Source: Bacteroidia bacterium (lineage in GTDB: Bacteria > Bacteroidota > Bacteroidia > UBA8524). Taken from it: a stretch of DNA of 64,000 nucleotides. Shown here piece by piece: positions 1 to 64,000 of this stretch. The first letter of the stretch is position 1, and each line of letters begins with the position of its first letter. The notes under the pieces are model-generated. The model did no database searches, was not told the origin of the DNA, and saw only the letters and a program-made list of their open reading frames with translations. The stretch is taken from assembly GCA_037968475.1 (NCBI GenBank), contig JBBKVO010000024.1, positions 68,067 through 132,066 on the forward strand. Reading direction: 5' to 3'. The position numbers and the translations under genes were made by a program.

Positions 1-3000
1 CAGGTTTAAAACCACTTGGAGGTATGATACCGAAGCGACTTTTGATTTCGATAATCAGATAAACTTAAACTGGCAGGGTAAAGAAGACGATATAATAAAA
101 AATGTACAATTGGGTAATGTAAGCCTGCCCCTAAACAGCAGCCTTATACAAGGTGGGCAAAGTTTGTTTGGTGCATTGCTGCAAATGCAGTTTGGCCGAT
201 TGATGGTTACCACCATATTTACCCAACAACGCGGGCAAACAACAGAAACCGAAGTAACAGGGGGCGCACAAGTAACCCAATTTGATATACAGGCAGATAA
301 CTACGATGTAAACCGCCACTATTTCCTTAGTCATTATTTCGCTGATAATTACAACCAATGGTGTAGTACATCACCCTTTATTAGTTCGCCTATACTTATT
401 ACCAACGTACAAGTTTGGGTAACCAATCGTACAGGTATATTTGATAACACTCGCGATGTTTTGGCATTTATGGATATGGGCGAACGTAACCCATTTAATA
501 ACACTTGGAATATACCCTCAGGCCCCGTAAACGCTGATAATAGCTCAAACAGCTTATACAACACCTTTCAGTTTGATGATTTAGCACGCCAATCAAACGA
601 AGCAGTAAAACACTTGCGCCAAGATAAAGGCTTAGACCCTATACAAGATTTTCAGTTGCTAAACAATGCCCGCCAGCTTAATACTAACGAGTATACCGTA
701 AACCCTCGATTGGGTTATATATCGCTAAACCAGGCACTTAATAATGACGAGATTTTGGCTGTAGCATTTGAGTATACCCTAAATGGAAAAAGCTATAAAG
801 TGGGTGAGTTTGCCCGCGAAATTTCATCGCCCGACCCAAATAAACCCAATGCCTTGATGCTGAAAATGCTGAAAGGAACTACCATTACCACCAGTTTGCC
901 TATTTGGGATTTGATGATGAAAAACATCTACTCACTAGGTTCATTCAGCGTACAAAAAGAGCAGTTTAAGCTAAATATAATATATGCCGATGATCCATCA
1001 AACGCTGATTTGAATTATATCCCTGCCAAAAACGAACCTAATTTTATAGGCGTTCCATTAGTACAAGTATTAAATCTTGATAAAGTAAACACCCAAGGCG
1101 AAGCAACACCCGACGGTGTTTTTGATTTTATAGAAGGGCTTACCATTAATACATCAAACGGTCGTGTAATATTTCCCGTTCGTGAACCTTTTGGCGATTT
1201 TCTGCGAAGCAAGTTTCAAGACCCTGCCAATGCTGAGTATTATGCCTACGATGCCCTTTACGATTCAACCAAGTGGCTGGCACAACAAGAAGTATTAAAA
1301 AATAAGTTCTTTTTACGAGGCAGTTACCAAGGCTCGTCAAATTCCGAAATTTCACTTAATGCCATTAACGTCCCGCAGGGTTCGGTGCGGGTTACTGCCA
1401 ATGGTACTTTGCTTACAGAAGGAACTGATTATATAGTTGACTATACTATTGGGCGTGTCAAAATATTAAATACAGGTATACTTAATTCAGGAGCAGTAAT
1501 AAAGGTATCATCAGAAAATAACAACCTATTTAGTATACAGCAAAAAACCCTGATAGGTGCCCGCTTTGATTACAAGGTTGATAAAGACTTTATTATTGGC
1601 GGTACGGTGATGCACTTGTACGAGCGCCCTATTACCCCAAAAGTAAATATTGGCGAAGAACCTATACTAAATACAGTAGTAGGAGTTGATGGTAGTATTC
1701 GCCGCGAATCGCGAACACTAACCCGTTTGATTGATCGTTTGCCGTTTATTAGTACCAAAGAACCATCAAACTTTCAGTTCAGTTTTGAGGGAGCAAAACT
1801 GTTTCCACACAATCCTAAAACCATCGGTCAACGAGGTACAGCTTTTATTGATGATTTTGAAGCCAGTGAAACCCCGTTTGATTTGCGCCTAGGCGCACCA
1901 TGGTACGTAGCCAGTACGCCCGAAGGGCAACCCGATCTTTTTCCTGAAACACAAAACACAGCCAATGCCTTAGGTTTTGGTTATAAAAGAGCGCGACTGG
2001 CATGGTACTCGCTTGACCCTATTTTCTTCCGCGATCAACAAGGAAGTAATCCGCCTACGCCTCCCAACTTAGCGGGTTCAAGCAACGCTTCAAAACGTTC
2101 AAACCACTACACCCGTGAGGTATTGCAAACAGAGGTTTTCCCTAACCGCCAATTGCAACAAGGTGTGCCTCAAAATATGCCTACTTTCGATTTGGCATAC
2201 TATCCATACATTCGTGGTCAATACAACTACACTGTTGATGGTATAAATGCTGATGGGGAAATGAAAGACCCAAAATCAAGCTGGGGTGGTATTATGCGCC
2301 GCATTGACCAAAACGATTTTGAAGCGGCTAATATTGACTATGTAGAGATATGGATGATGGATCCGTTTTTGCCCGGCCAAAACGGTACAGTACAAGACGG
2401 TAAATTCAACTCAAACAATCTTTCAGGTGGTTCGCTATACCTAAACTTAGGCTCTGTATCAGAAGATGTATTGCGCGATACCCGTAAAAGTTACGAAAAC
2501 GGTTTGCCCACACCTTCATCAACACAACAATTAACGGATGAAACGGAATGGGCAAGAGTACCCAATGTGCCCACGCTAAACAATGCGTTTGATGCCGACC
2601 CTGCCGCACGCGAAGCTCAAGACGTTGGATTAGATGGTTTTAATGATAACGACGAACGAGCACATTTTAGCCAGTATTTAGATACATTGCGCCAAATATT
2701 CGGAGCAACATCACAAGCATATTTAAAAGCAGCAGAAGACCCTTCGGGAGATAACTACCAATTTCACAGTAGCAAAAATTTCAACAATCAAAATGCAGGC
2801 GCGCTTGAGCGTTACCAGAAAATAAACGGGCAAGAAGGAAACTCAAAACTTGCTACCTTCCAACCCGATGGTTACCCTGTTACCCGCACCAATTTACCCG
2901 ATGATGAGGATATTAACCGCGATTATAGCTTAAACATAAACGAGCAATACTATCAGTATAAAATAGATCTTAAGCCCAACTCGCTTATAGTAGGGCAAAA

Positions 3001-6000
3001 CTATGTTACCGATAGTGCCTCGGTACCTGTGAAACTGGAAAACGGTGATGTTGAAAATGTTACTTGGTATCAACTGCGTATACCCGTAAACTCTTGGAGT
3101 AAAAAAATAGGCGGTATTAGCGATTTTAAATCTATTCGTTTCGCACGTTTGTTTGTAAAAGATTTTGACCAACCCATTGTATTACGTTTTGCACAAATGC
3201 AATTGGTACGTGCTGATTGGAGAAGGTATACAAAACCTCTTTCGGTGGGTGTGCCGGGTGTACCGGGTTCGCCTAGTGATAATACAGCGTTCTCAGTATC
3301 AACAGTAAATATCGAAGAGAACTCTACCCGTGTTCCTGTAAACTATACCCTGCCTCCGGGTTTCTTCCGTGAGCAAGATGTAACAACACCAAACAACGTG
3401 CAACAAAACGAGCAATCGGTATCCGTACGTTTTTGCAATCTACAAGAAGGCGATGCTAGGGGTATATTTAAAACCACTCGTTTTGATATCCGTAACTACA
3501 AGCATTTACGTATGTTCGTTCATGCCGAAGGGGAAAGTCAAGGCCTGCGTAATGGAGATGTTAAAGCCTTTATACGTTTAGGTACGGATTTAGAAAATAA
3601 CTACTACGAGTACGAGCTGCCACTTTTGGTAACGCCTGATAAAAGCCGCGATGCGCAGCAAGTGTGGCCTACTGAAAATGAGATAAACATAGCCCTTGAA
3701 GAGTTTTATTTAGCTAAGCAATTGCGCCAAAATGCCAATGCCCCACAAAACCAAGATTTTGTATACGATTTGGGTGGCGGAAAACGTATTACACTTAGAG
3801 GTGTGCCCGATTTGAGTAACGTGCGTGTAATAATGCTTGGTGTGCGCAACCCCGCTAAGTTTGATAACCCGTCGGGAGATGATGGTTTAGCAAAATGTGG
3901 TGAGATATGGTTTAATGAGTTACGTGTGGTTGAGTTTAATAACCAAGGCGGTGAGGCTGCTACTGCACGTTTAGTAACCAAACTGGCCGATTTGGGAACT
4001 TTCACCATATCGGGAAACTATCAATCTATTGGTTGGGGCGGTATTGATAAAAAACTGAATGATCGTAACCTTAACGAGATAATGCTGTACGATATGCAAA
4101 CCTCGTTAGAGTTGGGCAAGTTTTTCCCTGCTAAGTGGGGCGTAACAATACCTTTCTTTATGCAACGCGGTGAGCAGTTTATACGCCCTAAGTATAACCC
4201 GCTAAACCCTGATATTTTGCTTACAACCACTATTAAAACATCTAAAAGTGAGCAAGAAAAGCAAGAAATTATATCGGCAGCACAAGATTATACATCCAGA
4301 CGTAGTTTTAACTTTACCAATGTGCGTAAAAACCGTACTGGTGGTGGCAAACCACAGATATGGGACATTGAGAATTTTAACTTTACCTTCTCTTTTCAAG
4401 AAGTATTTAGACGAAACCAGCAAATTGCTGCCAGCTTACAACGCACATGGCGTGGTAGTGGGGGATATACTTTTGCTACGGGAGCGAAAAATATAGAACC
4501 ATTAAAGAAAATAATGAAGCCAAAGAAATGGTTGGCTTTGGTACGCGATTTCAACTTTACGCCTTACCCTCAAAGCTTCTCGGTAAGGGCTGATGCTGAC
4601 CGTTATTATTCAAGGACAATAAACCGAAATAATGACGACCCCAATACCATCGTCCCCATTTTGTACGATAAAAACTTCACCATGAATAGGGTGTATGATG
4701 TACGCTGGGATTTAACAAAAAGCCTTAAACTTGACTACCAAGCTACCTCTAATGCCCGTATTGATGAGCCAACAGGCAGGATTGATAAAAGCGAAGACCC
4801 ACACAAGATAGATACTATACAAAACAACTTTATCAACTTGGGGCGTACTACTAATTATACCCAAATAACCAACGTAAACTATACACTACCTCTAAACAAA
4901 ATACCTGTTTTAGATTGGGTAACGGCCAGCACACGATACACTGCCAATTATGGTTGGGTAACAGCACCACCTGCTATAAAAAGTTTAGGAAATACCATAC
5001 AAAACTCACAAAACTACTCGTATACAGGCCAGTTTAATATGGTTAACCTGTACAATAAAATACCTGCACTGCGCCGTATAAATCAAAACCAAAACAATAC
5101 TCCCAAACCAAAAGTTGAAGAGGAGGAAGAGGAAGATGATGGCAAAGGCGGTAAGAGGAAGAAAAAGAAGAAAACCGAATCGCCCCTAAAAGGTTTTGGT
5201 ACTGCTTTGGCAAAAACCTTAATGATGCTTAAAAACGCATCGTTTACCTCTACATCAACAAAAGGAACCACACTACCGGGCTTTAGGCACACCCCATTGT
5301 ATTTGGGTAATGATGCCGAACGGAATGCACCGGGTTGGGATTTTGTTTTTGGTAGCCAAGACCCTGCGGTACGTTATCGATTGGCTCAAGAAGGTTTTTT
5401 AAGTACCGATACGCTTCAAAATAATTACTTTACCCAAACCAGCCGAAAAGATTTTACGGCCAGTGCCACGTTAGAGCCTTTTAAAGATTTTAGAGTAGAG
5501 TTGCGATTCTCTCGAAACCAAACCGAAAACCAGCAAAGTGTATTTAAGTACGATGAAGCGGTGAAAGGTTATAACGATTTCGGTTTCCAGCAAACTGGTA
5601 GTTTCCAAATTGGTATATCTACACTGCGTACCACGCTGGAGAAAAAAGCGACCAATACCAGTTCTAAATCATTCGATCAGTTTTTAAATAATCGTTTTGT
5701 AATTGCACAACGCTATGCTGCCGAAGATCCTCGTTCGGTAGGAGCCACACAAAGCGGTTTCCCTAAAGGCTATACCAACAAAAACCAAGATGTGCTTATA
5801 TCTTCTTTTGTATCAGCATACACAGGCAAAAATGCACAAGGCCAGAGGCTGGATTTATTCCCTAAAATGCCTTTCCCTTCAATACGTATTAACTACAATG
5901 GGCTAAGCCGTATGAAGGCAATTAAAAAATATGCCAGTAGCGTAACATTGTCATCGTTCTATAGCTCAACCTATAATATACCTCAGTATATGACTATTTT

Positions 6001-6547
6001 GAGTCGTAACGACACAGCGGTAAGCAATTTGGATAGTAACTTCTTCCCCAAATACGAAATACGCTCTGTAACAATTCAAGAGAGCTTTAACCCGCTTATC
6101 AGGATTGATATCACCTTCTTGAACAACATTACTACCAACTTGGAGTATAAATCGTCGCGTAATATCTCACTATCACTATTCAACTTTATGATGGTTGAAA
6201 CTCGAAACTCAGAGTTTGTGATTGGTTTTGGTTATCGAGCCAAAGAAATATACCTTCCATTTAAAGTTCGTGGACGTAAACCCTACTTGAAAAACGATTT
6301 GAATGTTCGTATGGATTTCTCTATACGCGATGTGGTAACCATAACCCGCAATGTGCAAACCTTGCAAACTATACCCACACAAGGGCAACGTATTATATCT
6401 ATAAAACCACAAATAGATTATATGCTGAACGAGAAACTAAACTTACGTTTCTACTACGACAGAAGGGTAACCAAGCCGGCTACGTCGAACGCCTTCCCTA
6501 CGGCTATTACGCAAGGGGGTATATCACTACGCTATACACTACAATAA
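1..6547 (+). CDS. sprA: Giant cell-surface/outer-membrane protein, probable T9SS translocon/gliding protein SprA. It is 5'-truncated by the window edge: the reading frame is open from nt 2 and the ORF track starts at an internal TTG at nt 110.
   Basis: The 2145-aa ORF has no stop upstream in frame back to the window start. Composition is N/T/Y/G-rich and beta-rich, typical of the Bacteroidetes giant barrel SprA (about 2400 aa). T9SS-sorted cargo genes lie nearby in the window. Strong hairpin terminators follow the stop. Confidence 0.65.
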   Translation, partial: RFKTTWRYDTEATFDFDNQINLNWQGKEDDIIKNVQLGNVSLPLNSSLIQGGQSLFGALLQMQFGRLMVTTIFTQQRGQTTETEVTGGAQVTQFDIQADNYDVNRHYFLSHYFADNYNQWCSTSPFISSPILITNVQVWVTNRTGIFDNTRDVLAFMDMGERNPFNNTWNIPSGPVNADNSSNSLYNTFQFDDLARQSNEAVKHLRQDKGLDPIQDFQLLNNARQLNTNEYTVNPRLGYISLNQALNNDEILAVAFEYTLNGKSYKVGEFAREISSPDPNKPNALMLKMLKGTTITTSLPIWDLMMKNIYSLGSFSVQKEQFKLNIIYADDPSNADLNYIPAKNEPNFIGVPLVQVLNLDKVNTQGEATPDGVFDFIEGLTINTSNGRVIFPVREPFGDFLRSKFQDPANAEYYAYDALYDSTKWLAQQEVLKNKFFLRGSYQGSSNSEISLNAINVPQGSVRVTANGTLLTEGTDYIVDYTIGRVKILNTGILNSGAVIKVSSENNNLFSIQQKTLIGARFDYKVDKDFIIGGTVMHLYERPITPKVNIGEEPILNTVVGVDGSIRRESRTLTRLIDRLPFISTKEPSNFQFSFEGAKLFPHNPKTIGQRGTAFIDDFEASETPFDLRLGAPWYVASTPEGQPDLFPETQNTANALGFGYKRARLAWYSLDPIFFRDQQGSNPPTPPNLAGSSNASKRSNHYTREVLQTEVFPNRQLQQGVPQNMPTFDLAYYPYIRGQYNYTVDGINADGEMKDPKSSWGGIMRRIDQNDFEAANIDYVEIWMMDPFLPGQNGTVQDGKFNSNNLSGGSLYLNLGSVSEDVLRDTRKSYENGLPTPSSTQQLTDETEWARVPNVPTLNNAFDADPAAREAQDVGLDGFNDNDERAHFSQYLDTLRQIFGATSQAYLKAAEDPSGDNYQFHSSKNFNNQNAGALERYQKINGQEGNSKLATFQPDGYPVTRTNLPDDEDINRDYSLNINEQYYQYKIDLKPNSLIVGQNYVTDSASVPVKLENGDVENVTWYQLRIPVNSWSKKIGGISDFKSIRFARLFVKDFDQPIVLRFAQMQLVRADWRRYTKPLSVGVPGVPGSPSDNTAFSVSTVNIEENSTRVPVNYTLPPGFFREQDVTTPNNVQQNEQSVSVRFCNLQEGDARGIFKTTRFDIRNYKHLRMFVHAEGESQGLRNGDVKAFIRLGTDLENNYYEYELPLLVTPDKSRDAQQVWPTENEINIALEEFYLAKQLRQNANAPQNQDFVYDLGGGKRITLRGVPDLSNVRVIMLGVRNPAKFDNPSGDDGLAKCGEIWFNELRVVEFNNQGGEAATARLVTKLADLGTFTISGNYQSIGWGGIDKKLNDRNLNEIMLYDMQTSLELGKFFPAKWGVTIPFFMQRGEQFIRPKYNPLNPDILLTTTIKTSKSEQEKQEIISAAQDYTSRRSFNFTNVRKNRTGGGKPQIWDIENFNFTFSFQEVFRRNQQIAASLQRTWRGSGGYTFATGAKNIEPLKKIMKPKKWLALVRDFNFTPYPQSFSVRADADRYYSRTINRNNDDPNTIVPILYDKNFTMNRVYDVRWDLTKSLKLDYQATSNARIDEPTGRIDKSEDPHKIDTIQNNFINLGRTTNYTQITNVNYTLPLNKIPVLDWVTASTRYTANYGWVTAPPAIKSLGNTIQNSQNYSYTGQFNMVNLYNKIPALRRINQNQNNTPKPKVEEEEEEDDGKGGKRKKKKKTESPLKGFGTALAKTLMMLKNASFTSTSTKGTTLPGFRHTPLYLGNDAERNAPGWDFVFGSQDPAVRYRLAQEGFLSTDTLQNNYFTQTSRKDFTASATLEPFKDFRVELRFSRNQTENQQSVFKYDEAVKGYNDFGFQQTGSFQIGISTLRTTLEKKATNTSSKSFDQFLNNRFVIAQRYAAEDPRSVGATQSGFPKGYTNKNQDVLISSFVSAYTGKNAQGQRLDLFPKMPFPSIRINYNGLSRMKAIKKYASSVTLSSFYSSTYNIPQYMTILSRNDTAVSNLDSNFFPKYEIRSVTIQESFNPLIRIDITFLNNITTNLEYKSSRNISLSLFNFMMVETRNSEFVIGFGYRAKEIYLPFKVRGRKPYLKNDLNVRMDFSIRDVVTITRNVQTLQTIPTQGQRIISIKPQIDYMLNEKLNLRFYYDRRVTKPATSNAFPTAITQGGISLRYTLQ

Positions 6548-6699
6548 AACCAAATGAACTTTTTTATAGGGGTGGCTTTGCAAAAAGCTACCCTTTTTTG
6601 TTGCTTTTTGGTGATAGGATTTAAAATCCTATCACTGTAATTTAATGTGAGGGATAAGAAATTGCATTTACAGCGGGTTAAAACCCACTGCTGTTTCTA

Positions 6700-6745
6700 T
6701 TACAGCCCGCAAGACGACTTAAGTCGTCTTGCGGGCTGTAATTTT
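6700..6745 (+). terminator. Rho-independent terminator after the sprA-like gene: a perfect 18-bp inverted repeat (ttacagcccgcaagacgac / gtcgtcttgcgggctgtaa) followed by a T-run. A second hairpin (gtgataggatt/aatcctatcac) lies at 6611-6638.
   Basis: The inverted repeat and the following T tract are seen directly in the sequence. Confidence 0.5.
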
Positions 6746-6912
6746 CGATAGAATAGGTTTTTAACCCTATTTAAAAAAACATTAATATTCTTATAAACTA
6801 ATTTAAGGAGCAGAGGGTTTTATACCCATAGAAAGAGAATACAGTTAAAATAATAGGGGAGTGTTTTAAGCGGAATAGAAAGCAATACCCGCTAATAAAA
6901 ATAGCAAAGCTA

Positions 6913-7041
6913 TTACTTATGTGGGGTAGCTTGTTTTTCCCAAGTAGGGCAGTTACAGCCTTTTGCCGAACGGCAAGAAGATACAGAAGCCATAAAACCT
7001 ACTACTAAAACCACTACTGCTATTATTCTAATTCGTTTCAT
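6913..7041 (-). CDS. Small unannotated ORF (42 aa, MKRIRIIAVVVLVVGFMASVSSCRSAKGCNCPTWEKQATPHK). It has a signal/lipobox-like N-terminus and a Cys-rich tail.
   Basis: ATG to TAA on the minus strand in the sprA-dedA intergenic region. It is below the 60-aa cutoff of the ORF track. The hydrophobic N-terminus followed by SSC resembles a lipoprotein signal. Confidence 0.25.
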   Translation of the reverse strand: MKRIRIIAVVVLVVGFMASVSSCRSAKGCNCPTWEKQATPHK

Positions 7042-7154
7042 TGTGTACTGTTTTAACGCAAAAAACGCGCCTGTTTGCATAAGCAATCGGTAAAAATAAT
7101 ACTACTTGGGCAGGTTTGTGCTAAAATTGACGTAAAATTGCCCAAATTTTCACA

Positions 7155-7802
7155 ATGGATTACCTTAAAGACTTCCTCGATTTTTTCTTACACCTTGATG
7201 ATAAACTGTTGCTAATGATACAAGAGTATGGCAACTGGGTGTACGCCATTTTGTTTGCTATAATTTTTGTAGAAACAGGGCTTATTGTAATGCCTTTTCT
7301 TCCCGGTGATTCACTACTATTTGCCGCAGGTGCTTTTGCCGCCGCAGGCGATTTGAATATAGTATACATTATACTATTATTGTTTGTAGCTGCTGTACTG
7401 GGTGATACCTTAAACTACTCGGTAGGGAAACAACTAGGCGTTAGAGCTACCAAAATAAAACTATTTGGCCGTAACTTGGTAAAACAAGAGCATTTGGATA
7501 AAACCCATGCTTTTTACGAAAAATATGGCCCCAAAGCCATTATAATAGCCCGTTTTGTACCCATAGTGCGCACGTTTGCTCCTTTTGTGGCGGGCGTAGG
7601 CAGTATGACGTACGGAAAGTTTATTACCTATAATATAGTAGGTGGTGCTTTGTGGGTAGCCGGTGTTAGCATGGTGGGTTATATATTTGGGCAAACTGCT
7701 TGGGTAAAAGAAAATTTTGAGATAGTAGTATTTGGTATCATATTCATTTCTATTGTGCCTATAATTTTTGAGTTTGTAAAGCATCGTTTAGCAAAAAAAT
7801 AA
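7155..7802 (+). CDS. dedA: DedA/VTT-family (SNARE-associated) inner-membrane protein
   Basis: 215 aa. Motifs GLIVMPFLPGDSLLFAAG and ARFVPIVRTFAPFVAG are typical of the DedA family. Confidence 0.75.
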   Translation: MDYLKDFLDFFLHLDDKLLLMIQEYGNWVYAILFAIIFVETGLIVMPFLPGDSLLFAAGAFAAAGDLNIVYIILLLFVAAVLGDTLNYSVGKQLGVRATKIKLFGRNLVKQEHLDKTHAFYEKYGPKAIIIARFVPIVRTFAPFVAGVGSMTYGKFITYNIVGGALWVAGVSMVGYIFGQTAWVKENFEIVVFGIIFISIVPIIFEFVKHRLAKK

Positions 7803-7803
7803 T

Positions 7804-8556
7804 ATGCAACTGGGGCTAATTGGTTTCCCTTTGGAGCATTCACGTTCTCCTGAAATTTTTGCCCGTTTTTTTGATGAAGAGCGGGTAAAGGGGGCAAGCT
7901 ATAAGCGCTATCCGCTTGAAGATATCACCACGCTGCGTAGTTGGCTTAAAAGCCTTCCCAATCTTGTTGGTTTTAACGTTACTATACCGCATAAAAAGAG
8001 CATTATCCCAATGCTTGATTGGGTGGCCGATGAAGCATTAGCCATAGGTGCTGTAAACACCGTAAAAGTGGTGCAACAAGAGGGTAAAACAAAGCTACAC
8101 GGCTACAATACCGATTATTACGGTTTTGCTACCACCCTAAAACAGTTTTTAGGCGATTACAGCCCACAAAGGGCTTTAGTGTTAGGCACAGGCGGTAGCG
8201 CCAATACAATTGCGTATACACTGGCAAAAATGGGCATAGCGTACACAAAAGTATCGCGCAATAGCAGTGCTGATGCGCCAATGACGTATGATGATATTTC
8301 AAACCAAACAATAGCCCAAACTCAGCTTATAATAAATACTACCCCATTGGGTATGTACCCCTTTATAAAATCGTTTCCTAAACTACCATACGATGCGCTA
8401 ACACCACAGCACTATTTGTACGATTTGGTGTATAATCCTTTAGAAACCATGTTTTTGCAAAAGGGCGCAGCGTTTGGCGCAAACATACAAACAGGTATAG
8501 CCATGCTAGAGTTACAAGCACGCAAGGCTTGGGAGATTTGGAAAGCAAGCAAGTAG
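7804..8556 (+). CDS. aroE: Shikimate 5-dehydrogenase
   Basis: 250 aa. N-terminal LGLIGFPLEHSRSPEIF substrate-binding motif and a GTGGSA Rossmann motif. Confidence 0.85.
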   Translation: MQLGLIGFPLEHSRSPEIFARFFDEERVKGASYKRYPLEDITTLRSWLKSLPNLVGFNVTIPHKKSIIPMLDWVADEALAIGAVNTVKVVQQEGKTKLHGYNTDYYGFATTLKQFLGDYSPQRALVLGTGGSANTIAYTLAKMGIAYTKVSRNSSADAPMTYDDISNQTIAQTQLIINTTPLGMYPFIKSFPKLPYDALTPQHYLYDLVYNPLETMFLQKGAAFGANIQTGIAMLELQARKAWEIWKASK

Positions 8557-8559
8557 TGG

Positions 8560-9276
8560 CTAAAGAATCTCGAACCGTACTATAATAGAGTAGCGTATGG
8601 TAACAAAAGTGCCTATACTCTTTTCTTGCTTCATTTTTTCAAGAAACAAATTCATTAGGGCGCTATCTGTTGTATTTGCACCTGTATTTTCGGTAATAGA
8701 AAGTACTTTTCCCAGTTTATCGCCATTCAATTCAACAATAGGTGTAGCTTGGTCTTTGGCTTTTTGCATGGCTTTTAAGGCAAGCGTATTTTTATAATGG
8801 TCAGTCTTACTGTTTTTGTACGAGGCAAGTTTTACTCGTTGTCCTCCTAAAGAGTCTATACCGTGTAATATGGCTATGGGATGGGTTATTTTTTTCAGTG
8901 TCAGAACAAATTTCTTATTATTTCTTCCATTTGAGTAAAGACTAGAATAATCAAAAACTTCAGTACCCGGCATTGTGGCAATCAAGTGGTTATTAGTAAT
9001 TCCATTTTTTGTTAAAAAAGCTCGTATTTCTTTTTCTTGCTGCTCAATGGGTTTCTTTTTGGGTTCTACCTTCAAAAAATCAGTCGTTCCTTTTTCTACT
9101 ATAGTGGTAATCTGTGCTTCATCATCTCTGTCAGAAGATGTAAGATAAAACTCAAAAGTAAACTCATCGGCTTCAACCTCCATTTCTTCAGTGGCTACTA
9201 CCTCAATATAACGTTGGGCATAGGTTGTTGCGGGTATTATCAAGCCCAAAAAAAGAATAAGCAGTAGTTTTTTCAT
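8560..9276 (-). CDS. SIMPL (DUF541) domain periplasmic protein with a signal peptide
   Basis: 238 aa with a signal peptide. The pattern matches the YggE/SIMPL layout (IEVVATEEMEVEADEFTFEF ... IVELNGDKLGKVLSITE ... C-terminal beta strand). Confidence 0.5.
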   Translation of the reverse strand: MKKLLLILFLGLIIPATTYAQRYIEVVATEEMEVEADEFTFEFYLTSSDRDDEAQITTIVEKGTTDFLKVEPKKKPIEQQEKEIRAFLTKNGITNNHLIATMPGTEVFDYSSLYSNGRNNKKFVLTLKKITHPIAILHGIDSLGGQRVKLASYKNSKTDHYKNTLALKAMQKAKDQATPIVELNGDKLGKVLSITENTGANTTDSALMNLFLEKMKQEKSIGTFVTIRYSIIVRFEIL

Positions 9277-9282
9277 AATACT

Positions 9283-10320
9283 TTAGTGTATAGTGTAATC
9301 CATCTCGCGCTGTTTCTGCACAAATTCATCGTTATAAATACGTAGCAACAAAATAAACATCGATACCAGCAAAGGACCAAATACCAAGCCTATAAAACCA
9401 AACAGGTTTACCCCAATTATTACCCCAAACATAGTGATTAGTGGGTGTACATCGGCCATACGTTTTTGTAGCATTAGCCTAAAAACATTATCAATGTTTA
9501 TTATTATCCCGGCACCAAAGGCAAACAGAGTAATACCTTGCCACTCTTGCCCATTAAAATACAGGTATAATGCCAAAGGAAACCAAACAGCAGTACTTCC
9601 AATTACGGGCAGCATTGATGCAAATGCCGTTACCGAGCCCCACAATAAAGGGTCGGGTACACCTAAAACCCAATAGGCAATAAAGGCAAAGATGGCTTGT
9701 ATAATAGCCAGCAAGGGTATACCAATAGCGTTGGATAATACCATGCTATTTATCTCTATACCAATTTTTTTCACGTTTTCTTCTCTAAGGGGCACATACT
9801 CATACAGCCAACGTTCCATTTCGCGCCCGTTGGTTAGCATAAAGTACAATACAAAGTATAGCAAGGCCACAATTAGCATAGTATCCATAGTAGCCAGTAA
9901 AATATTAGGCACTATGTTGCCTATCATTTCGGGCAAGCGTTCAAGGTTTTTGTCGCTCATCAAATCAATATCCAGCTTTGTATTAAGGGTAGTAATAAAA
10001 CCCTGCACTTTGCTCAGCCATAAATCAGGGTTTTCGAGCAAAACACTCAACTTGTTATACAATTGCTTTAGTAATAATGAAGTAGGCAGCAGAATAATAA
10101 TAAACGATAGTGTCATTATGGTAAGTGCTGCAAGGGTTTTGCTCCATTTCTTTTTTAGGGTTAGAAAAAACATAAATTTTCTAAACAGCACATAAAATGT
10201 AATAGCACCCAACAAGGCCGAAACAAACGGATATACTTCTAAAGAAATTATAAACCCCAAGCCGCCTATTAGCATAAGAAAGAATATTTGGCGTAAGCGG
10301 TTATTATCAAGGTTGGCCAT
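9283..10320 (-). CDS. AI-2E family transporter (UPF0118/PerM-like)
   Basis: 345 aa polytopic protein with the characteristic C-terminal half (MLPVIGSTAVWFPLALYLYF ... VFGPLLVSMF). It lies directly upstream of the SIMPL gene and is co-oriented with it. Confidence 0.75.
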   Translation of the reverse strand: MANLDNNRLRQIFFLMLIGGLGFIISLEVYPFVSALLGAITFYVLFRKFMFFLTLKKKWSKTLAALTIMTLSFIIILLPTSLLLKQLYNKLSVLLENPDLWLSKVQGFITTLNTKLDIDLMSDKNLERLPEMIGNIVPNILLATMDTMLIVALLYFVLYFMLTNGREMERWLYEYVPLREENVKKIGIEINSMVLSNAIGIPLLAIIQAIFAFIAYWVLGVPDPLLWGSVTAFASMLPVIGSTAVWFPLALYLYFNGQEWQGITLFAFGAGIIINIDNVFRLMLQKRMADVHPLITMFGVIIGVNLFGFIGLVFGPLLVSMFILLLRIYNDEFVQKQREMDYTIH

Positions 10321-10458
10321 AGTAGTGTTTTATCCTGTGTGTACAGATATGTAAGTAAATATAATAGAAAAAAGCAAGTTGCCGATACAAAATAGCAGTA
10401 ATTTTGATTTAGGTATAAGCCTTTCAATTAAAATCTAAACAAGAAAAAAGAGTATTTT

Positions 10459-10827
10459 ATGGAAGATAATTTTAAAGACTTTTTTGGTGAGACCAAAACA
10501 CTGCTAAAAAGTTACACCGATAAGCGGTTAGAATTGGTGAAACTACAAGCCACCCTAAAAACCTCACAGGCATTGGGGCTGTTTTTCTCGTTGTTTATAG
10601 TGTTTTTTATATTGCTGTTTGTTATTGTGTTTGCGGGTATGTGGTTTTCGTTTTGGTTGGCTGAGAAAACGGATAGCTATTCCACAGGATTTGGCATTAG
10701 TACAGGTATTTTGGTATTACTTTTTGTGCTTGCTCTATTGCTTCGCAAAAAACTGATACAAACACCCGTAGCCAATTTGGTAGCCAGTGAAATAGCCAAC
10801 GACGATGAAGAGGAGTTTGAGGACTAA
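10459..10827 (+). CDS. Small two-TM membrane protein, holin-X-like (phage holin family / DUF-type)
   Basis: 122 aa: amphipathic N-terminus, two hydrophobic helices and an acidic C-tail (DDEEEFED). A putative TAATTTTG -7 box lies at 10402-10409. Confidence 0.35.
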   Translation: MEDNFKDFFGETKTLLKSYTDKRLELVKLQATLKTSQALGLFFSLFIVFFILLFVIVFAGMWFSFWLAEKTDSYSTGFGISTGILVLLFVLALLLRKKLIQTPVANLVASEIANDDEEEFED

Positions 10828-10839
10828 ACAACAGAAATT

Positions 10840-11229
10840 ATGGCAACTAGAATAAAAAATATACGCCAATTGCAACAGCGCATTAGCAAAGCAAAAACAG
10901 AATGCCGCGATATGGAAAACGATCTGGATAAACGGTTGGAGTATTTGCAGGAGAACTATATGGGTATGGCAGCCAATAGTGCTATATATGGCTTAATGAA
11001 ATCGCCCAAAAACTTTACCGTACTAAAAGATATTTTTACAGGGATATGGAATGCCGATAGTATAAAAGATTTTTTTAAGAAAACAGCCTTACGCTTTTTG
11101 CACGCCATAGCGGTGAAGTTGGGTTTTAAAATTGTGCGCGATTTTGCTGAAAGTAAAATGCACGGCAACGAAGAGGAGGAAGCAACTGCCACAGAAGAAC
11201 CAAGAGAGAACCCAAACAAAGAAGAATAG
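10840..11229 (+). CDS. Hypothetical coiled-coil protein, possibly co-operonic with the holin-like gene
   Basis: 129-aa ORF starting 12 nt after the upstream gene. Acidic C-terminus. No recognisable family. Confidence 0.35.
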   Translation: MATRIKNIRQLQQRISKAKTECRDMENDLDKRLEYLQENYMGMAANSAIYGLMKSPKNFTVLKDIFTGIWNADSIKDFFKKTALRFLHAIAVKLGFKIVRDFAESKMHGNEEEEATATEEPRENPNKEE

Positions 11230-11236
11230 AACATAT

Positions 11237-11581
11237 ATGAACCCAGTAGACGAGTTTAACAGCTACCGCGAACGCATGAACGAAAAGATTTTGGATGCGG
11301 ATAATTTGGTGCTAAAACGGCTTTTTAATCTTGATACACAAACCTATAAAGAAGGGGCTTTGCCTACTGCCACCAAAGAAATGTTGGGCTTGGTAGCCAG
11401 TATGGTATTGCGCTGCGATGATTGTGTAAAATACCACTTGGGCAAATGCTACGATGAGGGAATAAGCACCGCGCAGATGTATGAGATATTTGCTGTAGCC
11501 AACATAGTGGGCGGTACCATCGTTATACCCCACACCCGCCGTGCAGCCGAGTATTGGGAGGAGTTGCAAAAAACCAACTAA
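11237..11581 (+). CDS. Carboxymuconolactone decarboxylase (AhpD-like) family protein
   Basis: 114 aa from ATG 11237: MNPVDEFNSYRERMNEK ... MVLRCDDCVKYHLGKC (CxxC/H AhpD-like core). The longer track ORF from 11132 overlaps the upstream gene and is taken as a spurious extension. Confidence 0.65.
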   Translation: MNPVDEFNSYRERMNEKILDADNLVLKRLFNLDTQTYKEGALPTATKEMLGLVASMVLRCDDCVKYHLGKCYDEGISTAQMYEIFAVANIVGGTIVIPHTRRAAEYWEELQKTN

Positions 11582-11796
11582 ATAAAGCAAGTTTAAGGTA
11601 GTCGTTAAGAACTACTTTTCAAACATAGGATGACACCTGCCGCACCCAATTCCCCGTCACCCTGAATTTATTTCAGGGTCTCGTTGCCCAATAACCATTA
11701 ATACAGAGCGAGATGCTGAAATAAATTCAGCATGACTGTCCAACGGCAATTGATTTTTGCAAAGACCTTCGGGCAAGGTTTCCCTCCTTGCAGGGT

Positions 11797-11820
11797 TGTC
11801 TTGCTGAGCGGAGTCGAAGC
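11797..11820 (+). repeat. Copy of the genome-wide hairpin repeat core (TGTCttgCTGAGCGGAGTCGAAGc), embedded in a GC-rich, hairpin-dense block spanning 11620-11990
   Basis: Matches the cores at 27409, 27683, 27796, 32506, 32906 and 32945. The upstream flank ttccctccttgc is shared with the copy at 27785. Confidence 0.55.
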
Positions 11821-12028
11821 ACGCGGGAAGGCAAAAGATAGAGAAGGAGTGGTTTAAGTCGGTAAGGACTTTTCAGCCTCCACCCGCACAGATTCCCTTT
11901 TACAGGGGAATGACGGGTAGCCGCGCCGTGCCAGTACAGTTCCCCGAAGCGTCCCTCGCTTCGGGACACTAGCTTTTAGTATTTCGTTATGTCAAGCTTT
12001 CGCGTGGATACGAGTTTGCTGGTGTATT

Positions 12029-12128
12029 GATTTTAGGATTTTTTATATCGAACACACATTAGGGTCAGATGTTTTCATCTATCCTCAACTCAACGTATAA
12101 AACTCTACTTTTTCAGTATTGTGCGAGC
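12029..12128 (-). repeat. Copy A of the 3' end plus downstream flank of the AlbA_2-like gene (about 93% identical to 13035-13130)
   Basis: Direct alignment of ttttatatcgaacacacattagggtcagatgttttcatctatcctcaactcaacgtataaaactctactttttcagtattgtgcgagc with the true gene end. Confidence 0.6.
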
Positions 12129-12199
12129 TAGAGCATTTTTTGAAATAATAGCCACTTTGGATAACAATGTAATAAGAAAACTTAAAGTCAGGTCAAGTG

Positions 12200-12370
12200 C
12201 CACTATTTAAATAGAAAAAACCGCCATTAAAAAACAAAAAATAGTGCGTTTCACCATTTAAATAGGAAAGATATCCACTCGAATATTTTTAAAATAAGAT
12301 ATCCTCCGTTAATATAAAGCGCTACCTCTGACTAAATAATTACAAACCGCCATTTAAATAAAGAAACTGC
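12200..12370. repeat. Cluster of 3-4 direct repeats of a CC(G/A)CCATTTAAATA(G/A)AAA-like motif (12200-12225, 12217-12234, 12252-12270, 12347-12370). Possible iterons or a protein-binding array.
   Basis: Seen in the sequence. The ATTTAAAT core is itself palindromic. Confidence 0.3.
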
Positions 12371-12422
12371 TATTTGTATAAAATCGGTCGAAAGAGTTAA
12401 ATTAATTTGGGTACATTTGATC

Positions 12423-12457
12423 TAAATAAAAAAACCCCAATAATTGGTGCTATTGGG
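12423..12457 (-). terminator. Rho-independent terminator for minus-strand transcription: stem ccccaata/tattgggg with an 8-nt loop, followed on the minus strand by a T8+ run
   Basis: The perfect 8-bp stem and the A-run on the plus strand (12423-12433) are seen in the sequence. Confidence 0.45.
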
Positions 12458-12465
12458 GAATGATA

Positions 12466-12554
12466 TTGGCTAGTAGCTTAATCAGGATAAAGCGTCCCGC
12501 CATTGAGGAGTGGTAACCGTTTGGGAGGATAATAGTTCGAATCTATTCTAGCTG
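12466..12554 (+). ncRNA. tRNA-like element, either a degenerate class-II tRNA or a small tRNA-like RNA. It has a 7-bp acceptor stem (two G-U pairs), a D-arm (gctt/aagc with a GG-containing loop), a T-arm (aatag-TTCGAAT-ctatt), a 17-nt variable region and a non-canonical anticodon arm. A UGA anticodon appears only if a 4/5-bp stem with a mismatch is accepted.
   Basis: Hand-folded from the sequence. It is flanked by convergent terminators on the left (12423-12457, minus strand) and the right (12568-12590, plus strand). No CCA is encoded. Confidence 0.3.
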
Positions 12555-12567
12555 ACTATTTTAGTTT

Positions 12568-12590
12568 TAAAAGCCCTTAGGGGCTTTTTT
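12568..12590 (+). terminator. Rho-independent terminator (aaaagccc-ttag-gggctttt followed by TT) just downstream of the tRNA-like element
   Basis: 8-bp stem plus a T tract. Confidence 0.5.
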
Positions 12591-12663
12591 CATTATACAA
12601 ATATAAGAAGTTTCAATATCCCGACTACTTTTTTGCTCCCCAAGCCCATTTTTTGTTCTTTTC

Positions 12664-12697
12664 GCATTGGAAAAAAAAAATTTTTTTTTTCCAATGC
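12664..12697. repeat. Perfect 34-bp palindrome: gcattgg-A10-T10-ccaatgc
   Basis: Seen directly in the sequence. The homopolymeric A10/T10 core would be slippage-prone. It is a possible bidirectional terminator or recombination site. Confidence 0.6.
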
Positions 12698-12768
12698 ACT
12701 GAAATACAGGGCAATAAATTCTTATTTAGACAGATTACAAATTATATTTTTAATGTATGGATTTCTGG

Positions 12769-12960
12769 TCAGCTTAGAGTATAAAACTCTACTTTTTCAG
12801 TATTGTGCGAGCGGATAATACCCGCCGAAATAAGGTTGACCAATATTTTACTGGCACGCCAGCGCGAAATATTTATCATTTTGCATCCGCTCGTTTGTGG
12901 TTTAAGCTTATCAGCTTCATTGGCCTGAAGACCAATGCTATTCATACCTAACGGCACTCC
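12769..12960 (-). pseudogene. Copy B, a fragment (last ~60 codons plus stop) of the AlbA_2-like gene. It is about 92% identical to 13087-13275 with an ~18-bp internal deletion.
   Basis: The 62-aa ORF translation ends ...CKMINISRWRASKILVNLISAGIIRSHNTEKVEFYTLS, which is identical to the C-terminus of the 207-aa protein at 13087-13710. Confidence 0.65.
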
Positions 12961-13086
12961 CGATAGGGTCTAAATAGCGGTAGGTTTTAACCTGCTGCGG
13001 TAGTAAGGGCATAACTATACTCTCGCACAGATTTTATAATTTTCTTTTATCGAACGCACATTAGGGTCAGATGTTTTTATCTATCC

Positions 13087-13710
13087 TCAACTCAGCGTAT
13101 AAAACTCTACTTTTTCTGTATTGTGCGAGCGGATAATACCTGCCGAAATAAGATTAACCAATATTTTACTGGCACGCCAGCGCGAAATATTTATCATTTT
13201 GCAATATTGTTTCAAAGTGATGCGCTCGTTTTTGGCTAGGTAATCCAGCAAGGCTTGCTCTTTACTGGTTATTTGTATCAAATTATCTTTTTGGGCAGTC
13301 TCTTTTTTCAGCACATCTACCACCACCTTGCTGGCCAGCAGGCTCTTATCTTTCACACGTATATACACCCACCATTTGCCATCCTCGCCTTTGGCGGCAT
13401 AGGGTTTGTCTTTTCCTTCGGGAATAATGGCCTCCAATATAATTTTCCCCTCCAACTCATGCTCAAGTATTAGCAACTCAATAGTGGGTTTGCAGTAAAA
13501 ATCAGCAGCAAGACCAAGCATATATTTTTCGTCCTCGGTGCGTATACCCGCAATACTTTTATTATCGCGTACGCCAACCAAAAGTCGTCCGCCTTTTCGG
13601 TTAGCAAATGATACCATTGTTTTGGCAATTTTTGCGGCGCTGCTTATCTCCTGCTTAAAATCCAGCTCTTCGTTTTCGCCCTTTTGTATCAAATACCGCA
13701 AATCCTTCAT
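13087..13710 (-). CDS. AlbA_2/Schlafen-like divergent-AAA (putative DNA-binding) domain protein with a C-terminal winged-helix. Often annotated as an ATP-binding protein or transcriptional regulator.
   Basis: 207 aa. N-terminal ELDFKQEISSAAKIAKTMVSFANRKGGRLLVGVRD matches the AlbA_2 signature. C-terminal HTH-like segment. Confidence 0.5.
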   Translation of the reverse strand: MKDLRYLIQKGENEELDFKQEISSAAKIAKTMVSFANRKGGRLLVGVRDNKSIAGIRTEDEKYMLGLAADFYCKPTIELLILEHELEGKIILEAIIPEGKDKPYAAKGEDGKWWVYIRVKDKSLLASKVVVDVLKKETAQKDNLIQITSKEQALLDYLAKNERITLKQYCKMINISRWRASKILVNLISAGIIRSHNTEKVEFYTLS

Positions 13711-13832
13711 GGTAATTTCAATAATAACAAATCAAAATCAGTATTACTTGGTTATTGTATTGTGTTGGTACAATTAAAACAGCTTTGTTACCTTCGCGGC
13801 AAATTAAAAATAATACATAGAAAAATATACAC

Positions 13833-15296
13833 ATGGCTAAATACAAAATCTCTGTTGCAAAGGGCGATGGCATCGGTCCCGAAATTATGGATGCTGTTCT
13901 TTCAATCTTCTCTGCTGTAAATGTTGATATTGAGTATGAGTTTGTAGAAATGGGCAAAGACATTTTTTTGGCAGGCCATAGCGCAGGGATGACTCCTGAG
14001 GCTCAAAAAAGCATCGAAAGCAACGGTATATTGTTTAAAGGCCCTATGGAAACCCCAAAAGGCAGAGGCATGAAAAGTATAAACGTAACAGCACGTAAGG
14101 TGTGGAGTACGTTTGCTAACGAGCGCCGTTTCCGCACCCTAAACGGGGTAGATACCGTATACTCAAAAGCAGGTATACCTATTGATATTACCATCGTTCG
14201 TGAAAATATAGAAGATACTTATGGTGGAATTGAACACCTAAACACGCAAGATGTGGCACTTTGTCGCCGTTTTATTACCCGCCAAGGCAGCGAGCAAGTA
14301 CACCGTTATGCGTTTGAACTAGCCCGCCGCAGTGGCAGAAAAAGCGTGATATGCGGCCACAAAGCCAATATTATGAAACTTACTGACGGTATGTTTTTAG
14401 AGGCTTTTTACAGCGTTGCTAAAGACTATCCTGAAATTGAAGCCGGCGACCGTATTATTGACGATTTGTGTATGAAGTTGGTGGTGCGCCCCAACGAATT
14501 TGAAATAATTGTACTGCCCAACCTTCAAGGCGATATAGTGTCAGATCTTTGTGCTGGTTTGGTAGGTGGTTTGGGTTTTGCCCCATCATCAAACATAGGC
14601 GAGCGTATTTGCATATTTGAAGCTGTACACGGTACCGCCCCCGATATAGCAGGTAAAAATATTGCCAACCCAACATCGCTATTGCTTAGTAGCTTAATGA
14701 TGTTGCGCCACTTAGGCTTTTTTAAACAAGCTGATGCGTTAGAAAACAGCTTGCTGTATACCCTTGAAAGCGGTGTGCATACAGGTGATTTTGGCGATAG
14801 GGTGATACCTGCCAAAAACACTACCGAGTTTGCACAAGCCATTATTGATAATTTGGGCAAGAAACCCGAAAAATCGAAACCTGCAAATACTCCTGACAGG
14901 GAATATACATGGACTAAACCTGCTTTTCCTGATAAGCAACCTATGATGGTGAGCCCAAAAAGGTCGGAAGAAACCCTTGTTGGTGCCGACTTTTTTATTG
15001 AAAGCGACCAATTGGCGGCTGATATTGCCCCTGCGATACAAAGCCTTTTGCCCAGCAACCTTGAGTTGGTGGTAATAAGCAACCGTGGCACGCAAGTATG
15101 GCCAACAGGCTCAATACTTACTGAGTGTGTTGGGCATTATAGCCTACGTGTATCAACAAAAGATGGTGCAGCTACTGATTTAAAAGCCATTTTTGAATTA
15201 TCGGCCAAGTTGGGCGAGAAATACTACATCTCGTCGGTAGAAATGCTACGCAACTATGGCGAACTAAAAGGATATAGCTTGGCACAAGGCCAATAA
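13833..15296 (+). CDS. icd: Isocitrate dehydrogenase, isocitrate/isopropylmalate dehydrogenase family, with an ~140-aa C-terminal extension
   Basis: 487 aa. N-terminal KGDGIGPEI motif, catalytic IVRENIEDTYGG segment and the NLQGDIVSDL motif. The C-terminal region from residue ~345 has no counterpart in ~340-aa family members. Confidence 0.7.
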   Translation: MAKYKISVAKGDGIGPEIMDAVLSIFSAVNVDIEYEFVEMGKDIFLAGHSAGMTPEAQKSIESNGILFKGPMETPKGRGMKSINVTARKVWSTFANERRFRTLNGVDTVYSKAGIPIDITIVRENIEDTYGGIEHLNTQDVALCRRFITRQGSEQVHRYAFELARRSGRKSVICGHKANIMKLTDGMFLEAFYSVAKDYPEIEAGDRIIDDLCMKLVVRPNEFEIIVLPNLQGDIVSDLCAGLVGGLGFAPSSNIGERICIFEAVHGTAPDIAGKNIANPTSLLLSSLMMLRHLGFFKQADALENSLLYTLESGVHTGDFGDRVIPAKNTTEFAQAIIDNLGKKPEKSKPANTPDREYTWTKPAFPDKQPMMVSPKRSEETLVGADFFIESDQLAADIAPAIQSLLPSNLELVVISNRGTQVWPTGSILTECVGHYSLRVSTKDGAATDLKAIFELSAKLGEKYYISSVEMLRNYGELKGYSLAQGQ

Positions 15297-15397
15297 TTCT
15301 CTATCAAGAAGAAATATAATTTTGTTTGAAGCGGGCGCCGTAGGCGCGCGCGTCTTTTGTTTATGCTATTTTAAAACACCCTGTTAGTTTAAAAATA

Positions 15398-16696
15398 CTA
15401 CCTAGCCGTAATAGGGGAGAATAGTGTGCCTAGCGAATTAAATTTTATAGCCTTTGATAGCGTAACAACATATAGCGGCCTAGGGTTAATTAAGTAATTT
15501 ATTATTTCGGCTTGCAACGTAACACCTGAAACAGCTTCGGTTAGCCAAGCACGGCCGGTAAAGAATATATCCCCTTTGGGTCTAAAGGTAGTTTCGCTGG
15601 TTTGAGAAGCTATTCTGCCATAAGGAGTATAAGTTGATGAGTAGCCAACAGAGGCATTTACACGCACACTTATATTTTTATTTTCATGTTTAATAAATAC
15701 CCCTAGAAAGCCAACTTTAAAGCTAAACTCATTCAACTTTGAAATAAAACTATTGGGGGCGAAAATAGGATAGCCAGGAGACCTATCTGTAACATTTACT
15801 GTATCAAGCGGCATTGCATCTTTAAAAGTGGTCGAAATTTGTGTACGTCGCCAAACAAACTCTAATGATGGGCTGTAGTATAGCTGTATATTATTGGTTT
15901 CTTTACTCATCCAACCCATTTTTACCAACCCACTAATAAAAGCCCCAATATTGTCTGATGTGGTTGTTTTTACCGATTTAGCTTGATCCCGATAAATAGA
16001 AACAGTACTATCGTTTACTCTTTTACTGCCTGTAGACCGAAGAGCGATGGAAGCAGAATCGATACTGCTAAACGCCCTATTACCATAAAGACTTAAATAC
16101 ATACCCCACCCCCCTTTCTTTTTTGGGGGTAGTAAAAATATATTAGTGGCAAAAAACAAATTATTGGCCTGCACGCCATCCACCAAATCAAAGTTTGTTC
16201 CTACATAAGAAAGATACTGATAGTCTTTTAAAGTATCATTATTTGTAGCCTCGCTAGTAGCAGGGTCTTCATCCACAATTATCTGCATTTCCATACCCTC
16301 TTTGCTATATTCGCTCGCCACAACTTTGCCCACACTGTCTCTTACCTTTAAGACGAGAACCAGTTTTTTCGATCTATCAGGTAAAGAATCAGGTTTTAAA
16401 TTTACATAAAAGGGATAAGTTTTGGCGTCAACCAGTTCTTTTAAGGTAATTTGGTCAAAATCAATACTGTACTCTGTTGCCGCTAGGCTCGATTTTGAAT
16501 AATCCACCTCAATATCAACAGTAAATTTTTTTGTCTCATCAGTAACGCCCTTGATGTAGTATTTAAAAATTTTCTCCTTTTTTGTATTTTTTTGTATACT
16601 ATCAGCAGTTTTTACAAAATCAACCTTGTAAACTGTTTGGCCAATAGTGTCAGCAACCAACACCAAAAGCATAATAGATAAAACTAAGTTCTTCAT
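15398..16696 (-). CDS. Hypothetical secreted/outer-membrane protein with a signal peptide
   Basis: 432 aa with an N-terminal signal peptide. Beta-rich composition and aromatic C-terminal residues, but no clear family. Confidence 0.4.
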   Translation of the reverse strand: MKNLVLSIMLLVLVADTIGQTVYKVDFVKTADSIQKNTKKEKIFKYYIKGVTDETKKFTVDIEVDYSKSSLAATEYSIDFDQITLKELVDAKTYPFYVNLKPDSLPDRSKKLVLVLKVRDSVGKVVASEYSKEGMEMQIIVDEDPATSEATNNDTLKDYQYLSYVGTNFDLVDGVQANNLFFATNIFLLPPKKKGGWGMYLSLYGNRAFSSIDSASIALRSTGSKRVNDSTVSIYRDQAKSVKTTTSDNIGAFISGLVKMGWMSKETNNIQLYYSPSLEFVWRRTQISTTFKDAMPLDTVNVTDRSPGYPIFAPNSFISKLNEFSFKVGFLGVFIKHENKNISVRVNASVGYSSTYTPYGRIASQTSETTFRPKGDIFFTGRAWLTEAVSGVTLQAEIINYLINPRPLYVVTLSKAIKFNSLGTLFSPITAR

Positions 16697-16828
16697 GATT
16701 TTTTTTGAATTATTTGATAGGTAAATTCAAAAATAAAAGAAGCTGCAAAATATATTCTACGTATAAATACCCATTTATATTTAGAAAGAATACAAAATGT
16801 TAAAAGGGATTTTTTTAGCCCGTATACT

Positions 16829-17734
16829 CTACCTAAACTTAAACAAGCGTTTGTGCTGTTTCCAATTCGCGCCCACACCAAAGCCTAGCGTAGTAAAAAA
16901 CGAAAATAGGGCGTATATGGCTGCAGGAATTGCAAAAGCGGGGTTGTTTAGCATTAGCGGGCCAGTGGCTACCGCTATGGCCAAGGCTGTATTTTGCAGA
17001 CCTACCTCAATGGCTATGGTGGTTTGGCTTTTTATGCCCAACCTAAAATATTTGGCCGTATAAAAACTCATAAACATACTGCCAAAGTTTAGCAATAGTA
17101 AAAGAGGCAATACCATCCAATAATCGCCAATGGGTATATCAAGTTGCTCGTTATTTTCAACAAAAATGGCGCCTATCATAGCTATAGCCAGTAGGGTAGT
17201 CATAATATACTTTAAGGGGTTGCGCACCTTTTCGGCAAACAAAGGGGCATTTGATCGGATAAGCACACCTATAACAGCAGGTATAACAGTAATAAAAAGT
17301 ATTTGCAGCAGGGTTTCTAAAAACGGCAACTCAATGTCCGTTCCGCTATGCATAAAAAAGTACAAGGCAATGTTTACATAAAACGGAATGGTAAACTGCG
17401 TAAGAAAACTATTTGCGGTGGTGATAGATACCGAAAGTGCTAAATTTCCGTTAAGTAAGTAATTCACTAAATTTGATGTAGCACCACCGGGACAAGCGGC
17501 TAAAAGTATAATGCCTATTTTTAATTCGGGACTAAGGCCGGGGATTAAAAGGGTAATTAAAAAAGCCAATAACGGCAACGCCACCATTTGCAATACTAAG
17601 CCTACCAGCAATCCTCGTGGACGTTTTACTACGTTCACAAAATCGTTGCGGGTAAGCGACAGCCCTAAGCCCACCATTATAAAAGCTAAAGTGGCGGGTA
17701 GTAAATAGGCCGAAAAAAAATTCGTATCAAACAC
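16829..17734 (-). CDS. Bile acid:sodium symporter (BASS/SBF) family transporter
   Basis: 301 aa. LLAACPGGATSNLVNYLLNGNLALSV is the BASS signature region. Confidence 0.75.
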   Translation of the reverse strand: MFDTNFFSAYLLPATLAFIMVGLGLSLTRNDFVNVVKRPRGLLVGLVLQMVALPLLAFLITLLIPGLSPELKIGIILLAACPGGATSNLVNYLLNGNLALSVSITTANSFLTQFTIPFYVNIALYFFMHSGTDIELPFLETLLQILFITVIPAVIGVLIRSNAPLFAEKVRNPLKYIMTTLLAIAMIGAIFVENNEQLDIPIGDYWMVLPLLLLLNFGSMFMSFYTAKYFRLGIKSQTTIAIEVGLQNTALAIAVATGPLMLNNPAFAIPAAIYALFSFFTTLGFGVGANWKQHKRLFKFR

Positions 17735-17843
17735 GGCACTGTATTATGGTTAGCAAGTATACATTTATTAATGGCAATGTTTGCCAACATTGCTCACAAT
17801 TTAGCGAAAGCGGACTTATTTTTGTATAGATTAGAAGTATAGT

Positions 17844-18821
17844 ATGAGAAAAACGATTTTTATAAGCATGGGAGCACTATTGGCTACAACTTTTGTAGCA
17901 CTGCTTGCTTTTGACCAACCCGACCGTAAACAGGCTAAGCTGAATAAGCCCGATAGTATACACGCCCCAAAATTGCCTCAAAAACTTGCTTTTGCTAAAG
18001 AAGAAGTACCGATGGGTGATTTTGATGTACGCGAACGTTTTGATCGCGAATTGATGATAAACACCTTTTGGCATTCGCAAACGCTATACACCATAAAAAA
18101 AACACAGCGTTTTGTGCCGACAATAGAGCGCATATTAAAGAAAAATGGTGTGCCTGATGATTTTAAATATTTAGCCATTGCCGAAAGTGGATTGGCCAAT
18201 TTGGTTTCTCCTGCAAAAGCAGCAGGGTTTTGGCAGTTTTTAGAAAGTACGGGCAAACGCTACGGGCTTGAGATTAACGATGAGGTAGATGAACGCTACC
18301 ACATGGAAAAAGCTACCGAAGCGGCAGCAAAATACCTTAAAGACAGCAAAGAAAAACTGGGTAGTTGGACATTGGCAGCAGCAGCTTACAATATGGGCGA
18401 AAATGGCGTTGCAGGTGCAATAGAAAAGCAAGGAGTGAGCAACTATTACGATTTGTTACTTAACGCTGAAACATCGCGCTATATGTTTAGAATTTTGGCT
18501 ATAAAAGAAATATACAGCAATCCTTCACAATACGGTTTTATGTTGGATAGTGCCGATTACTATCCTAGCATAGCTACATATAATGTTGAGGTGGATTCAG
18601 CCATTGACAACCTAGCCCAATACGCTCTTGACAATGGAACTAACTATAAGGTGCTAAAACTATTAAACCCTTGGTTGCGTAAGCCTTACCTTAAAAATAA
18701 GGCTAAAAAAACGTATACTATTACTTTACCTACCGATAAAAACATCACCCTACCTGCTGATAGTGATATGAAACCCATAATGCCCAAAGCAGGCGATGGT
18801 GGCGAAGAAAGTATAGAGTAG
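17844..18821 (+). CDS. Lytic transglycosylase (SLT domain, MltD-like) with a signal peptide
   Basis: 325 aa. LAIAESGLANLVSPAKAAGFWQF and AAAYNMGENGV are SLT catalytic-domain motifs. Confidence 0.7.
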   Translation: MRKTIFISMGALLATTFVALLAFDQPDRKQAKLNKPDSIHAPKLPQKLAFAKEEVPMGDFDVRERFDRELMINTFWHSQTLYTIKKTQRFVPTIERILKKNGVPDDFKYLAIAESGLANLVSPAKAAGFWQFLESTGKRYGLEINDEVDERYHMEKATEAAAKYLKDSKEKLGSWTLAAAAYNMGENGVAGAIEKQGVSNYYDLLLNAETSRYMFRILAIKEIYSNPSQYGFMLDSADYYPSIATYNVEVDSAIDNLAQYALDNGTNYKVLKLLNPWLRKPYLKNKAKKTYTITLPTDKNITLPADSDMKPIMPKAGDGGEESIE

Positions 18822-18844
18822 GTACTGCAACTATATAAAATTTA

Positions 18845-18880
18845 AAGAGGGGTGCGATTTTAAATCGCACCCCTCTTTTG
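18845..18880. terminator. Bidirectional hairpin terminator (agaggggtgcga-ttttaaa-tcgcacccctct followed by TTTTGTT) between convergent genes
   Basis: Perfect 12-bp stem with T tracts on both sides. Confidence 0.5.
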
Positions 18881-18898
18881 TTAATAGCATTGTGGTTG

Positions 18899-19114
18899 TT
18901 ATTTCTGCAACCATTTGCCCATTGCTTTTTGCACATTGGGTAAAATAACAAATACCATAAGTGGCACTACCATTAGGGTAATAACTAGTGTACGCAGCGG
19001 CAGCGGATTTATTAATAAAAAGTGCTGGCCAAAAACGGCAAACAAAATTGTAATGGTAGGGTAAATGGCTACCCAAATCACGATGGCCATTTTCCATTTT
19101 TTAGGCGGTTTCAT
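18899..19114 (-). CDS. DUF2798-like small two-TM membrane protein
   Basis: 71 aa with two hydrophobic helices. Pattern similar to the conserved Bacteroidetes DUF2798 family. Confidence 0.35.
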   Translation of the reverse strand: MKPPKKWKMAIVIWVAIYPTITILFAVFGQHFLLINPLPLRTLVITLMVVPLMVFVILPNVQKAMGKWLQK

Positions 19115-19115
19115 T

Positions 19116-19883
19116 CTAAAATTTGTTTTTTATAATTTCAGTCAGCAAGCGATACACTTTTTCCTCGTCGCTGCCTTTGGGCAGCAACTCAAGGTGCTTT
19201 TGCAGGGTGTTATCGTCGTGGCGTTTGGCAGGCCCTGTTTGTGCTTGTTTCGGCGACATTTGCTGCACTTTTTGTGCCGTTTCTAGTATCAAGGGTCGTA
19301 AAAGATCAAAACTTAATCCTTGCTGCTCTAAAACCCCTGCTGCTTCTGCATACAAGGCATTGGTAAAGTTATTGGCAAAAACAGCTGCAAGGTGCAGGTA
19401 TTTTCGTTTTTCTGATGAGATAATTTGCACACTATTGCTAATGGTATTGCCCAATGCCATTAGCTGACTTTCAGCTGCTTTGTTATTTCCCTCAATACAA
19501 AGGGGGATACTAAAAAAGTTTACTTTTTTACCCTCGCTTAGTGTTTGCACAGGGTAAAATACACCATAAAACGGTGAGGTATTTTTTAGCAATTCTATAT
19601 CCATTGCCCCTGCTGTGTGGGCTATGAGGTAGGGCTTGTTGGATAATTGAGCGGCTATTTGTGCTATGGCATCATCGCTAATGCAAAGTAGTAGCACATC
19701 AATATCATCCTCAAGTTGGTTAAGAGTGCTTATAGCCTGTGCATTAAAAGGCTGAGCCAATTGCTTCGCCTTTTGCATATCACGTCCCCAAACCTGCACT
19801 ATGGTATGGCGTGCGGCATCAAGGGCATGGGCAAGATGCCATGCCACGTTTCCTGTCCCTAGTATTGATATTTTATAAGGCAA
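19116..19883 (-). CDS. Rossmann-like / DUF2520 domain protein
   Basis: 255 aa. N-terminal ISILGTGNVAWHLAHAL Rossmann motif and a C-terminal DUF2520-like region. Confidence 0.55.
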   Translation of the reverse strand: MPYKISILGTGNVAWHLAHALDAARHTIVQVWGRDMQKAKQLAQPFNAQAISTLNQLEDDIDVLLLCISDDAIAQIAAQLSNKPYLIAHTAGAMDIELLKNTSPFYGVFYPVQTLSEGKKVNFFSIPLCIEGNNKAAESQLMALGNTISNSVQIISSEKRKYLHLAAVFANNFTNALYAEAAGVLEQQGLSFDLLRPLILETAQKVQQMSPKQAQTGPAKRHDDNTLQKHLELLPKGSDEEKVYRLLTEIIKNKF

Positions 19884-19892
19884 TCTTCAAAA

Positions 19893-20513
19893 TTACCTTT
19901 CTTTTAGCACCATATCAATACACATTACGGCTGCTAAGATTAATTGACGTAAGGGACTGTCTTGTGGCACGGCCTCATTTATGTTAAGTACGTAGTTATC
20001 GGCACTGGTAAACAGCTCTTTGCCCAAGCCTGCCCACTTTTTGGTTACGTGTGCAAACTCAAGATTATCTTTTATAAACCTAAAATCCCAACCCGTCCAT
20101 TTGCCTTTTAGCATACAAAGTGGATTACCATTGGGGTCTAGCACCTCAAACTTGCCGCCAATAGAAAACAGTTTTTGTTTGAAAAGACCAATTACTTTGT
20201 CGTTTTCGTCCAACACTTCAACTTTTGAAAGCCAAAAGTTTACACCACGTTTCACACGTACCACCGTTTGCCCATCAGGAGTTTTCACTACAACATTAAA
20301 CGGAGTCATAGTTTTGTAATCGGTGAAGCGAAAAATTTTAGTGAAAAAACCAAGATTTTCCTCTCTGCACGTCATTATCATCTCATTGGTTTCAGGGTTA
20401 AAAATATCGTAGTTGTTAGAGGCTTTAAACATGCCTACGTGTTCTTTTACAAAGAAAAGATTGCGGTTTAATATCGGGTTCATTAGGGTTGTAAATAATG
20501 TGGCAATATGCAA
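19893..20513 (-). CDS. LURP-one-related/DUF567 (tubby C-terminal-like, scramblase fold) family protein
   Basis: 206-aa soluble protein. Pattern-level resemblance only. Confidence 0.3.
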   Translation of the reverse strand: MHIATLFTTLMNPILNRNLFFVKEHVGMFKASNNYDIFNPETNEMIMTCREENLGFFTKIFRFTDYKTMTPFNVVVKTPDGQTVVRVKRGVNFWLSKVEVLDENDKVIGLFKQKLFSIGGKFEVLDPNGNPLCMLKGKWTGWDFRFIKDNLEFAHVTKKWAGLGKELFTSADNYVLNINEAVPQDSPLRQLILAAVMCIDMVLKER

Positions 20514-20536
20514 ATTATATGTAATATTTAACGGTA

Positions 20537-21268
20537 CTAATCAATTAACATTTCTTTAAATTCTTCGACGGGAATTTCGAAATAATTTTTCTGAAAATGG
20601 TTTAATTGAATTTCTCTTGACGAAGGCAATAAAAATCGTACTACTTGGTTGCTGCCTTCTTTTTCAGTAGTAACAATAAACTCCATTTTATTAAAAGACG
20701 CCCCTAAACCATAATTTTCATACGGGTTAGGCTCTTCTTTAACGAATAATGAACGCGCCATATTCTCCACAACTTGGTTATAGCCTGTTTCATCCACAGT
20801 AGGAAGTATAGAACCACCGTGTTGTTTACTGGTAATGCTTAGGTTTTTTTTGCTGTTGGCAATCGTTAGTTTCAGCTTGCTGTATTGGCTGCCGTCCATT
20901 ACAAAAAAATCTAATCTGGGCATTAAAAGCACTTTATTGTAAGGGTTGGTAGTATCTTTTTTATTGTGTTTTGTAAGATACAAAAGCACATATTTTTGTG
21001 TCTTATCTTGCTCCAGCTTAGCAATTTGCATGCTTATTAATAGTCTGCCACCGGCATCTGGCTGATTTGAAGTTAAAATAACATTATCGTTAGCATACCA
21101 TTGTTTAGCACTATCATCGTAATGTTTCCCTGTAAACGATGATACAAGTGGCGAAAGCTCAATTGTTGTTTCTTTAGTATTGGCGGCATTAAATAGTTTA
21201 GGGATAAGGAACAGTACCCGAACTAATATTATAACAAATAGAACAATTTTTAGCACATCTTTCATCAA
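20537..21268 (-). CDS. Hypothetical protein with an N-terminal TM/signal anchor
   Basis: 243-aa ORF. No family recognised. Confidence 0.35.
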   Translation of the reverse strand: MMKDVLKIVLFVIILVRVLFLIPKLFNAANTKETTIELSPLVSSFTGKHYDDSAKQWYANDNVILTSNQPDAGGRLLISMQIAKLEQDKTQKYVLLYLTKHNKKDTTNPYNKVLLMPRLDFFVMDGSQYSKLKLTIANSKKNLSITSKQHGGSILPTVDETGYNQVVENMARSLFVKEEPNPYENYGLGASFNKMEFIVTTEKEGSNQVVRFLLPSSREIQLNHFQKNYFEIPVEEFKEMLID

Positions 21269-21335
21269 TGCAATATAGCTACCGCATATTAAATTTTAAT
21301 ATATGGTTATTTATATTTCGACGAAAATAGATTTA

Positions 21336-24041
21336 TTACTTTGCTCGTTCTCTGCGGCTTTCTTTTACCCTGCGGATAATAGACATTAAAAAACCGATAA
21401 CCATAATAATAGTACCGCCCCAAACAAAGTTGATATAGGGAAATACTTTTGCCATCATCACCACATAGTCGCGTATCATTGGTCGTTCAGCAATAGTAAA
21501 TTCAAAGGCAGCAGAAGTGTTTCGTGTAGTATCGGGAGGAATAATATTGCTGAATTTTATTTTAATATCAGCGCCTGCCACTTCCTCGTCGGGAGAAATA
21601 CGTATATCATTAGCCAGTATAAAACGAGGGTTAGCCTCAATAGTATCATACAAGGTAATTACACGCATATTGGCCGCCACCAATAAGTCATTTCCATTAG
21701 GTTGCTCAGGCACGCTAATGCCATCTAGTATCACTTTTACTTTGGCATTGTCTGTATACAAGGTATCGTGTATTGCAATGCTATCTGTATGAAAATGCTC
21801 GTAAGGGCGGTCTTTATTGCCTTCTTTATCAGGTATCGACGATACGTAGGTAAATACATCGTGCGTAAGGTAGTGCCTTGTATCAGGATTTGAAATTAGC
21901 CCCATTTTGGGGTTGGTTTGCGAATTGGGGAGCAGGAAAAATTTTTCACCCGTTGGCAAACTGTCTTTACCCAGTTTTTCAAATTGTATTTTGAAAAAAT
22001 TATCGGGTGCAGCAAGTGAATCTCCTAAATAGGTAACAATATAACCCTCCATTGGGGTGGGGGTATTTTTAAATAATAATACATGTTCTTTTTGACTTTC
22101 CTCGTCAAAGTTTTCGCCCAAATCGGAGCGGGTATAGTTTATAGATATTGCTCTTTTATTGGCCGATGATACTAAAACCCCTACTAATAATAAGCCAAAA
22201 CCAATGTGTGCCACACTTGCTCCGCTAAACTCCCACTTACCTTTTACTACTTTATATATGTAGTAAATATTTCCCACTACGGCATATACAGCACATAATA
22301 AAAATAGAAGGTATAATAAAAGTGTGCTATTGTTATCGGCTTTTATTTTAAAAACAAATAATAATACTGTTGTTAGTGCTAACGATATAGAAAGACTAAT
22401 AATAATATTATTGAAATAATATTTTTGCTGCGTTTTTTTATATTTTAAAAACTGAGTAGTGGCGGTTAATACGGCCAGTATCATTGCTACGGGAAGTTGC
22501 CACATATTATAGTAGCCAATAACATCATCAGGCGGCGCAAACTCTAATTTTGATTGAATTGATGTGCCAAAAACAAAATTAATACCCCCTATTAAACTAT
22601 TTATAACCTGTGGAACGCCTAGTTTATTAAACACTGGTAAAGAGGTGCTTGCTATGACGTGTAGCCCTGAAAGAACAAACACTAGCGAACCTATAAACAT
22701 CCAAAATTCGCGCGAGCTAAAATCTTCTTCTTTGCCTTTTATAGGGTTTACCTTATAAATATTTCTAAAAAAGAAAAACAAAGTGATAAGCACATAAGGA
22801 ACAAAAATAGCTTTTTGTGCATACGATAAAACCACTGCAATATCCTCGCCTTGAGGAATAAAAGCAGTTATGATTTTGCCAATAAAAAAACTAAGAATAA
22901 ATACCAACACAGTAATGCCTAAATAGCCAAAACGTAGTTTGGTATTATTAATAGTTACATAAGCAGGCAGCCAAAGAAATATAAATAAGAATACAAGTAG
23001 CTGCCCCGACATTCCTAAGTCGGTAAACGAGTGTACCGATGTATTGCCCAATATGCCGCTACGGGTTAGGAAGGTAGCATACAACACCAACAAAAAGGAG
23101 AATATGGCAAGCAAATAGGTGCTGTATAGCGCATTACCTGTCGATTTGTAAATCAACATAAGATGCACTGTTGCTATCAGTATAAGCCACGGGATAAGTG
23201 AGGCGTTTTCTACGGGATCCCAAGCCCAGTAACCACCAAAGGTTAGCGACTCATACGCCCAAAAACCACCCATTATTATACCTGTGCCCAACACCATTAC
23301 ACCCACCAATGCCCAAGGCAAAGCAGGTTTTACCCATTCGGTATAGCGGCGTGTCCACAGAGCAGAGACAGCGTAGGCAAAAGGCACTATACTGGCGGCA
23401 AAACCAAAAAACAGCGTAGGTGGATGTATCACCATCCAATAGTTTTGTAGTAGGGGGTTTAGTCCGTTACCGTCTTTTATAAAATTAAGATAATCGGGTC
23501 GGCTAAATATAGGGCCTTGCGTCATATCGCGCAGTAAATTAAAAGGGCTACTGCCTATTTTACTACCCAAAAACTCTACGCCAAGCAACATAGTACTTAG
23601 CATTATTTGGGCAATAGAAATAATTGCCATAACGGGGCTTTCCCAGCTACGGGCAGTAAACATTAAAATATTACCAATTACCACGTGCCATACCATCCAA
23701 AGCAAAAAGCTGCCTTCTTGCCCTTCCCAAAAGCACGATATCATGTATTTTAGGGGCAAAGCAGTAGATGAGTGCTGCCACGCATATTGATACTCGAAAT
23801 AGTGGCGTTGTATTATTACAAAAAGAATGACGAAAATAGAAACAACTGCTGTCGAGTGGATATAGAACCCCGCACGACCCATATTGCGCCAAAAAGTTTT
23901 GTTTTCAGCCCCTCCTTTAAAAGAGAGTAAATAACTAAAGGCAGAAAATAGTGCTGCGCCAAAAGAAAGGTATACGGCAAACTTGCCCCAGTTGCCTATG
24001 GCCAAGTGCTCGCCTATATACGTTACAATATTTTCTTCCAT
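21336..24041 (-). CDS. ccmF: Cytochrome c-type biogenesis protein CcmF (System I heme lyase) with a C-terminal extension
   Basis: 901 aa. WWD motif GGYWAWDPVENASLIPWL matches E. coli CcmF GGWWFWDPVENASFMPW. Polytopic. Confidence 0.75.
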   Translation of the reverse strand: MEENIVTYIGEHLAIGNWGKFAVYLSFGAALFSAFSYLLSFKGGAENKTFWRNMGRAGFYIHSTAVVSIFVILFVIIQRHYFEYQYAWQHSSTALPLKYMISCFWEGQEGSFLLWMVWHVVIGNILMFTARSWESPVMAIISIAQIMLSTMLLGVEFLGSKIGSSPFNLLRDMTQGPIFSRPDYLNFIKDGNGLNPLLQNYWMVIHPPTLFFGFAASIVPFAYAVSALWTRRYTEWVKPALPWALVGVMVLGTGIIMGGFWAYESLTFGGYWAWDPVENASLIPWLILIATVHLMLIYKSTGNALYSTYLLAIFSFLLVLYATFLTRSGILGNTSVHSFTDLGMSGQLLVFLFIFLWLPAYVTINNTKLRFGYLGITVLVFILSFFIGKIITAFIPQGEDIAVVLSYAQKAIFVPYVLITLFFFFRNIYKVNPIKGKEEDFSSREFWMFIGSLVFVLSGLHVIASTSLPVFNKLGVPQVINSLIGGINFVFGTSIQSKLEFAPPDDVIGYYNMWQLPVAMILAVLTATTQFLKYKKTQQKYYFNNIIISLSISLALTTVLLFVFKIKADNNSTLLLYLLFLLCAVYAVVGNIYYIYKVVKGKWEFSGASVAHIGFGLLLVGVLVSSANKRAISINYTRSDLGENFDEESQKEHVLLFKNTPTPMEGYIVTYLGDSLAAPDNFFKIQFEKLGKDSLPTGEKFFLLPNSQTNPKMGLISNPDTRHYLTHDVFTYVSSIPDKEGNKDRPYEHFHTDSIAIHDTLYTDNAKVKVILDGISVPEQPNGNDLLVAANMRVITLYDTIEANPRFILANDIRISPDEEVAGADIKIKFSNIIPPDTTRNTSAAFEFTIAERPMIRDYVVMMAKVFPYINFVWGGTIIMVIGFLMSIIRRVKESRRERAK

Positions 24042-24050
24042 TTATTTTTG

Positions 24051-24446
24051 TTAGTTCGCGGCGGTAACGTCTACCTCAGTTTCGTTGTATTTGCTCGGGC
24101 ATTTTAGCAATATCTCTTTTGCCTCAAAGGTTTCACCATTCATTTTGCCTTTTACCACAACGTTTTCACTACGTTCAAAATCTTGTGGGCGAGGTTGGCG
24201 ATATACTACCCTGTTCACATTATCCAAGCTATCTTTAAGGTAAAACTCAAAATAGTTAGGGTCTTTCAGTTCGTTGTATAACTGTGGTTTGGTGCGGTCT
24301 AGGTGGCCTACCACATGGTAGGTTTTGCCTTGGTTTTGGGCAGCAGTGTTAAATGTAGCATACTCGGTAGAGTTGCCGTACATAGATACTATAATGGCTA
24401 TTAATGCAGCCACCAAAACTATTGCTATAATGTATGATGTTTTCAT
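24051..24446 (-). CDS. ccmE: Cytochrome c maturation heme chaperone CcmE, the Cys variant (CxxxY instead of HxxxY)
   Basis: 131 aa. N-terminal TM. The C-terminal FERSENVVVKGKMNGETFEAKEILLKCPSKYNE aligns to E. coli [32 protein letters not shown], with Cys in the place of the heme-binding His. Confidence 0.65.
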   Translation of the reverse strand: MKTSYIIAIVLVAALIAIIVSMYGNSTEYATFNTAAQNQGKTYHVVGHLDRTKPQLYNELKDPNYFEFYLKDSLDNVNRVVYRQPRPQDFERSENVVVKGKMNGETFEAKEILLKCPSKYNETEVDVTAAN

Positions 24447-24458
24447 GCCCTAATGGTT

Positions 24459-24680
24459 TTAACCTTTTTCTTGTTTACGTTGTTTTTCAAGGCGGGTAAT
24501 TTTACGGTCAATAATTACCAAGTAGATAATTATACAGGCAAAAATCACGCTTAATACGCCTATCACTACATTTATTTTATCTCCGCCGGCTACATTGGCG
24601 GTGTTGTCTTGCCCAAATGCTACACTACTTAGTAGCAGACTAAAAGTAAAGGCAATAAGTTGTTTAATCTTCATCATCAA
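24459..24680 (-). CDS. ccmD: CcmD-like small membrane protein
   Basis: 73 aa with a single TM. It sits between ccmC and ccmE and overlaps ccmC by 17 nt. Confidence 0.5.
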   Translation of the reverse strand: MMMKIKQLIAFTFSLLLSSVAFGQDNTANVAGGDKINVVIGVLSVIFACIIIYLVIIDRKITRLEKQRKQEKG

Positions 24681-25701
24681 GTGCTTCTAATTTTTTAACC
24701 CTTATTCTTAAATTGGCTATCCAATAGGCTACCAAAATCCATCCCAAAACGGCAGGGTAAAATACCATGCGCATTGTATTGTCTAAATCGTAACTGTTAA
24801 AGCCCGGGTTACCTCCGTTTCCGGGATGTAACGAGTCGGTAAGGCGTGGCAGCACAAAAATCAAAACAATAAATATTGGGAAAAAGAACACATTGGATAC
24901 GGCTGAAATACGGGCTTTTTTTTCCTCATCGTCTATCGCCCCGCGAAGTATAAAGTAAGCCAAATACATTAGCATACCTATGGCCACACTGTTAAGTTTA
25001 GGGTCGTTTGGCCACGCCTGTCCCCAAGTAAAATTAGCCCAAAGCATGCCTGTTAGTATGCCCATAGTACCCAAAAGCATAGCAACACCAGTAAGTTGCG
25101 AGGCAGCAATATCGTGCTCGCGTTTACCGCTTTTTAGGTATTTTATGCTGTATACCATTCCGCCAATAAGTATAGCTATCATGCTAAACCACATAGGTAC
25201 ATGGTAAAACAAGTTGCGTATGGTTTGAAATAGTATTTTTAAGAACGGAAAACTGGTTAAAGCAGCCTCTTTGTGTGCTACTTTAATATTGCATTCTCCA
25301 AACTGGGTAATGCGTCCGCTATTTTCTTTTGCGTTAAACCAAAAGGCATTATCAAACACCACATTGCCGTCAACATCGTCATTTACTACAAGATGTAAAG
25401 GTGTTTTTGAGTCAAGCGTTGGAGCATCAAAAACAGCAGCTAAACTGTAGTTATCGCTAACTATAAGGTTTTGGGGGCAAATAATTTCTTTACCGTGTTT
25501 TATCCAAACCTTAAGGCTTTTTTCTTGCTCTTTAAAATGCGTGTTTTTTCCAGTGATAAGTATTGTGTTGCTTTCACCTTGCCGTAATTCTGAAGGAGTA
25601 ACCTCCATAATGCCCGGCCCTAAGGGTATGTACAAGCCTGCTATTATTGAATATAATACCAGCAGCACCCCCAAATATTTCCACCAATTCGTTTTAAACA
25701 T
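24664..25701 (-). CDS. ccmC: CcmC-like heme exporter / cytochrome c assembly protein with an ~150-aa N-terminal extension
   Basis: 345 aa. WWD motif WGQAWPNDPKLNS is comparable to E. coli WGTWWVWDARLTS. Confidence 0.7.
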   Translation of the reverse strand: MFKTNWWKYLGVLLVLYSIIAGLYIPLGPGIMEVTPSELRQGESNTILITGKNTHFKEQEKSLKVWIKHGKEIICPQNLIVSDNYSLAAVFDAPTLDSKTPLHLVVNDDVDGNVVFDNAFWFNAKENSGRITQFGECNIKVAHKEAALTSFPFLKILFQTIRNLFYHVPMWFSMIAILIGGMVYSIKYLKSGKREHDIAASQLTGVAMLLGTMGILTGMLWANFTWGQAWPNDPKLNSVAIGMLMYLAYFILRGAIDDEEKKARISAVSNVFFFPIFIVLIFVLPRLTDSLHPGNGGNPGFNSYDLDNTMRMVFYPAVLGWILVAYWIANLRIRVKKLEALDDED

Positions 25702-25743
25702 AGCTATCGTAAAACGGGTGCAAAGTTAAGTAAAAAGCCAACA

Positions 25744-27264
25744 CTACTGTGTGTTTTTGGCATACAATGTAAACTTATTATTATGCCATTGGGGTTGCCA
25801 CAATTGGGCATTGTGAACGACGTACTGTTTCTCGCTTTCAGGCGATAATTCGGTATGTATCAGTATATAATTGGGCGCAAAACGTTCAATATCATCTATA
25901 AAGGCACTATCGGCGGGGTTAACGGCAAAAGCATTACGTTGAGTATACAATGCCAGTGCACGCGGTTTTTTAAACAGAAACACAGCATTGGCGGGCGTGT
26001 TGTTTTGTATGTAGGTAAATGCTTCTATACTTTCAGCCTCTTGGGGGCCTGCAAAGTTGTTTTTTGCATTTTTTATAGCTTGATATTGCTCAGGCAAAAA
26101 TTGCAACATCACCAACACAAAACCACCCACAGCCCATATTTTTTTATTTAGAGTGAAACCCCATTGAATGCTTTTGAAACCCACTACTGCAAAGTGAAGC
26201 AATATAGGCGCAACAGGCAACAAAAACCGAAAACCCGAACCACGATAGGGGTAGACCAACAGCAAAGCAATATAGGCCAAAAATACCCACAGTATAGTAG
26301 GACGGTTTTTTGCCAATTGTTGCACCAAACCTATAATGCAAAAGGCCAAAACCAATGCTTGTGTTAGTAGGGGAAATACCTGCCAAGTGGGTTTACTTCG
26401 CTGAAAAAAATCTTGCACTAAAACAGTATAATACCCAAGGTTTTCTCGCACCGATACCCATAACGATTCGCCTGCAAAGTTGCCTCCGTAGGTAAACAAA
26501 TCGTCAAAGGTTATACCTGCGACAAAGTAATTGATGATGACAAAACAGGTTAGAAAGCCAATAATAAGCACAGTGGCAGGGTTGGTATATAGTTTGTTTT
26601 TTGGCTCAAACGGAGGTTGAAGGTCTATAATATTATTGATAACCCTAACGGCAAATATGGCGGCAATAACAGCCAAGCCCTGCATTTTGACAGCCAATAA
26701 TAAGCCCGCCACTAAACCCATAGCCACTGCCCGCAGCAGCGATTTTTTTCTGTTCTCCTCATCGTACTGCAAAAAACCGCGTTGGTGCATCAATATCAAT
26801 AAACCCGTTAGCGCAGTAAAAGGAATATCGGCCATTATTTCGCTTTTGAAATCGAGCAGCCACGGGTGCCAACACCAAAGCAAGCTAATGAGCACTGCCG
26901 TTAGCTCGTTATGAAAGCGGCGCAAAACCATATACCATATAAAACCCGCCAACACCAACCACAGCGACATATATACATTAAAAGCCACTATGCTATTGCC
27001 AAAAAGGGCATACACAGGGCTAAGTAACAGGGGAAACCCTGCGGGGTAGGCGGCAGGCCCCAACATTGGGTAATTGCTATTGTATATATAGCCTGTTTGT
27101 GCGGCTGTTTTACCCTCGACTATACATTTTGCTTGGTTGATGTATTGTGCAAAATCATCGCCCCAATCGTGGTTTTGGCGCACGGCTACAAAACAAAGGG
27201 GTAATAGCAGCACTAGTAAAACTATGCCGCCCCTGTGTTTTTGTATAAAGTGTAGTATTTGCAC
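25744..27264 (-). CDS. GT-C fold membrane glycosyltransferase, ArnT/PMT-like (GT39/GT83-like)
   Basis: 506 aa with ~11 predicted TM segments. The YPAGFPLLLSPVYALFGNS region resembles the PMT/ArnT loop motif. Confidence 0.5.
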   Translation of the reverse strand: MQILHFIQKHRGGIVLLVLLLPLCFVAVRQNHDWGDDFAQYINQAKCIVEGKTAAQTGYIYNSNYPMLGPAAYPAGFPLLLSPVYALFGNSIVAFNVYMSLWLVLAGFIWYMVLRRFHNELTAVLISLLWCWHPWLLDFKSEIMADIPFTALTGLLILMHQRGFLQYDEENRKKSLLRAVAMGLVAGLLLAVKMQGLAVIAAIFAVRVINNIIDLQPPFEPKNKLYTNPATVLIIGFLTCFVIINYFVAGITFDDLFTYGGNFAGESLWVSVRENLGYYTVLVQDFFQRSKPTWQVFPLLTQALVLAFCIIGLVQQLAKNRPTILWVFLAYIALLLVYPYRGSGFRFLLPVAPILLHFAVVGFKSIQWGFTLNKKIWAVGGFVLVMLQFLPEQYQAIKNAKNNFAGPQEAESIEAFTYIQNNTPANAVFLFKKPRALALYTQRNAFAVNPADSAFIDDIERFAPNYILIHTELSPESEKQYVVHNAQLWQPQWHNNKFTLYAKNTQ

Positions 27265-27313
27265 TTAATCTCAAAAGTAATAGATTTTTTATGGAAGTTG
27301 ACAGACAGTGCTA

Positions 27314-27358
27314 TACTTCCCCCTTTGTCAAACTTTAAAAGTTTGACAAAGGGGGAAG
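27314..27358. repeat. Perfect 45-nt palindrome (cttccccctttgtcaaacttt-a-aaagtttgacaaagggggaag) ~50 bp upstream of the GT-C/ccm operon start
   Basis: Seen directly in the sequence. Confidence 0.6.
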
Positions 27359-27408
27359 TGATATTGGTTTTCTTTTTCATCCCCCTACCTCCTTCGCTTG
27401 CGCACTTA

Positions 27409-27432
27409 TCCTTCGACTTCGCTCTGGATGAC
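27409..27432 (-). repeat. Hairpin-repeat core copy (reverse orientation): ccttcgacttcgctctggatgaca
   Basis: Matches the family consensus TGTCATCCTGAGCGRAGTCGAAGG. Confidence 0.55.
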
Positions 27433-27505
27433 AACGCGCTTGTGCATGGGCTAGTTCGGTTTTACTCACCCTAAAAAATACAAAATCGTACGATGGCTCA
27501 AAATT

Positions 27506-27530
27506 TCCCCTCTCTAAAAATTAGAGAGGG
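27506..27530. repeat. Perfect hairpin cccctctcta-aaaat-tagagagggg
   Basis: Seen directly in the sequence. Confidence 0.5.
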
Positions 27531-27682
27531 GAGCAACGACACAAATCAGGCTAAACAATATTTTGGGGTGAGTTAAAAAAACCTTGTCGACAGGTTAAAA
27601 CCTGCCGCTATTTATTACCCTATCGGGATTGCCGTGAGGTATGAATAGAATCGGGTTTCAAACCGATGAAAGCAACAGCACT

Positions 27683-27820
27683 CCTTCGACTTCGCTCAGG
27701 ATGACAGCCGCCGCACAAGGGGGACAATGCAGGGTTATATTTTTGGCAAAATAGTCTAAAAACCAATGGGCAGAGTCGTGGCTTCCCTCCTTGCGCTGTC
27801 GTCCAGAGCGAAGTCGAAGG
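27683..27820. mobile_element. MITE-like element, 138 bp. Terminal inverted copies of the repeat core (27683-27706 reverse, 27796-27820 forward) flank a ~90-bp spacer containing the family's internal motif caagggggacaatgcagg.
   Basis: The two 24-bp termini are reverse complements (22/24 matches). The same internal motif recurs at 32452-32478. Confidence 0.5.
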
Positions 27821-27978
27821 ATTGTGTCTGGATAAGGAGGGACTGAGGGTGGTATAAGTTGGTGTATTGATTTTTAACCCGAGCTTACGTTGAGTTAATC
27901 TTATTTCTTAAAGTAGAAAAATATAAAAAGATTGCTCTGTTAACATAAGAGGTTTTTCCACAATGACGAAAAAAAAGC

Positions 27979-28515
27979 CTAAAACTTGTTCTTCCACATC
28001 ATGCTTTCTACGGGTTTCATGGTGCGTTTGTTATACTTGGCCGATTTTTTATTGTCGTAGCTGGTTTCAATTTCACCACTTACTTCAAAATATATCAATT
28101 GGCCAATGGGCATACCGCGATAAATGCGCACAGGTTGCGATGCCGATATTTCCAACGTCCACGTATTGCAAAAACCAACATCGCCTTTGCCTGCCGTAGC
28201 GTGTATATCTATACCCAAACGGCCTGTACTGCTTTTACCTTCTAAAAAAGGGATATGCTTGTGGGTTTCTGTATACTCTTCGGTTACACCCAAATATAAA
28301 GTGCCGGGTTGCAGCACAAAGCCCTCCATAGGGATTTCGAAAATATCTATTTTATTATGCTCTTTAGCATCCAAAACACGGTTTTTGTAGGTGCCCAAAT
28401 GTTTGCCCAAATGCACATCGTACGAGTTGCTGCCCAAACAATCTTTGCGAAAAGGTTCTATTAAAATAGTGCCTAGTTCAATCTCCTCCAGTATTTTTTT
28501 ATCTGATAATATCAT
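27979..28515 (-). CDS. dcd: dCTP deaminase
   Basis: 178 aa. The KSSTGRLGI and LEIS catalytic region is typical of Dcd. Confidence 0.8.
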   Translation of the reverse strand: MILSDKKILEEIELGTILIEPFRKDCLGSNSYDVHLGKHLGTYKNRVLDAKEHNKIDIFEIPMEGFVLQPGTLYLGVTEEYTETHKHIPFLEGKSSTGRLGIDIHATAGKGDVGFCNTWTLEISASQPVRIYRGMPIGQLIYFEVSGEIETSYDNKKSAKYNKRTMKPVESMMWKNKF

Positions 28516-28562
28516 TGTCTTGTATTCTATTCAAAATGGTTTGGGCTTTGACAACATCTCCG

Positions 28563-29492
28563 CTAAGTGCCTATTTGCCATAGCTTGGCGGTTTTGTCAT
28601 CACTGCACGAAATAAGCCTATTATCATCAACCCACAAAATTTTGTTTACTGATGATGTGTGCCCGTCGTACTTTTCTTTGTCAATAACCTTTAGCAGCTC
28701 AAAAGTATCGGCATCCCATATTTTAAGGGTTTTATCCATGCTTGCCGTGGCAAAATAGTGCCCTGCGGGGCTGTATTGTATGGCGTTTATGTGCAGCCAA
28801 TGGGCATTTATGGTTTGTACTGGTGCAAAGCCTTTGTGTACTTCCCAAATTTTTAACACGGCATCCAGCCCACCGCTAAGTAAAAACGCACCGTTGGGCG
28901 AGTAAGCCAAAGCCATTACCGTATTGGTATGCCCTTGTATTTGCTGCAACAGCTCAAAACTTTCAATATCAAATACCCTAATAATAGCATCGCTATACCC
29001 CACAGCCATTTGTGGCAAGGTGGGGTGAAAGGCTATTACACGGGCTTTTTTATCGCTGTGCTGTATATTGGCAAACAGGGTAAGTGTTTCCCGATCCCAT
29101 ACCTTTAGGCTGCCTTCGCCACCTGCACTTAAAATTTTATTTCCGTGTGCAGCCAAATCAAAAATACCTGCGCGGTGCGCTTCAATATTTCGGGTTTCTT
29201 GGCGTTGTTGCATATCCAGCACGTGCAAATGGCCTGCACTGGTGCCGCACAACAACCGTTTTTCATCGCCCAAAACTAAAAACGAGTACACAGGCGAATT
29301 GGCTTTTACCAGCAATTGCCCATCGGCGGGTTGTTCAAAATTCCACTCCACCACCCAACCTTCGGCACCGCCTGTTACAAACGTATTGGGGGCAAAGCCT
29401 TTGCCCAAGCCAAACAGCGCGGCTTTGTGGCCGGTATAAGTAAACAGTTTATGGGCGTGTAGTTTGGTCAAATTGGGTATTGTGATGTCCAC
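28563..29492 (-). CDS. WD40-repeat protein
   Basis: 309 aa with ~7 repeats ending in W(D/E)/IWD. Confidence 0.7.
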   Translation of the reverse strand: MDITIPNLTKLHAHKLFTYTGHKAALFGLGKGFAPNTFVTGGAEGWVVEWNFEQPADGQLLVKANSPVYSFLVLGDEKRLLCGTSAGHLHVLDMQQRQETRNIEAHRAGIFDLAAHGNKILSAGGEGSLKVWDRETLTLFANIQHSDKKARVIAFHPTLPQMAVGYSDAIIRVFDIESFELLQQIQGHTNTVMALAYSPNGAFLLSGGLDAVLKIWEVHKGFAPVQTINAHWLHINAIQYSPAGHYFATASMDKTLKIWDADTFELLKVIDKEKYDGHTSSVNKILWVDDNRLISCSDDKTAKLWQIGT

Positions 29493-29518
29493 AAAAATAC
29501 AGCAATAGGAAAAAGAAG

Positions 29519-30511
29519 TTACTCTCTTAATAATAACCCTAAATCATAAGTGCCTGAAATGCCAGAATAATAATGAGACTCTTTTATCTCGTCCTTAAAA
29601 TAGGTTCTCTTTTCCCCATTCTTTAAATCTATGATGCGCATCTTAGTGTCTGACGACGTGTCATTAAGGCAAATAATATTTTCTCCGCTATGTAGAGTTA
29701 AATACAACACTTTTTTCTCTTTAGATAACATTTCACAAACAGAACCATTAGAAGTATTTGTACATTCACCAATATAATACGCGTTGGTTTCACTTTTATT
29801 TAGTTGAAAAATCTTAACAGTGTCTACAAGAAAATCAAAGGTGAAGTTTTTTTGTGTATTCTTATGTTTGATGGCAAAACCTATTGATAGTGTTGGGTAT
29901 TTAAGAATATATGATGTGCTGTTTTGAAGTGACGAAGTCATATCTTTTTGGTAGCTACCATCCTCGATAACTAACCTACTGGGCCAATAATTGCTTGTCG
30001 TCGATTTTTTATGAGTCGTGGTAGTTGCAAAATAATTATTGCTACTTGCCCATTGATAATTAAACGTATATAACTCCTTACCTAAGGAAGAAATTGATGA
30101 TGTAAAACGAGAAGTGCTTTTATGCGCGGGGATTATTGTTGTATTTGATGTTTTTTGAGCAACATTTTGGTCGAGGATGTTTTCTTCTAAAATATCAGGA
30201 TTAAATAGTTTTTGAGAGTTTCCCGTTGGCTCTACCAAATAAGATTCATCCCAAATAATAAAAGCATTATCATCGGTATTATTTGTTATTTTAAACCAAA
30301 CGCCTTGCCCTGTCAATGCAAAATTAAACTCAAAACTATCTTGGGGAGTAATATTAGATTTTGTAGTCTTACTCTTTATGGAATAAAGAAAAACAGTTGG
30401 TTTACAACTAAAAGAGATAAGCGCAAAAGAAAAGATAAGTAAAAAAAATTTAGCCATAAGCAAAGATATAAAAAGAATAACTTGTTCGATATTACTTTTG
30501 AAGTGTGCCAA
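29519..30511 (-). CDS. Hypothetical lipoprotein (lipobox ISFSC), low GC
   Basis: 330-aa ORF, S/T/N-rich, AT-rich codon usage. The probable true start is an internal Met (MAKFFLL...). Confidence 0.4.
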   Translation of the reverse strand: MAHFKSNIEQVILFISLLMAKFFLLIFSFALISFSCKPTVFLYSIKSKTTKSNITPQDSFEFNFALTGQGVWFKITNNTDDNAFIIWDESYLVEPTGNSQKLFNPDILEENILDQNVAQKTSNTTIIPAHKSTSRFTSSISSLGKELYTFNYQWASSNNYFATTTTHKKSTTSNYWPSRLVIEDGSYQKDMTSSLQNSTSYILKYPTLSIGFAIKHKNTQKNFTFDFLVDTVKIFQLNKSETNAYYIGECTNTSNGSVCEMLSKEKKVLYLTLHSGENIICLNDTSSDTKMRIIDLKNGEKRTYFKDEIKESHYYSGISGTYDLGLLLRE

Positions 30512-31134
30512 TAGTCCTGCAAAAATACCCTAATGCCGATACAGAATTGGCGGTGTGGAAAATTACTGAAAGCGTTGAGGAACTGAAAGAGATGCTTTGG
30601 ATGTTTCCGTTTGAAGAATTTAAGTTTCCCAGTCGCAACCAGCAATGGCTATCAAGCCGCGTATTGCTGCAAGAGGTATTGAAAAACAAAACGGAAGAAA
30701 AGCACCTGAAAGTGCTGAAACAACCGAACGGAAGACCTTTTATTGATGGTTTGGGCTATAATTTTAGCATGAGCCACTCAGCAGAGTATGCGGCAGTATT
30801 GGTGAGCAAAACGGGCAGTGTGGGAGTTGATATTGAAGAGATAAACGAACGAATAAAAAAAATAGCCCGCAAGTTTATAAACGAATACGAGTGGCAGCAC
30901 TTGGCTGGCGAAAACGACTTGCACACTATGTATTTGATATGGAGTGCCAAAGAAGCTATTTTTAAATGGTTTGGCGATGGGCAGGTAGATTTTAGAAAAA
31001 ATATGCAGATACTTTTTCCTATTGCTGAAAACGCAACCGAGTTTGAAGCTGTATTACTGAAAGAGAAAGAATATAACCTAACCATACACACCGAAATTGT
31101 TGACGAACAATACCGCTTGTGTTGGGTGTATTGA
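30505..31134 (+). CDS. 4'-phosphopantetheinyl transferase, Sfp/EntD type
   Basis: 209 aa. NFSMSHS and WSAKEAIFKWFG motifs. Confidence 0.7.
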   Translation: MPIVLQKYPNADTELAVWKITESVEELKEMLWMFPFEEFKFPSRNQQWLSSRVLLQEVLKNKTEEKHLKVLKQPNGRPFIDGLGYNFSMSHSAEYAAVLVSKTGSVGVDIEEINERIKKIARKFINEYEWQHLAGENDLHTMYLIWSAKEAIFKWFGDGQVDFRKNMQILFPIAENATEFEAVLLKEKEYNLTIHTEIVDEQYRLCWVY

Positions 31135-31143
31135 TGTGAAATT

Positions 31144-31701
31144 ATGAGAAAATTAAAGGCATTGGTATTTATTCTAGTTGTTCTCACGTTAGGTTGTGAA
31201 ATGAAAACGTACACACTTCAAAATGGAATAACAAAGGTTCCTGTTGACTCAACTGTATATAAGAATAAATCTAAATTTGATAAAAGTCTCCTAACTATTA
31301 TAGATACTGGGGTGATATATGAAGAATACAGGTCTGAAAAGAAAATCTTATCGAGATTGGATAGTGATATTACTACAAGTATTTATGGAGTTATAAGGTT
31401 TTATTCAAATGGATGCTATAATAATTTTTATATTAATAGAGATAATATGTTAGATTCAAATGATTTTAATCCTTTATATAATGGTAAAAGAGGAGTTTAT
31501 TATAAGGAAGGAAACCAAATTCGGTATGATTTGTATGCAGAAAGTAATCAACAAGGGCATATTGGGTTGTTAACTGGCACTTTTGTTTTTAGCAATGATA
31601 CTTTATATAAGTACACTTACAGTGATTATTTAAAACAGCCTAGTATCTATATTAAACGGAGGCTGCCCACAGGGTATTTAGATTATAGTGCCAATTGGTA
31701 G
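31144..31701 (+). CDS. Hypothetical lipoprotein (MRKLKALV...LTLGC), low GC
   Basis: 185 aa. The signal peptide and lipobox are seen in the sequence. The first 9 codons are shared with the ORF at 31911. Confidence 0.45.
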   Translation: MRKLKALVFILVVLTLGCEMKTYTLQNGITKVPVDSTVYKNKSKFDKSLLTIIDTGVIYEEYRSEKKILSRLDSDITTSIYGVIRFYSNGCYNNFYINRDNMLDSNDFNPLYNGKRGVYYKEGNQIRYDLYAESNQQGHIGLLTGTFVFSNDTLYKYTYSDYLKQPSIYIKRRLPTGYLDYSANW

Positions 31702-31713
31702 TGAAGGTATTGG

Positions 31714-31901
31714 AGCGAAAAGCCATTTTTAAATGGTTTGGCGATGGCCAGGTTGATTTTAGAAAAAATATGCAGATATTTTTTCCTATTGCTGAAAGTG
31801 CCACCGAGTTTGAAGCGGTATTGCTAAAAGAGAAAGAATATAACCTAACCATACACACCGAAATTGTAGACGAACAATACCGCTTGTGTTGGGTGTATTG
31901 A
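31714..31901 (+). pseudogene. Duplicated 3' fragment of the PPTase gene (last ~58 codons)
   Basis: The 68-aa ORF tail KAIFKWFGDGQVDFRKNMQIFFPIAESATEFEAVLLKEKEYNLTIHTEIVDEQYRLCWVY is near-identical to the C-terminus of 30505-31134. It is part of a 226-bp direct repeat (30947-31172 versus 31714-31939, ~93% identical). Confidence 0.7.
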
Positions 31902-31910
31902 GGTAAAATT

Positions 31911-32402
31911 ATGAGAAAATTAAAGGCATTAGTATTGTTAGTTATTGCTGTTTTAAGTGTTTTTGTTTTTTGTAAAGTGAAAAGCTTTTATACTTTTCAA
32001 GAAACAATTAAGCCTGTAATGAAGTACGACACATTGTGGAGGATGATAGGCTATTCAGTTGAGTCTTATACTAAGGAATTTCCTGAAGATTCTGTGATTA
32101 CTATTAAAGATATACAAGATTTTATTGGGTGTGATACGTCTACAAAAAGTTATGGGAATTTTGCTTTTATATATGCCGCTGAATATAATTTTTTCCGACA
32201 GGAAAATATTAGAATCCAAAGAGTAGATTCTCTAGACAAAGTTTTTGTTTATTATGAATTAAATAGTGCCTATCCCATTGCTGAATTTAATCCCTATGAA
32301 AAAGGTTTTTTTGATTTTTTATTTTTGAGGAAAAATATTTTGATTAATGAGGTTAATATTTGGCATAAACGTAAAGACGTCAGAACAGCTTATCCAAATT
32401 AA
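31911..32402 (+). CDS. Hypothetical secreted protein or lipoprotein. It shares only the first 9 codons (MRKLKALVL) with 31144-31701 and is low GC.
   Basis: 163-aa ORF. Its start lies inside the downstream copy of the direct repeat. Confidence 0.4.
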   Translation: MRKLKALVLLVIAVLSVFVFCKVKSFYTFQETIKPVMKYDTLWRMIGYSVESYTKEFPEDSVITIKDIQDFIGCDTSTKSYGNFAFIYAAEYNFFRQENIRIQRVDSLDKVFVYYELNSAYPIAEFNPYEKGFFDFLFLRKNILINEVNIWHKRKDVRTAYPN

Positions 32403-32439
32403 AGTACGCCGATTACTCAAAAGTGATTTCCATCCCCTT

Positions 32440-32540
32440 ACGAACTAACCTTGCTCAAGGGGGACAATACAGCGCGAGTTATTATTTAATAGTTTGTGCG
32501 GTATTTGTCATCCTGAGCGGAGTCGAAGGAGAGCGAGGGG
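32440..32540 (+). repeat. Hairpin-repeat family copy (internal motif caagggggacaatacagcg ... core TGTCATCCTGAGCGGAGTCGAAGGAGAGCGAGGGG)
   Basis: Aligned to the copies at 27683-27733 and 32945-32978. Confidence 0.55.
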
Positions 32541-32548
32541 TAAAACGT

Positions 32549-32857
32549 TTATTTATTTTTATAATGAGAGCTGTTTTTGCATACGGCTAATTCTTTTAGC
32601 AACTCAAAATCGCCATTAATCAGTGCTTCTTTTTTCTTTCTACTCCAACCTTTTAGTTGTTTTTCAAAAGCTATAGCAAGAGTTGCAATAGTAAACTCAG
32701 TAGTAAATAATAAATTAACAGGTCGGCGTTCAAATGTATAGGCTTTGTTGTCCGCACTCGTGTTATGTTCCTCTAACCTACGGTTTATATCATTGGTTAT
32801 ACCTGTGTAGTATGAACCATCAGAGCACTTTACTATATAAACAATATAAAGTTTCAC
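32549..32857 (-). CDS. GIY-YIG nuclease family protein (UPF0213/COG2827-like), probable GTG start
   Basis: (V)KLYIVYIVKCSDGSYYTGITNDINRRLEEHN is the canonical GIY-YIG N-terminal motif. The ATG-initiated 133-aa track ORF runs into the flanking repeat and is taken as an artefactual extension. Confidence 0.65.
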   Translation of the reverse strand: MKLYIVYIVKCSDGSYYTGITNDINRRLEEHNTSADNKAYTFERRPVNLLFTTEFTIATLAIAFEKQLKGWSRKKKEALINGDFELLKELAVCKNSSHYKNK

Positions 32858-32905
32858 TTGCGGCAATATAACCGAATTTTTAATTGGCTTGGCCACCACA
32901 CCGTG

Positions 32906-32978
32906 CCTCGACTCCGCTCGGCATGACACAGCGCGCTGTGCGGCTGTCATCCTGAGCGGAGTCGAAGGAGAGCGAGGG
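32906..32978. repeat. Inverted pair of hairpin-repeat cores (32906-32928 reverse, 32945-32978 forward) forming a ~23-bp stem with a 16-nt loop
   Basis: cctcgactccgctcggcatgaca ... tgtcatcctgagcggagtcgaagg. Confidence 0.6.
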
Positions 32979-32984
32979 TTGGGA

Positions 32985-34052
32985 TTAAAACTTAACGCCT
33001 AATTTAACGCCTAATTCTTCCAAGTCTTTTGTTACGGCATCGGTAAGGGGTATACCATTTTGCAGGCGGTTTTCTTGCTCAAAAATTTCGGGTTCGCCGG
33101 GTATTAGCACTTTTTTGCCTTCAATAGCAGGTGATGCCTTAAAGCGTTCTATCCAATTTTCAATATTTTTATTGTATTCGTCCATCGGGCGAAAACCATC
33201 TACCCGCATAGCTCCCACAAAATGACCGATACCTTGTCCCGGCATATCAGCAGCAAGGGGCAAAAAACTAACAAAAGGGGGCACCCACGGGCCATAGTTT
33301 GCACCTGATAATACCGCCGAAAATATATCTACCACCGCCGCCAGCGCATAGCCTTTGTGTCCCGCCTCTTCCATACTGCCAAGGGGTAGCAATGCGCCGC
33401 CTTTTTTCAGTTCGGCAGGGTCGGTACTGGGTTGTCCGTCTTTGGTTTGTACCCAACCTTCGGGGATGCTTTTGTTTAGTCGCTGAGCTATTTCCAGTTT
33501 TCCGTTTGCCGCTGCCGATGTGGCTAAATCGCTTACAACGGGTGTATATTTTCCCGCAGGCATAGCAAAACACATGGGGTTGGTGCCCAGTAAACGCTCA
33601 GTACTGTTGGTAGGGGCTACTAGCGGACTGGCATTGGTCATACTAATGCCAATCATATTTTGTTCTGTTGCCATTAGGGCATGGTAGGCCGCAATACCAA
33701 AGTGGTTAGAGTTTTTTATGGCTACCCATCCGCTGCCTACGTTGTTGGCTTTTTCAATAGCTATTTCCATAGCTTTTGGGGCTACTACCAAGCCCAAACC
33801 TTCATCGCCATCTACTGTGGCGGTGGATGGGGTTTGGTGGACTATTTTAATATTGGGTTTGGGGTTTATACGGCCTGCTTCCCATAGGCGCACGTAGCCC
33901 GATAGGCGGGCAACACCATGCGAATCAATTCCGCGTATATCAGCCTTTACCAAAACATTGGTGGCAAGGGTAGCATCAGCATCGCTGCAACCCATTTTAG
34001 TAAAAACCGAATGACAAAAGTTTTCTAAGTGTTGTTTTGTGTAGGTATTCAT
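32985..34052 (-). CDS. Ldh_2 family (malate/L-lactate/sulfolactate dehydrogenase-like) oxidoreductase
   Basis: 355 aa. N-terminal region GIDSHGVARL is typical of Ldh_2. Confidence 0.65.
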   Translation of the reverse strand: MNTYTKQHLENFCHSVFTKMGCSDADATLATNVLVKADIRGIDSHGVARLSGYVRLWEAGRINPKPNIKIVHQTPSTATVDGDEGLGLVVAPKAMEIAIEKANNVGSGWVAIKNSNHFGIAAYHALMATEQNMIGISMTNASPLVAPTNSTERLLGTNPMCFAMPAGKYTPVVSDLATSAAANGKLEIAQRLNKSIPEGWVQTKDGQPSTDPAELKKGGALLPLGSMEEAGHKGYALAAVVDIFSAVLSGANYGPWVPPFVSFLPLAADMPGQGIGHFVGAMRVDGFRPMDEYNKNIENWIERFKASPAIEGKKVLIPGEPEIFEQENRLQNGIPLTDAVTKDLEELGVKLGVKF

Positions 34053-34130
34053 TTATTAGCTGTTAGCGCTTAGCTTTTGGCTCTTAGCTAATTGCTAAAG
34101 GCTAAACAGCCAATAGTTAACAGCCAAAAA

Positions 34131-34874
34131 TTACCCAATTGCTTCGGCCAGCAAATCTACAATATGCACAGGTTTTAGGGGAAGATTTTTCTTATTTATA
34201 TAAGCCTCAATATGCATCAAACAACCTGGGTCGTTTGATACTATATAGTCAGCCCCAGTTTCCAAAGCATCATTCACTTTTTGTTCGGCAAGGGCTACTG
34301 ATACGGATTCGTAATTGGTAGAGAAGAAACCACCAAAACCGCAGCACTCCTCAGGGCTTTTCATTTCTATCAATTCTAAGCCTTTAATATTTTTCAAAAG
34401 GGTGCGCGGTGCTGTTTTTATACCACATTTTAGCGATTGGCAGCTATCGTGGTAGCACACTTTAGCATTAAGCGTAAGCCCTAAGTCTTCCTTTTTCAGC
34501 TCGTCAACAATAAACTCACATATCTCGTGCAGGTTTTTTTGCAAGCGTTTGCAGGGGTTGTGCAACATACTGTTGTTAAACAAAGTAGTATACCATTGGC
34601 GCACCATACCCGTACACGCTCCCGAAATGGAAACCGCAGGCCTATCGTACTGAAACTCGCGGATAAATTTTTCGCCAATCAGTTTGGCATCGTCAAAATA
34701 ACCATCGGTATAGGCAGGCAGTCCGCAACAGGTTTGTTCGGGCTCGTAGTTCACCTTACAGCCCAAAAACTCTAATACCTTCACCATATTAAAACCTGTT
34801 TCAGGCTTCAATTGGTCGGTAAGGCAGGGTATATGAATATCTACAGTTAGTTGCTGGGTGCGCACTTGTACCAT
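34131..34874 (-). CDS. Cysteine-rich (CCG-domain) Fe-S oxidoreductase subunit, LutA/GlcF-like
   Basis: 247 aa with two CCG-type cysteine clusters (CCGLP...C and CCGFGG). Confidence 0.6.
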   Translation of the reverse strand: MVQVRTQQLTVDIHIPCLTDQLKPETGFNMVKVLEFLGCKVNYEPEQTCCGLPAYTDGYFDDAKLIGEKFIREFQYDRPAVSISGACTGMVRQWYTTLFNNSMLHNPCKRLQKNLHEICEFIVDELKKEDLGLTLNAKVCYHDSCQSLKCGIKTAPRTLLKNIKGLELIEMKSPEECCGFGGFFSTNYESVSVALAEQKVNDALETGADYIVSNDPGCLMHIEAYINKKNLPLKPVHIVDLLAEAIG

Positions 34875-35039
34875 TGTTTACAAACCTACATTTTTTTGCA
34901 ATGTGTAAATATACTTGCTGTCAACATTTGTTAACAGGCGGTTAATAATGGGCGTTGTACACTGGTTTACTAGGGATTTAAAACCTATTCTTTATGTATT
35001 TACCACACCTTTAAAAGTAAAATGTATTTTTGCCTACTT

Positions 35040-36923
35040 ATGAAAAAGATACTCTTTGCTGCAATACTTCTTTTTACTGTTAATAGCTTTCTAAAAGCAC
35101 AAGGCACCGTACCTCATATATATAGCAATGTATATGCTGACGGCAAAGGCCGTTTGTATATAAAAGACAGTACAGGCAACTATTATTTAGAAAACAGTAC
35201 CCCGCGTTATACTTTAGAGCAACTAAAAGGTATGCCCAAAAGCGATAACAATGGCATTTCTTTTTATTTTGGAGAAGGGTTTAACGGGTTATTATACTAC
35301 GGATTTATTCCCTACGGAGATAGTAAACACCCTATGCCTGTTTACTTTAAAGATGCTGTTAAAATTGAAAAAGGCGTTGCGCTTATAAATATAAAAGAAA
35401 AACTAAGCGGCAAATACGACATGATAGGCTGGGAAGAAAGCGGCAAGGGAACTGTGGGCTATCGTGTATTGAATGAAGCGGGAGAGATATTGTACGATGG
35501 TAAAGTGAGTTTTAGCGGCAAAGGCCCTTTTAAAGTAGCTACTACTATTACCGAAGGCCCTTTTGTGAATTTACTAACCGATAACGGCGCGACTATTTCT
35601 TTTGAGACTAGCCAAGCTGTACTTGCCAATATAGTGGTAGACGGCAAAACCTTTGCCGATAAAAAAGCTACCCAACACCACGAGATTGTTGTAAAAGGAC
35701 TAAGCTCTGCCAAAGAGCACAGCTATACCGTAAACTATGGAAGTGATAAACAAACCTATTCATTTACCACTGCACCAAAAAAAGGCACGCGCGGTTATTT
35801 TGTATTTGCTTATGGTAGCGACTCGCGCAACGGAAACGGCGGCGGTGAACGCAGCGTATACGGCGCCAATTTTTACATAATGAAAAAAATAATGGCGTTG
35901 AACAAACACAAAAACGTTGCGTTTGCTCAATTTTCAGGAGATTTGATTGACGGCTATTTGCAAGACAAAGGCGAAATGGATTTGCAGTATGCCAACTGGA
36001 AACGTGCCGTTGAGCCGTTTGCACACTATTTCCCTGTATATATTAGTATGGGTAATCACGAGGCGCTTTCAAGTGTATTTAAACAAGAAGGAGCTAAAGG
36101 CGGAAGTATTGAAGTAGATAAATTTCCGTTTGAGACAGAGAGTGCTGAGGCAGTATTTGCCAATAATTTTGTAAACCCTAGCAATGGCCCCGCTAGCGAA
36201 GATGGTGCCAGTTACGACCCTGATTTCAAAAACAAAGATTTCCCTCCGTACGATGAAAACGTATTTTATTATACCTACGATAATGTGGCGATGGTAGTGC
36301 TAAACAGCAACTATTGGTACAGCCCTAGCGGAGGCAAAGTTGGCCTAAGCAGCGGCAACCGCCATGCGTATATTATGGATAAACAATTGGAGTGGCTAGA
36401 AAACACCTTAAAAGTATTAGAGCAAGATAGCAGTATAGACCATGTTTTCCTTACCCTGCATACTCCGTTTTTCCCTAATGGTGGACACGTTAAAGACGAT
36501 ATGTGGTATGGTGGTGATAACACCCCGCGCCCTGTAATAAAAGGCGTGCCTGTGCAAAAAGGTATTATCGAACGTCGCGACCAATTGCTTGACCTTTTGG
36601 TGAACAAAAGCACTAAAACGGTTGCTATACTTACGGGTGATGAGCACAACTATTGCAAAACCGAAATAAACAACGAAACCCAACGCTACCCCGAAGGTTG
36701 GACATTGCCCAAAATTGGTTTAACTCGTACCATATACCAAATAAATAATGGCGCAGCAGGTGCTCCTTACTATGCGCAAGAGAAAACTCCTTGGAGTGCG
36801 AAAACATCAGGGTTTACAACACAGAATGCAATAATATACTTTCACGTTGAAGGAAAAACAATTGGCGTAGAAGTAGTGAACCCCGATACCTTAGAAGAAA
36901 TAGAGTCTTTTGATTTGAAATAG
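35040..36923 (+). CDS. Calcineurin-like metallophosphoesterase (purple-acid-phosphatase-like) with a signal peptide
   Basis: GDLIDG ... MGNHE ... GDEHNY metallophosphatase motifs. Start taken at MKKILFAAILLF (35040) rather than the track start at 35022. A TATTTTTG box lies at 35025-35032. Confidence 0.6.
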   Translation: MKKILFAAILLFTVNSFLKAQGTVPHIYSNVYADGKGRLYIKDSTGNYYLENSTPRYTLEQLKGMPKSDNNGISFYFGEGFNGLLYYGFIPYGDSKHPMPVYFKDAVKIEKGVALINIKEKLSGKYDMIGWEESGKGTVGYRVLNEAGEILYDGKVSFSGKGPFKVATTITEGPFVNLLTDNGATISFETSQAVLANIVVDGKTFADKKATQHHEIVVKGLSSAKEHSYTVNYGSDKQTYSFTTAPKKGTRGYFVFAYGSDSRNGNGGGERSVYGANFYIMKKIMALNKHKNVAFAQFSGDLIDGYLQDKGEMDLQYANWKRAVEPFAHYFPVYISMGNHEALSSVFKQEGAKGGSIEVDKFPFETESAEAVFANNFVNPSNGPASEDGASYDPDFKNKDFPPYDENVFYYTYDNVAMVVLNSNYWYSPSGGKVGLSSGNRHAYIMDKQLEWLENTLKVLEQDSSIDHVFLTLHTPFFPNGGHVKDDMWYGGDNTPRPVIKGVPVQKGIIERRDQLLDLLVNKSTKTVAILTGDEHNYCKTEINNETQRYPEGWTLPKIGLTRTIYQINNGAAGAPYYAQEKTPWSAKTSGFTTQNAIIYFHVEGKTIGVEVVNPDTLEEIESFDLK

Positions 36924-37162
36924 ACAGAGGTTTTCTTTTTTGCCCCTTGTAAGTATTAAAACCTTTAAAAGAGGTAATCAAGCATTTATGTTAATAAACA
37001 AAGCAATCTTTTAGAAAATAAAAAGAGATTAAGCGTTAAGCAATCAATACCTGAAACTCAAAAAAGTAATAAGAGAAGAAATTGAGAACCTTGGCAATAT
37101 TTTGGCATAGTATAGTTAACCCTAAAAACTGATACTTAACAAGAAGGGTTTTGATTAGATGT

Positions 37163-37783
37163 ATGAAAAAAGCCTTTGTTTTACTTTTTTTATCTTTATT
37201 ATTTGCTTCGTGCAAAGTGGGCAAAAGAAATGAGAGGTTAACAAATGTCTTCTTTTTCAGTTCATCAGGTAAAAAAGCCCTTTGCCAGATGCCCATTTTT
37301 GATAATGCGTATTATTATGTTGAATTTGATGAGTTTAATAATGTAAAATTATTAGAGCGAGCATCAATTTATAAAGACACGCTTTTTTTTGAAGAAAGAA
37401 AAGAAAATACTAGCGTGAATTTCCATGAATTTATTGAAGACAATAATTTCACTAAAGTTAACGCTAAAAGAAAAGTAGATATTGCTTCTTTTGAAAGTTA
37501 TACAAAGCTTTTAGCCCCCTGGCCTAGCATTCATCAAATAACAAAAGACTCAACGCTATTATTCAAAAGCCTTTTTAGTGTAACCTATAATACAAAAACT
37601 ATTGTAAGCGATACATTTTATCAAAACTATCGTTCAGTCATTCCTGACACTAAAACGATTTCAATACAAATATTTCAAAATAAGCAATATAAGTTTGCCT
37701 TCATTACGCATGTTTGGTCGGTTGAAGAAAAATATGATATTTATTCAAAATATCAAGACTATATAATTCTGTTAGAGGACTGA
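37163..37783 (+). CDS. Hypothetical lipoprotein (MKKAFVLLFLSLLFASC), low GC
   Basis: ORF 37151-37783 with the probable start at 37163. No family recognised. Confidence 0.4.
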   Translation: MKKAFVLLFLSLLFASCKVGKRNERLTNVFFFSSSGKKALCQMPIFDNAYYYVEFDEFNNVKLLERASIYKDTLFFEERKENTSVNFHEFIEDNNFTKVNAKRKVDIASFESYTKLLAPWPSIHQITKDSTLLFKSLFSVTYNTKTIVSDTFYQNYRSVIPDTKTISIQIFQNKQYKFAFITHVWSVEEKYDIYSKYQDYIILLED

Positions 37784-37823
37784 CAGTGAGATTTTTTATA
37801 GCTGCCCATTTTTTTTAATAATA

Positions 37824-38903
37824 TTATCGAAGATTATTTATCATTTTAACTATTTCGCTAACGGCTTCCTTTTTGAGTGTCAGTTCAATAGTAGAAGTGG
37901 GGCTAAGGACAATGTCCTTTTTTATTGCTGTATAACAACTTTCCCCTTCTATATGATAAGCTAAAATGGAGTATTTATAATTTAACGGCAACTTGACGGT
38001 ATTGTAGCCAGGCGCAGGAATAGCTTTATATTTACCATTGCCACTATATTCTGTCCTCAAATAATAGTTATAATCTTCATCTTGAGAAAAGAGAAAGACT
38101 TTAGTCTTTTCCCAATTTAATTTTTCAGATGATTTTAGATTGATACTAATAGATACTTCTTGCAAGTTTTCCTCTCTGGCTTTCCTGCTTATATAATAAA
38201 AGCCAGAGTATTTTAAAGTTAACTCATAACCAATTATTTCTCTATTTGATAATTTCTTGCCCTTATGTATGGTTTTTGCATTACTAGAGTTAGTTGAATC
38301 TAAAGTAAGCATATCCATGTTTATTACTGTTGGGGCATCATTTTTAGTGCTATCTATTTCGTATGTTTTTACCACTTTAATTGGTGAGTAATAATTTTTT
38401 GAAACAGAATCATATAAATATGCTAGTCCTCCAAGCATTTTTGTTGAAGGTAAAAAACGTAATCCTGTTGCATATTTTGGATTAAAATTTAATGTATTAC
38501 CATTCTTATCTTTTATAGTTAATTTTAAGACACCCTTCAATTCCATTAGCGAATCGGGTAGATTTATAGGTAAGTTACTACTAAATAATACATCTTTTGG
38601 GTCTTGACTAAAAGAGAACTCTATGCTCACTTTGTCTTTGTATATATCCCCCGTATTGGTAATAAATGAATTTTCCCAAAGTATTAAGTCTGTTTCATTT
38701 GGCAGCTCAATTATCGTATCAGATGGATAAACGTCAAAACTCATATTATTAGCTAAACGAAGGCCATTCACTATGCTATCTTGCAATGCTTGCTCTTTAT
38801 TCATTAGGTCATCCACATTTCTTTCCTGCTTATTTTCATTTTTACATGAAGACAAAGTGGTTATGAAAACAAAAGCACTATAAATAATTATACTATTTCT
38901 CAT
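37824..38903 (-). CDS. Hypothetical lipoprotein (FITTLSSC), low GC
   Basis: 359-aa ORF with a signal peptide and lipobox. Confidence 0.4.
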   Translation of the reverse strand: MRNSIIIYSAFVFITTLSSCKNENKQERNVDDLMNKEQALQDSIVNGLRLANNMSFDVYPSDTIIELPNETDLILWENSFITNTGDIYKDKVSIEFSFSQDPKDVLFSSNLPINLPDSLMELKGVLKLTIKDKNGNTLNFNPKYATGLRFLPSTKMLGGLAYLYDSVSKNYYSPIKVVKTYEIDSTKNDAPTVINMDMLTLDSTNSSNAKTIHKGKKLSNREIIGYELTLKYSGFYYISRKAREENLQEVSISINLKSSEKLNWEKTKVFLFSQDEDYNYYLRTEYSGNGKYKAIPAPGYNTVKLPLNYKYSILAYHIEGESCYTAIKKDIVLSPTSTIELTLKKEAVSEIVKMINNLR

Positions 38904-39021
38904 AGATTTTAACTTGCTAGTGGAATACTTTGGCTTTTTGATGAGTCATTTGCCGTAGTATCGGTTATTCTTTGAGTTTGTCTAATACCTGTTCAAAAAC
39001 CTCAAAACTTTATCGCGAGGT

Positions 39022-40506
39022 TCACTCATTACAAACGCCTGCTTCCACCAAATAGTGTCGGTCTTCACGCTCAAAGTAATAGCGCACATTAGGTTTAATT
39101 ACAGAATCAGGGTGTTGCAGCCGTTCAGTTGGGTTTACACCCTCCCACAACGTTTCATCACATATCACCATACGCGGGTTAGTCCACGCATTGTATACAC
39201 TGCTTATCCATAAGTAATCGTGCTTATGAAATGCTCCCAACAGCCAATAAGGCGGGGCAACAGCATAGTTGTGTGGCAATACATGGGCTACGGCTTCAAT
39301 TTCTTTTACATACGGTTTTTCATCCGCAGGGTTGGGTGCAGTCAAAATACCAACAGCATTTTTGCTAAAAGAATAATTCACTTCTGTTTTTAGCAACACT
39401 ACCTGTGCGCCAATTAAAACAATAGCTACAATACTATTGGCCGTAATAATTTTTTTGGGCGAAGAAAACCAAAACCGTCCCTGCACAAGGCTATATACAG
39501 CCACGGCCAAAAACAACGTAAACGATAGCGAAAAACGAGGAACCCAAGTGAGCGAAAACCCGTTTTGTGGCAAGTATACCAAGCCCGATACCATGTTTAC
39601 TGCAAGCACAGGCATGAGTATCAAAACCCACCACAGCAACAGTTTGGGCTGTATGCGCACAAACAGCAGCCATACCAATAGGGGCAATTGCATTAAAGCA
39701 AAACTTTTTAGTATTGAGCCTATGTATTCACTTTTAACCCTGCTGTCCATTTCAGCCCATCGGGCAAAAGCCTTGTCCAATCGGGTTTCGGCAAAGTGGT
39801 TTTTATATTTTAGGTAGATAATACCCAATGCAAAAACCGCGATATATACCAAGCCCCACACCAACGATTTTTTTAGCCATTGCTTTTGGGTGATGCGTTG
39901 CGAAATCCACTCCCAAGTAAAATATAAAGTGTGCAAGCAAGCGGCCAATACTGCCCCGTCCTCTTTAACAGAAATAATAAAAAGTGCACTGATAATGCTA
40001 ACCCATTTTTGCTGCCTGTATAGCGAAAGGGAGAAAATAAACCCCAGCGGGACATACAGCATTTCTATATGGAAGCCAAACCAAGTATCATCGTACAACC
40101 AAAAGGAATATGGGCCAAGAAACAGGGCAAGAAGAAAAACGGTGATACGGGCTTTGTTCACTTCGGCTTTTTGTAAGGTTTTAAAGCAGTATATAAATGC
40201 CCAAACATAAAGCCCCAATTGTGCCACAAACAGCCCATAAGCTCCAAGCCAAAGCACCAGAGGCCCCAGCAATAGGTTAAAAAAATAGTTATGATACAAA
40301 GCATGGTGGCCATAGTTATTCTCAAACATAGCAGGGCGACCTTGCAGCCAGCTACGGCTTATTTGTATGTGCGAGAACAAATCGCTTTGGTAAGTGTGCT
40401 TATTAAATAAAGAGAGTTTTGCAGCAAAAAACCAAAGCAGCATTGCCAAACCAATGCCCACAACGGCTATTGCCCAATACTGCTTTTTTTTACTGTGCTC
40501 TGCCAT
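39022..40506 (-). CDS. Large polytopic membrane protein, DUF2079-like (putative GT-C-type glycosyltransferase)
   Basis: 494 aa with ~12 TM segments. The periplasmic-loop pattern SDLFSHIQISRSWLQGRP...HHALYHNYFF resembles DUF2079. It is a tandem paralog of 40506-42005. Confidence 0.4.
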   Translation of the reverse strand: MAEHSKKKQYWAIAVVGIGLAMLLWFFAAKLSLFNKHTYQSDLFSHIQISRSWLQGRPAMFENNYGHHALYHNYFFNLLLGPLVLWLGAYGLFVAQLGLYVWAFIYCFKTLQKAEVNKARITVFLLALFLGPYSFWLYDDTWFGFHIEMLYVPLGFIFSLSLYRQQKWVSIISALFIISVKEDGAVLAACLHTLYFTWEWISQRITQKQWLKKSLVWGLVYIAVFALGIIYLKYKNHFAETRLDKAFARWAEMDSRVKSEYIGSILKSFALMQLPLLVWLLFVRIQPKLLLWWVLILMPVLAVNMVSGLVYLPQNGFSLTWVPRFSLSFTLFLAVAVYSLVQGRFWFSSPKKIITANSIVAIVLIGAQVVLLKTEVNYSFSKNAVGILTAPNPADEKPYVKEIEAVAHVLPHNYAVAPPYWLLGAFHKHDYLWISSVYNAWTNPRMVICDETLWEGVNPTERLQHPDSVIKPNVRYYFEREDRHYLVEAGVCNE

Positions 40507-42005
40507 TATTTTGGGGTTATACCGGCCTCAATAAGGTAGTGTCGGTCTTCACGTTCAAAATAAAACTTTACTTCGGGTCTAATTACCGAGTCGGCGTGCT
40601 GCAACAGTTGGTCGGCAACAACATTTTCACTATTGCTGTTATCGCATATAATCATGCGCGGCCACACACGGGCATTAAAAATCACATTCGTCCATATCAC
40701 ATCCTGTTTATGGAAATAGCCAAACATAGGATATGGCGGTGCAACGGGGTACATTTCAGGGAGCACTTGCGCCACCTTTCGCACATCGTTCCAATAGGGG
40801 TAGTAATCGTGGGGAGGAGTATCTCTAAAAATTTTTTGCGTGTTTTGGTGGTACGAGTAGTCAATTTCTGATTTCAGTAATTTTTTTTGCCAATTGAAAA
40901 TACCATAACCTACAACTATTGCTGCTACCCAACACACAAAAGCAGGACGAAACCAAGCCCTTGAAAACATAAGCAGTGAAAATGCGCCCATAGCCAAAAA
41001 AAGACTAAGAATAAGCGAAAAACGAGGTACCCAAGTGAGTGAAAAACTTTGCGCAGGGAAGTATACAAACCCTGAAATAAGGTTGACGATAATAATGGGA
41101 ATTGAAAACGCTAACCACCACAACCATGCCTTATAATTTAGTTGGCGGATGAAGAATAAGAACAAAGCAAAGGGCAACAACATTAGCCCGAACGAAGAAA
41201 AAACACCTGTAAAGTAAGCGCGTATATCTTGTGTGCTTTGCAGGCTTATCCGCTCAAACGATTCGGTAATTCTATCGTAGCCAAAATTGTTTTGCGCTTT
41301 TAGGTAATAAACACCTGCCACAAAAAAGGCTACCCAAACCCCACCCCACAATAGCGATTGCAGTAGCCAGCGTTTTGCGGTTATTTTTTTAGCGGTCATT
41401 TGCAAGGCTATAAACAACAGGTGTATGCAGGCTACCATTACGGCTCCGTCTTCTTTTATACTAAGCATTAGCAAGGCTGCCAATGCACTAACCCAATGTT
41501 GTTTTTTGTATAGCGAAACAGCAAACACAAACCCTAGCGGTATGTATAGCATTTCGGTATGAAAACCGTAGTGCGGATCATCGTACAACCAAAAAGAAAA
41601 AGGCGCACAAAAAATGGCAAGGTAAAAAACGGCAGTAAGCAGGCGATGGTTTAGGCTTTCATCTTTCTTATAAACGGTAGGGAAAGTATATACCAAAGCC
41701 AAAACATACAGCACAAACTGGGTAATGAAAATACCTGTTGCACCCCACTGTTTGGCCAAAGGCCCCATTAGCAAATCAAAAAAATAATTATGCAGTTTGC
41801 TATGGTCGCCATAGCAATTTTCGTGCATCAATGGGCGACCTTGCAGCCAGCCTCGGGCTATTTCTAGGTGCGTATATAAGTCTGATTGGTAGCCCATTTT
41901 ATTAAAAATGGTAAGCTTTGCAGCAAAGTACCAAACCAATATCCCCAGTGAGGTAAAAAACACTGCTAGTCCAAAGAAATCACGTTTTTTAAAAAGCTCT
42001 ATCAC
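40506..42005 (-). CDS. DUF2079-like polytopic membrane protein, paralog of 39022-40506
   Basis: 499 aa. Same architecture and conserved C-terminus (EREDRHYLIEAG). Its stop shares 1 nt with the downstream start, and its start overlaps the upstream gene by 4 nt. Confidence 0.4.
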   Translation of the reverse strand: MIELFKKRDFFGLAVFFTSLGILVWYFAAKLTIFNKMGYQSDLYTHLEIARGWLQGRPLMHENCYGDHSKLHNYFFDLLMGPLAKQWGATGIFITQFVLYVLALVYTFPTVYKKDESLNHRLLTAVFYLAIFCAPFSFWLYDDPHYGFHTEMLYIPLGFVFAVSLYKKQHWVSALAALLMLSIKEDGAVMVACIHLLFIALQMTAKKITAKRWLLQSLLWGGVWVAFFVAGVYYLKAQNNFGYDRITESFERISLQSTQDIRAYFTGVFSSFGLMLLPFALFLFFIRQLNYKAWLWWLAFSIPIIIVNLISGFVYFPAQSFSLTWVPRFSLILSLFLAMGAFSLLMFSRAWFRPAFVCWVAAIVVGYGIFNWQKKLLKSEIDYSYHQNTQKIFRDTPPHDYYPYWNDVRKVAQVLPEMYPVAPPYPMFGYFHKQDVIWTNVIFNARVWPRMIICDNSNSENVVADQLLQHADSVIRPEVKFYFEREDRHYLIEAGITPK

Positions 42006-43396
42006 TTAGTTTTTTCTTCCGTTTGTTTGCGCACCAAAATATACTGCCATACCAAAAGTGCAGCGGCCATTGGCAATAGCCATATCATACGTGCCATATA
42101 CCTATCTACCACGCCCGAAAACGAGGCGCACACCACACCATTCACCACACTGCCTATAAACACCGTTAGGGCAAAGGCAAAAGCGCTGCTATATACAGGT
42201 TTGCGATAAAAAAACACTCCAAAAATCACAAGTAGTAATAACGAGGCATACACCACCCACCGCTGTATGGTAGACTGTGTTTCAAAATACAATGTTTGGG
42301 TATACTGCACTGCATTTTGGTATTGAGGCATCTCTCGACCAAAAAAATCTTTTATTCCACCATATACAGGAGAACCTTCGGCCATTGGGGTGAGGTAGCC
42401 CAAATCAAACATAAAAAGTTGTTTCCAACCGTCTTCCACACATTTTTCTATCAAAACAGCGCGGGCAGGGCCGTAGGCCAAAATACCTTTTACAGTTTTA
42501 CCATAAGCCGCATCTTTTTCAATCCAGCATTCGCCCCAACCTTTGGCTACACAGGCACTATCGTATAGGGGGCTGTTGTTATACTCCCACAAAAAAGCTA
42601 CGGCGTGTGGCGGCAGGTTGTTTTTTACAGCACAAAGGTCGGCAGGTGCATCGGGGCATTTATGGTCGAGGTATACTTTGGCTGCCCCTGTTTCTATGCA
42701 GCGCGCCACCAAAAACACATTGCCCGTGCGCGAAGGTCTAAAACCCACACCCAACCAATAGTTGAACAAGCAAATAACCAACCACGCGGCCAAGCCCCAA
42801 AACACCACCCGTTTATGGGTTTTGTTTCTAGCAGCAAAAAAAGGTTTTTTCTTAAAAATAAGTCGCAACACAAAAAGGCCAATGGCCAGAATACTAAATA
42901 TAAGCAGGTGCGAGCTATGCACCGATATTGAAAATAACAATACCACTACCAACCAAAAACGGTGTTTGGGGGCTATGTCTTTTCCTGCTACCAAAGTAGC
43001 AAAAGCCAATAGTGCTATGGGCGAGAATACATCGGCCATTATTTGGCTGTGGTTGTGCGATAAGCCTGTTAACAAGCCCAAACCTGCCAATAAAAGACAA
43101 GTAGGAATAAAGGAATTTTTTATCTGTAAAATGTATTTTACCGCCATGCGGGCAGCAAACAGTAACACCAACGATTGCGCAAACAATACCAACCAAAGGC
43201 TAAACCACATACTGCTGTGGCGCACAAACCAACTGTAAAAATAAGGTCTGTCTACAGGGACATAGTGTATAAAACCCGCTACTATATACGTGCCTGAATC
43301 AGAATAGAGCATGGGATAGCCATTGAGCAGGGCAGGAAAATTAATTGCTGCCAGCGCGACTATAAAAGCCAATATTTTTAGCACCCATTGCCTCAC
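42002..43396 (-). CDS. Hypothetical polytopic membrane protein with a Cys-rich periplasmic domain
   Basis: 464 aa. ~6 N-terminal TM segments, a 150-aa hydrophilic segment with 8 Cys (CIETGAAKVYLDHKCPDAPADLC...CVAKGWGEC), then C-terminal TM segments. Confidence 0.35.
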   Translation of the reverse strand: MRQWVLKILAFIVALAAINFPALLNGYPMLYSDSGTYIVAGFIHYVPVDRPYFYSWFVRHSSMWFSLWLVLFAQSLVLLFAARMAVKYILQIKNSFIPTCLLLAGLGLLTGLSHNHSQIMADVFSPIALLAFATLVAGKDIAPKHRFWLVVVLLFSISVHSSHLLIFSILAIGLFVLRLIFKKKPFFAARNKTHKRVVFWGLAAWLVICLFNYWLGVGFRPSRTGNVFLVARCIETGAAKVYLDHKCPDAPADLCAVKNNLPPHAVAFLWEYNNSPLYDSACVAKGWGECWIEKDAAYGKTVKGILAYGPARAVLIEKCVEDGWKQLFMFDLGYLTPMAEGSPVYGGIKDFFGREMPQYQNAVQYTQTLYFETQSTIQRWVVYASLLLLVIFGVFFYRKPVYSSAFAFALTVFIGSVVNGVVCASFSGVVDRYMARMIWLLPMAAALLVWQYILVRKQTEEKTK

Positions 43397-43494
43397 GTTG
43401 CCAAATATACGGTTATAAGTACATTTGGGGTATTTTTAAGTATTTTTGGCGCAATAGCGCACAAAAAAGTATCTTATTTTAGCAAAAGAATTAA

Positions 43495-44850
43495 GTGCAA
43501 AATGTAAAATCATACAGTTTTTGGGCATTTTGTGCCTTAGTAGTACTATACGTAATACTGTTTTTTAACGGGCGCGAGTGGATGAAACACGATGCACTGC
43601 GCCACGATATGACGGCGTATTACGCCTACCTGCCTGCTGTTTTTATTGACCAAGAAATAGAGCTAAACAGCGAGGAAACCCGCAACAACATGATGTATTG
43701 GTGGAGTGTGGAAGCTCCCGCGCGCGAAGGCCGCATTATCCGTATGAGCATGGGGGTGAGCTACTTGCATTTGCCCTTTTTTCTGCTGGCACACGTAACG
43801 GCCAAACCATTGGGACACGAGGCCAACGGGTTTAATGCCCACTACTACTTTTTTATACTTATTGGCAGTGTGTTTTATGCCCTTGCAGGGTTTTGGTTGC
43901 TGCGTAAACTGCTATTACTTTTTTTTGGCGATGGAGTTACCGCCATTACCCTGCTACTTATTGCCACAGCTACCAACTTGGTATACTATGCCCTTAGCGA
44001 AGGGGCTATGAGCCATGTATACAATTTCTTTTTAGTGGTGTCTTTGTTATACCTCACCGTAAAATGGCATCAAAAGCCTAAGTGGGGCAATACTATTTTG
44101 TTGGGCTTGGTAATGGGCATTATTACGTTATCGCGACCTACTAATTTATTGTTGGCTTTAGTGCCCGTGTTGTACAATGTATATTCAAAAGAAACACTAC
44201 TGCAAAAACTACAATGGGTGCAAAAGCACTGGCACTATGTGCTAACGGCGCTTGTGTTTGCATTTTTGGCTTTGCTGCCCCAATTGCTCTACTGGCATTA
44301 TATGAGCGGTAAGTGGTTATACTATACCTATGGCGATGAAGGCTTTTTCTTCGCCCATCCACATATTATTGATGGCTTGTTTAGCTACCGCAAAGGTTGG
44401 TTTGTTTATACCCCCATAATGGCACTTGCGACATTGGGCATAGCGGTAGTTTGGAAACAAGCCAAAAAATGGGCATTGCCGTTATTTATAGTACTGCCCG
44501 TGTTTGTGTGGTGCGTTTACAGTTGGTGGACATGGTGGTATGGCGGCAGTTTTGGCTCGCGACCGATGATAGATATTTACGGGTTAATGGCCATTCCTTT
44601 GGCGGCTTTGATTACTTGGGCACTAAAAAGAAAATGGACGGGTGCAACGTTTTGGCTGTTGGGTGCATTCTTTATATACCTTAATATATACCAAACGTAC
44701 CAGTACAAAAAAGCGTTGATACACTGGGATAGTATGACCAAAGAGGCCTACTGGGCGGTATTTTTAAAGAAACAATACCCTGATAACTACGGCGATTTGA
44801 TAAAAACCCCTGATTACGAAAAAGCGAAAAAAGGAGAAGATGAGTACTAG
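43495..44850 (+). CDS. Polytopic membrane protein, putative GT-C glycosyltransferase (ArnT/PMT-like)
   Basis: 451 aa with ~11 TM segments. Aromatic-rich loops. Pattern-level resemblance only. Confidence 0.35.
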   Translation: MQNVKSYSFWAFCALVVLYVILFFNGREWMKHDALRHDMTAYYAYLPAVFIDQEIELNSEETRNNMMYWWSVEAPAREGRIIRMSMGVSYLHLPFFLLAHVTAKPLGHEANGFNAHYYFFILIGSVFYALAGFWLLRKLLLLFFGDGVTAITLLLIATATNLVYYALSEGAMSHVYNFFLVVSLLYLTVKWHQKPKWGNTILLGLVMGIITLSRPTNLLLALVPVLYNVYSKETLLQKLQWVQKHWHYVLTALVFAFLALLPQLLYWHYMSGKWLYYTYGDEGFFFAHPHIIDGLFSYRKGWFVYTPIMALATLGIAVVWKQAKKWALPLFIVLPVFVWCVYSWWTWWYGGSFGSRPMIDIYGLMAIPLAALITWALKRKWTGATFWLLGAFFIYLNIYQTYQYKKALIHWDSMTKEAYWAVFLKKQYPDNYGDLIKTPDYEKAKKGEDEY

Positions 44851-46015
44851 CATAGCCAAAAAAAGCATCCTGTTTATACTTTTAGCACTTAGTTTTTATA
44901 CTTCGCACGCTATTGACGGGCGTTTGCTGATAAGTACCACGCCTAATTTTTTTGATAGGTGGTATAAAAGCTATACCGAAATACCCATGGCACATATACC
45001 CCAAACACAAACCGTATACAAGCGGCAGGTGTTTTATATGTTGCCTTTTATCACCGGTTTTTCGGCTACGGATAATAGGCCTAATATTCGTTATGATGTA
45101 AACATTAGCCAGAACGGAAAATCGGTATACGAGCAAAAAGCAGTTACTGGACTAACCAAAATTGTTAACGATACTGCCGCCATTTTTTTGTGCGAAACGG
45201 TGATTAATTATGAGTTTTTAGAAAACAGCCCCAATGGCACTTATACCATTACCCTATTGGTGCACGATAATATAGCCCAAACCACCACCCAATTAACAGC
45301 CGATATTACCCTAAGTACCTACAAGTTTAACGAGCGAAAATATACCAATGCCGATAGTTTTTTTGTGTGGCAAAACTACTACTATGAGGGGATAGACCCT
45401 GATAGAGAGATTGACGGGTTAATGTTTTTCTCGTTCCCGCAAATGCAAAGCAATGCTGAGAAAACCCTAGCACTATTAGCCTATTTTGAAGATCTTTTTA
45501 AAGGGAAAACCTATTTACTAAAAGAGCTGGAAAATATATTTCTTTCTCGCAATGCGGATGAACGACTTACCATGATACACGTACTAAACTTGGTAAGCTA
45601 TATGCCCCAAAGCCTGCAAAACAAGTTTACTGACGAAGAGAAAAAATTTTATGCCGACTTAAAAGGGTTTGGACTGCCAGTGATACCAGAAGGGGCAGTA
45701 AACAACCACTTTTTGTTGAATATACTTTGGTCTAAATTTTTTGCAACGGGCAGTTACAACTATGCTAAAAAAATTGCTGAAACCTTTGAACTAGCCAAAT
45801 ACAAAGGCGCGCTTACAACGTTTAGCGAATCAAAACAAACGGAAGTCGATAAGCAAGCTGCTTTTTTAGAAACCGTTTATCAAAAGAATATAGAAGATAT
45901 GTTGAAGCGTTTGCCCAACCATCCATTGTTCAACGGGTATTGCCTGTATATGATAGATAGGGGCGATGTGAGTGAGTTGGTAAAAAAAGAATTAGTATCA
46001 GTTGTGGTGCGATAA
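44840..46015 (+). CDS. Hypothetical secreted protein with a signal peptide
   Basis: 391-aa ORF overlapping the upstream gene by 11 nt. No family recognised. Confidence 0.35.
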   Translation: MSTSIAKKSILFILLALSFYTSHAIDGRLLISTTPNFFDRWYKSYTEIPMAHIPQTQTVYKRQVFYMLPFITGFSATDNRPNIRYDVNISQNGKSVYEQKAVTGLTKIVNDTAAIFLCETVINYEFLENSPNGTYTITLLVHDNIAQTTTQLTADITLSTYKFNERKYTNADSFFVWQNYYYEGIDPDREIDGLMFFSFPQMQSNAEKTLALLAYFEDLFKGKTYLLKELENIFLSRNADERLTMIHVLNLVSYMPQSLQNKFTDEEKKFYADLKGFGLPVIPEGAVNNHFLLNILWSKFFATGSYNYAKKIAETFELAKYKGALTTFSESKQTEVDKQAAFLETVYQKNIEDMLKRLPNHPLFNGYCLYMIDRGDVSELVKKELVSVVVR

Positions 46016-46090
46016 GCAACCCCAATCATCATTTGCCCATCTAATCAAAATATATTTCGGTTATTTGCACTACAACTACCCTGTATACTT

Positions 46091-47269
46091 TTGATGAGTG
46101 AAGATAATAACAACTTTTGGCAGCGTTTGTGGGCATTCCTTACCCCTGCACGCATTGGCTTGCTATATATTATAGCCTTTGTGGCCGCATCAATAGCTCA
46201 ATACTACAAACCCCAAGCGGGCGAGTATACCAATTATAACAACTACATCATTTTTAAACAGGCATTTTTTCACCTGTTGCACGGTAAAGACCTTTACATA
46301 CTGCACCCTACCGAATGTTGGGATTTATTTAAGTACAGTCCCGCCTTTGCTTTGTTTATGGGCGTTTTTGCATGGCTGCCCGATATTGTAGGGCTTTCGT
46401 TATGGAATTTACTAAACGCAATGGTGTTGTGGTATGCGTTTACCCAATTGCCACAAGCCAATAGCAAACAAAAGGCCTTTATGTTGCTGTTTGTATTTTT
46501 AGAACTGTTAACCAGCATACAAAACTCGCAAAGTAATGGGCTAATAGCAGGACTTTTATTATTAGCCTTTGTACGACTTGAAAAAGGCGATGTAGTATGG
46601 TCGCCGCTGTATATAATGCTCACCGTATTTATAAAAATATTTGGAGTAGTAGCCTTTGCATTGTTTTTGCTGTATCCTAAAAAGCCAAAATTTATAGCCT
46701 ATAGCATACTGTGGGGTGTAGTACTTTTGGTGTTGCCCATAGTAGTAACAGGAAGCGACGGGCTGTTGATGCAATACCAAAGTTGGTGGAATATGCTAAA
46801 AGAAGACCACTCAGCATCCGTTGGATTATCCGTTATGGGGTGGCTAGAGACTTGGTTTGGCTATAACGGCAGCAAAACGCTTATTACCTTTTTGGGAGTT
46901 GTGTTGTTTTGTCTTCCGCTTATAAAAATTAAACACTATGCACACTATATGTACCGAGTGCTGTTGTTGGCATCGGTATTGTTGTGGGTAATCATCTTTA
47001 ACCATAAGGCCGAATCGCCCACCTTTGTAATAGCTATTACAGGCGTAGCCCTTTGGTTTTTTATGCAGAAAAGAGAGACTTGGAAAATTGTGGTAGTGGT
47101 ATTGGCGTTTGTGTTTACATCGCTATCGCCCACCGATTTGTTTCCGCACTTTGTGCGAAAAGAATTAGTAGAACCCTTTGTACTAAAAGCAGTGCCCTGT
47201 ATATTGGTTTGGGGCATTATTGTTTACGAAATGTTGTTTAAAAAATATGAGTTGTATAAAAGTGAGTAG
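46091..47269 (+). CDS. DUF2029 / glycosyltransferase family 87-like (polyprenol-phosphate-mannose-dependent mannosyltransferase-like) membrane protein
   Basis: 392 aa. The FKQAFFHLLHGKDLY...FKYSPAFALFMGVFAWLP region fits the GT87/DUF2029 pattern. Confidence 0.5.
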   Translation: MMSEDNNNFWQRLWAFLTPARIGLLYIIAFVAASIAQYYKPQAGEYTNYNNYIIFKQAFFHLLHGKDLYILHPTECWDLFKYSPAFALFMGVFAWLPDIVGLSLWNLLNAMVLWYAFTQLPQANSKQKAFMLLFVFLELLTSIQNSQSNGLIAGLLLLAFVRLEKGDVVWSPLYIMLTVFIKIFGVVAFALFLLYPKKPKFIAYSILWGVVLLVLPIVVTGSDGLLMQYQSWWNMLKEDHSASVGLSVMGWLETWFGYNGSKTLITFLGVVLFCLPLIKIKHYAHYMYRVLLLASVLLWVIIFNHKAESPTFVIAITGVALWFFMQKRETWKIVVVVLAFVFTSLSPTDLFPHFVRKELVEPFVLKAVPCILVWGIIVYEMLFKKYELYKSE

Positions 47270-48368
47270 AATAATTTTAACCCTAACATTAACTCTTTTA
47301 ATGGTGGCAGCACAGGCTCAAACCCTTAAAGAAAAAGAGTATGAAGGTACAACCCTTATGGCCGAAGGCGAAAGCTATAATAATGGTAAAAGGCAAGGCC
47401 AATGGATACTATACAACCTTAACGGTGAAAAAGAACAAGAAGGCAAATACAAAGATGGCCTGAAAGAAGGTGCATGGAAACGCTACGACCCAACTACCAA
47501 AAATAGTATTGAAGATGTAATTTATAAAAGGGACACTGCTAACGGAGCCTACAAAAGTTATTATGCGGATGGTAAAAAAGCCGAAGAAGGTGCATTTGAT
47601 ATGGGTTACCAAACAGGAGTATGGAAACAATACTTTAGCACCGCAAACAATTACCTTGCATCAATAGGGGAGTTTAAAAAAGGAGAAAAAGAAGGTAAGT
47701 GGACGTACTATTTTGATGGTGCAGGCTTGCAGGTGTACGAAACAGGTTTGTATGCAAACGGACAGCGCAATGGCCAATGGCAGATATATTATCAAGGAAC
47801 GGCAAAAGCTCGCCAAGCCGAAGGCAATTATAAGAAGGGAGTAAAAGAAGGCGTATGGACTTTTTATAACGAACAGCCTAATACCTTACTATCGCGTATA
47901 CGCCATATAGCTAATATGGAGCAGGATACTTTTACCACCTATTACCCAAGCGGTAAAATACACGAGCGTGGAGCCTATGTAAACGGGCAATACCATGGTT
48001 TGTACGAAGAGTTTTATGAAAACGGTGAGCGAAAAACAGAAGGAGCTTTTACCTACGGGGATAAAACGGATGACTGGAAGTTTTTTTATGAAACGGGTAT
48101 AATGAAAATGCTAGGCAGCTATTATAAAAGCAAAGCCAATGGTATGTGGAAATATTACCGCGATAATGGCTCGTTAGAGAAAGAGCAGGAGTATAAAAAC
48201 AATGCGATTGACGGGAAATATATAGAGTATTTTCATAACGGAAAAATTCTTAAAAAAGGGCAAATGACTAATTTTATGAAGCAAGGCAAGTGGGAAGAAT
48301 ACGATATAACCGGTAATTTGATGAAGATAGAAATTTGGAAAGATAACCAGTTGATTGATAGTCAATAA
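47247..48368 (+). CDS. MORN-repeat (YwqK-like) secreted protein
   Basis: Repeated G.W..Y..NG....EG.YK.G.K.G.W motif at least 8 times. Signal peptide from Met at 47247. Confidence 0.55.
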   Translation: MSCIKVSRIILTLTLTLLMVAAQAQTLKEKEYEGTTLMAEGESYNNGKRQGQWILYNLNGEKEQEGKYKDGLKEGAWKRYDPTTKNSIEDVIYKRDTANGAYKSYYADGKKAEEGAFDMGYQTGVWKQYFSTANNYLASIGEFKKGEKEGKWTYYFDGAGLQVYETGLYANGQRNGQWQIYYQGTAKARQAEGNYKKGVKEGVWTFYNEQPNTLLSRIRHIANMEQDTFTTYYPSGKIHERGAYVNGQYHGLYEEFYENGERKTEGAFTYGDKTDDWKFFYETGIMKMLGSYYKSKANGMWKYYRDNGSLEKEQEYKNNAIDGKYIEYFHNGKILKKGQMTNFMKQGKWEEYDITGNLMKIEIWKDNQLIDSQ

Positions 48369-50675
48369 CTATATACCAAGCCAATATACCAGTTTTATTA
48401 CAACACCTCTATCCCTCACCCTGAAATCGGGAAGGGCACGTCCTGCATTATTTATAGGGTTATAATTATCTCCCCATACTACAAATAAATCGCTCATGGG
48501 GGCAAAACGCCATTGTAGGCGGGTATTAATATTTACGTTTTCTATTTGGGTATTGTATTGCACAAAAGTGGTAAAAAACACACTACGACTAAAGGTAAAC
48601 TCCATACGGGGCCCTATTAATGTTAGGTTGGTATAGCCGTAGGGTTGCGGCAGCTTTATCTCATTAGTCTGAAAATTTAAACTAAAATTACCCCAAGGTT
48701 GTGCACGGTAATACAAGTTGCAGCCATAGGCTAGTTGTTGGCCATTAAAAAATTCACCATACGATACAAAAGCGCTCCAATTAAACAGCTTACGACGGTT
48801 TGAGGTATAACTGGCGCTAATATTATTATAGTGATAGTTGCCCACAGGCAAAGGCACATTACCCGTCCCCGTTATATCAATAGGAAAGTATAAATAGGTT
48901 TGGTTTATCTTATACTCAATCCCTATTTCAGCCGTATTTAAAAATATTATTTGCAGGTAGGGGTCGTATATAGCATCGTTTGAGAAAAGCGAAGAATCGG
49001 CATACCAACTTGCATAAATGCCAGGCTTTATCGCATATATTTTGCTGTTTTTAGGGTAAAAGGCATGGGTTATTTCAGGTTCTAATCGCCAATAGGTCAT
49101 AGGCACTTCAATATTACGGGCACCATCGTATACCCTTTGGCGGGGCACAAAACCCACATTAGCTTGGTAGTTATTGCCCACATACTCGTGGTTCCACATT
49201 ATAAACCAACGGGCGGTGCTATACCGCAACCACGATGCGTGTGCATAAGCATTTTTAGGCTGATTGGGCGAAAACGAGTGGTGAAAGAAAAACTTGCCCT
49301 GCCATTTATTATCAGCACTTGCCAAATTATAATCTAAACCCACAATACGGTTATAGGCATTGGCAGTACTGTCGGCACCATTTAGGCTTTGCTTGTTTAC
49401 CACAATAGCGGCAATATTGCTGCGGGCAAACACGTGCCTTTGCACGGCGGCTACCGTAAAATTTTCAGGGTTGGCAACTATGCCGCCTTCGTTATAGGCT
49501 TTGGTTTGAATATTCATAAGCCCCATGCGCCAGTTTTTGTCTAGTTTTCCGCTAAGCCGTGCGCCTGCTACAATGGGTATGGTAACACTGCTGCCATTTT
49601 TTAGCCCTATACGGCGCGAGAAAAACGGCCGTATTTTACTAAATCCAAAACTGCCAAACAGGTCAGAATTTTCAAGAAAAAACTGGCGTTGTTCAGGAAA
49701 AAACAAGCTAAAACGGGTAAGGTTCGTTACCTGCCTGTCTACATCCACTTGAGAGAAATCGGGGTTTACCGTCAAATCAAGATTTAGCGATGGGGTAACA
49801 GATACTTTGGCATCAAAACCTGCATCAACCTTGTGCACTGCTGCTGTTTGTGCTGCATAGTTTTGGCTAAATCTACTAATGGCATAAGGAATAATAGAGA
49901 CATTAAGCCCTGCTTTGGGTGCGGGTGCATCCCACAAAAGTTTGCCTGTATTGGCCAGTGAGGCTACATCAAAATTACGTGGAACGCGAGACCAACTGCT
50001 GTTTTCGTTTATTTTTTGGTTGTTGCGCGAAAAATTTACGCCCCACTGCACTGCACCTTGTTTATACCTAAGTGTTTTAAAAGGTATTTTAAATTCGGCT
50101 ACCCAATAGCCCTCGTGCCGTTTCACTTCTGAAAACCATTTGTTATCCCAGTTTATGGTAGCGCCAAAGCTGCCGCCGTTTTGTATCAGTCCCTCTTGCT
50201 GTGCACCATAAGGGTTTACGGCAAAAGTGAAACCGTTGGTTTTATCGTTAAAAGGGTCTATAAAAATGGCAAAGGCATCGTTGGTAGTATATGTAAAATC
50301 GCGTTTTAATGATGATATTACATAGTTCCCTTCAAATCCATCGTAGCAAATAGCTGCCACATAAATATTGTGCTCATCGTAAGCCATCATCACCTCGGTT
50401 TTGGTGCGGGCAAGCGAGGTATCGTAGGGATATTGTTGCCAAAAATTTCCTGTTTTTTCAACCCGTTGCCAAGTGGCTTCGTTTAGTTCTCCATCAATTT
50501 TTATGGGTTCTTGGGTTTTGCTTAAAAAATAGCTGCGCGCACTATCAGGCTCGGTTTGCGCTTGCGCTGCACCTGCAATGAATAGTAAAAGAAAGAAAAA
50601 GTATATATATCTGCCCACAATATGTCTCAAAAATAACAAAAGAGTCGGCTTAATAGCTCTTTTTAGACTAAGCAA
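48369..50675 (-). CDS. CBM9-like / DUF5916 domain outer-membrane protein
   Basis: 768 aa. The N-terminal [12 protein letters not shown]...[10 protein letters not shown] region is CBM9-like, and the large C-terminal beta-rich domain is typical of DUF5916. Confidence 0.5.
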
Positions 50676-51411
50676 ACAAATTGTACTTCAAAATGCACCA
50701 AATGGCTCTAAAACCATCGCGCCAGCCAATTTTTTTACCTTCTTCATAAGTGCGTCCGTAGTATGATATTCCTACCTCGTATATACGTATCTTGGGTATG
50801 CGGGCAATTTTTGCAGTTACTTCGGGTTCAAAACCAAAACGTTTTTCTTTTAAATCCAACCCTTGCACAACCTCGCGGCGAAACATTTTGTAGCAAGTTT
50901 CCATATCCGTTAGGTTCAGGTTGGTAAACACGTTGTTAAGCAGGGTTAAAAACTTATTGCCTATGGTGTGCCAAAAGAAAAGTATGCGGTGTGGGTTTCC
51001 GCCCATAAAACGGCTACCGTACACCACGTCGGCAAAGCCGTCGGTAATGGGTTGTAGCAAAATATTAAACTCTTGTGGGTTATACTCAAGGTCGGCATCT
51101 TGTATCACTACTATATCGCCTGTGGCTACTTTTATACCTGTGTGCAGGGCTGCGCCCTTGCCTTTGTTTACCTCATGCTGAAAAAAAACAATATTTAAGT
51201 CTTTGTTTTCGGCCATATAGCGTTCTACAGCCTCAACAGTATCGTCAGTACTGCAATCGTTTACTATTATCACCTCTTTTTCCATACCACTACCAAGCAC
51301 CACATTTTTCACCTTATCAAGTATTAGGTGTATGGTTTTCCCTTCATTATAGGCCGGAATAACTATCGAAAGTGTTTTGAACATCCCAAAAAATTTGTGC
51401 AAAGAAAACAA
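50668..51411 (-). CDS. GT2 glycosyltransferase, dolichyl/polyprenyl-phosphate sugar synthase (DPM1-like)
   Basis: IVIPAYNE ... IVNDCSTD ... DADL/DxD motifs. The probable start is an internal Met (MFKTLSIV, ~51384). Confidence 0.7.
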
Positions 51412-51493
51412 ATAAACGGCAATTAGTGGCTTTTCGCCCTCATATATGCGCCAATCAACGGTTTTTATATAAATTTGTTTTTAGTAGAAACGT

Positions 51494-52237
51494 ATGAAAA
51501 ATATAGTATTAGCCCTTTTGCTGTTAATTAGCAGTGTAGCATTTTCTCAAAAAGCAAAAACAACAAGTACTAGCCCTACTGTTGAAACGTATAAAAAAGC
51601 CTATTATATGGCACTTCGCTGTGGTGATGCACAAGCGGCAGTAAACAGCTTATATCTTATAATAGCTGAAGAGGGCGACCGCAGCCCATACAAAGACAGT
51701 CTTTTGCTGATGTATTTTGATATGGCCTCGTTTGTACAATGCGAGCGTGTAGCAAGCGAATTGGCGAAAACCTATTCTGATTCTATTGAAAAAGGGAAAA
51801 ACCTTACCATACTTGAAATTTTGGCTATATCGCAAGCATCATTGGGTAAGGTGAAAGAAGCCATAGAGTCGTTTGATAAATTGCTTTCTAAAACCAACGA
51901 GATGTACCATGCTTATCGATTGGCCGAGTTACAATACACCTACAAACGTGTGGGTGAAGCTTTGCAAAGTGTAATGCGAGCCGAAAACCTAACCAATAGC
52001 ATGAAAGCTCCAGTGAAAATTGAGGTAGAAAAAAACAAGGTACAGGAGGTGAAATTGGAAGCTGCTGTGTTAAATCTTAAAGGCTATATTTTGCTTGAAG
52101 ACTATCCTGATAAGAAAACAGAAGCTATTGAAGCCTTTACCAAAGCCCTTGAAATACAACCCAACTTTTTATTAGCAAAAAATAATTTGGCGTATGCTAC
52201 CGGCGGCACACCAGAGGGCACACCAGAAAAGAAATAA
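51494..52237 (+). CDS. TPR-like repeat protein with a signal peptide
   Basis: 247-aa helical-repeat ORF. Confidence 0.4.
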   Translation: MKNIVLALLLLISSVAFSQKAKTTSTSPTVETYKKAYYMALRCGDAQAAVNSLYLIIAEEGDRSPYKDSLLLMYFDMASFVQCERVASELAKTYSDSIEKGKNLTILEILAISQASLGKVKEAIESFDKLLSKTNEMYHAYRLAELQYTYKRVGEALQSVMRAENLTNSMKAPVKIEVEKNKVQEVKLEAAVLNLKGYILLEDYPDKKTEAIEAFTKALEIQPNFLLAKNNLAYATGGTPEGTPEKK

Positions 52238-52309
52238 TAATTTTTAGACAGATATAAACAAGAAGCCCCTGTATGCAAAGCATACAGGGGCTTCTCTATT
52301 TAAAAAAGA

Positions 52310-53617
52310 TTACTGTTTAATAATCTTTATAGTGTTGTTGCCTGCACGCAGCATATAAATACCTGTGGCTAGGTCATCAATTTGTAATTCGGTTTTTGTG
52401 GTTTGCCCTGCAAAAAACTGCACGGCTTTTGTTTTTAATACTTTGCCTGTTATATCCGTTAATACTATATCAGTATTGCCCTCAGTTGCAGCGTTTAACT
52501 CTACAAACAATGTTTGGTTGGCAGGGTTGGGGTAGGCATTTAGTGCTGTACCCAATTTTTTTGCACTGCCAATGCTTGTAGTGGTAGTGGGTGCAAAAAT
52601 CATGCGGTGGGTGGGTGTAGCAGCCCACGATGTAGGCGTAGCTCCTGCACGATAAATTTTTGCAGTATCGTATTGGTTATTGGGCAGGTAGTTTAAAATA
52701 ATACTATCGTTATAGTTTTCTTGCCCTGCTTGAAAATAGCGTGATGTTATAGCACTAAGTTTTGATGCTGTATAATAATGACTATATATACCAAAAAGTT
52801 CTAAGCTATCATTTTGACGATACCAGTCAAAAACTTTATCAATTTTACCATTTTGAGTATAGGTATATTCTTTCATTCCTGTTTTAGCCAAAGGTCCGCC
52901 TTGGTTAAAATTATAAAGAGAAACGATACGCTTAAGCTCACCTGTGGTATAATACTCGTACAACGATTGTGAAACTGTATCAGTGCCAAAGCGTTGGGGG
53001 ACATTACGTTCAACACTTTCTGTGCATCTACCATTATTATCGCAGGTATAATATGTAACTACGCTACTAGCAGGGTTTAAATACACCGCAGAGTCTATAC
53101 GCCTTTTATTATTGGCATCGTATAGAAAAAATGTTTTTGACGACGGCGAGAAAGAGCTTCCGCTTTTGTAATAAAAATCTACTTGTTTTTCTTTCTTGTT
53201 GGGGTAGTAGGCATACACCGCTTTAATTTTGAAGTTGGTTCCTGTATAGCTAACTTCAAGCTCATTCTCCTCAACCAAATTATTACTATTGTATATGCTG
53301 CTGTATTCAGCTTTGTAATTATTTTCCCAAAAGCTATTTGCCGTATCCCAATACGCGGTTGATAATTCAGCAAAACCACCAAAAGCATCGCGGCTGCTCA
53401 CTGCCAACTCAACATTTCTCCATATTCCTTGTGCGGCTATAAACTCTTCCCTTGTCCACCCTTCGGTTTCAGTTCTCAAAATGTCTCTATAAGCCAACGG
53501 AGGTTCTACCACCGGTTTATAAAAAGGTGCACCGCTAGATAGTTCATCTTGGGCGGTTGCCAAGTTAGACATACTTAATAGGATGCCTAAAAAAAGAGAT
53601 GTAAGAATTGTTTTCAT
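52310..53617 (-). CDS. Secreted protein with YD-repeat-like motifs and a T9SS C-terminal sorting domain
   Basis: 435 aa. C-terminal LFVELNAATEGNTDIVLTDITGKVLK...GIYMLRAGNNTIKIIKQ is a type-A Por sorting domain. Internal YxYxxNGR/K repeats. Confidence 0.65.
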   Translation of the reverse strand: MKTILTSLFLGILLSMSNLATAQDELSSGAPFYKPVVEPPLAYRDILRTETEGWTREEFIAAQGIWRNVELAVSSRDAFGGFAELSTAYWDTANSFWENNYKAEYSSIYNSNNLVEENELEVSYTGTNFKIKAVYAYYPNKKEKQVDFYYKSGSSFSPSSKTFFLYDANNKRRIDSAVYLNPASSVVTYYTCDNNGRCTESVERNVPQRFGTDTVSQSLYEYYTTGELKRIVSLYNFNQGGPLAKTGMKEYTYTQNGKIDKVFDWYRQNDSLELFGIYSHYYTASKLSAITSRYFQAGQENYNDSIILNYLPNNQYDTAKIYRAGATPTSWAATPTHRMIFAPTTTTSIGSAKKLGTALNAYPNPANQTLFVELNAATEGNTDIVLTDITGKVLKTKAVQFFAGQTTKTELQIDDLATGIYMLRAGNNTIKIIKQ

Positions 53618-53725
53618 AATATAATGAGTATAAAAATGGGTTTAATGCTGCATTGTTTAAAAACCGCCGTGCAGTTTGCTATAACACGGCGGTTTATATT
53701 ATAGAAGTATGTAAAAAGACAAGGC

Positions 53726-55039
53726 TTATTGTTTTACTATCTTAATGGTTTTGCTACCAGCCCTCAGCATATAAATGCCCGTAGCCATATCGTCAAATTG
53801 TATTTGAGTTTTGATAGACTGACCAGCAAATAGAGTTAGTGTTTGGGTTTTTATAATTCGGCCTGTCATATCTGTTAAAATCAAATCAGTAGAACCGTTT
53901 GCAGAGGCGTCTAGCTCAACAAACAATGTATTTGTTGTTGGGTTGGGGTAGGCAGTTAAATTGGTTGTGATGTTGTTAACTTGTGGTATGCCTGTAGTGC
54001 TTTTATCAAACAACAAGCGCAAACTATAGTTGCTTTCCCAAGCTATATCCCCGTCGCCTACATAATAATGCGCCGTATCGTACCCGCCATTGGGTAAATA
54101 GTTAATCACAATACTGTCTTCGGTTCCCCAGCCTGTAAGGGCGGGTAGCTTAAACACCATAGAAGCAAGCTTGTTTTGTGCATTATAGTAATGTTTATAA
54201 GACATATCAGCATTCATTTGTGTAGAGCCTGTGTCTTTTAAATAGTTCACCATCTCATCAATTTTACCGGCCGGGGTGTATGTGAAAGTATATAGCGAGG
54301 CATCTATTCTCATACCATTATTTTGCTTATATTCAATAAGTTTAGCGTTCAAACGGCCATCAACAGTATAAGTGTAAGAGATTGCAGTAGTTGTGTCAAA
54401 TACATTATTTGCAGATAGAATTTTTTCCACCTGCCTAACACAGCGGTTGTTATTGTCGTATTCGTAATAAACCATTAAATTATTGGTAGCCGTTGGTATG
54501 TTTGCACCAGAGTCTAGCACGCGGTTTCCGCTACCATCATATTTCATATAAATATGCGTAGTAGGCACATAACCCCCGCCGTTTCTAAAACTTACAACAG
54601 ACTCCTCTAGTCTGCCTTGCGTGCTGTATGTATTATCAAACTGCACCGCTCCTATATAATTAGGCATTGTTCGCTCCCATGCAACCTGCAATACATTATT
54701 GTTAGCGTCTTTTTGGTAATTATATAGGTTGTTATAAGCGTTTTGCCATGTTTGTGTGCCGGCATCCCAATACAAGGTCTTCACCTCAGTAAAATCGCCG
54801 TCAGCATTTTTAATATTCTCTACCTTTTCATAATTATTCCACCTTAGCGGCGGTGTGGTTCTGTATTGCCAAATCCACCCGGTAGAGGTTGTGCGAAGCA
54901 AATCCCAATATAAAAGCGGAGGAGAAACAACAGGATTGTTGGGGGTTACACCATACCTCAATACATCTTGCCCAATAGCTTGCCCGCCTAGGCTTAAAAG
55001 CATACCAATGCCCAGTAAGCGATAAATAAAAGTTTTCAT
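53726..55039 (-). CDS. Paralogous secreted protein with YD-like repeats and a T9SS C-terminal sorting domain
   Basis: 437 aa. C-terminal LFVELDASANGSTDLILTDMTGRIIK...GIYMLRAGSKTIKIVKQ. Confidence 0.65.
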   Translation of the reverse strand: MKTFIYRLLGIGMLLSLGGQAIGQDVLRYGVTPNNPVVSPPLLYWDLLRTTSTGWIWQYRTTPPLRWNNYEKVENIKNADGDFTEVKTLYWDAGTQTWQNAYNNLYNYQKDANNNVLQVAWERTMPNYIGAVQFDNTYSTQGRLEESVVSFRNGGGYVPTTHIYMKYDGSGNRVLDSGANIPTATNNLMVYYEYDNNNRCVRQVEKILSANNVFDTTTAISYTYTVDGRLNAKLIEYKQNNGMRIDASLYTFTYTPAGKIDEMVNYLKDTGSTQMNADMSYKHYYNAQNKLASMVFKLPALTGWGTEDSIVINYLPNGGYDTAHYYVGDGDIAWESNYSLRLLFDKSTTGIPQVNNITTNLTAYPNPTTNTLFVELDASANGSTDLILTDMTGRIIKTQTLTLFAGQSIKTQIQFDDMATGIYMLRAGSKTIKIVKQ

Positions 55040-55147
55040 ATAGTTTGTTTTTAGTTTGGACTAAACGCAAACCAATTGGCGAAGGTTGTATTGACATTAA
55101 AAAAAAGTTATAAGCATCAAAAAACTTTCAACTCCCGTTTATCGTGC

Positions 55148-55155
55148 TAATTTTG
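55148..55155 (+). promoter_or_regulatory. Bacteroidetes sigma-A -7 box TAATTTTG, 26 nt upstream of the polA ATG
   Basis: Exact match to the TAnnTTTG consensus. Confidence 0.3.
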
Positions 55156-55180
55156 TTGCTTTAACCACAAGCAACAAATT

Positions 55181-57973
55181 ATGAGCGATGAGAAAAAGCT
55201 ATTCCTGCTAGATGGAATGGCCCTTATATACCGTGCCTTTTTCGCCTTTAGCCAAAACCCACGCATTACCTCTTATGGGCTTAATACAAATGCCCCTTAT
55301 GGGTTTACAAACACCCTTTTGGATGTATTGAACCGAGAAAAGCCTACCCACATAGCGGTGGTATTTGATACCGATAAACCTACTGAAAGGCATATTGAAT
55401 TTGCTGATTATAAAGCCCATCGCGAATCGATGCCCGAAGACCTTTCGCGCTCAATACCCTATATATTCAGAATAATAGAAGGCTTTAACATACCCGTTAT
55501 AACTATGGACGGCTATGAGGCCGACGATATTATAGGTACACTGGCTAAAAAAGCTGAAAAAGAAGGCTTTACCACCTATATGATGACCCCCGATAAAGAT
55601 TTTGGGCAGTTGGTTAGTCCAAATATCTATATGTACAAACCCGGCCGCCAAGGCAAAGAGTTTGAAATAATGGGCGTGCCTGAAGTGCTTGCCAAATGGG
55701 GCGGTATAGACAATGTAGACCAAGTAATAGATATTTTGGGCTTAATGGGTGATGCCGTTGATAACATACCCGGTATACAAGGCATTGGCGAAAAAACAGC
55801 TATAAAATTGGTGAAAGAGTTTGGCAGTGTAGAAAACCTATTGGCCAATACCAACCAACTAAAAGGCAAACAAAAAGAAAAGGTAGAAGAGCAGGCCGAT
55901 ATGGCTCGTTTATCAAAAAAACTGGCTACTATAATACTTGATGTTCCCGTTGATTTAGACCAAACGGCACTGATAAAAGAAGAGCCTGATAAAGAAGTTT
56001 TAAAAGAGATTTTTACCGAATTAGAATTTCGCACAATGGCCAAACGGATTTTTGGCGAAGAATTGGTAGAAGGCCCTGTGGGTGGACAACAAAGCCTGTT
56101 TAGTGGCGGAGCGGCAGCGCAAGTTGCAGCAGCACCTATTGCCGATAATGAATCTGATTTAAAAACGGCAGCTACTACTCCACATCATTACGAAATTTGT
56201 GATACCAAAGAAAAATACCAAACGCTAATACAACAGCTTAATGCAGCAACCGAATGGTGTTTTGATACCGAAACTACATCGTTGGTAGCAATAGATGCCG
56301 AGCTGGTGGGCATATCATTCTCAGTAAAACCGCACGAAGCATTTTACATACCTGTACCTGCCGATAAAGCAGAAGCACAAGCCATTGTAGAAGAGTTTAG
56401 ACCTGTTTTTGAAAACGAAAATGCCACTATTATAGGTCAAAACATTAAATACGATATGCTGGTGCTGCAAAACTATGGCATACAGTTAAAAGGCAAATTG
56501 TTTGATACCATGCTAACCCATTACCTGCTTGAGCCTGACCAAAGGCACAATATGGATGCGTTGGCCGAAAACTACTTAAATTACAATACCATATCAATAG
56601 AAACCCTTATTGGCAAAAAAGGCAAAGGGCAACTAAATATGCGCGATATAGAGGTAGAAAAAGTAGCCGAATACGCTGCCGAAGATGCCGATATTACACT
56701 GCGCCTAAAAGAGGTATTAGAGCCTCAATTGGATGAGAAAAACGCGCGCTATGTCCTTGAAAAAGTAGAAGCCCCACTAATAAGCGTATTGGCTGATATG
56801 GAGCGCGAAGGTGTGCGTATTGACGATAAAATGCTAGAGGGCTACTCTAAAGAATTAGAGATTGATATTGCGCAACTAGAGAAAGATATACAAGAGCTTG
56901 CCGGTGTTAAATTTAATATAGCATCGCCAAAGCAACTGGGCGAAGTATTGTTTGATAAACTGCAACTTGACCCTAAGGCCAAAAAAACTAAAACAGGCCA
57001 ATACAAAACAGATGAAGAAGTGCTGAGTTACCTTGCTCGTGAGCACGAGATAGCCCAAAAAATTATTGATTTCCGTCAACTACAAAAACTAAAATCAACC
57101 TATGTTGATGCGTTGCCCTTGTTGGTAAACAAACACACGGGTAGGGTGCATACCTCATTTAATCAAGCAGTGGCAGCTACGGGCAGGCTAAGCAGTACCG
57201 ACCCTAACGTGCAAAATATACCTATACGTACCGATAGAGGCCGCGAAATACGCAAAGCCTTTATACCACGTGATGAAAACCATTTGTTGCTAAGTGCCGA
57301 TTACTCGCAGATAGAATTGCGCATTGTTGCTGCTATAAGCGAAGATAAGGGCATGATAGACGATTTTAAACAAGGTTTGGACATACACACTGCCACGGCG
57401 GCAAAAGTGTTTGGTGTAAGCCTTGAGGATGTTGATAGAGATATGCGCCGCAAAGCCAAAATGGTAAATTTTGGTATTATATACGGCATATCGGCCTTTG
57501 GCCTTTCGCAACGTTTAGAGATACCTCGCAAAGAAGCTGCTGAAATAATAGAAAGCTACTTTTTGCAATACCCCGATATTAAGAGGTATATGAACGACAC
57601 TATAGAGCAAGCCCGCGAACGCGGTTATGTAGAAACATTGCTGGGTCGCCGCCGCTACCTGCGCGATATTAACTCGGCCAACCATACTGTAAGAGGTTTT
57701 GCCGAACGAAATGCGATTAATGCACCCATACAGGGTAGTGCTGCCGATATGATAAAATTGGCCATGATAAACATACACCGCAGGTTTGACGAAATGCAAG
57801 TGAAATCGAAAATGATATTACAAGTGCACGATGAGCTTTTATTTGATGTGTATACACCTGAACTGGAAGACCTGAAACCAGTGATAAAAATGGAAATGCT
57901 AAACGCTATGGAACTAGCTGTTCCGTTAGAGGTAGAAATGGGTGCCGGAAAAAACTGGCTAGAAGCACACTAA
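55181..57973 (+). CDS. polA: DNA polymerase I
   Basis: 930 aa. 5'-nuclease N-terminus (LFLLDGMALIYRAFFA), 3'-5' exonuclease domain and polymerase motifs A/B/C (DYSQIELR, RRKAKMVNFGIIYG, VHDELLF). Confidence 0.9.
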   Translation: MSDEKKLFLLDGMALIYRAFFAFSQNPRITSYGLNTNAPYGFTNTLLDVLNREKPTHIAVVFDTDKPTERHIEFADYKAHRESMPEDLSRSIPYIFRIIEGFNIPVITMDGYEADDIIGTLAKKAEKEGFTTYMMTPDKDFGQLVSPNIYMYKPGRQGKEFEIMGVPEVLAKWGGIDNVDQVIDILGLMGDAVDNIPGIQGIGEKTAIKLVKEFGSVENLLANTNQLKGKQKEKVEEQADMARLSKKLATIILDVPVDLDQTALIKEEPDKEVLKEIFTELEFRTMAKRIFGEELVEGPVGGQQSLFSGGAAAQVAAAPIADNESDLKTAATTPHHYEICDTKEKYQTLIQQLNAATEWCFDTETTSLVAIDAELVGISFSVKPHEAFYIPVPADKAEAQAIVEEFRPVFENENATIIGQNIKYDMLVLQNYGIQLKGKLFDTMLTHYLLEPDQRHNMDALAENYLNYNTISIETLIGKKGKGQLNMRDIEVEKVAEYAAEDADITLRLKEVLEPQLDEKNARYVLEKVEAPLISVLADMEREGVRIDDKMLEGYSKELEIDIAQLEKDIQELAGVKFNIASPKQLGEVLFDKLQLDPKAKKTKTGQYKTDEEVLSYLAREHEIAQKIIDFRQLQKLKSTYVDALPLLVNKHTGRVHTSFNQAVAATGRLSSTDPNVQNIPIRTDRGREIRKAFIPRDENHLLLSADYSQIELRIVAAISEDKGMIDDFKQGLDIHTATAAKVFGVSLEDVDRDMRRKAKMVNFGIIYGISAFGLSQRLEIPRKEAAEIIESYFLQYPDIKRYMNDTIEQARERGYVETLLGRRRYLRDINSANHTVRGFAERNAINAPIQGSAADMIKLAMINIHRRFDEMQVKSKMILQVHDELLFDVYTPELEDLKPVIKMEMLNAMELAVPLEVEMGAGKNWLEAH

Positions 57974-57984
57974 ACAAGTGCGTT

Positions 57985-58497
57985 TTATTTGCGTTTACGT
58001 TTGTTAAACTCAAACCAGTTGTAGCAACCTTTGGCTATTAGGGTTTTGGCTAAATCGCCTATGCGTATTCGGCTCCAACCCATTGCCCCACCTGTTATAT
58101 CCACCCACTTGCTTTTATCTTTATACAGCTCTATTCTGTATTTTTTTTGCCAAAACCAAAACATTATGTTTTTGTTTTCGGCAGGTTTTTTAAACTTGTA
58201 TTTTACTTTAGAGTAGGGAGCTGATTTTCTGAATTTGAAAAAGAAAAAACGCTTACCGGTTACAATTATTTTACCCCCTTCAAATTGAATTTTTTCAGCC
58301 TCGCTTTTGCCCACATATACTATAAAAGCAAAGGCTAAAATAGCTATTTCGGCAAGATAAAAATTTGTGAAAGAAAATTTTAGCAATGCCGCAAGTGCAG
58401 CCACTACGTTTAGTATAAATACTAACGTTAAAAAACGGAAAATAAGCGATGCTGTAGCCCCCCCTCCCGTATCATTTATTTTATGATGTTCACCCAT
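57985..58497 (-). CDS. Hypothetical membrane protein with a bacterial PH-like domain
   Basis: 170 aa. Two TM segments then a basic soluble domain. Confidence 0.3.
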   Translation of the reverse strand: MGEHHKINDTGGGATASLIFRFLTLVFILNVVAALAALLKFSFTNFYLAEIAILAFAFIVYVGKSEAEKIQFEGGKIIVTGKRFFFFKFRKSAPYSKVKYKFKKPAENKNIMFWFWQKKYRIELYKDKSKWVDITGGAMGWSRIRIGDLAKTLIAKGCYNWFEFNKRKRK

Positions 58498-58512
58498 TAA
58501 ACCTTATCCTGT

Positions 58513-59499
58513 TTATGCAACAGCTACAATAATAGTGATAATGAAAAAAAGTGCAAACAAAGTCTCTCTCCACAAAGGTCGTTTTGTCTTCAAAAAGTAG
58601 TACGAAAGGAAGGGAGAGAGGGGTAGGGCAAGCATGGTAAATGCCTGTTTTATAGGCATCTTGCTAAAAATTACACAAGCAATTCCGCTCACCAAAAAAG
58701 ATAATAACATTTGTTGAGAACGTCGGGTACGGATGGTGTTTTTTGAAAAATTGCCCTGCAAGTTGGCTAAACTTATTAAAAGAACCAGACCTACATACCC
58801 CAAAGCTATACTATCGTACAGCGATAGTTGGGTAAATCTTTCCTTATCAAAAAGTAAAAAATCAAACTCAAATAAGGTGTAATACACATCGGTTTGTCCG
58901 GCTAAATAATAGCCTATCCACAAAAAATATATCGGTATGCTTAAACCTGTAAGCAACAATAAAAAGTTTTTTATACGTAAGTAACCGGCTATTATAAGTG
59001 ATAAAAGCAAGGCTGGCAAAAACAGTATAGCATTGGGCAAAATGCAAAATGCTGCGGCCATAAAAAAGCCCATATCTAAAAACGGGGTAGTTTTAATGTT
59101 CCGAGGGTCTAGCGATAAAAACTTGAACACTACCAGCAGCAAAAATATTGAAGCCAAAAATTGTGGCGATAGCAGATTTTGCACACCAAATAAATGAGAC
59201 AAGTAAAAGAAAAAGAATACAGGGAAGAACGATTGGCGAAAAAGAACCTCGTTATTGTTTATTATTTGATTGTAAGCAAAACCAGCCAACAACGTACCAA
59301 TAAAAACAATAGCTAACGAAATATAGAGGCTACTACCTGCCACTGAAAATTGGGGCAGCCAGTATTTTAGTAGTGGGCTATTACTTACTATAGTAATATC
59401 TTGTGGTAAATTGAATAGCCAAAAAGCTTGTATAGCAATGCTAAATACAATTACCCATGCAAGGTTTACTACCAGCTTATTTCTGAAAAGGTTTAACAA
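58513..59499 (-). CDS. Hypothetical polytopic membrane protein
   Basis: 328 aa, ~9 TM segments. Confidence 0.35.
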   Translation of the reverse strand: MLNLFRNKLVVNLAWVIVFSIAIQAFWLFNLPQDITIVSNSPLLKYWLPQFSVAGSSLYISLAIVFIGTLLAGFAYNQIINNNEVLFRQSFFPVFFFFYLSHLFGVQNLLSPQFLASIFLLLVVFKFLSLDPRNIKTTPFLDMGFFMAAAFCILPNAILFLPALLLSLIIAGYLRIKNFLLLLTGLSIPIYFLWIGYYLAGQTDVYYTLFEFDFLLFDKERFTQLSLYDSIALGYVGLVLLISLANLQGNFSKNTIRTRRSQQMLLSFLVSGIACVIFSKMPIKQAFTMLALPLSPFLSYYFLKTKRPLWRETLFALFFIITIIVAVA

Positions 59500-59505
59500 A
59501 GGGGC

Positions 59506-60987
59506 TTAATTTAGCATTAGTTTTAAAAATGCAAATTTACGGTCTTTAGCGGCAGGAAATAAAATTGTTGCTGCATCTAATTGTTGCCCTTCGCGCGGCA
59601 CAACGGCAATATTGCTGGTTTGGTTTTTAAACAACAGCTTACTGTTTAGTTCACCTTTGTTATTTAGCACATATTCTGTTATTTCAGAGTTACCACGGTC
59701 TTCATCATTATAAAAAATAGAGAGTTTATTTTTTTGCGGCACTACGTATATAGAACTGTAATACCCTAAATCTAGCGATGATGTTTGGCTTTTGTTTATG
59801 GTTTTACCCCATTCTATCTCGCCTTTTTTATTAATAAAAAGCAGGGCTACTTTACCAAAATTAAAAATATCGCGGCTACCCACTTGCATCATCCCGTTTA
59901 TTGAGAAGGTATAGGTTTGTGTGGTGGTATAAAACTCTTCGGCTATCAACACATAGCCACTATCGCTATGGGGAACCACTTTGCGTATAAACAAATCGCG
60001 TAGCTCTTCGCCTCGCTCGGCAGCATACTTGCCTATCATATCGCCTACAAAGGTTTGCGGATAGGGTATAAAGCTGTGGTATATAAGACTGTGGGTATTG
60101 GCATCAATAGCAAAATCTAAAATCCCTTTGCTAAAGCCTGTTTCTTGAAGCGAGTAAAAGCCTGATACTAATGCTCTGTGGCTTAGATTATCAATAGTAA
60201 GGTAAGGGCGACTTAGGTAGGTATCGCTATTGTTTAGGTAAAAATCTTTTAAGATATTATCAGCAACATTGTAGGCAAACAAATAGTAGCCGAAACGCTC
60301 ATAATTTTTCTTTTTCTTTTCCCCATCTTCTACCCTAAAAACAAAGTAGGCATTGCCATTATTGTCTACCTCCATATCAAGGCGAGAAAAGTTACCGTAC
60401 CTAAAGGGTAGTTCTACTTTTTTGCGACCAATTTCTTTCATCTCGGGTGCAGATAGAACGAGTATCTCTACTACCGTTTTTTTCTCGGCAGTAATTTCGG
60501 TGTGGAAACACAATACTTTACTTCTGTCGGTAGACTGACTCAGTATATAATCGCCCTCATCAGCATAATCTCTTTGTGGTGAGTTCATCAAAGTTTTTTC
60601 ACTCCCCTCTGGTTCCGCCTCAATATTATACTGCTGGTATATAAGATCTATATTATGTGTTTTACGATTATAGCTGCTTTTAAAAATGGCTAAGCTGTTA
60701 GGGTATACAAAAGCATTCTCAAGTACACTTCTTTTAAGCCCTGGTAATTGTTTGCTAAACAGTAAACCCATGTTTTCGCGAAACATTTGTATGTAAACCC
60801 TACGGGTGATATAGCGGCTTTTGCTGCGCAAAGCATAAATACCCTGCTGGTTTTGTCCTATAATGCGGGTATAGGCCGTGCGATTCCTAAACTTTTCAGA
60901 ATTAGACCATTGCACTTCTTGGGCTTTTATTTTTGCGGTAAGCAAAAGCAAGGCACACAAAAAAGCTATATGTAAAAGGTGTTTCAC
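59506..60987 (-). CDS. Hypothetical secreted protein
   Basis: 493 aa with a signal peptide. Tightly spaced with the two upstream genes. Confidence 0.35.
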   Translation of the reverse strand: MKHLLHIAFLCALLLLTAKIKAQEVQWSNSEKFRNRTAYTRIIGQNQQGIYALRSKSRYITRRVYIQMFRENMGLLFSKQLPGLKRSVLENAFVYPNSLAIFKSSYNRKTHNIDLIYQQYNIEAEPEGSEKTLMNSPQRDYADEGDYILSQSTDRSKVLCFHTEITAEKKTVVEILVLSAPEMKEIGRKKVELPFRYGNFSRLDMEVDNNGNAYFVFRVEDGEKKKKNYERFGYYLFAYNVADNILKDFYLNNSDTYLSRPYLTIDNLSHRALVSGFYSLQETGFSKGILDFAIDANTHSLIYHSFIPYPQTFVGDMIGKYAAERGEELRDLFIRKVVPHSDSGYVLIAEEFYTTTQTYTFSINGMMQVGSRDIFNFGKVALLFINKKGEIEWGKTINKSQTSSLDLGYYSSIYVVPQKNKLSIFYNDEDRGNSEITEYVLNNKGELNSKLLFKNQTSNIAVVPREGQQLDAATILFPAAKDRKFAFLKLMLN

Positions 60988-61045
60988 TATGTATTAGTAA
61001 CTATATAACGATAGTTTTAGTGTACAAGTTTGCAAGATAACTAAT

Positions 61046-62074
61046 TTAATAACGCCATTTGTTGGCTAGTGCTACCAGTGATAGCATAATAGGCACTTCG
61101 GTTAGCACACCCACAACGGTGGTTAGGGCTGCACCCGAGTTAATACCAAATAATGAAATGGCTACTGCTACTGCAAGTTCAAAAAAATTACTTGCTCCTA
61201 TCATAGCCGATGGAGCACATATTTGGTGGGGTAATTTTAGCCACCTGCCCGTAAACCACGATAAGAAAAATATAAAATACGTTTGCAAAGTAAGCGGTAT
61301 GGCAATAAGTACTATTAGCCAAGGTTTGTTTAGTATCACTTGTCCTTGTAGCGCAAACAATACTATAAGCGTTAGCAATAATGCTATTATAGAAAATGGT
61401 TTTAACGAGGGTAGGAAGCGTTGTTTAAACCATTGCTCGCCTTTTTTTTGCAACAATATTTTGTTGGATAGCCAGCCTGCCAATAAGGGTACCAATACAA
61501 ACAAGGTTACTGAAATAAACAGGGTGTTATAGGGGACTAATACATTTGTAATGCCTAGCAAAAGGCCTACTATGGGCACAAAAGCAAATAGAATAATAAT
61601 ATCGTTTACAGAAACTTGTATAAGTGTGTATAAGGCATTGCCTTTGCTTAGGTACGACCATACAAATACCATAGCAGTGCATGGAGCAGCACCTAATAAT
61701 ATTGCCCCTGCTATGTACTCGTTGGCCTCTTCGGGGTGTAACTGTGCCTGAAATATTTTGCTGAAAAACAACCAAGCAAAAAATGCCATGCTAAACGGTT
61801 TTATCAACCAGTTTACTACAAGGGTTAGCAGTAAACCTTTAGGGTGTTGTTTTATGGCTTTTATGCTGCTAAAATCTATTTGCACCATCATGGGGTATAT
61901 CATACCCCAAACCAAAATAGCTATTATTAGGTTGATGCCTGCAAACTCGAAACTACCAATTTGGGCAAAGAGCTCAGGCAATAGTTTGCCCAGTATAATA
62001 CCCAAACCAATACATAGCAACACCCAAAGGCTAAGATAACGTTCAAAAAAGCCTAGTGGGTGTTTATCGCCCAT
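61046..62074 (-). CDS. arsB: Arsenite efflux transporter, ACR3 family
   Basis: 342 aa. BASS-fold transporter with the ACR3 signature LLGAAPCTAMVFVWSYL. Confidence 0.75.
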   Translation of the reverse strand: MGDKHPLGFFERYLSLWVLLCIGLGIILGKLLPELFAQIGSFEFAGINLIIAILVWGMIYPMMVQIDFSSIKAIKQHPKGLLLTLVVNWLIKPFSMAFFAWLFFSKIFQAQLHPEEANEYIAGAILLGAAPCTAMVFVWSYLSKGNALYTLIQVSVNDIIILFAFVPIVGLLLGITNVLVPYNTLFISVTLFVLVPLLAGWLSNKILLQKKGEQWFKQRFLPSLKPFSIIALLLTLIVLFALQGQVILNKPWLIVLIAIPLTLQTYFIFFLSWFTGRWLKLPHQICAPSAMIGASNFFELAVAVAISLFGINSGAALTTVVGVLTEVPIMLSLVALANKWRY

Positions 62075-62078
62075 ACAA

Positions 62079-62774
62079 TTACTTTATGGTTGAGTATACA
62101 TAAAAAACCTCGCGGGCTATTTGGCGGCATCGCTCATCGTAGGTTTTTGTTTCTTGTGGTGTTCCGTCGGTTTGTTTAGGGTCGGGGTATGGGATAAGAA
62201 AACGTTCGTCCGCTCCGTTTACCAAAGGGCAGGCCTCGTCGCCATCGCCACACACCATTATCGCTGCAAAATTTTTACGGGGATTAAACAAATCATCGTA
62301 ACGTTTAGAGTATACGATACAGCCTTCCAAATCTTCGCCCGCTTTTATACTGTATTGTGGGTTAAAACCGTCTTTTTCTTTCTCAACCAGTAAACCGGTT
62401 CTTTGCATAGCGCTAACTGTGCGCGGGTTACAGGCTGTTACCTCTACTCCGCCTGAGTATATTTGTATTCCTTCTATACCATAGTATAAGCCTGCCATAG
62501 TTGCCCACGCTTGTCCAAAATGACTACGGCGAGAGTTGTGCACACAAATAAATGTAAGGTTGCAAGTTTCACCTGCCTGTTTTTTTGCAGTGATGTATTG
62601 CGCTATTGAGTCTAACGTTTTTTTACGCTCGGCACTTATCAAATCAAACTCTTCGGCAACGCTATCGCAATAGTCTTGCAGGGTAGGAGTAAAACCCGTT
62701 GTTGTTTTGTTTTGCATGGAAAAAAGAAGCACTAGTGTGAGAACAAGAAATATGGATAAAATGAAACTTCTCAT
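62079..62774 (-). CDS. arsC: Low-molecular-weight phosphotyrosine-phosphatase-family protein (ArsC-type arsenate reductase-like) with a 76-aa N-terminal signal/TM extension
   Basis: CX5R P-loop CVHNSRRS. 231 aa versus ~140 for canonical ArsC. Confidence 0.5.
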   Translation of the reverse strand: MRSFILSIFLVLTLVLLFSMQNKTTTGFTPTLQDYCDSVAEEFDLISAERKKTLDSIAQYITAKKQAGETCNLTFICVHNSRRSHFGQAWATMAGLYYGIEGIQIYSGGVEVTACNPRTVSAMQRTGLLVEKEKDGFNPQYSIKAGEDLEGCIVYSKRYDDLFNPRKNFAAIMVCGDGDEACPLVNGADERFLIPYPDPKQTDGTPQETKTYDERCRQIAREVFYVYSTIK

Positions 62775-63262
62775 ACTTTCAAATCGCTCAAATTTACCCT
62801 TTTCTTTTCATTTGTTGGTGGCATACAACAAGCAGCGGCTTCTTTTTCGTTACTTTCGGTATAATGTGGGTCGTTAAAATCACTATCGGCATGAAAATAA
62901 TATACTTCCCATTGCACGCCATCGGGGTCGGTAGCCCAAAATTTATCTTGCAAGGCATAGCAGCAATTTGTGCCCATTTCTTCTTTAACTAATATGCCTT
63001 TTGTTTTTAGGGTAAGCATTTTTAGCATCACATCATCTTTGCTGGCCACTTCAAAACCCAAGTGCCCAAAATTTTGCTGCACTCGTTCTTTATTTTCAAC
63101 AAAAGAAATTATTAGCGACGGGCTCTCTAAAATATACTTTGCGTAGTTTACTTTGGTTTTTGTGGCAGCTTGCCCAAAAAAGGTGTCGTAAAATTTAATG
63201 GTAGCCTCAATATTGCTTACATAAAGGCTAATGTGCATACGTGGAAAGGGTGATGTGTTCAT
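62771..63262 (-). CDS. arsI: ArsI/CadI-type VOC (glyoxalase-fold) C-As lyase
   Basis: Glyoxalase fold with the vicinal Cys pair (GTNCCYALQDKFW) characteristic of ArsI. Start chosen at MNTSPF (63262). The track ORF extends to 63289, and MHISLYV (63238) is an alternative start. Confidence 0.6.
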   Translation of the reverse strand: MNTSPFPRMHISLYVSNIEATIKFYDTFFGQAATKTKVNYAKYILESPSLIISFVENKERVQQNFGHLGFEVASKDDVMLKMLTLKTKGILVKEEMGTNCCYALQDKFWATDPDGVQWEVYYFHADSDFNDPHYTESNEKEAAACCMPPTNEKKRVNLSDLKV

Positions 63263-63279
63263 TTTTTTTATTTTAAACG

Positions 63280-63612
63280 TTAACAACAAGTATCAGCAGG
63301 AGGTACATAACTAGCAAATAAAGCTGCCCATTGGGTGCTTATTTCTGTCCAAGCAACAGGATTGATGCAGTAGCACACTTTTGTACCCTCAATTTCACCT
63401 TGTATAAGTCCTGATGCTTTAAGCTCTTTTAAGTGTTGTGATATGGTGGCTTGTGCCAGTGGCAATACATCTACCAAATCGTTACAAATGCAGCTTTTGG
63501 TTTGCAGCAAATGCTGTATTATGGCTATACGGGCAGGGTGCGCCAGTGCTTTTGCCCAAGCTGCCATTTGGTTTTGTTGTGGACTAAAATTTTGTGTTTT
63601 TGTAACTCCCAT
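63280..63612 (-). CDS. arsR: ArsR/SmtB family metalloregulator
   Basis: HTH region HPARIAIIQHLL ... ATISQHLKELK and metal-binding cysteines (CIC, CYC). The start may instead be MAAWAK (63567). Confidence 0.7.
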   Translation of the reverse strand: MGVTKTQNFSPQQNQMAAWAKALAHPARIAIIQHLLQTKSCICNDLVDVLPLAQATISQHLKELKASGLIQGEIEGTKVCYCINPVAWTEISTQWAALFASYVPPADTCC

Positions 63613-63614
63613 CG

Positions 63615-63636
63615 TTATATCGCAATATTACGATAA
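63615..63636. promoter_or_regulatory. Imperfect inverted repeat ttatatcgcaat|attacgataa upstream of arsR, a candidate ArsR operator
   Basis: 10/11-bp half-sites seen in the sequence, located at the operon 5' end. Confidence 0.3.
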
Positions 63637-63676
63637 ATAGTTGATAATACAATGATTTTAATGTTAGGAGGATTTT

Positions 63677-63979
63677 TTAATCGTGCTTTGAAAAGAGAAG
63701 GATAGCAAAGAATTTTAGAAGATAATAGGGCAAAAGCAGGTATAAAAACACTACAACTACTGCAAAAAGGGGAGGGAATAAAAAGCTGGCCAATGTTAAT
63801 GGGCCTAGAAGCAAACCCATTGCCAAAAGGTTGTGAAAAATATTTTTTAAGCGAACATTGCGGGGCATATTTTTAAAATCGCCAAGATAATACTCGTTTT
63901 TACCATACCTAACTGATGAATTGGCTGCTTTTTTTATATACTTTTTAAAAAGTCGAGCAAAAAGCCAACCGAGTAGCAA
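63677..63979 (-). CDS. Hypothetical small membrane protein at the window edge
   Basis: 100-aa ORF with two hydrophobic segments. Confidence 0.25.
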   Translation of the reverse strand: MLLGWLFARLFKKYIKKAANSSVRYGKNEYYLGDFKNMPRNVRLKNIFHNLLAMGLLLGPLTLASFLFPPLFAVVVVFLYLLLPYYLLKFFAILLFSKHD

Positions 63980-64000
63980 GCCAATTATTGACCAAATACC

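Follow-up and report, generated by a model that had tools for sequence, protein, structure and literature searches.

Partial copies of an AlbA_2-wHTH gene end in a Bacteroidia contig fit the scar of a decayed integrative element and, probably, a later join of two haplotypes

The locus studied here raises the question of how the 3' end of a single gene came to be repeated downstream of its intact copy in an uncultured Bacteroidia lineage. The gene encodes a protein with a Schlafen AlbA_2 domain (Pfam PF04326, 7.7e-21) and a C-terminal winged helix-turn-helix (wHTH; HTH_24, 3e-4). It is conserved in 55 Bacteroidia loci, and both here and in the nearest relatives it forms a divergent pair with icd. 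The original prediction counted three partial copies of its end; the repeats are real, and they consist of two partial copies (A and B) plus the intact end. We favor, at a probability of roughly 0.55, an account in two events: integration of an element, then a tandem join of the occupied and the empty haplotypes. The analysis covered a stretch of 64,000 nucleotides (the window), whose relevant features are as follows.

11237-11581, convergent CMD/AhpD-like gene, the stop codon of which borders 11582-12028
11582-12028, left 447 nt: GC-rich (48%) intergenic DNA of generic REP-like elements
11656-11736, REP-like hairpin pair
11805-11819, TGAGCGGAGTCGAAG unit within the left 447 nt
12029-12128, minus strand, copy A, the putative attR side: core copy 3 (12095-12128), native last codons and flank 3 (12029-12084)
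12129-12768, segment "Ea", an insert of 640 nt (31% GC) bounded by core copies 2 and 3
12203, 12254 and 12350 (starts), plus strand, three CYATTTAAATAR motifs, all within 12203-12361 and 75-235 nt from core copy 3
12435-12458, minus strand, terminator-like hairpin with a T-run, just beyond the antisense of the tRNA-like gene
12467-12556, plus strand, tRNA-like gene (ARAGORN and Rfam RF00005), convergent with AlbA_2
12569-12588, plus strand, terminator-like hairpin 3' of the tRNA-like gene
12664-12697, perfect 34-nt palindrome GCATTGG-A10-T10-CCAATGC, 72 nt past the copy B stop codon
12769-12885, minus strand, copy B, the putative attL side: codons 169-207 and stop of a second AlbA_2 allele, with core copy 2 at 12779-12812
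12886-13029, minus strand, spacer of native-type intergenic DNA that separates copy B from the intact gene, including 32 unique nt
12886-12897, ...ACGAGCGGATGC, matching the AlbA_2-CMD intergenic hairpin of relatives L049 and L076 at 12/12 positions
12916-12997, 81-nt three-hairpin repeat within the spacer, unrelated to the AlbA_2 gene
13030-13086, minus strand, flank 1, native DNA immediately downstream of the intact gene, with 89% identity to flank 3 (12029-12084)
13087-13710, minus strand, intact AlbA_2 gene with C-terminal wHTH (ORF, 207 aa)
13097-13130, core copy 1, within the last 44 nt of the intact gene (13087-13130)

The copies share a 34-nt core, GCTCGCACAATAC[T/A]GAAAAAGTAGAGTTTTATAC, which occurs on the minus strand at 12095-12128, 12779-12812 and 13097-13130, always in direct orientation, and was found neither elsewhere in the window nor in 100 shuffles. 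Copy A is as predicted: it aligns with 13030-13130 at 92% identity, comprises the gene's last 44 nt and about 57 nt of flank, and keeps the native last codons ACG TTG AGT TGA, which end at 12085. For copy B the retained stop codon was correctly recognized, but of the ~190 bp assigned to it only 117 nt belong to the gene (94% identity to 13087-13203), the remainder being the unrelated 81-nt hairpin repeat. The cores of A and B are identical at 34 of 34 positions and enclose 640 nt (684 nt from start to start). Copy A stops being homologous precisely where the core begins on its 5' side, and copy B changes character precisely at the core's 3' edge. The first 17 nt of flank 1 are common to relatives. 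The left 447 nt lie outside this repeat system, and their REP-like families recur at 27.4-27.8 kb and 32.5-33.0 kb of the window, at 1167 and 4215-4340 of L049, and in the intergenic region of L076. The 81-nt repeat is likewise clade-wide, with further copies at 27591-27670 of the window and 4062-4142 of L049. Relative to related genomes, the locus is an insertion.

Comparison with related genomes, which the original prediction had proposed, revealed relatives with an empty site and none with the same three copies. In the closest of them (L049, L056-58, L062-65 and L076), 91-107 nt separate the AlbA_2 stop codon from that of the CMD gene and contain no repeat; the distance here is 1505 nt. We retrieved 55 loci and examined 53 relatives for duplication of their own gene end within 10 kb. 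None had one (0/53), a result that does not support a recurrent integration hotspot. Among the 49 relatives whose downstream ORF lies inside the retrieved DNA, three (L001, L011 and L054) have 431-849 nt at the site, again with no duplicated gene end, and all others have 33-214 nt of non-coding DNA there. No tRNA adjoins the AlbA_2 gene among the relatives examined, and the gene's downstream neighbor varies among lineages. The window and L049 are about 89-90% identical in the ~600-900 nt on either side, with no step by which a recombination tract could be dated.

The origin of copy B can be approached through its substitutions. It departs from the intact copy at seven sites (T>C, T>C, A>G, A>T, G>T, G>A and T>C), all of them third positions and all synonymous (P ~2e-5 under neutrality). 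Changes private to copy B are absent from its first 105 nt, where neutral decay along the intact copy's branch time would be expected to leave ~18, and number three in its last 12 nt (P=0.004 for clustering at the 3' end). Because the differences are exclusively synonymous and private changes are scarce, copy B is unlikely to be an old local duplicate. Its last 12 nt read ACT CTA AGC TGA in place of the native ACG TTG AGT TGA and encode the same amino acids (the ...YTLS end); the chance that a random 12-mer encodes T-L-S-stop is 2.6e-5. Unrelated AT-rich DNA follows. Natural breaks of synteny in relatives lie 12-17 nt or more beyond the stop codon and never within the gene. We infer that the recoded last codons are the signature of an element-borne mimic of the gene end (attL), and that the A/B pair would consequently be the scar of one Campbell-type integration.

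The segment enclosed by the two cores differs from its surroundings in composition. Its GC content of 31%, compared to 39.7% for the window and 48% for neighboring intergenic DNA, is within the lowest 3% of 640-nt windows, and it lacks the REP elements of the clade. A six-frame check found no coding ORF in it: stop-free frames reach at most 52 codons, except for two frames of low complexity (83 and 67 codons), which extend into the antisense of copy B (12552-12800). Since these are the only candidates, we rejected an integrase pseudogene; identity as a MITE or IS was rejected on the absence of terminal inverted repeats. No ORF of at least 150 aa in the window has a recombinase Pfam match, and an autonomous integrative element (prophage, ICE or IME) was dismissed, as no integrase or recombinase is encoded beside the att site or in the window. 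The suggestion of a defense-island hotspot is not supported, given that the island has no credible coding ORF (low-complexity frames below ~85 codons) and the window no defense or integrase gene. The AlbA_2 protein itself gave only weak wHTH matches against PADLOC (E>0.002), none of them significant.

The tRNA-like element, the repeat motifs and the terminators on both strands that the original prediction had named are all present in the segment. The tRNA-like gene scores 39.5 bits against RF00005 (29-bit cut-off), the only Rfam family detected in the island. Its acceptor stem, D arm and canonical T arm are good in the Rfam model, but its anticodon arm is aberrant, with a 5-bp stem closing 22 nt rather than a 7-nt loop. 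The ARAGORN call of Gln-UUG requires an anticodon stem paired at only 3 of 5 positions, and no U33-bearing 7-nt sub-loop exists within the arm. We therefore do not regard it as a functional tRNA gene, whose 5-bp anticodon stem would carry a 7-nt loop with U33. The three exact CYATTTAAATAR motifs are the only ones in the window and lie in the arm adjoining the putative attR; they are candidate arm-type recombinase-binding sites or iterons. The arms of the 34-nt palindrome are 100% complementary with a 0-nt spacer, and it is possibly a bidirectional terminator for the gene completed by the element. Judged from its sequence, the island is unlikely to have a present function, save possibly for the terminators and the tRNA-like transcript.

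No relative of the segment was recovered from the databases searched. There is no homologue of the 640 nt in the rest of the window or in 81 retrieved loci, and no integrase, attP-bearing parent element or second copy was found in the window, these loci, viral and metagenome contigs, phages or plasmids. In particular, the whole island has no BLASTN match among phages and plasmids, and a 29-nt core and three tRNA-like or palindrome patterns have no exact match in IMG/VR. The exact attL junction pattern is absent from JGI metagenomes, where a tolerant tRNA-like pattern retrieved only unrelated canonical tRNAs of tRNA arrays. Exact-protein look-ups with the island ORFs and the intact AlbA_2 protein returned no record.

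Based on these observations, the first event would have been integration, in a lineage that we call haplotype 2, of a foreign DNA circle on which 44 nt mimicked the end of AlbA_2. It would have entered by a single Campbell-type crossover inside the 34-nt block GCTCGCACAATACTGAAAAAGTAGAGTTTTATAC, most likely catalyzed by a site-specific recombinase; RecA-mediated Campbell insertion of a circle via the 34-nt homology is indistinguishable from integrase action. Copy B would then be attL, in which the resident gene and core are followed by the element-supplied ACT CTA AGC TGA, keeping ...YTLS, and by the palindromic terminator. Copy A would be attR, with an element arm, the core, and the displaced native end and flank. 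The element may since have decayed, or may have been non-autonomous from the start, and would now persist as a 640-nt, CIME-like remnant with no integrase. The marks of an att footprint are present (core repeats bounding an insert, an empty site in relatives, a regenerated gene end and deviant composition), and the anatomy of the A/B pair fits attR and attL, with the 640 nt as the remnant of an integrative element. The decayed integrated element of the original prediction is likewise in keeping with this segment, in view of the 34-nt identity block, the AT-rich foreign DNA and the recoded gene end. If this event took place, the parent element would carry the core plus TCTAAGCTGA. If the att sites are still active, excision would restore ...GAGTTTTATAC GTTGAGTTGA GGATAG directly after the upstream sequence of copy B, and the circular junction would be AAAAAATGCTCTAG-core-TCTAAGCTGACCAGAAATCC.

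The second event, probably recent, would have joined in tandem the occupied haplotype 2 and an empty-site haplotype 1 comprising the intact gene, its flank and native intergenic DNA. The illegitimate joint would be 12885|12886, at a TGC microhomology, and the other crossover presumably fell in flanking homology, as in homology-facilitated illegitimate recombination. The haplotype-2 gene would thereby have been cut down to its last 39 codons. At the joint, hairpin-like intergenic DNA meets codon 169 of copy B at the 3-nt TGC; a homologous crossover would leave no mark. The spacer upstream of copy B appears to be native-type, because it includes the shared flank, the clade-wide 81-nt repeat and the 12/12 match to the hairpin of relatives. 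The native-hairpin reading of ACGAGCGGATGC at this joint is moderately supported, as the match has GAGCGGA in common with a genome-wide REP family and competes with a shifted 14/16 match to the AlbA_2 gene, the best that 12886-12915 offers. Overall, the duplication of B and the intact end seems to stem from haplotypes that were recently joined by illegitimate recombination and not from a second integration. Serial or tandem integration, which had been proposed as the source of the third copy, finds no support in the native-type intervening DNA or in the 3-nt microhomology joint at codon 169.

Under that proposal, the three cores in direct orientation would reflect two site-specific integrations in one attB, the second into the attL of the first, with decay of both elements to units of 318 and 684 nt. 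Elements that target gene 3' ends are documented to accrete and then to decay to integrase-less CIMEs (PMC5704250; PMC3146451). The putative second element (13086 to 12813), however, is only a near-perfect copy of the empty attB (73 nt of gene, the native end and the 57-nt flank) together with clade-typical intergenic repeats. Its end is not recoded, its GC content of 46% is not foreign, the arm repeats are absent, and copy B stays homologous for 73 nt upstream of the core, more than a simple attP arm calls for; we consider accretion rather unlikely. Serial displacement would dispense with an integrase altogether: three chromosomal haplotypes would be stacked by successive homology-facilitated illegitimate recombination, each event leaving the 3' stump of the previous gene together with that gene's native flank. 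The 640 nt would then be flanking DNA native to a third lineage. This reasoning also accounts for the B junction, such displacement is reported to leave remnants at other loci (PMC5361080, PMC3240628), and the downstream neighbor of AlbA_2 does differ between lineages. Still, displacement would not lead one to expect private changes to jump from 0/105 to 3/12 within copy B while the coding sense is kept. It also leaves unexplained why the break precedes the stop codon, given that every natural break follows it by 12 nt or more; moreover, the GC content of 31% and the missing REP elements argue against a clade-native origin of the 640 nt. For these reasons, we regard it as unlikely. A further reading, quite improbable in our estimation, treats the 640 nt as a complete miniature non-autonomous integrative element that is served by a recombinase in trans and uses the AlbA_2-wHTH 3' end as an undescribed Bacteroidia attachment site. 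The features behind it are the two identical att cores, the three arm-type repeats and the terminator-flanked tRNA-like gene with its extended anticodon arm. If it were true, the tRNA-like RNA would serve some separate purpose, such as processing, priming or recruitment of the recombinase.

It is also conceivable that a metagenome assembler threaded coexisting occupied- and empty-site strains in tandem. The source is evidently a MAG, and two allele types would yield the graph branches seen in short Logan contigs. The only sample found with this species is SRR28403175, whose short contigs break at repeats and show neither haplotype alone. One contig of this run (L066) is 100% identical to 13174-15340 and starts at 13174, exactly where a k=31 graph must branch given reads with the 12885|12886 junction. 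Only such reads would lead one to expect this start; no branch would arise at 13174 from a second strain whose gene is complete, and the 3 nt common to both sides of the B junction are too little overlap for assembler joining; hence, an artifact seems very unlikely. The Logan data would thereby support the junction independently, but SRR28403175 is perhaps the same sample as the window, which makes its independence uncertain. A functional cassette exchanging the AlbA_2 C-terminus, such as a DGR template/variable repeat pair or a recombinational switch, would also place a partial 3'-end copy near the gene. Yet the copies encode identical amino acids, the mismatches are not adenine-specific, the repeats are direct rather than inverted, the window encodes no reverse transcriptase or invertase, and relatives lack the copies. 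The chance of such an arrangement is negligible, and a DGR, shufflon or cassette was rejected on the synonymous, non-A-specific differences and the lack of a reverse transcriptase in the window.

The favored two-event account resembles known systems in part. NBU1 and NBU2 of Bacteroides are mobilizable elements of ~10 kb that encode IntN and Mob and integrate by a tyrosine recombinase at tRNA 3' ends. They come from the same phylum and regenerate the 3' end of their target, but this target is a tRNA, and their IntN and Mob genes have no counterpart here. The target of ICESt1 is a protein gene, fda. Further parallels are the CIMEs (cis-mobilizable elements) and the decayed remnants of ICEs and IMEs found at protein-gene 3' ends, such as the ICESt1-related elements of Streptococcus thermophilus (PMC5704250). 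As in CIMEs, direct copies of the target 3' end bound the insert, element sequence completes the gene, relatives have an empty site, and integrase and transfer genes are lost. In contrast, the insert here is 640 nt with no protein gene, an AlbA_2-wHTH gene is not a described attB, and no cognate integrase or parent element was found. With both cores intact and identical, the segment may be called CIME-like on the strength of its sequence. The tandem ssrA genomic islands of Dehalococcoides target tmRNA and have 20-bp repeats, a serine recombinase, several kilobases of DNA and cargo genes (PMC3146451). They share with this locus multiple direct 3'-end repeats downstream of the intact gene, some units without integration genes, and a pseudo-tRNA, inside the integration module, that is comparable to our tRNA-like gene; this locus differs in having three copies, no cargo and a second duplication that seems not to be site-specific. 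Homology-facilitated illegitimate recombination (PMC3240628) and the T6SS effector-immunity displacement arrays of V. cholerae (PMC5361080) offer a model for the second event. As in these arrays, an intact gene copy lies upstream of the 3' stump of a displaced copy, with one joint of minimal microhomology; the arrays keep functional immunity cargo and divergent C-termini, whereas here the C-terminus is the same and no gene is kept.

We conclude that the gene-tail copies are an ordinary, cargo-free genomic scar and not a new system, and that they open no new biological question. The locus is of use as a worked example of how partial copies of gene 3' ends arise and of how substitution patterns separate the routes: taken jointly, differences that are all synonymous, private changes and recoded last codons set an element-borne mimic apart from a gene end duplicated locally or a pseudogene in decay. 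The analysis also flags an odd tRNA-like gene and puts forward a candidate attachment site in this uncultured Bacteroidia lineage, the 3' end of the AlbA_2-wHTH gene next to icd. Should the parent element be found, the site could aid the annotation of integrative elements in Bacteroidia MAGs.

The repeated 3' ends of the AlbA_2 gene described in the original prediction are real, with boundaries that are corrected in the list below. The stop codons of AlbA_2 and of the CMD gene that faces it lie 1,505 nt apart, and no credible ORF was found in that interval.

Features of the AlbA_2 locus
11237-11581: CMD/AhpD-like gene, convergent with the AlbA_2 gene
11582-12028: left 447 nt of the island, REP-like elements
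12029-12128: copy A, 92% identical to the last 44 nt of the AlbA_2 gene and roughly 57 nt of the flank behind it
12467-12556, plus strand: tRNA-like gene (Rfam tRNA model, 39.5 bits)
12769-12885: copy B, 94% identical to 13087-13203, i.e., the last 39 codons plus stop
13087-13710, minus strand: AlbA_2 gene, 207 aa, with a Schlafen/AlbA_2 domain (PF04326, 7.7e-21) followed by a winged helix at the C terminus
13833-15296: icd, divergent from the AlbA_2 gene
12095-12128, 12779-12812, and 13097-13130: 34-nt core
72 nt past the copy B stop codon: start of a perfect 34-nt palindrome, GCATTGG-A10-T10-CCAATGC

Copy B is indeed a gene-end copy, but its claimed length of about 190 bp does not hold, as 12916-12997 is an unrelated 81-nt three-hairpin repeat. 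The core has no further copy in the 64 kb and did not occur in any of 100 shuffles. In gene direction, the order is copy B, core, TCTAAGCTGA, 640 nt (12129-12768), core, GTTGAGTTGA, and native flank. Over the core, copies A and B do not differ; its 5' edge is the exact start of copy A homology, and its 3' edge is the exact point where copy B changes character. In a three-way comparison of the first 105 nt, private substitutions number 0 in copy B, 4 in the intact copy, and 5 in the closest relative, L049. All private substitutions of copy B, 3 in number, fall in its last 12 nt and are synonymous (ACT CTA AGC TGA versus ACG TTG AGT TGA), and past them similarity vanishes entirely. This clustering is unlikely by chance (P = 0.004), as is a random 12-mer encoding T-L-S-stop (P = 2.6e-5). 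The pattern supports a Campbell-type insertion, in which a circular element would carry a mimic of the gene end in its attP, leaving the target ORF intact.

The 640-nt insert has a GC content of 31% (39.7% in the window) and lacks the REP elements of the clade. The original prediction of a tRNA-like element, CYATTTAAATAR motifs, and terminators of both orientations was borne out; the three CYATTTAAATAR motifs, exact and the only ones in the window, sit in the insert next to attR, the copy A side. No integrase is encoded in the insert, which points to a decayed or nonautonomous element, and no recombinase, transposase, or RT domain was detected among ORFs of at least 150 aa in the 64 kb. The insert thus matches what the ICE/IME literature terms a CIME (PMC5704250). 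The collections searched yielded neither a parent element nor an attP nor another copy of the 640-nt insert, with public scans covering exact patterns only.

The tRNA-like gene has a 7-bp acceptor stem (with two G-U pairs), a D arm, a canonical TUCGAAU T-loop, and its own terminator 12 nt downstream. However, where a 7-nt anticodon loop is expected, its 5-bp stem (UCCCG/UGGGA) is closed by 22 nt, which fold into an additional 6-bp hairpin (GAGG loop) plus an 8-nt bulge. Inspection of the loop indicates that no simple deletion yields a 7-nt loop with U33, and we therefore reject a normal decoding tRNA. No homologue was found: a loose D-arm pattern (TAGCTTAATCAGG plus the generic T-loop GTTCGAATC) returned only unrelated, AT-rich tRNAs in metagenomic tRNA arrays. 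A precedent is the pseudo-tRNA within the integration module of Dehalococcoides ssrA islands (PMC3146451).

The integration footprint originally proposed is supported for one event, the A/B pair, but not for the third copy. Copy B and the intact gene differ at 7 positions, all 7 third-position and synonymous (P of about 2e-5 under neutrality), and copy B would have gained about 18 private changes had it decayed neutrally for as long as the branch of the intact copy, against 0 seen before the last 12 nt. An old local duplication is rejected on these grounds; rather, the two copies appear to derive from functional genes that diverged in separate lineages, and to have been juxtaposed recently. 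The 144 nt between them extend the native flank and include the 81-nt repeat, which is found across the clade and, in one form, also 3' of AlbA_2 in a relative, L001. This spacer ends in ACGAGCGGATGC, which matches CACGAGCGGATGCTCG, a hairpin between AlbA_2 and CMD in L049 (12/12), and the corresponding stretch of metagenome contig L076 (11/11), and it meets copy B at codon 169, the two sides sharing just the microhomology TGC. An empty-site and an occupied haplotype may thus have been fused by an illegitimate joint, the second crossover lying in homologous flanking DNA, a topology known as homology-facilitated illegitimate recombination (PMC3240628). This joint is the weakest link of the account: GAGCGGA is also part of a REP family, and this stretch also aligns to the AlbA_2 gene at 14/16 positions in a shifted register. 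An assembly artifact is an unlikely alternative for the tandem arrangement. Run SRR28403175 yields two Logan contigs that match 10553-11683 and 13174-15340 at 100% identity and end at repeats, the second beginning exactly at 13174. That break is forced in a k=31 graph if the reads contain the 12885|12886 junction, whereas no branch would arise there from an additional strain whose gene is complete. We conclude that the junction is real in the read data, although the sample may be the window's own. No other sample with this species was found.

The comparison set comprised 55 loci with an AlbA_2 gene from one genome scan. In L049 (OZ252261.1, a Bacteroidia MAG of a sister lineage, distinct from the source genome) and likewise in the metagenome contigs L056-58, L062-65, and L076, the AlbA_2 and CMD stop codons are 91 to 107 nt apart with no repeat, an empty site. 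No gene-end duplication occurs within 10 kb at any of 53 loci examined, nor does a tRNA lie beside AlbA_2 at any of the 55. The downstream neighbor varies by lineage (CMD, M23 peptidase, purQ, or recG), flank homology to the window genome continues 12 to 17 nt beyond the stop codon, and the intergenic gap is 33 to 214 nt in 46 of the 49 relatives whose sequence extends to a downstream ORF; the exceptions (L001, L011, and L054; 431 to 849 nt) have no duplicated gene end. The site is therefore a synteny breakpoint, and we reject a recurrent integration hotspot; the suggested defense hotspot likewise found no support. In the more distant L011 (6800-7300 region), an 818-nt AT-rich spacer 3' of AlbA_2 has a GC-rich core surrounded by four copies of TTCTAATSATTTT in two orientations, without a gene-end duplicate or homology to the insert.

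Several repeat families occupy the intergenic DNA.

Intergenic repeats
REP-like unit TGAGCGNAGTCGAAG, family form TGAGCG[A/G]AGTCGAAG, 7 copies in four intergenic regions of the window: 11805-11819, 27411-27425, 27684-27698, 27805-27819, 32514-32528, 32906-32920, 32953-32967
Inverted hairpin-unit pair GTCACCCTGAATTTATTTCAGGGTCTCG + CGAGATGCTGAAATAAATTCAGCATGAC: 11656-11736; L049 4215-4278; L076 about 8675-8700
81-nt three-hairpin repeat: 12916-12997; 27591-27670 (opposite strand); L049 4062-4142; partial in L001 about 2975-3010

The clustered TGAGCG[A/G]AGTCGAAG copies (7 versus 0.09 expected by chance) resemble repeats common in Bacteroidota; related pieces are present in L049 and L057. The hairpin pair is another mobile or REP-like element, 95% conserved at a different locus in the sister genome and present within the AlbA_2-CMD spacer of L076; Logan contig L061 terminates inside it. 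The 81-nt repeat, intergenic and in two cases just 3' of an AlbA_2 gene, folds on either strand (z of about -2.7 to -3.7), shows compensatory changes in its first stem (CATTGG/CCAATG versus CATCGG/CCGAT), and has no Rfam match; it could represent either a small RNA or an element of the REP/terminator type.

Other differences lie farther away. Relative to L056, L057, and L076, where the gap between icd and the SBF transporter gene is about 73 nt, 15362-16827 is a 1.47-kb insertion with a 432-aa ORF (15398-16696, minus strand; N terminus hydrophobic and signal-peptide-like by eye) that has no Pfam match. The CCG/Ldh_2 genes, directly 3' of the SLT gene in the sister genome (L056 10735-12345), are inverted and about 15 kb from it in the window (33338-34948), indicating rearrangement between close lineages. 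The GC minimum (29%, about 36850-38700), with two ORFs lacking Pfam matches (37151-37783, plus; 37824-38903, minus), may be another acquired segment.

The locus is most similar to integrative elements that decayed at the 3' ends of genes and to stumps of displaced genes; the mechanism is of a known kind, and the target is new. Conservation relative to L049 is highly uneven at this locus (13087-15296). Protein identity is 99.5% for AlbA_2 and 100% for CMD, while the neighboring icd reaches 85.6% and a 129-aa protein 85%, and DNA identity is about 90% immediately around the island and 85 to 90% over longer stretches. Such conservation of AlbA_2 amid about 90% DNA identity implies that this small AlbA_2-wHTH regulator is under strong purifying selection.

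Follow-up and report, generated by a model that had tools for sequence, protein, structure and literature searches.

Duplication of a phosphopantetheinyl transferase gene end between two genes for predicted exported proteins, a probable by-product of gene turnover in Bacteroidia

Introduction

Genomic islands and elements of the ICE-CIME type accrete at the 3' ends of genes, where they supply a replacement 3' end and are bounded by direct att repeats. Another arrangement is found at the variable lipoprotein loci of Mycoplasma (vsa, vsp, vlp), where alternative gene bodies follow an upstream region and signal-peptide start that are conserved. These loci depend either on inversions and site-specific recombinases or on one expression site. 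Foreign DNA is also reportedly incorporated during uptake by homology-facilitated illegitimate recombination (HFIR).

Horizontal-transfer hotspots without recognisable mobile elements have been described between conserved core genes (Oliveira, Touchon, Cury & Rocha 2017, PMC5635113). In Bacteroidales, recombinase-associated arrays of orphan immunity genes, termed rAID-1, have been reported (Ross et al., bioRxiv 10.1101/471110) and are recognised by a gene for an XerD-like tyrosine recombinase at the 5' end and at least two co-directional downstream genes with a GC content of 41% or less (bioRxiv 10.1101/471110). Here we analysed a locus within a 64-kb window (the whole stretch of DNA under study) that shares some features with each of these systems, in which the 3' end of a phosphopantetheinyl transferase (PPTase) gene is repeated between two unrelated genes.

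A direct repeat within a 767-nt unit

The sequence-only reading of the window had claimed a 226-bp direct repeat of ~93% identity, composed of the last ~58 codons of the PPTase gene, a 9-bp spacer and the start (MRKLKALV) of the downstream gene. Our repeat search confirmed it as a single two-copy family with a start-to-start spacing of 767 nt and a core of 217 nt (30953–31169 and 31720–31936) containing 14 mismatches (93.5% identity), with no third copy within the 64-kb window. The identity originally given holds for this core and falls to 90.7% (21 mismatches in 226 nt) across the wider span (30947–31172 and 31714–31939), as eight of the 21 mismatches sit in the outermost few bases, outside the true homology. 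A BLAST comparison of the two copies excludes chance similarity (copy B against A, E-value ~1e-79 to 1e-92). The content of the repeat also agreed with the earlier description, as copy A (30947–31172, + strand) consists of the functional PPTase 3' end with its last ~60 codons and stop, a 9-nt spacer (31135–31143) and the first 26–29 nt of the next gene (the first nine codons of ORF185, beginning MRKLKALV).

The intact PPTase gene (30505–31134, + strand) codes for a Sfp-type 4'-phosphopantetheinyl transferase of 209 aa with a Pfam ACPS domain at residues 105–205 (4.9e-15), a weak Pfam 4PPT_N match and sub-threshold matches to NCBIfam AcpT/HetI-type PPTases, and its full-length orthologues in relatives show 96–97% aa identity. 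Copy B (31714–31939, + strand) contains a 5'-truncated PPTase fragment (31720–31901) that lacks the first ~149 codons, then the spacer and the opening codons of ORF163. This fragment encodes just the final ~60 residues, with three amino-acid changes and no Pfam match, and is therefore a non-functional PPTase remnant, in keeping with its earlier description as a pseudogene, though its frame is open.

The repeated unit of 767 nt in total comprises the PPTase 3' end, the 9-nt spacer, one gene and a ~12-nt linker (TGAAGGTATTGGAGCG between units). At the unit junction (31702–31719, + strand), DNA past the stop of ORF185 (TGAAGGTATTGGAGCGAA) abuts an internal position of the PPTase gene, the only illegitimate joint that the array contains. 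The junction sequence AATTGGTA(G/A)TGAAG(G/C)TATTGGAGCGAAA was present in the window and twice in the related metagenomic contig L009 (ENA ERZ27314160), assembled independently from another sample, and the copy B spacer type (TGAGGTAAAATT...GGCATTAG) matched that of the second copy in L009.

The two cassette genes

ORF185 (31144–31701) and ORF163 (31911–32402) are the genes of units 1 and 2 and both lie on the + strand downstream of the PPTase gene. They had been described from sequence as two low-GC lipoprotein genes that are unrelated past the repeat. Their GC contents of 0.296 and 0.285, respectively, are indeed low in comparison to the flanking core genes (0.46–0.47), with the PPTase gene at 0.41. 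Their unrelatedness was also borne out, since BLASTP similarity is restricted to the first ~44 residues, ORF163 is not among the 36 homologues of ORF185, and the two fall into separate families with different predicted folds.

ORF185 belongs to a conserved family of ~185 aa and possesses a signal peptide and a lipobox, LTLGC (MRKLKALVFILVVLTLG-C), whose Cys18 is conserved in nearly all of 32 family members, features by which it is classed as a predicted bacterial lipoprotein. Its AF2 model is a beta-barrel (pLDDT 91), for which a fold search returned only weak matches to small beta-barrels in the PDB (potempin E, E=0.012; FABP/avidin-like). The lipoprotein assignment failed for ORF163, which has F at position -1 and whose Cys22 is missing from homologues P0038 and P0040 in the full-length alignment. 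It is predicted to be a membrane-anchored protein of a rare family with an N-terminal anchor, and not a lipoprotein. HMMER identified P0038 (2.3e-25), whose context is a 1.5-kb contig only, and P0040 (4.8e-8) as homologues, while a word-indexed search returned the gene alone and a contig index gave no record of it in other assemblies. The predicted fold of ORF163 is alpha/beta with a long N-terminal helix, in a model that is uncertain (pLDDT 68).

Neither cassette gene matched a Pfam, NCBIfam or PADLOC family, and an identity as defence-system or known immunity genes was dropped for this reason. ORF185, ORF163 and both cassette genes of L009 are complete ORFs, each with its own ATG and the same upstream spacer. 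Two uncharacterised families of predicted exported proteins are defined by these genes, one of beta-barrel lipoproteins (~185 aa) and one of membrane-anchored proteins (~160 aa), and both are candidates for strain-specific envelope functions.

Gene turnover between conserved core genes

The relatives compared at this locus were different species-level lineages represented by MAGs or metagenomic contigs, and together they form a clade of genus rank among uncultured Bacteroidia that are apparently marine. The dCTP deaminase, WD40, PPTase and Ldh_2-CCG genes were syntenic among them with 90–93% nt identity. The left core flank is formed by the dCTP deaminase gene (27979–28515) and the WD40-repeat gene (28563–29492, - strand; Pfam WD40 2.6e-41), the latter syntenic and 90–93% nt identical in all close relatives, and the right core flank by a gene for an Ldh_2-family dehydrogenase (32985–34052, - strand; Pfam Ldh_2 1.4e-123), syntenic and 89–92% nt identical.

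The DNA directly past the PPTase stop codes for a 129-aa TM protein in L001, L014, L021–28 and L034, a 199-aa lipoprotein in L030–32 and a 589-aa BbrUII/HgiDII-like (restriction-enzyme-like) protein in L035; cassettes (U) follow the PPTase gene in the window and L009, and other genes do so in L002–L004. The 129-aa gene of L001 gave a sub-threshold match to a Bfi1 immunity family (28 bits against a cut-off of 100) and is unrelated to ORF185 and ORF163. Overall, at least five different contents of the PPTase-Ldh_2 interval were found. This comparison had been suggested with the sequence-only reading as a check between strains; the locus is not invariant, and content differed in every lineage examined. 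The interval can be regarded as a putative gene-turnover hotspot as judged at this one locus across separate species-level lineages, a hotspot being formally defined, within the pangenome of one species, by more gene gains than other intervals show.

A single PPTase end (R) was present in ~10 relatives, in comparison to two in the window and three in L009, so that the array was found in two of ~12 lineages. The search for further repeat copies, also proposed from the sequence, was thus negative in the window beyond the known two and positive in L009. U-family genes occurred without any R in L011 and L012.

A second variable spot within the same hotspot lies between the WD40 and PPTase genes, where a gene (29519–30511, - strand, likely start 30457; GC 0.32) codes for a lipoprotein of ~312 aa. 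This gene was present in the window and L014/L021–23 only, the latter allele being just 44% aa identical and no relative locus compared giving a BLASTN match, and it was absent from L001, L009, L030 and L033–35.

The array of L009 and its mosaic genes

L009 has the layout R-U-R-U-R with the same unit junction, corresponding to the architecture of the window with three PPTase ends. Its units lie head to tail and measure 768 and 772 nt in comparison to 767 nt in the window. The third R, whose stop is TAA, continues into DNA of the REP type, an arrangement also found in the distant relative L002, and the window has no such distal R copy beside native downstream DNA.

The two lipoprotein genes of L009 are paralogous over their whole length, and nucleotide identity along the cassettes changed sharply by block. 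M1 and M2 of L009 were 88–100% identical in the middle block and 52–65% in the 3' block; W1 of the window and M2 showed 50–64% identity in the middle block and 96–98% over the last ~230 nt, and W1, M1 and M2 were mostly 90% or more identical across R and the 5' part of U. The divergent U blocks were saturated at synonymous sites (pS 0.6–0.7) and adjoin blocks with pS 0.10–0.17 in the same gene pair. The lipoprotein genes of the window and L009 are thus block mosaics of each other, a pattern that requires recombination between units or alleles. No nonsynonymous variation was found in the 3' block shared by W1 and M2 (pN = 0), which indicates purifying rather than diversifying selection. The homology of ORF163 to the second lipoprotein gene of L009 stops at ~31943 (codon 11; alignment breakpoint).

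Synonymous divergence between the window and L009 was 0.10–0.17 for the cassettes in comparison to 0.21–0.41 for the flanking core genes. The view that the cassettes are markedly closer than the genome background was softened, as the difference is only about twofold and the left-flank tree, in which the window and L009 form two basal branches of the clade, permits vertical inheritance. Incongruent NJ trees were the only hint of a later allelic replacement of the PPTase gene. A single R-U unit, the predicted deletion product, was absent from every relative compared, and a PPTase-U arrangement lacking the fragment, the donor configuration, was not found among the relatives.

Substitution pattern of the repeat copies

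Copies W_A and W_B differed by nine synonymous and three nonsynonymous changes (P=3.9e-5 under neutrality), and W_B and M_2 by 13 synonymous and five nonsynonymous changes (P=1.3e-6 under neutrality). Functional PPTase alleles differ mutually by pS 0.12–0.29. The mostly synonymous differences indicate that the R copies derive from functional PPTase alleles and not from decay in place. Concerted evolution of the fragments with their own PPTase end was not supported, as W_B differs from W_A at 12 positions in comparison to 10–12 for the alleles of other lineages. The fragments are not closest to the functional PPTase copy of their own genome, and a history of conversion therefore needs the extra assumption of a later PPTase allelic replacement. 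A translated leader peptide as the cause of the synonymous bias was rejected, as the fragments carry different 1–2-nt indels at the left edge and an in-frame stop interrupts the terminal one. The differing edges indicate that the three fragments have no common start and no common frame relative to the upstream gene.

Searches for mobility and expression elements

Pfam scans of the ORFs on both sides in the window, and Pfam calls for L009, identified no recombinase or transposase within ~10 kb. No attC-like hairpin or inverted repeat occurred in the linker or at the unit ends, the sole inverted repeat being a 24-nt imperfect palindrome within the coding part of R. An exact-pattern search for the R/U junction in viral contigs and a BLASTN search of 30947–32402 against phage and plasmid records returned no match, and a phage or plasmid origin was abandoned on these grounds. 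Scans for Sigma-70 promoters, terminators and the Bacteroidetes -33/-7 motif (TTTG...TAnnTTTG) detected nothing in or near the repeat, with counts at chance, and Rfam at gathering threshold returned nothing across the whole window.

Origin of the array

The repeat is probably a side product of gene acquisition at a hotspot of horizontal transfer, by an HFIR joint followed by homologous recombination and with no dedicated machine. In this scheme an ancestor would have imported a lipoprotein gene lying 9 nt behind a PPTase gene together with the 3' end of that PPTase gene. The left side of the insert would have been resolved by homologous recombination within or upstream of the resident PPTase gene, and the right side, just past the lipoprotein stop, by an illegitimate joint ~190 nt before the resident PPTase stop, a process that would correspond to HFIR. 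The resulting order would be PPTase(5')-R-U-R(fragment)-native downstream DNA. With a second R copy in place, ordinary homologous recombination could act between the R copies and across the ~180 conserved nt at the 5' end of the U genes, by unequal exchange, patchy conversion or exchange with other lineages, and may have altered unit number and generated mosaic genes. In the window lineage, the second gene body and whatever came after it would then have given way, from codon ~11 onward, to a gene from a different family.

The distal fragment of L009, followed by native-looking downstream DNA, is what the HFIR scheme predicts, and the missing distal R of the window means that its right end needs a further, unobserved event. 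The sequence AGTGCCAA is present at the U end and again in the PPTase gene just left of R, and such microhomology at the joint is only suggestive. It is important to note that only two array-bearing genomes were compared. The architecture, its one common junction, the differences in copy number and content among relatives, the block mosaics, the non-neutral substitutions and the lack of nearby mobility genes are direct observations, from which we infer the HFIR origin, the order of events and the passive (not selected) nature of the process. In this form the locus is a clear and fairly ordinary case of bacterial gene turnover that calls for no new mechanism, and a well-resolved natural example of hotspot build-up in uncultured marine Bacteroidia. 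The end of a core gene would have been duplicated by one illegitimate joint and would then have provided internal homology for unit gain, unit loss and mosaics.

Alternatively, the 767-nt segment may have been duplicated in situ by unequal or illegitimate exchange between sister chromosomes and then diverged, with no foreign DNA. The head-to-tail units of constant length (767, 768 and 772 nt) with one common junction and the end-to-end paralogy of the L009 genes fit such a duplication, and the basal position of both lineages would allow one ancient origin and one later replacement. Tandem duplication of [R-U] leaves no terminal R against native downstream DNA, yet L009 has one; a dead fragment decaying neutrally is incompatible with mostly synonymous differences; blocks at pS 0.6–0.7 beside blocks at 0.10–0.17 need import or conversion from deeply diverged alleles; and ORF163 comes from another family. 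We consider this account unlikely. A further alternative is an assembly artefact, in which a metagenome assembler concatenated two strain variants of the region downstream of the PPTase gene. Assemblers are classically prone to mis-joins at repeats of ~94% identity, the window contig is apparently metagenome-derived and all relatives are MAGs or metagenomic contigs. As the U-end/linker/R junction recurs twice in the independent assembly of another sample (ENA ERZ27314160), as concatenation would not create a unique 18-nt linker, and as the transition from R_B to ORF163 has no long shared k-mer to mislead an assembler, an artefact is extremely improbable.

Two further accounts give the repeat a function. 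The sequence-only reading had likened the layout to a cassette system in which recombination between repeats swaps or deletes surface lipoprotein genes, and in the strong form of this idea the repeats would exist for frequent homologous swapping, deletion and amplification of envelope genes within a population. Each unit does carry ~230–400 nt of portable homology in its repeat and common signal-peptide start, mosaics and copy-number differences occur between lineages, the genes are predicted to code for exported or envelope proteins, and another hypervariable lipoprotein gene borders the PPTase gene at its opposite end. The modular units, the mosaics and recombination on an evolutionary time scale therefore stand. 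A programmed switch is not supported, as no dedicated recombinase lies within ~10 kb, the complete, co-oriented genes include no silent or truncated cassette, and no deletion product was found among the relatives. All variation was observed between lineages with ~7–10% nt divergence in the core flanks and none within a population, the purifying selection on the W1/M2 block points in the same direction, and the array is confined to two of ~12 lineages. Direct repeats of ~220 nt with 94% identity recombine only at ordinary RecA-dependent rates. Programmed variation is accordingly rated as quite unlikely. Integrase-less cassettes that insert site-specifically at the PPTase 3' end, supply a replacement 3' end and use a recombinase in trans were also considered. 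L009 can be written formally as attL-U-att-U-attR with native DNA past the distal copy, unit boundaries are precisely conserved in two genomes, the low-GC co-directional genes with repeated inter-gene sequence resemble rAID-1 arrays, and the cassettes show lower synonymous divergence than the core flanks. Against this stand the lack of a tyrosine or serine recombinase within ~10 kb in the window or L009, a linker and R devoid of hairpins or attC-like inverted repeats, ragged repeat edges whose 1–2-nt indels vary among fragments with no sharp core site, U-family genes without R in L011 and L012, the lack of copies in viral, phage or plasmid collections, and the break of the second unit of the window within the signal peptide and not at a unit boundary. 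On balance, site-specific insertion is highly improbable. It is similarly a long shot that the PPTase 3' end serves as the portable attachment and expression module of a gene-capture array, recombinase-independent or with a recombinase in trans, in marine Bacteroidia. If true, each envelope gene would carry the last ~190 nt of the host gene with spacer and start codon, for both homology and expression context, and the array would gather orphan inhibitor- or immunity-like proteins as a functional analogue of rAID-1 arrays and integrons built on a housekeeping gene. An array of this kind, if active in capture, would be a recombinase-less analogue of integron and rAID arrays.

Comparison with described systems

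The locus resembles the hotspots between core genes in its syntenic conserved flanks (90–93% identical), the fast turnover of the content between them (at least five contents here), its low-GC cargo, the absence of an integrase or transposase, and the signs of homologous recombination in and beside the flanking core gene. It differs in that the 3' end of the flanking gene is duplicated as an internal repeat, which adds homology within the spot. HFIR is matched by an insert that is continuous on one side with a homologous PPTase gene and ends on the other in a unique joint that lacks homology apart from, at most, a few microhomologous bases, and by fragment substitutions that resemble those of a different functional allele. 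Unlike the described process, the joint here lies inside the anchor gene, so that part of the anchor is duplicated and no recipient DNA is deleted, and the process itself is deduced from sequence.

In common with rAID-1 arrays, the locus is from Bacteroidota and has small co-directional low-GC genes past a conserved 5' gene with a repeat between them, many of the proteins being exported or membrane proteins, and a gene at the same site in a neighbouring lineage has the sub-threshold Bfi1 immunity match. The GC content and direction expected of rAID-1 genes were found here (0.296 and 0.285; both on the + strand after the PPTase gene). In contrast to rAID-1, the 5' gene is a PPTase gene and not XerD-like, no recombinase is nearby, only two genes are present, the repeat consists of part of the 5' gene, and the cassette genes match no known immunity family. 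As in ICE-CIME islands, the target gene is kept intact by a new 3' end, and in L009 the old end forms a distal direct repeat behind tandem units; the distal repeat followed by native DNA is seen in L009 and not in the window, which has no distal R. Such islands are unlike this locus in that it has no integrase in cis, its ~220-nt repeat has ragged indel edges and no short exact core, and its unit is 767 nt with a single gene.

The Mycoplasma loci share the identical upstream sequence and first signal-peptide codons followed by unrelated mature proteins, with the breakpoint inside the signal-peptide region; here, in contrast, the repeats are direct, both genes are complete, there is no recombinase and variation is between lineages. 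Silent-cassette systems of the pilE/pilS, vlsE and vsa type differ in the same sense, as all genes here are complete ORFs with no truncated donors or single expression site, and integrons differ in that this locus has no integrase and no inverted repeat in the linker or at unit ends. Arrays made by tandem segmental duplication are matched in their head-to-tail units of constant length and one novel junction, and not in having copies that differ solely by neutral post-duplication mutation.

The right-hand side of the interval

The right-hand part of the variable interval (32506–32978) holds a GIY-YIG gene (Pfam; 32549–32950, - strand) that is bracketed by perfect 34-nt direct repeats of a REP-like palindrome (32506–32539 and 32945–32978). 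This gene was absent from the PPTase-Ldh_2 interval in all relatives, and the REP-like element also adjoins the Ldh_2 stop in L001, L033 and L034.

Direct repeat of the PPTase 3′ end and its downstream genes

Our repeat search identified one two-copy direct repeat family at 30953-31169 and 31720-31936 (217 nt, 94% identity, 767 nt from start to start), and no further copies elsewhere in the 64-kb window. The repeat described by the sequence-only reading is therefore present, with a correction to its identity: the core 217 nt carry 14 mismatches (93.5% identity), and the 226-nt span first proposed has 21 (90.7%), of which eight lie at its extreme ends and are outside the real homology. Its content was as claimed, since copy A comprises the 3′-terminal ~60 codons, with the stop, of an intact 209-aa Sfp-type 4'-phosphopantetheinyl transferase (PPTase) gene (30505-31134; Pfam ACPS, 4.9e-15), a 9-nt spacer and the first codons (MRKLKALV) of ORF185, which directly follows the spacer (31144-31701). 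Copy B is composed likewise, its PPTase lacking the first ~149 codons, and is followed by ORF163 (31911-32402). Both downstream genes had low GC (0.296 and 0.285) in comparison to the PPTase gene (0.41) and neighbouring core genes (0.46-0.47), and they are unrelated, as BLASTP similarity was confined to the first ~44 residues.

ORF185 belongs to a family of 36 homologues of ~165-210 aa with a nearly invariant lipobox Cys followed by a conserved EMKTYTLQNG motif, and a C-terminus ending in YSANW. Its AlphaFold model was a confident beta-barrel (pLDDT 91) that resembled PDB structures only weakly (potempin E, E=0.012; FABP/avidin-like barrels). Family members were also found at two loci where no PPTase is near, a tandem pair in L011 and a gene behind a DoxX gene in L012. 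The L011 pair (5001-6126) lies in an unrelated context, with a Por_Secre_tail (T9SS-signal) protein and several small ORFs upstream, and has no PPTase fragment; its second gene is 84% identical in nucleotide sequence to ORF185 from codon ~16 on, and the cassette gene may have come from a similar source. For ORF163, a word-indexed protein search returned only itself, and a full HMMER search returned two distant relatives, P0038 (2.3e-25) and P0040 (4.8e-8), which align over the full length including the hydrophobic N-terminus. Its predicted model (pLDDT 68) was alpha/beta, starting with a long helix at the N-terminus. Neither gene had a match in Pfam, NCBIfam or PADLOC. ORF185 is thus predicted to encode a lipoprotein, and ORF163 a protein from a different family that is either anchored in the membrane or secreted; both had initially been read as lipoproteins, which applies to only one of them, as P0038 and P0040 have no Cys.

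Gene content of the PPTase-Ldh_2 interval among relatives

Relatives were found by a PPTase scan of genome and metagenome collections, followed by the context of near-identical PPTase proteins. This provided about a dozen lineages, largely from marine metagenomes (several TARA ocean records, by record names), whose flanking core genes were 90-93% identical in nucleotide sequence to the window, indicating species-level relatives and not strains. The gene order dCTP deaminase - WD40 - PPTase ... Ldh_2 - CCG was conserved, and homology between lineages ended exactly at the PPTase stop codon. The locus is not invariant, as the content of the PPTase-Ldh_2 interval varied by lineage: a 129-aa TM protein (L001; L034, and L033 where it was uncalled), this protein with a 152/155-aa gene (L014, L021), a 199-aa with a 152-aa gene (L030, L031), a 589-aa BbrUII/HgiDII-like gene (L035; NCBIfam 5e-44, below cut-off) or other genes (L002-L004). 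The 129-aa protein was also seen in L022-28, whose contigs stop before Ldh_2. In all of these (L001-L004, L014, L021-28, L030-31, L033-35) the PPTase end was single-copy. The L035 gene (2487-4256, minus strand) is HATPase_c_3-containing and restriction-enzyme-like, and the multi-TM protein of L001 (6673-7062, plus strand) scored below threshold against the Bfi1 family of T6SS immunity proteins (28 bits, cut-off 100); these two genes hint that the spot collects conflict-related genes.

The gap between WD40 and PPTase is a second variable spot, where the window has a low-GC lipoprotein gene of ~312 aa (29519-30511, minus strand) without family assignment. Its counterpart in L014 and L021 had only 44% amino acid identity, with flanks ~93% identical in nucleotide sequence (L014), and the gene was absent from this gap in most other relatives. 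A ~700-nt intergenic stretch at 27265-27978 is the third variable spot of the neighbourhood; it is dense in REP-like palindromes, and its counterpart in relatives had extra small ORFs (154 and 107 aa in L021; 196 aa in L030). Beyond ORF163, a GIY-YIG gene (32549-32950, minus strand; Pfam 7.9e-18), missing from the PPTase-Ldh_2 interval in all relatives, lies inside a REP-flanked segment (32506-32978) and is bounded by two perfect 34-nt direct repeats, TGTCATCCTGAGCGGAGTCGAAGGAGAGCGAGGG, with an inverted partner at 32908-32928; relatives of the 34-nt repeat occur at 27678-27718. A similar REP-like element adjoins the Ldh_2 stop in L001, L033 and L034, and the GIY-YIG segment resembles a small element that either inserted within a REP-like palindrome or duplicates one.

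Shared junction and mosaic lipoprotein genes

One related metagenomic contig (L009/L010; k119_12656, ENA ERZ27314160) had the same architecture as the window, in the order PPTase, a lipoprotein gene M1 of the ORF185 family (P0004, 185 aa), a PPTase fragment, a second lipoprotein gene M2 of this family (P0002, 187 aa), a third, fragmentary copy of the PPTase end, and Ldh_2, with unit lengths of 768 and 772 nt. The join between lipoprotein gene end and PPTase fragment, AATTGGTA(G/A)TGAAG(G/C)TATTGGAGCGAAA, was identical in the window and both L009 junctions. The same join at three sites indicates one joining event ancestral to all fragments; an assembly artefact is extremely unlikely, as the junction recurs in an independent assembly. 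The lipoprotein gene end and the PPTase sequence immediately left of the repeat share an 8-nt match, AGTGCCAA, which is at best microhomology, because the YSANW codons are intrinsic to the family and present even without a nearby PPTase. Of the spacer/start variants, TGATGTGAAATT...GGCATTGG was common to window copy A and L009 copy 1, and TGAGGTAAAATT...GGCATTAG...GTATTGTTA to window copy B and L009 copy 2, in the same order in both arrays. The third L009 fragment contains an in-frame stop and has a TAA end followed by REP-type DNA, as found after the PPTase of a distant relative (L002); it looks like what was once the resident PPTase 3′ end, moved aside by the insert.

Alignment of the four units (two window, two L009) showed that the lipoprotein genes are mosaic. 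The repeat and first ~180 nt of ORF185, M1 and M2 were mostly at least 90% identical; in the middle block M1 and M2 were 88-100% identical and ORF185 only 50-68% identical to either; over the last ~230 nt ORF185 and M2 were 96-98% identical and M1 52-65% identical to either. Divergent blocks had pS 0.6-0.7 and pN 0.25-0.34, in comparison to pS 0.165 and pN 0 for the 3′ block shared by ORF185 and M2, pS 0.10-0.13 for the first 60 codons of the genes following the repeat, and pS 0.21-0.41 for flanking core genes. As ORF185 is collinear with family members not linked to PPTase (P0003 and the second L011 gene), M2 is best read as an ORF185-type gene that has undergone partial conversion by the adjacent M1. 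ORF163 matched M2 only to about 31943 (codon 11) and was unrelated beyond, so that the replacement breakpoint falls within the signal-peptide region instead of at a unit boundary.

Substitution pattern of the repeat copies

Window copies A and B differed by 9 synonymous and 3 nonsynonymous changes (pS 0.265, pN 0.021; P under neutrality 3.9e-5), and window copy B and L009 copy 2 by 13 and 5 (pS 0.384, pN 0.034; P 1.3e-6). Functional PPTase 3′ ends compared between lineages had pS 0.12-0.29 and 0-5 nonsynonymous changes. As ~80% of changes in a dead fragment are expected to be nonsynonymous under neutrality, this synonymous excess indicates that most differences originated in PPTase genes that were functional, and that recombination carried them into the fragments. 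The fragments have 3, 6 and 8 extra amino acid changes and the terminal one also a stop, indicating that they are decaying; different 1-2-nt indels at their left edges leave them without a common start, making a translated leader unlikely.

Fragments were not closest to their own functional copy. Simple concerted evolution does not account for this, as window copy B was no nearer to copy A (12 differences) than to alleles of other lineages (10-12). An extra step is needed, for instance a subsequent replacement of the PPTase allele. Neighbour-joining trees (without support values) conflict, the PPTase 5′ part (30505-30919) pairing the window with L014 and the left flank (27979-29492) placing it basal. 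This conflict hints at such a replacement, through recombination between alleles of the core gene that borders the hotspot.

Origin of the array

Homology-facilitated illegitimate recombination (HFIR) joins DNA homologously on one side and illegitimately on the other. The best-supported reading of the locus is a passive process of three steps. Its HFIR origin and order we infer, whereas the architecture, the common junction, the mosaics, the substitution bias and the lack of nearby mobility genes are direct observations. DNA carrying a PPTase 3′ end and a lipoprotein gene would have recombined homologously on the left and formed an illegitimate joint on the right, inside the resident PPTase ~190 nt before its stop, so that the resident 3′ end remained behind as a fragment. 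Copy number would then have changed, and mosaics formed, through homologous recombination involving the repeats and conserved gene 5′ ends. In the window lineage, an ORF163-family body, perhaps together with the REP-flanked GIY-YIG gene, would have supplanted both the distal fragment and the body of the second lipoprotein gene. Duplication and divergence purely in situ is an unlikely alternative to such capture, being contradicted by the terminal L009 fragment adjoining native DNA, by the synonymous bias and by the saturated block divergence.

The cassette system proposed from the sequence stands in part: units have recombined with one another over evolutionary time, which falls short of a dedicated system. 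A programmed, recombination-based variation system is quite improbable, as variation was seen only between diverged lineages, both genes are complete, the 3′ block shared by ORF185 and M2 is under purifying selection, and the array occurs in 2 of ~12 lineages. The low-GC, co-directional, repeat-separated layout is shared with rAID-1 and integron-like arrays, but no recombinase, transposase or integrase was found in the roughly 10 kb to each side, either in the window or in L009, nor an attC-like inverted repeat in the repeat search, and we consider a site-specific mini-cassette array of this kind very unlikely. There is equally little likelihood of a recombinase-less gene-capture array built on the 3′ end of a housekeeping gene. 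Viral contigs, phage records and plasmid records gave no match. The locus is a hotspot of a kind already known, carrying a recombination scar together with a short tandem array; it fits the picture of transfer hotspots without mobile elements that turn over via recombination at flanking core genes (PMC5635113).

Other repeats in the window

At 12039-13203 there are two or three copies of direct repeats of 90-133 nt, spaced by 684 and 318 nt and with the common core GTATAAAACTCTACTTTTTCAGTATTGTGCGAGC. They adjoin an odd tRNA-Gln prediction of 90 nt made by ARAGORN (12467-12556), for which Rfam gives no confirmation. The minus strand at 39022-43396 carries three paralogous genes in tandem (464-499 aa), at least the first two with common repeats at ~1485-1499-nt spacing (70-72% identity), and one has a weak match to the DUF2079 membrane protein.

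Follow-up and report, generated by a model that had tools for sequence, protein, structure and literature searches.

A 25-nt hairpin module recurs beside genes for small GIY-YIG nucleases in Bacteroidota, suggesting a possible repeat-plus-nuclease partnership

We found that a gene for a small GIY-YIG nuclease lies between inverted copies of a 25-nt DNA module and that homologs of this gene across Bacteroidota are accompanied by the same module. We observed the association itself, a bias in the orientation of modules relative to the gene, covariation in the module stem, and a link between loop type and protein clade. With somewhat better than even confidence, we interpret these elements as a partnership between repeat and nuclease that resembles REP/RAYT but is built on a structure-specific GIY-YIG nuclease, a reading in which cleavage and mobilization remain inferred from the demonstrated association. 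Processing or mobilization of the modules by the GIY-YIG protein is our inference, and no biochemical or genetic evidence of contact between the two supports it. Features are given below by their positions in the window, by which we mean the whole 64-kb stretch of DNA that was analyzed.

32549 to 32857, minus strand: predicted GIY-YIG nuclease gene, UPF0213/YhbQ family (PF01541, family profile, AF2 model, fold matches)
32904 to 32928, minus strand: upstream-proximal 25-nt module TGTCA-TGCC-GAGCGGAGTCGA-GGCA, forward relative to the gene (covariance model 41.2 bits, E 1e-10)
32945 to 32969, plus strand: outer upstream module TGTCA-TCCT-GAGCGGAGTCGA-AGGA, reverse relative to the gene (covariance model 40.8 bits)
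32506 to 32530, plus strand: downstream-proximal module, reverse relative to the gene, inside the 34-nt repeat (covariance model 41.9 bits, E 6e-11)
32449 to 32467, minus strand: degenerate outer module of the left dimer, TTGTCCCCCTTGAGC-------AAGG, with a 7-nt deletion (direct sequence reading)
32506 to 32539, plus strand: left copy of the 34-nt exact direct repeat, consisting of the module plus AGAGCGAGGG (100% identity)
32945 to 32978, plus strand: right copy of the 34-nt exact direct repeat (100% identity)
27681 to 27705, minus strand: dispersed module with no adjoining GIY-YIG gene (core pattern; covariance model 39.5 bits)
27408 to 27432, minus strand: dispersed module TGTCATCCAGAGCGAAGTCGAAGGA (core pattern; covariance model 29.6 bits)
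27797 to 27821, plus strand: dispersed module (core pattern; covariance model 23.4 bits)
11797 to 11821, plus strand: dispersed solitary module TGTCT-TGCT-GAGCGGAGTCGA-AGCA (core pattern; covariance model 39.2 bits)

The window contains one GIY-YIG gene, an ORF of 102 aa on the minus strand that starts at a GTG at 32857 (coordinates 32549-32857 include the stop codon). The match of this ORF to the Pfam GIY-YIG family PF01541 (E 3.7e-18, 66 bits versus a cutoff of 22.6) upheld the original prediction of a small GIY-YIG gene at this position. A longer ORF of 133 aa with an ATG at 32950 (P0001 in our protein collection) arises by reading through the repeat, and the starts of homologs align with the GTG at 32857 rather than with this ATG. 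Residues Y7, Y17, R27, H31, and E65 were invariant across 35 homologs, and by analogy with I-TevI numbering we take them to be the catalytic GIY Tyr, YIG Tyr, Arg, His, and metal-binding Glu. The family profile matched the PDB entries 1zg2 (E 1.3e-20) and 1ywl (E 1.5e-15), and Foldseek ranked these same two structures first for an AF2 model of the protein (pLDDT 87.6), followed by Slx1 chains (6seh and 7cq4; E ~3e-3), with UvrC at 0.16. Judging from sequence and the predicted fold, the protein is a member of the UPF0213/YhbQ family, a stand-alone Slx1-like single domain of ~100 aa. Both lines of comparison place it in one family with BH0048 (1zg2), EF2693 (1ywl), and E. coli YhbQ. In the classification of Dunin-Horkawicz et al. 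2006 (PMC1564403), UPF0213/YhbQ matches the "non-eukaryotic Slx1 cluster," and homing endonucleases are placed in the UvrC lineage. The gene is flanked by chromosomal genes in the spacer between Ldh2 and ACPS, which is hypervariable among relatives and contains several other repeat types and duplications. None of the PADLOC anti-phage defense families matched and PHROGs profiles gave no match to the GIY-YIG protein, ruling out a defense system or phage gene; phage relatives were <50% identical over 76% of the protein.

Each side of the gene carries a complete hairpin dimer, and the two dimers share one orientation on the plus strand. The right dimer joins the modules at 32904-32928, which ends 46 nt ahead of the GTG start and has a self-complementary stem (TGCC/GGCA), and 32945-32969. 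In the left dimer, the module at 32506-32530 starts 18 nt past the stop codon on the gene strand and pairs in the predicted fold with the degenerate module at 32449-32467. With RNA parameters, the predicted folding energies of the right and left dimers were -45 (-45.2) and -36 kcal/mol (z -4.0 and -3.8), and with DNA parameters they were -24.5 and -13.4. The 34-nt sequence TGTCATCCTGAGCGGAGTCGAAGGAGAGCGAGGG occurs as an exact direct repeat at 32506-32539 and 32945-32978, and the inverted arm at 32908-32928 is 90% complementary to both copies. Relative to the gene, the closest module upstream reads forward (TGTCA...) and the closest one downstream reads in reverse. The bracketing of the gene by inverted copies that had been proposed was thereby confirmed, with the layout refined to a full dimer on each flank and a degenerate outer arm on the left. 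Elsewhere in the window, the modules at 27681-27705 and 27797-27821 form a dimer with a 91-nt spacer. The core pattern matched six times in the window versus 0.00 matches expected from shuffles, and a covariance model found seven significant copies, three of them within 100 bp of the GIY-YIG gene.

The repeat had been conceived as a hairpin repeat, and our analysis retained the repeat but not the long hairpin as its unit. The repeat unit is a sharply bounded conserved block of 25 nt, T-GTCA-NN-CT-GAGCGNAGTCGA-AG-NN, composed of an unpaired TGTCA head, a 4-bp stem, and a conserved purine-rich loop of 12 nt (GAGCGNAGTCGA). The stem sequence is free yet complementary, with covariation in all four pairs. 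Pairing was observed in 97.4% of cells versus 76.1% in shuffles, with none of 500 shuffles as high, and controls with a slid stem paired in 33-52%. At the pair N5:N22, we counted 111 GC, 96 CG, 35 TA, and 18 AT. Stems of the upstream and downstream modules of one gene often differ, each keeping its own complementarity, which ruled out long-range pairing between the two arms as the functional structure. With nearest-neighbor DNA parameters, a single module folded only marginally (-1 to -2.8 kcal/mol) and not better than shuffles, so that the single-module hairpin rests on covariation and on assumed noncanonical pairs in the loop. By our inference, tandem G.A pairs and a GNA triloop can close the loop, on one strand only. 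The functional unit is a 25-nt mini-hairpin rather than a long hairpin. In intergenic DNA of Bacteroidota, modules were arranged singly, in tandem, and as inverted dimers, and solitary dimers occurred in both head-to-head and tail-to-tail orders. A search of the 64-kb window against Rfam gave no match at the gathering score, with only chance-level matches (E of at least 0.88) in 32300-33100, and a known RNA family was excluded on this ground.

To quantify the association, we used the best 80 homolog loci, from 80 Bacteroidota species, with the other intergenic regions of the same loci as the control. Modules were present in 123 of 146 gene-adjacent intergenic regions versus 9 of 380 others (odds ratio 220, p 8e-84), and intergenic module density was 7.64 per kb beside the gene versus 0.27 per kb elsewhere, a 28-fold difference. 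The expected enrichment of repeats beside GIY-YIG genes was thus found within these loci. By distance, the first 200 bp on the upstream side of the gene contained ~8 modules per kb and the first 200 bp on the downstream side ~6 per kb, versus 0.02-0.06 per kb beyond 1 kb. A module lay within 250 bp upstream in 73 of 77 loci, the nearest being forward in 62, and a downstream module was present in 54 of 78 loci, the nearest being reverse in 43; 21 further reverse modules overlapped the 3' end of the ORF. Orientation tests relative to the gene gave p values of 9e-10 and 1e-5. By strict count, 36 loci had the order forward module, gene, reverse module, and more did when modules overlapping the stop codon were included. 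Loop type (GNA versus YTG) tracked protein clade; this protein clade spans more than one order, and Chryseobacterium/Elizabethkingia loci differ in loop type.

The module link holds for only one Bacteroidota clade of UPF0213. E. coli yhbQ, which is annotated as a DNA damage response nuclease, is packed tightly between yhbP and yhbS without flanking repeats, and modules were also absent from a distant GIY-YIG paralog in one locus of our sample (L046), ruling out modules as a general property of UPF0213. Repair may be the basic role of the UPF0213/YhbQ family.

Comparisons among relatives indicated that inheritance is mostly vertical with occasional relocation of the gene. The comparison of insertion polymorphism that the original prediction had called for came out in its favor: the GIY-YIG gene was missing at this site from seven sampled relatives, whose Ldh2 genes are 78-92% identical at the nucleotide level. 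We observed insertions or deletions with ends inside modules. Homology with the closest relative (L266) breaks off at 32946, where the module at 32945-32969 has its TGACA end, and a segment of ~273 nt missing from L266 is bounded by two direct module copies (27408-27432 and 27681-27705). The dimer of 27681-27705 and 27797-27821 is kept in L266. The polymorphism adjacent to Ldh2 is a replacement in a hypervariable spot rather than a clean insertion. One locus (L029) contained a tandem duplication of the cassette. As a separate observation that weighs against a partnership, L266 retains intact modules while the gene is absent at this site.

An alternative that we regard as unlikely is that the gene and its modules are a selfish mobile cassette, either a homing-endonuclease-like gene or a small transposon that cuts modules and copies into them, with the dispersed modules as targets, landing sites, or defective derivatives. 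Occupancy of 45 genomic contexts among the best 80 loci suits such a cassette, as does the finding that its nearest homologs (80% and 77% identical) have other gene neighborhoods but retain modules. However, the position is stable in 10 Flavobacterium, 9 marine Flavobacteriaceae, and 6 Chryseobacterium/Elizabethkingia species, each set sharing a context, and none of the best 80 loci came from the same genome as another. Assembled genomes classified as Saccharibacteria, Peribacteria, and Brevinematales also contain the gene with its modules, a distribution that a mobile cassette would accommodate. Inverted modules bracket the gene with TGTCA outward, although the flanking pair is not maintained as identical copies. 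The gene is present at the Ldh2 site in a lineage-specific manner, with the 34-nt exact direct repeat around it, and in another locus (L081) the cassette is enclosed by a direct repeat of 69 nt, but no consistent short target-site duplication was found: the duplications are the module itself (34 nt) or long (69 nt). The data do not establish a classical transposon, which would have inverted ends and a target-site duplication. Solitary dimers, which occur in both orders, also count against the cassette, since the existence of head-to-head and tail-to-tail forms means that they are not simple internal deletions of it. GIY-YIG homing endonucleases of the I-TevI type have the same catalytic domain and motif residues as the protein studied here. 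In contrast to these enzymes, the 102-aa protein is a bare nuclease domain that lacks their DNA-binding domain, is not located in an intron, intein, or phage, and has no PHROGs match, so it does not meet the criteria of a homing endonuclease gene. Furthermore, the solved UvrC GIY-YIG domain, representing the lineage of homing enzymes, fits the model much worse than Slx1 does.

Most modules do not adjoin the gene. Of those sampled from metagenomes, only ~3% adjoin a GIY-YIG gene, and our evidence on copy number is confined to the seven copies in the 64-kb window and the 0.02-0.06 per kb in distal flanks, without a whole-genome scan. The ~97% of sampled modules that are not near the gene, together with 57 viral contigs that contain modules without it, weigh against a partnership. 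Among 148 ORFs flanking dispersed modules, no Pfam family recurred (maximum of 3), which ruled out another enzyme as the true partner. Modules showed no strand bias relative to transcription, with 42 sense and 27 antisense in metagenomes and 23 and 36 in viral contigs. In Flavobacterium, they appear upstream of a candidate promoter motif. A DNA-level role is favored because of this apparent position and the absence of strand bias, and these same two points, along with downstream copies being reverse complements, argue against a 5' UTR RNA element.

It is also conceivable, but in our judgment quite improbable, that the modules are cis-acting elements without any enzymatic link, such as terminators, insulators, or sites of another regulator, which are retained next to a nuclease gene that could be toxic and are reused at many other genes. 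The strong hairpins of the dimers would fit a terminator, as would the downstream module that begins 3-14 nt from the stop codon in many loci, but neither the 28-fold density beside one gene family, the upstream position in 73 of 77 loci, nor a loop type that changes with protein clade is expected of a generic terminator. Dispersed modules are mostly intergenic and were found in gaps between convergent genes in 21 of 71 cases versus a baseline of 16%, as such elements might be, yet they lack a strand preference relative to transcription, and no other conserved neighboring gene is present to encode a regulator. Coincidence, in which a small gene and repeats independently accumulate in hypervariable junk spacers, gains some support from the hypervariable, repeat-rich Ldh2-ACPS spacer but is barely credible given pairing in 80 species and 45 contexts (odds ratio 220 versus neighboring intergenic regions), the strong orientation bias (p 9e-10), and the persistence of modules at syntenic loci across genera despite turnover of individual copies.

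The favored reading, a partnership between the modules and the GIY-YIG nuclease, finds its closest parallel in the REP/REPIN sequences and RAYTs (REP-associated tyrosine transposases) of Proteobacteria. REPs are short palindromes with a conserved unpaired GTAG head and a variable-stem hairpin, present in many dispersed intergenic copies and often as inverted dimers. RAYT genes are flanked by inverted copies and inherited mostly vertically, with a repeat variant for each gene clade. The module system shares the head and variable stem, inverted dimers, inverted gene flanks, mostly vertical gene, clade-specific variants, and, as far as the sampled loci and contigs show, dispersed intergenic copies, so the likeness drawn in the original prediction fits its anatomy. 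However, the enzyme here is an Slx1-like GIY-YIG protein unrelated to the HUH/Y1 (IS200-like) transposases, the head is TGTCA rather than GTAG, the loop is conserved instead of the stem, the host is Bacteroidota, and no activity data exist. Because its enzyme is GIY-YIG and not an HUH/Y1 transposase, the system is an analogue of REP/RAYT and not a member.

In IS200/IS605 elements, a small TnpA gene lies between subterminal hairpins that are probably recognized in folded, single-stranded form, with a short conserved sequence at the hairpin foot. The module system likewise places a small gene between hairpins with a short conserved sequence at their foot, but the hairpins of IS200/IS605 are on the same strand at both ends whereas those described here are inverted, the enzyme class differs, and we saw no sign of high-copy autonomous elements. 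The core of the predicted model superposed on Slx1, which acts with Slx4 (PDB 6seh, 7cq4, and 4xm5), at 2.3-2.6 Å over ~70 residues, better than on UvrC. Eukaryotic Slx1 is structure specific and cuts branched DNA at single-/double-strand junctions, and a TGTCA head next to a stem would offer such a substrate. Unlike Slx1, the GIY-YIG protein is only 102 aa and lacks a RING domain or Slx4 partner, and its substrate preference is inferred. In comparison with E. coli YhbQ, the proposed repeat partnership is confined to the Bacteroidota clade.

Under a partnership of modules and nuclease, the enzyme would recognize a folded or extruded module via its head and loop and would place a nick at the junction of single- and double-stranded DNA. 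Nicks may fall preferentially near its own gene, with subsequent repair or template switching duplicating modules locally and occasionally at a distance. The same process could generate insertions and deletions bounded by modules and occasionally move the gene along with its flanking modules. We put forward only tentatively, as a proposal more likely wrong than right, that bacterial Slx1 (UPF0213/YhbQ) in Bacteroidota is the dedicated enzyme of phylum-wide 25-nt modules that serve as its cleavage or recombination sites, between copies of which segments including the nuclease gene itself are inserted, deleted, or duplicated.

Our literature search returned nothing relevant on a repeat-plus-GIY-YIG partnership or on the motif strings, and with the lack of an Rfam match this agrees with the earlier supposition that such a partnership is undescribed. 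If the tentative proposal of a dedicated enzyme is right, this would be the first repeat-associated nuclease system without an HUH transposase, with cassette-like behavior reminiscent of integron attC sites. The partnership, if real, would imply that dispersed hairpin repeats have become paired with a single resident enzyme on two or more occasions, involving unrelated nucleases. Although structures of the large, conserved UPF0213/YhbQ family have been solved (1zg2 and 1ywl were deposited as hypothetical proteins), it has no established substrate. The modules are a concrete candidate substrate with built-in controls in the form of head, loop, and compensatory stem mutants. Small structural variants are also likely to have their breakpoints at modules. 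Finally, the system suggests where a repeat common in Bacteroidota genomes may come from. Translation of this repeat produces spurious ORF extensions, such as the 133-aa ORF at ATG 32950, and the module model can be used for repeat masking in gene calling.

The window held a single GIY-YIG gene, which was flanked by copies of one repeat as follows:

32549-32857, minus strand: ORF of the GIY-YIG domain protein, GTG start (Pfam PF01541, E 3.7e-18)
32506-32539 and 32945-32978: 34-nt exact repeat TGTCATCCTGAGCGGAGTCGAAGGAGAGCGAGGG, two identical copies
32908-32928: inverted arm of the repeat

The original prediction that this gene lies between inverted repeat copies was correct in both coordinates and description. 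Read in the orientation of the gene, the upstream side consists of a reverse arm, a 15-nt loop, a forward arm, and 46 nt before the gene, and the downstream side of 18 nt, a reverse arm, a loop, and a degenerate forward arm, with the two flanks being direct copies of one hairpin dimer. Folding of these flanks gave -45 and -36 kcal/mol with RNA parameters (z about -4) and -24.5 and -13.4 with DNA parameters. The repeat core pattern matched six times in the window versus none expected from shuffles, and a covariance model located seven copies of the 25-nt repeat unit (the module), three of them at the GIY-YIG gene. A 133-aa version of the ORF in the protein collection, starting at ATG 32950, includes the translated repeat; homologs begin at the GTG position. 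We also observed two further hairpins at 11653-11739, gtcACCCTGAAtttatTTCAGGGT and, on the minus strand, gtcATGCTGAAtttatTTCAGCAT, which share the GTCA head and module start, match the module model weakly (E 0.2-0.3), and have a similar copy downstream of the neighboring Ldh2 gene in the related locus L266. These hairpins may represent a sister family of the module.

We analyzed 80 loci from 80 species, nearly all Bacteroidota, each encoding a homolog of 53-69% identity, and found the module sequence beside almost every homolog gene. The conserved block spans 25 nt, T-GTCA-NN-CT-GAGCGNAGTCGA-AG-NN, with sharp edges at which information content falls to background on both sides. The two NN dinucleotides are free in sequence with complementarity kept (N5:N22 was GC in 111 cases, CG in 96, TA in 35, and AT in 18), and the CT/AG pairs also switch together to CC/GG or GT/AC. 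Across 90 modules, 97.4% of stem cells were paired versus 76.1% after shuffling (0 of 500 shuffles as high) and 33-52% in slid controls, and all four stem pairs showed changes on both sides. Therefore, each arm is its own mini-hairpin, in which an unpaired TGTCA head and a 12-nt loop are both conserved. Since the stems of the upstream and downstream arms of one gene often differ while each remains self-complementary, the unit is the module and not long-range pairing. Single modules folded at just -1 to -2.8 kcal/mol with standard DNA energy parameters, not better than shuffles, so that the hairpin claim rests on covariation. We infer that the loop closes through tandem G.A pairs, a G-C pair, a C-G pair, and a GNA triloop, a fold that would be possible on the purine-rich strand only. 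A variant class carries the loop GAGCYTGTCGA, and four loci (L002, L004, L056, and L067) contain variants with expanded loops.

In the 200 bp on either side of the gene, modules occurred at about 8 per kb (upstream) and about 6 per kb (downstream), compared with 0.02-0.06 per kb at distances beyond 1 kb. An upstream module occurred within 250 bp at 73 of 77 loci, the nearest being forward (reading TGTCA in the orientation of the gene) in 62, and a downstream module at 54 of 78, the nearest being reverse in 43; 21 further reverse modules overlap the 3' end of the ORF. The predicted association of repeat copies with GIY-YIG homologs was borne out across the 80-species loci in a control limited to intergenic regions: modules were present in 123 of 146 regions adjoining the gene and in 9 of the 380 remaining regions of these loci (7.64 versus 0.27 modules per kb; odds ratio 220, p 8e-84). 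Orientation tests in this control gave p 9e-10 and 1e-5.

Modules were then sampled in their own right. Only 2 of 120 metagenome loci sampled by module encoded the gene, 6 of 208 modules in these loci lay within 300 bp of it, and none of 57 module-bearing IMG/VR viral contigs encoded it. Together, these viral contigs carried 98 modules, or 0.19 per kb, and in some of them four copies lay on one strand. The rarity of the gene beside sampled modules implies that modules form a dispersed population in which the locus of the gene is one site among many. Dispersed clusters were intergenic in 127 of 141 cases and enriched between convergent genes, with no strand bias relative to transcription and no other recurrent protein family beside them (maximum 3 of 148 flanking ORFs).

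The family profile of the protein matched the UPF0213 structures 1zg2 (E 1.3e-20) and 1ywl, and SLX1 weakly. An AlphaFold model of the window protein (pLDDT 87.6) likewise had 1zg2 and 1ywl as its closest structural neighbors, followed by Slx1 nuclease domains at 2.3-2.6 A, including a complex with 5'-flap DNA; UvrC was a poorer match. The catalytic GIY-YIG residues are invariant. These proteins were assigned to a non-eukaryotic Slx1 cluster by Dunin-Horkawicz et al. (2006; PMC1564403), with no mention of repeats. The protein had no match in PADLOC, PHROGs, or NCBIfam.

The loop type of the module tracks the protein clade. In the protein dendrogram, three or four blocks have YTG-type modules beside their genes. 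One of these blocks unites Sphingobacterium with Chryseobacterium candidae and Elizabethkingia meningoseptica. In the other Chryseobacterium and the E. miricola loci, the modules are of the GNA type, and the locus is a different, syntenic one. The 80 loci represented 45 genomic contexts, with common neighbors shared by 10 Flavobacterium, 9 marine Flavobacteriaceae, and 6 Chryseobacterium/Elizabethkingia species, and individual modules turned over inside syntenic loci. The closest homologs of the window protein (80% and 77% identity) are relocated, beside a UvrA-like gene and beside mfd, and both keep flanking modules. In Mariniflexile aquimaris (L029), the whole cassette of gene and modules is tandemly duplicated, with gene copies at 5542-5847 and 6001-6306 each having their own modules. 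No modules were found at a distant paralog (L046) or at E. coli yhbQ. Separately, the locus of the closest homolog (L081) contains a 69-nt direct repeat (90% identity; 4781-4849 and 5547-5615) around the hairpin-gene-hairpin block. This direct repeat takes in the start of the downstream gene, and the arrangement resembles a long target duplication or single-crossover integration.

At the cassette site of the window, all seven sampled relatives (Ldh2 nucleotide identity 78-92%, protein 86-96%) lacked the GIY-YIG gene, and site content differed in each. The closest relative, L266, is homologous to the window from Ldh2 across the first module, up to window 32946, the TGACA end, where the homology stops. 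The comparison of insertion polymorphism proposed alongside the original prediction came out in its favor for the absence of the gene and not for a clean insertion; the difference is a replacement in a hypervariable spacer. L266 (compared over 10080-10540) also lacks a ~273-nt segment (window 27408-27705) bounded by two direct module copies, where it has a single hybrid copy. Both comparisons indicate that modules coincide with breakpoints of structural change. Either an insertion with duplication of the module or a deletion through recombination of one module copy with the other would account for the ~273-nt difference.

Our analyses establish the pairing of module and gene, the orientation bias, the module structure, the clade specificity, an inheritance of the gene that is mostly vertical with occasional relocation, and module-bounded structural variation. 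We lean, by little more than even chances, toward an Slx1-like nuclease acting on modules near its own gene, with repair or template switching spreading modules and moving the gene; recognition, nicking, and duplication are all inferred. The nuclease would recognize the head and loop of a folded or extruded module and nick near the module junction, with a preference for the vicinity of its own gene. After nicking, repair or template switching may yield module duplication, module-bounded insertions or deletions, and an occasional gene move. We consider it unlikely that the cassette is primarily a selfish homing or transposon-like element. It is more doubtful still that modules are cis-acting elements without an enzymatic link, and coincidence can hardly be entertained. 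The nuclease reading finds its closest known arrangement in REP/REPIN sequences with RAYT, whose anatomy matches. However, the HUH enzyme that defines REP/RAYT is absent, which makes the module-nuclease system an analogue and not a member. We found no Rfam family for the repeat and no literature in which GIY-YIG proteins were connected with repeats of this kind or in which the motif strings appeared, although coverage was incomplete and a prior description is possible.

Other differences were observed among these relatives. A separate ~80-nt dispersed repeat without an Rfam match occurs at window 27591-27670 and 12916-12994 (minus strand), L266 7292-7369, and L273 5705-5746; its copies are 85-87% identical at different sites in related genomes, and the L266 copy lies directly downstream of Ldh2, the position of the nuclease cassette in the window. 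Downstream of Ldh2, cassette-less relatives have a different hairpin repeat with the head GTCATTGCGAG (L267 7080-7210, L271 5090-5215), which is another repeat family with a GTCA head. The window also contains a perfect long palindrome at 27317-27358, CTTCCCCCTTTGTCAAACTTT-taa-AAGTTTGACAAAGGGGGAAG. In L266, the right half occurs alone (CAAAGGGGGAAG), indicating that the flank has been duplicated in inverted orientation in the window, which resembles the outcome of fold-back synthesis. A 217-nt direct repeat (94% identity; window 30953-31169 and 31720-31936) duplicates the 3' end of a phosphopantetheinyl transferase gene and the start of a lipoprotein-like gene, producing two units of gene fragment plus small secreted protein; L271 likewise has two, compared with none or one in L266 and L267. 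Finally, roughly 1 kb at window 29471-30492, with a 330-aa ORF (29519-30511, minus strand), is missing from L266 and L267, and its flanks are also nearly adjacent in L271 and L273; this stretch is a further strain-specific block next to that gene cluster.
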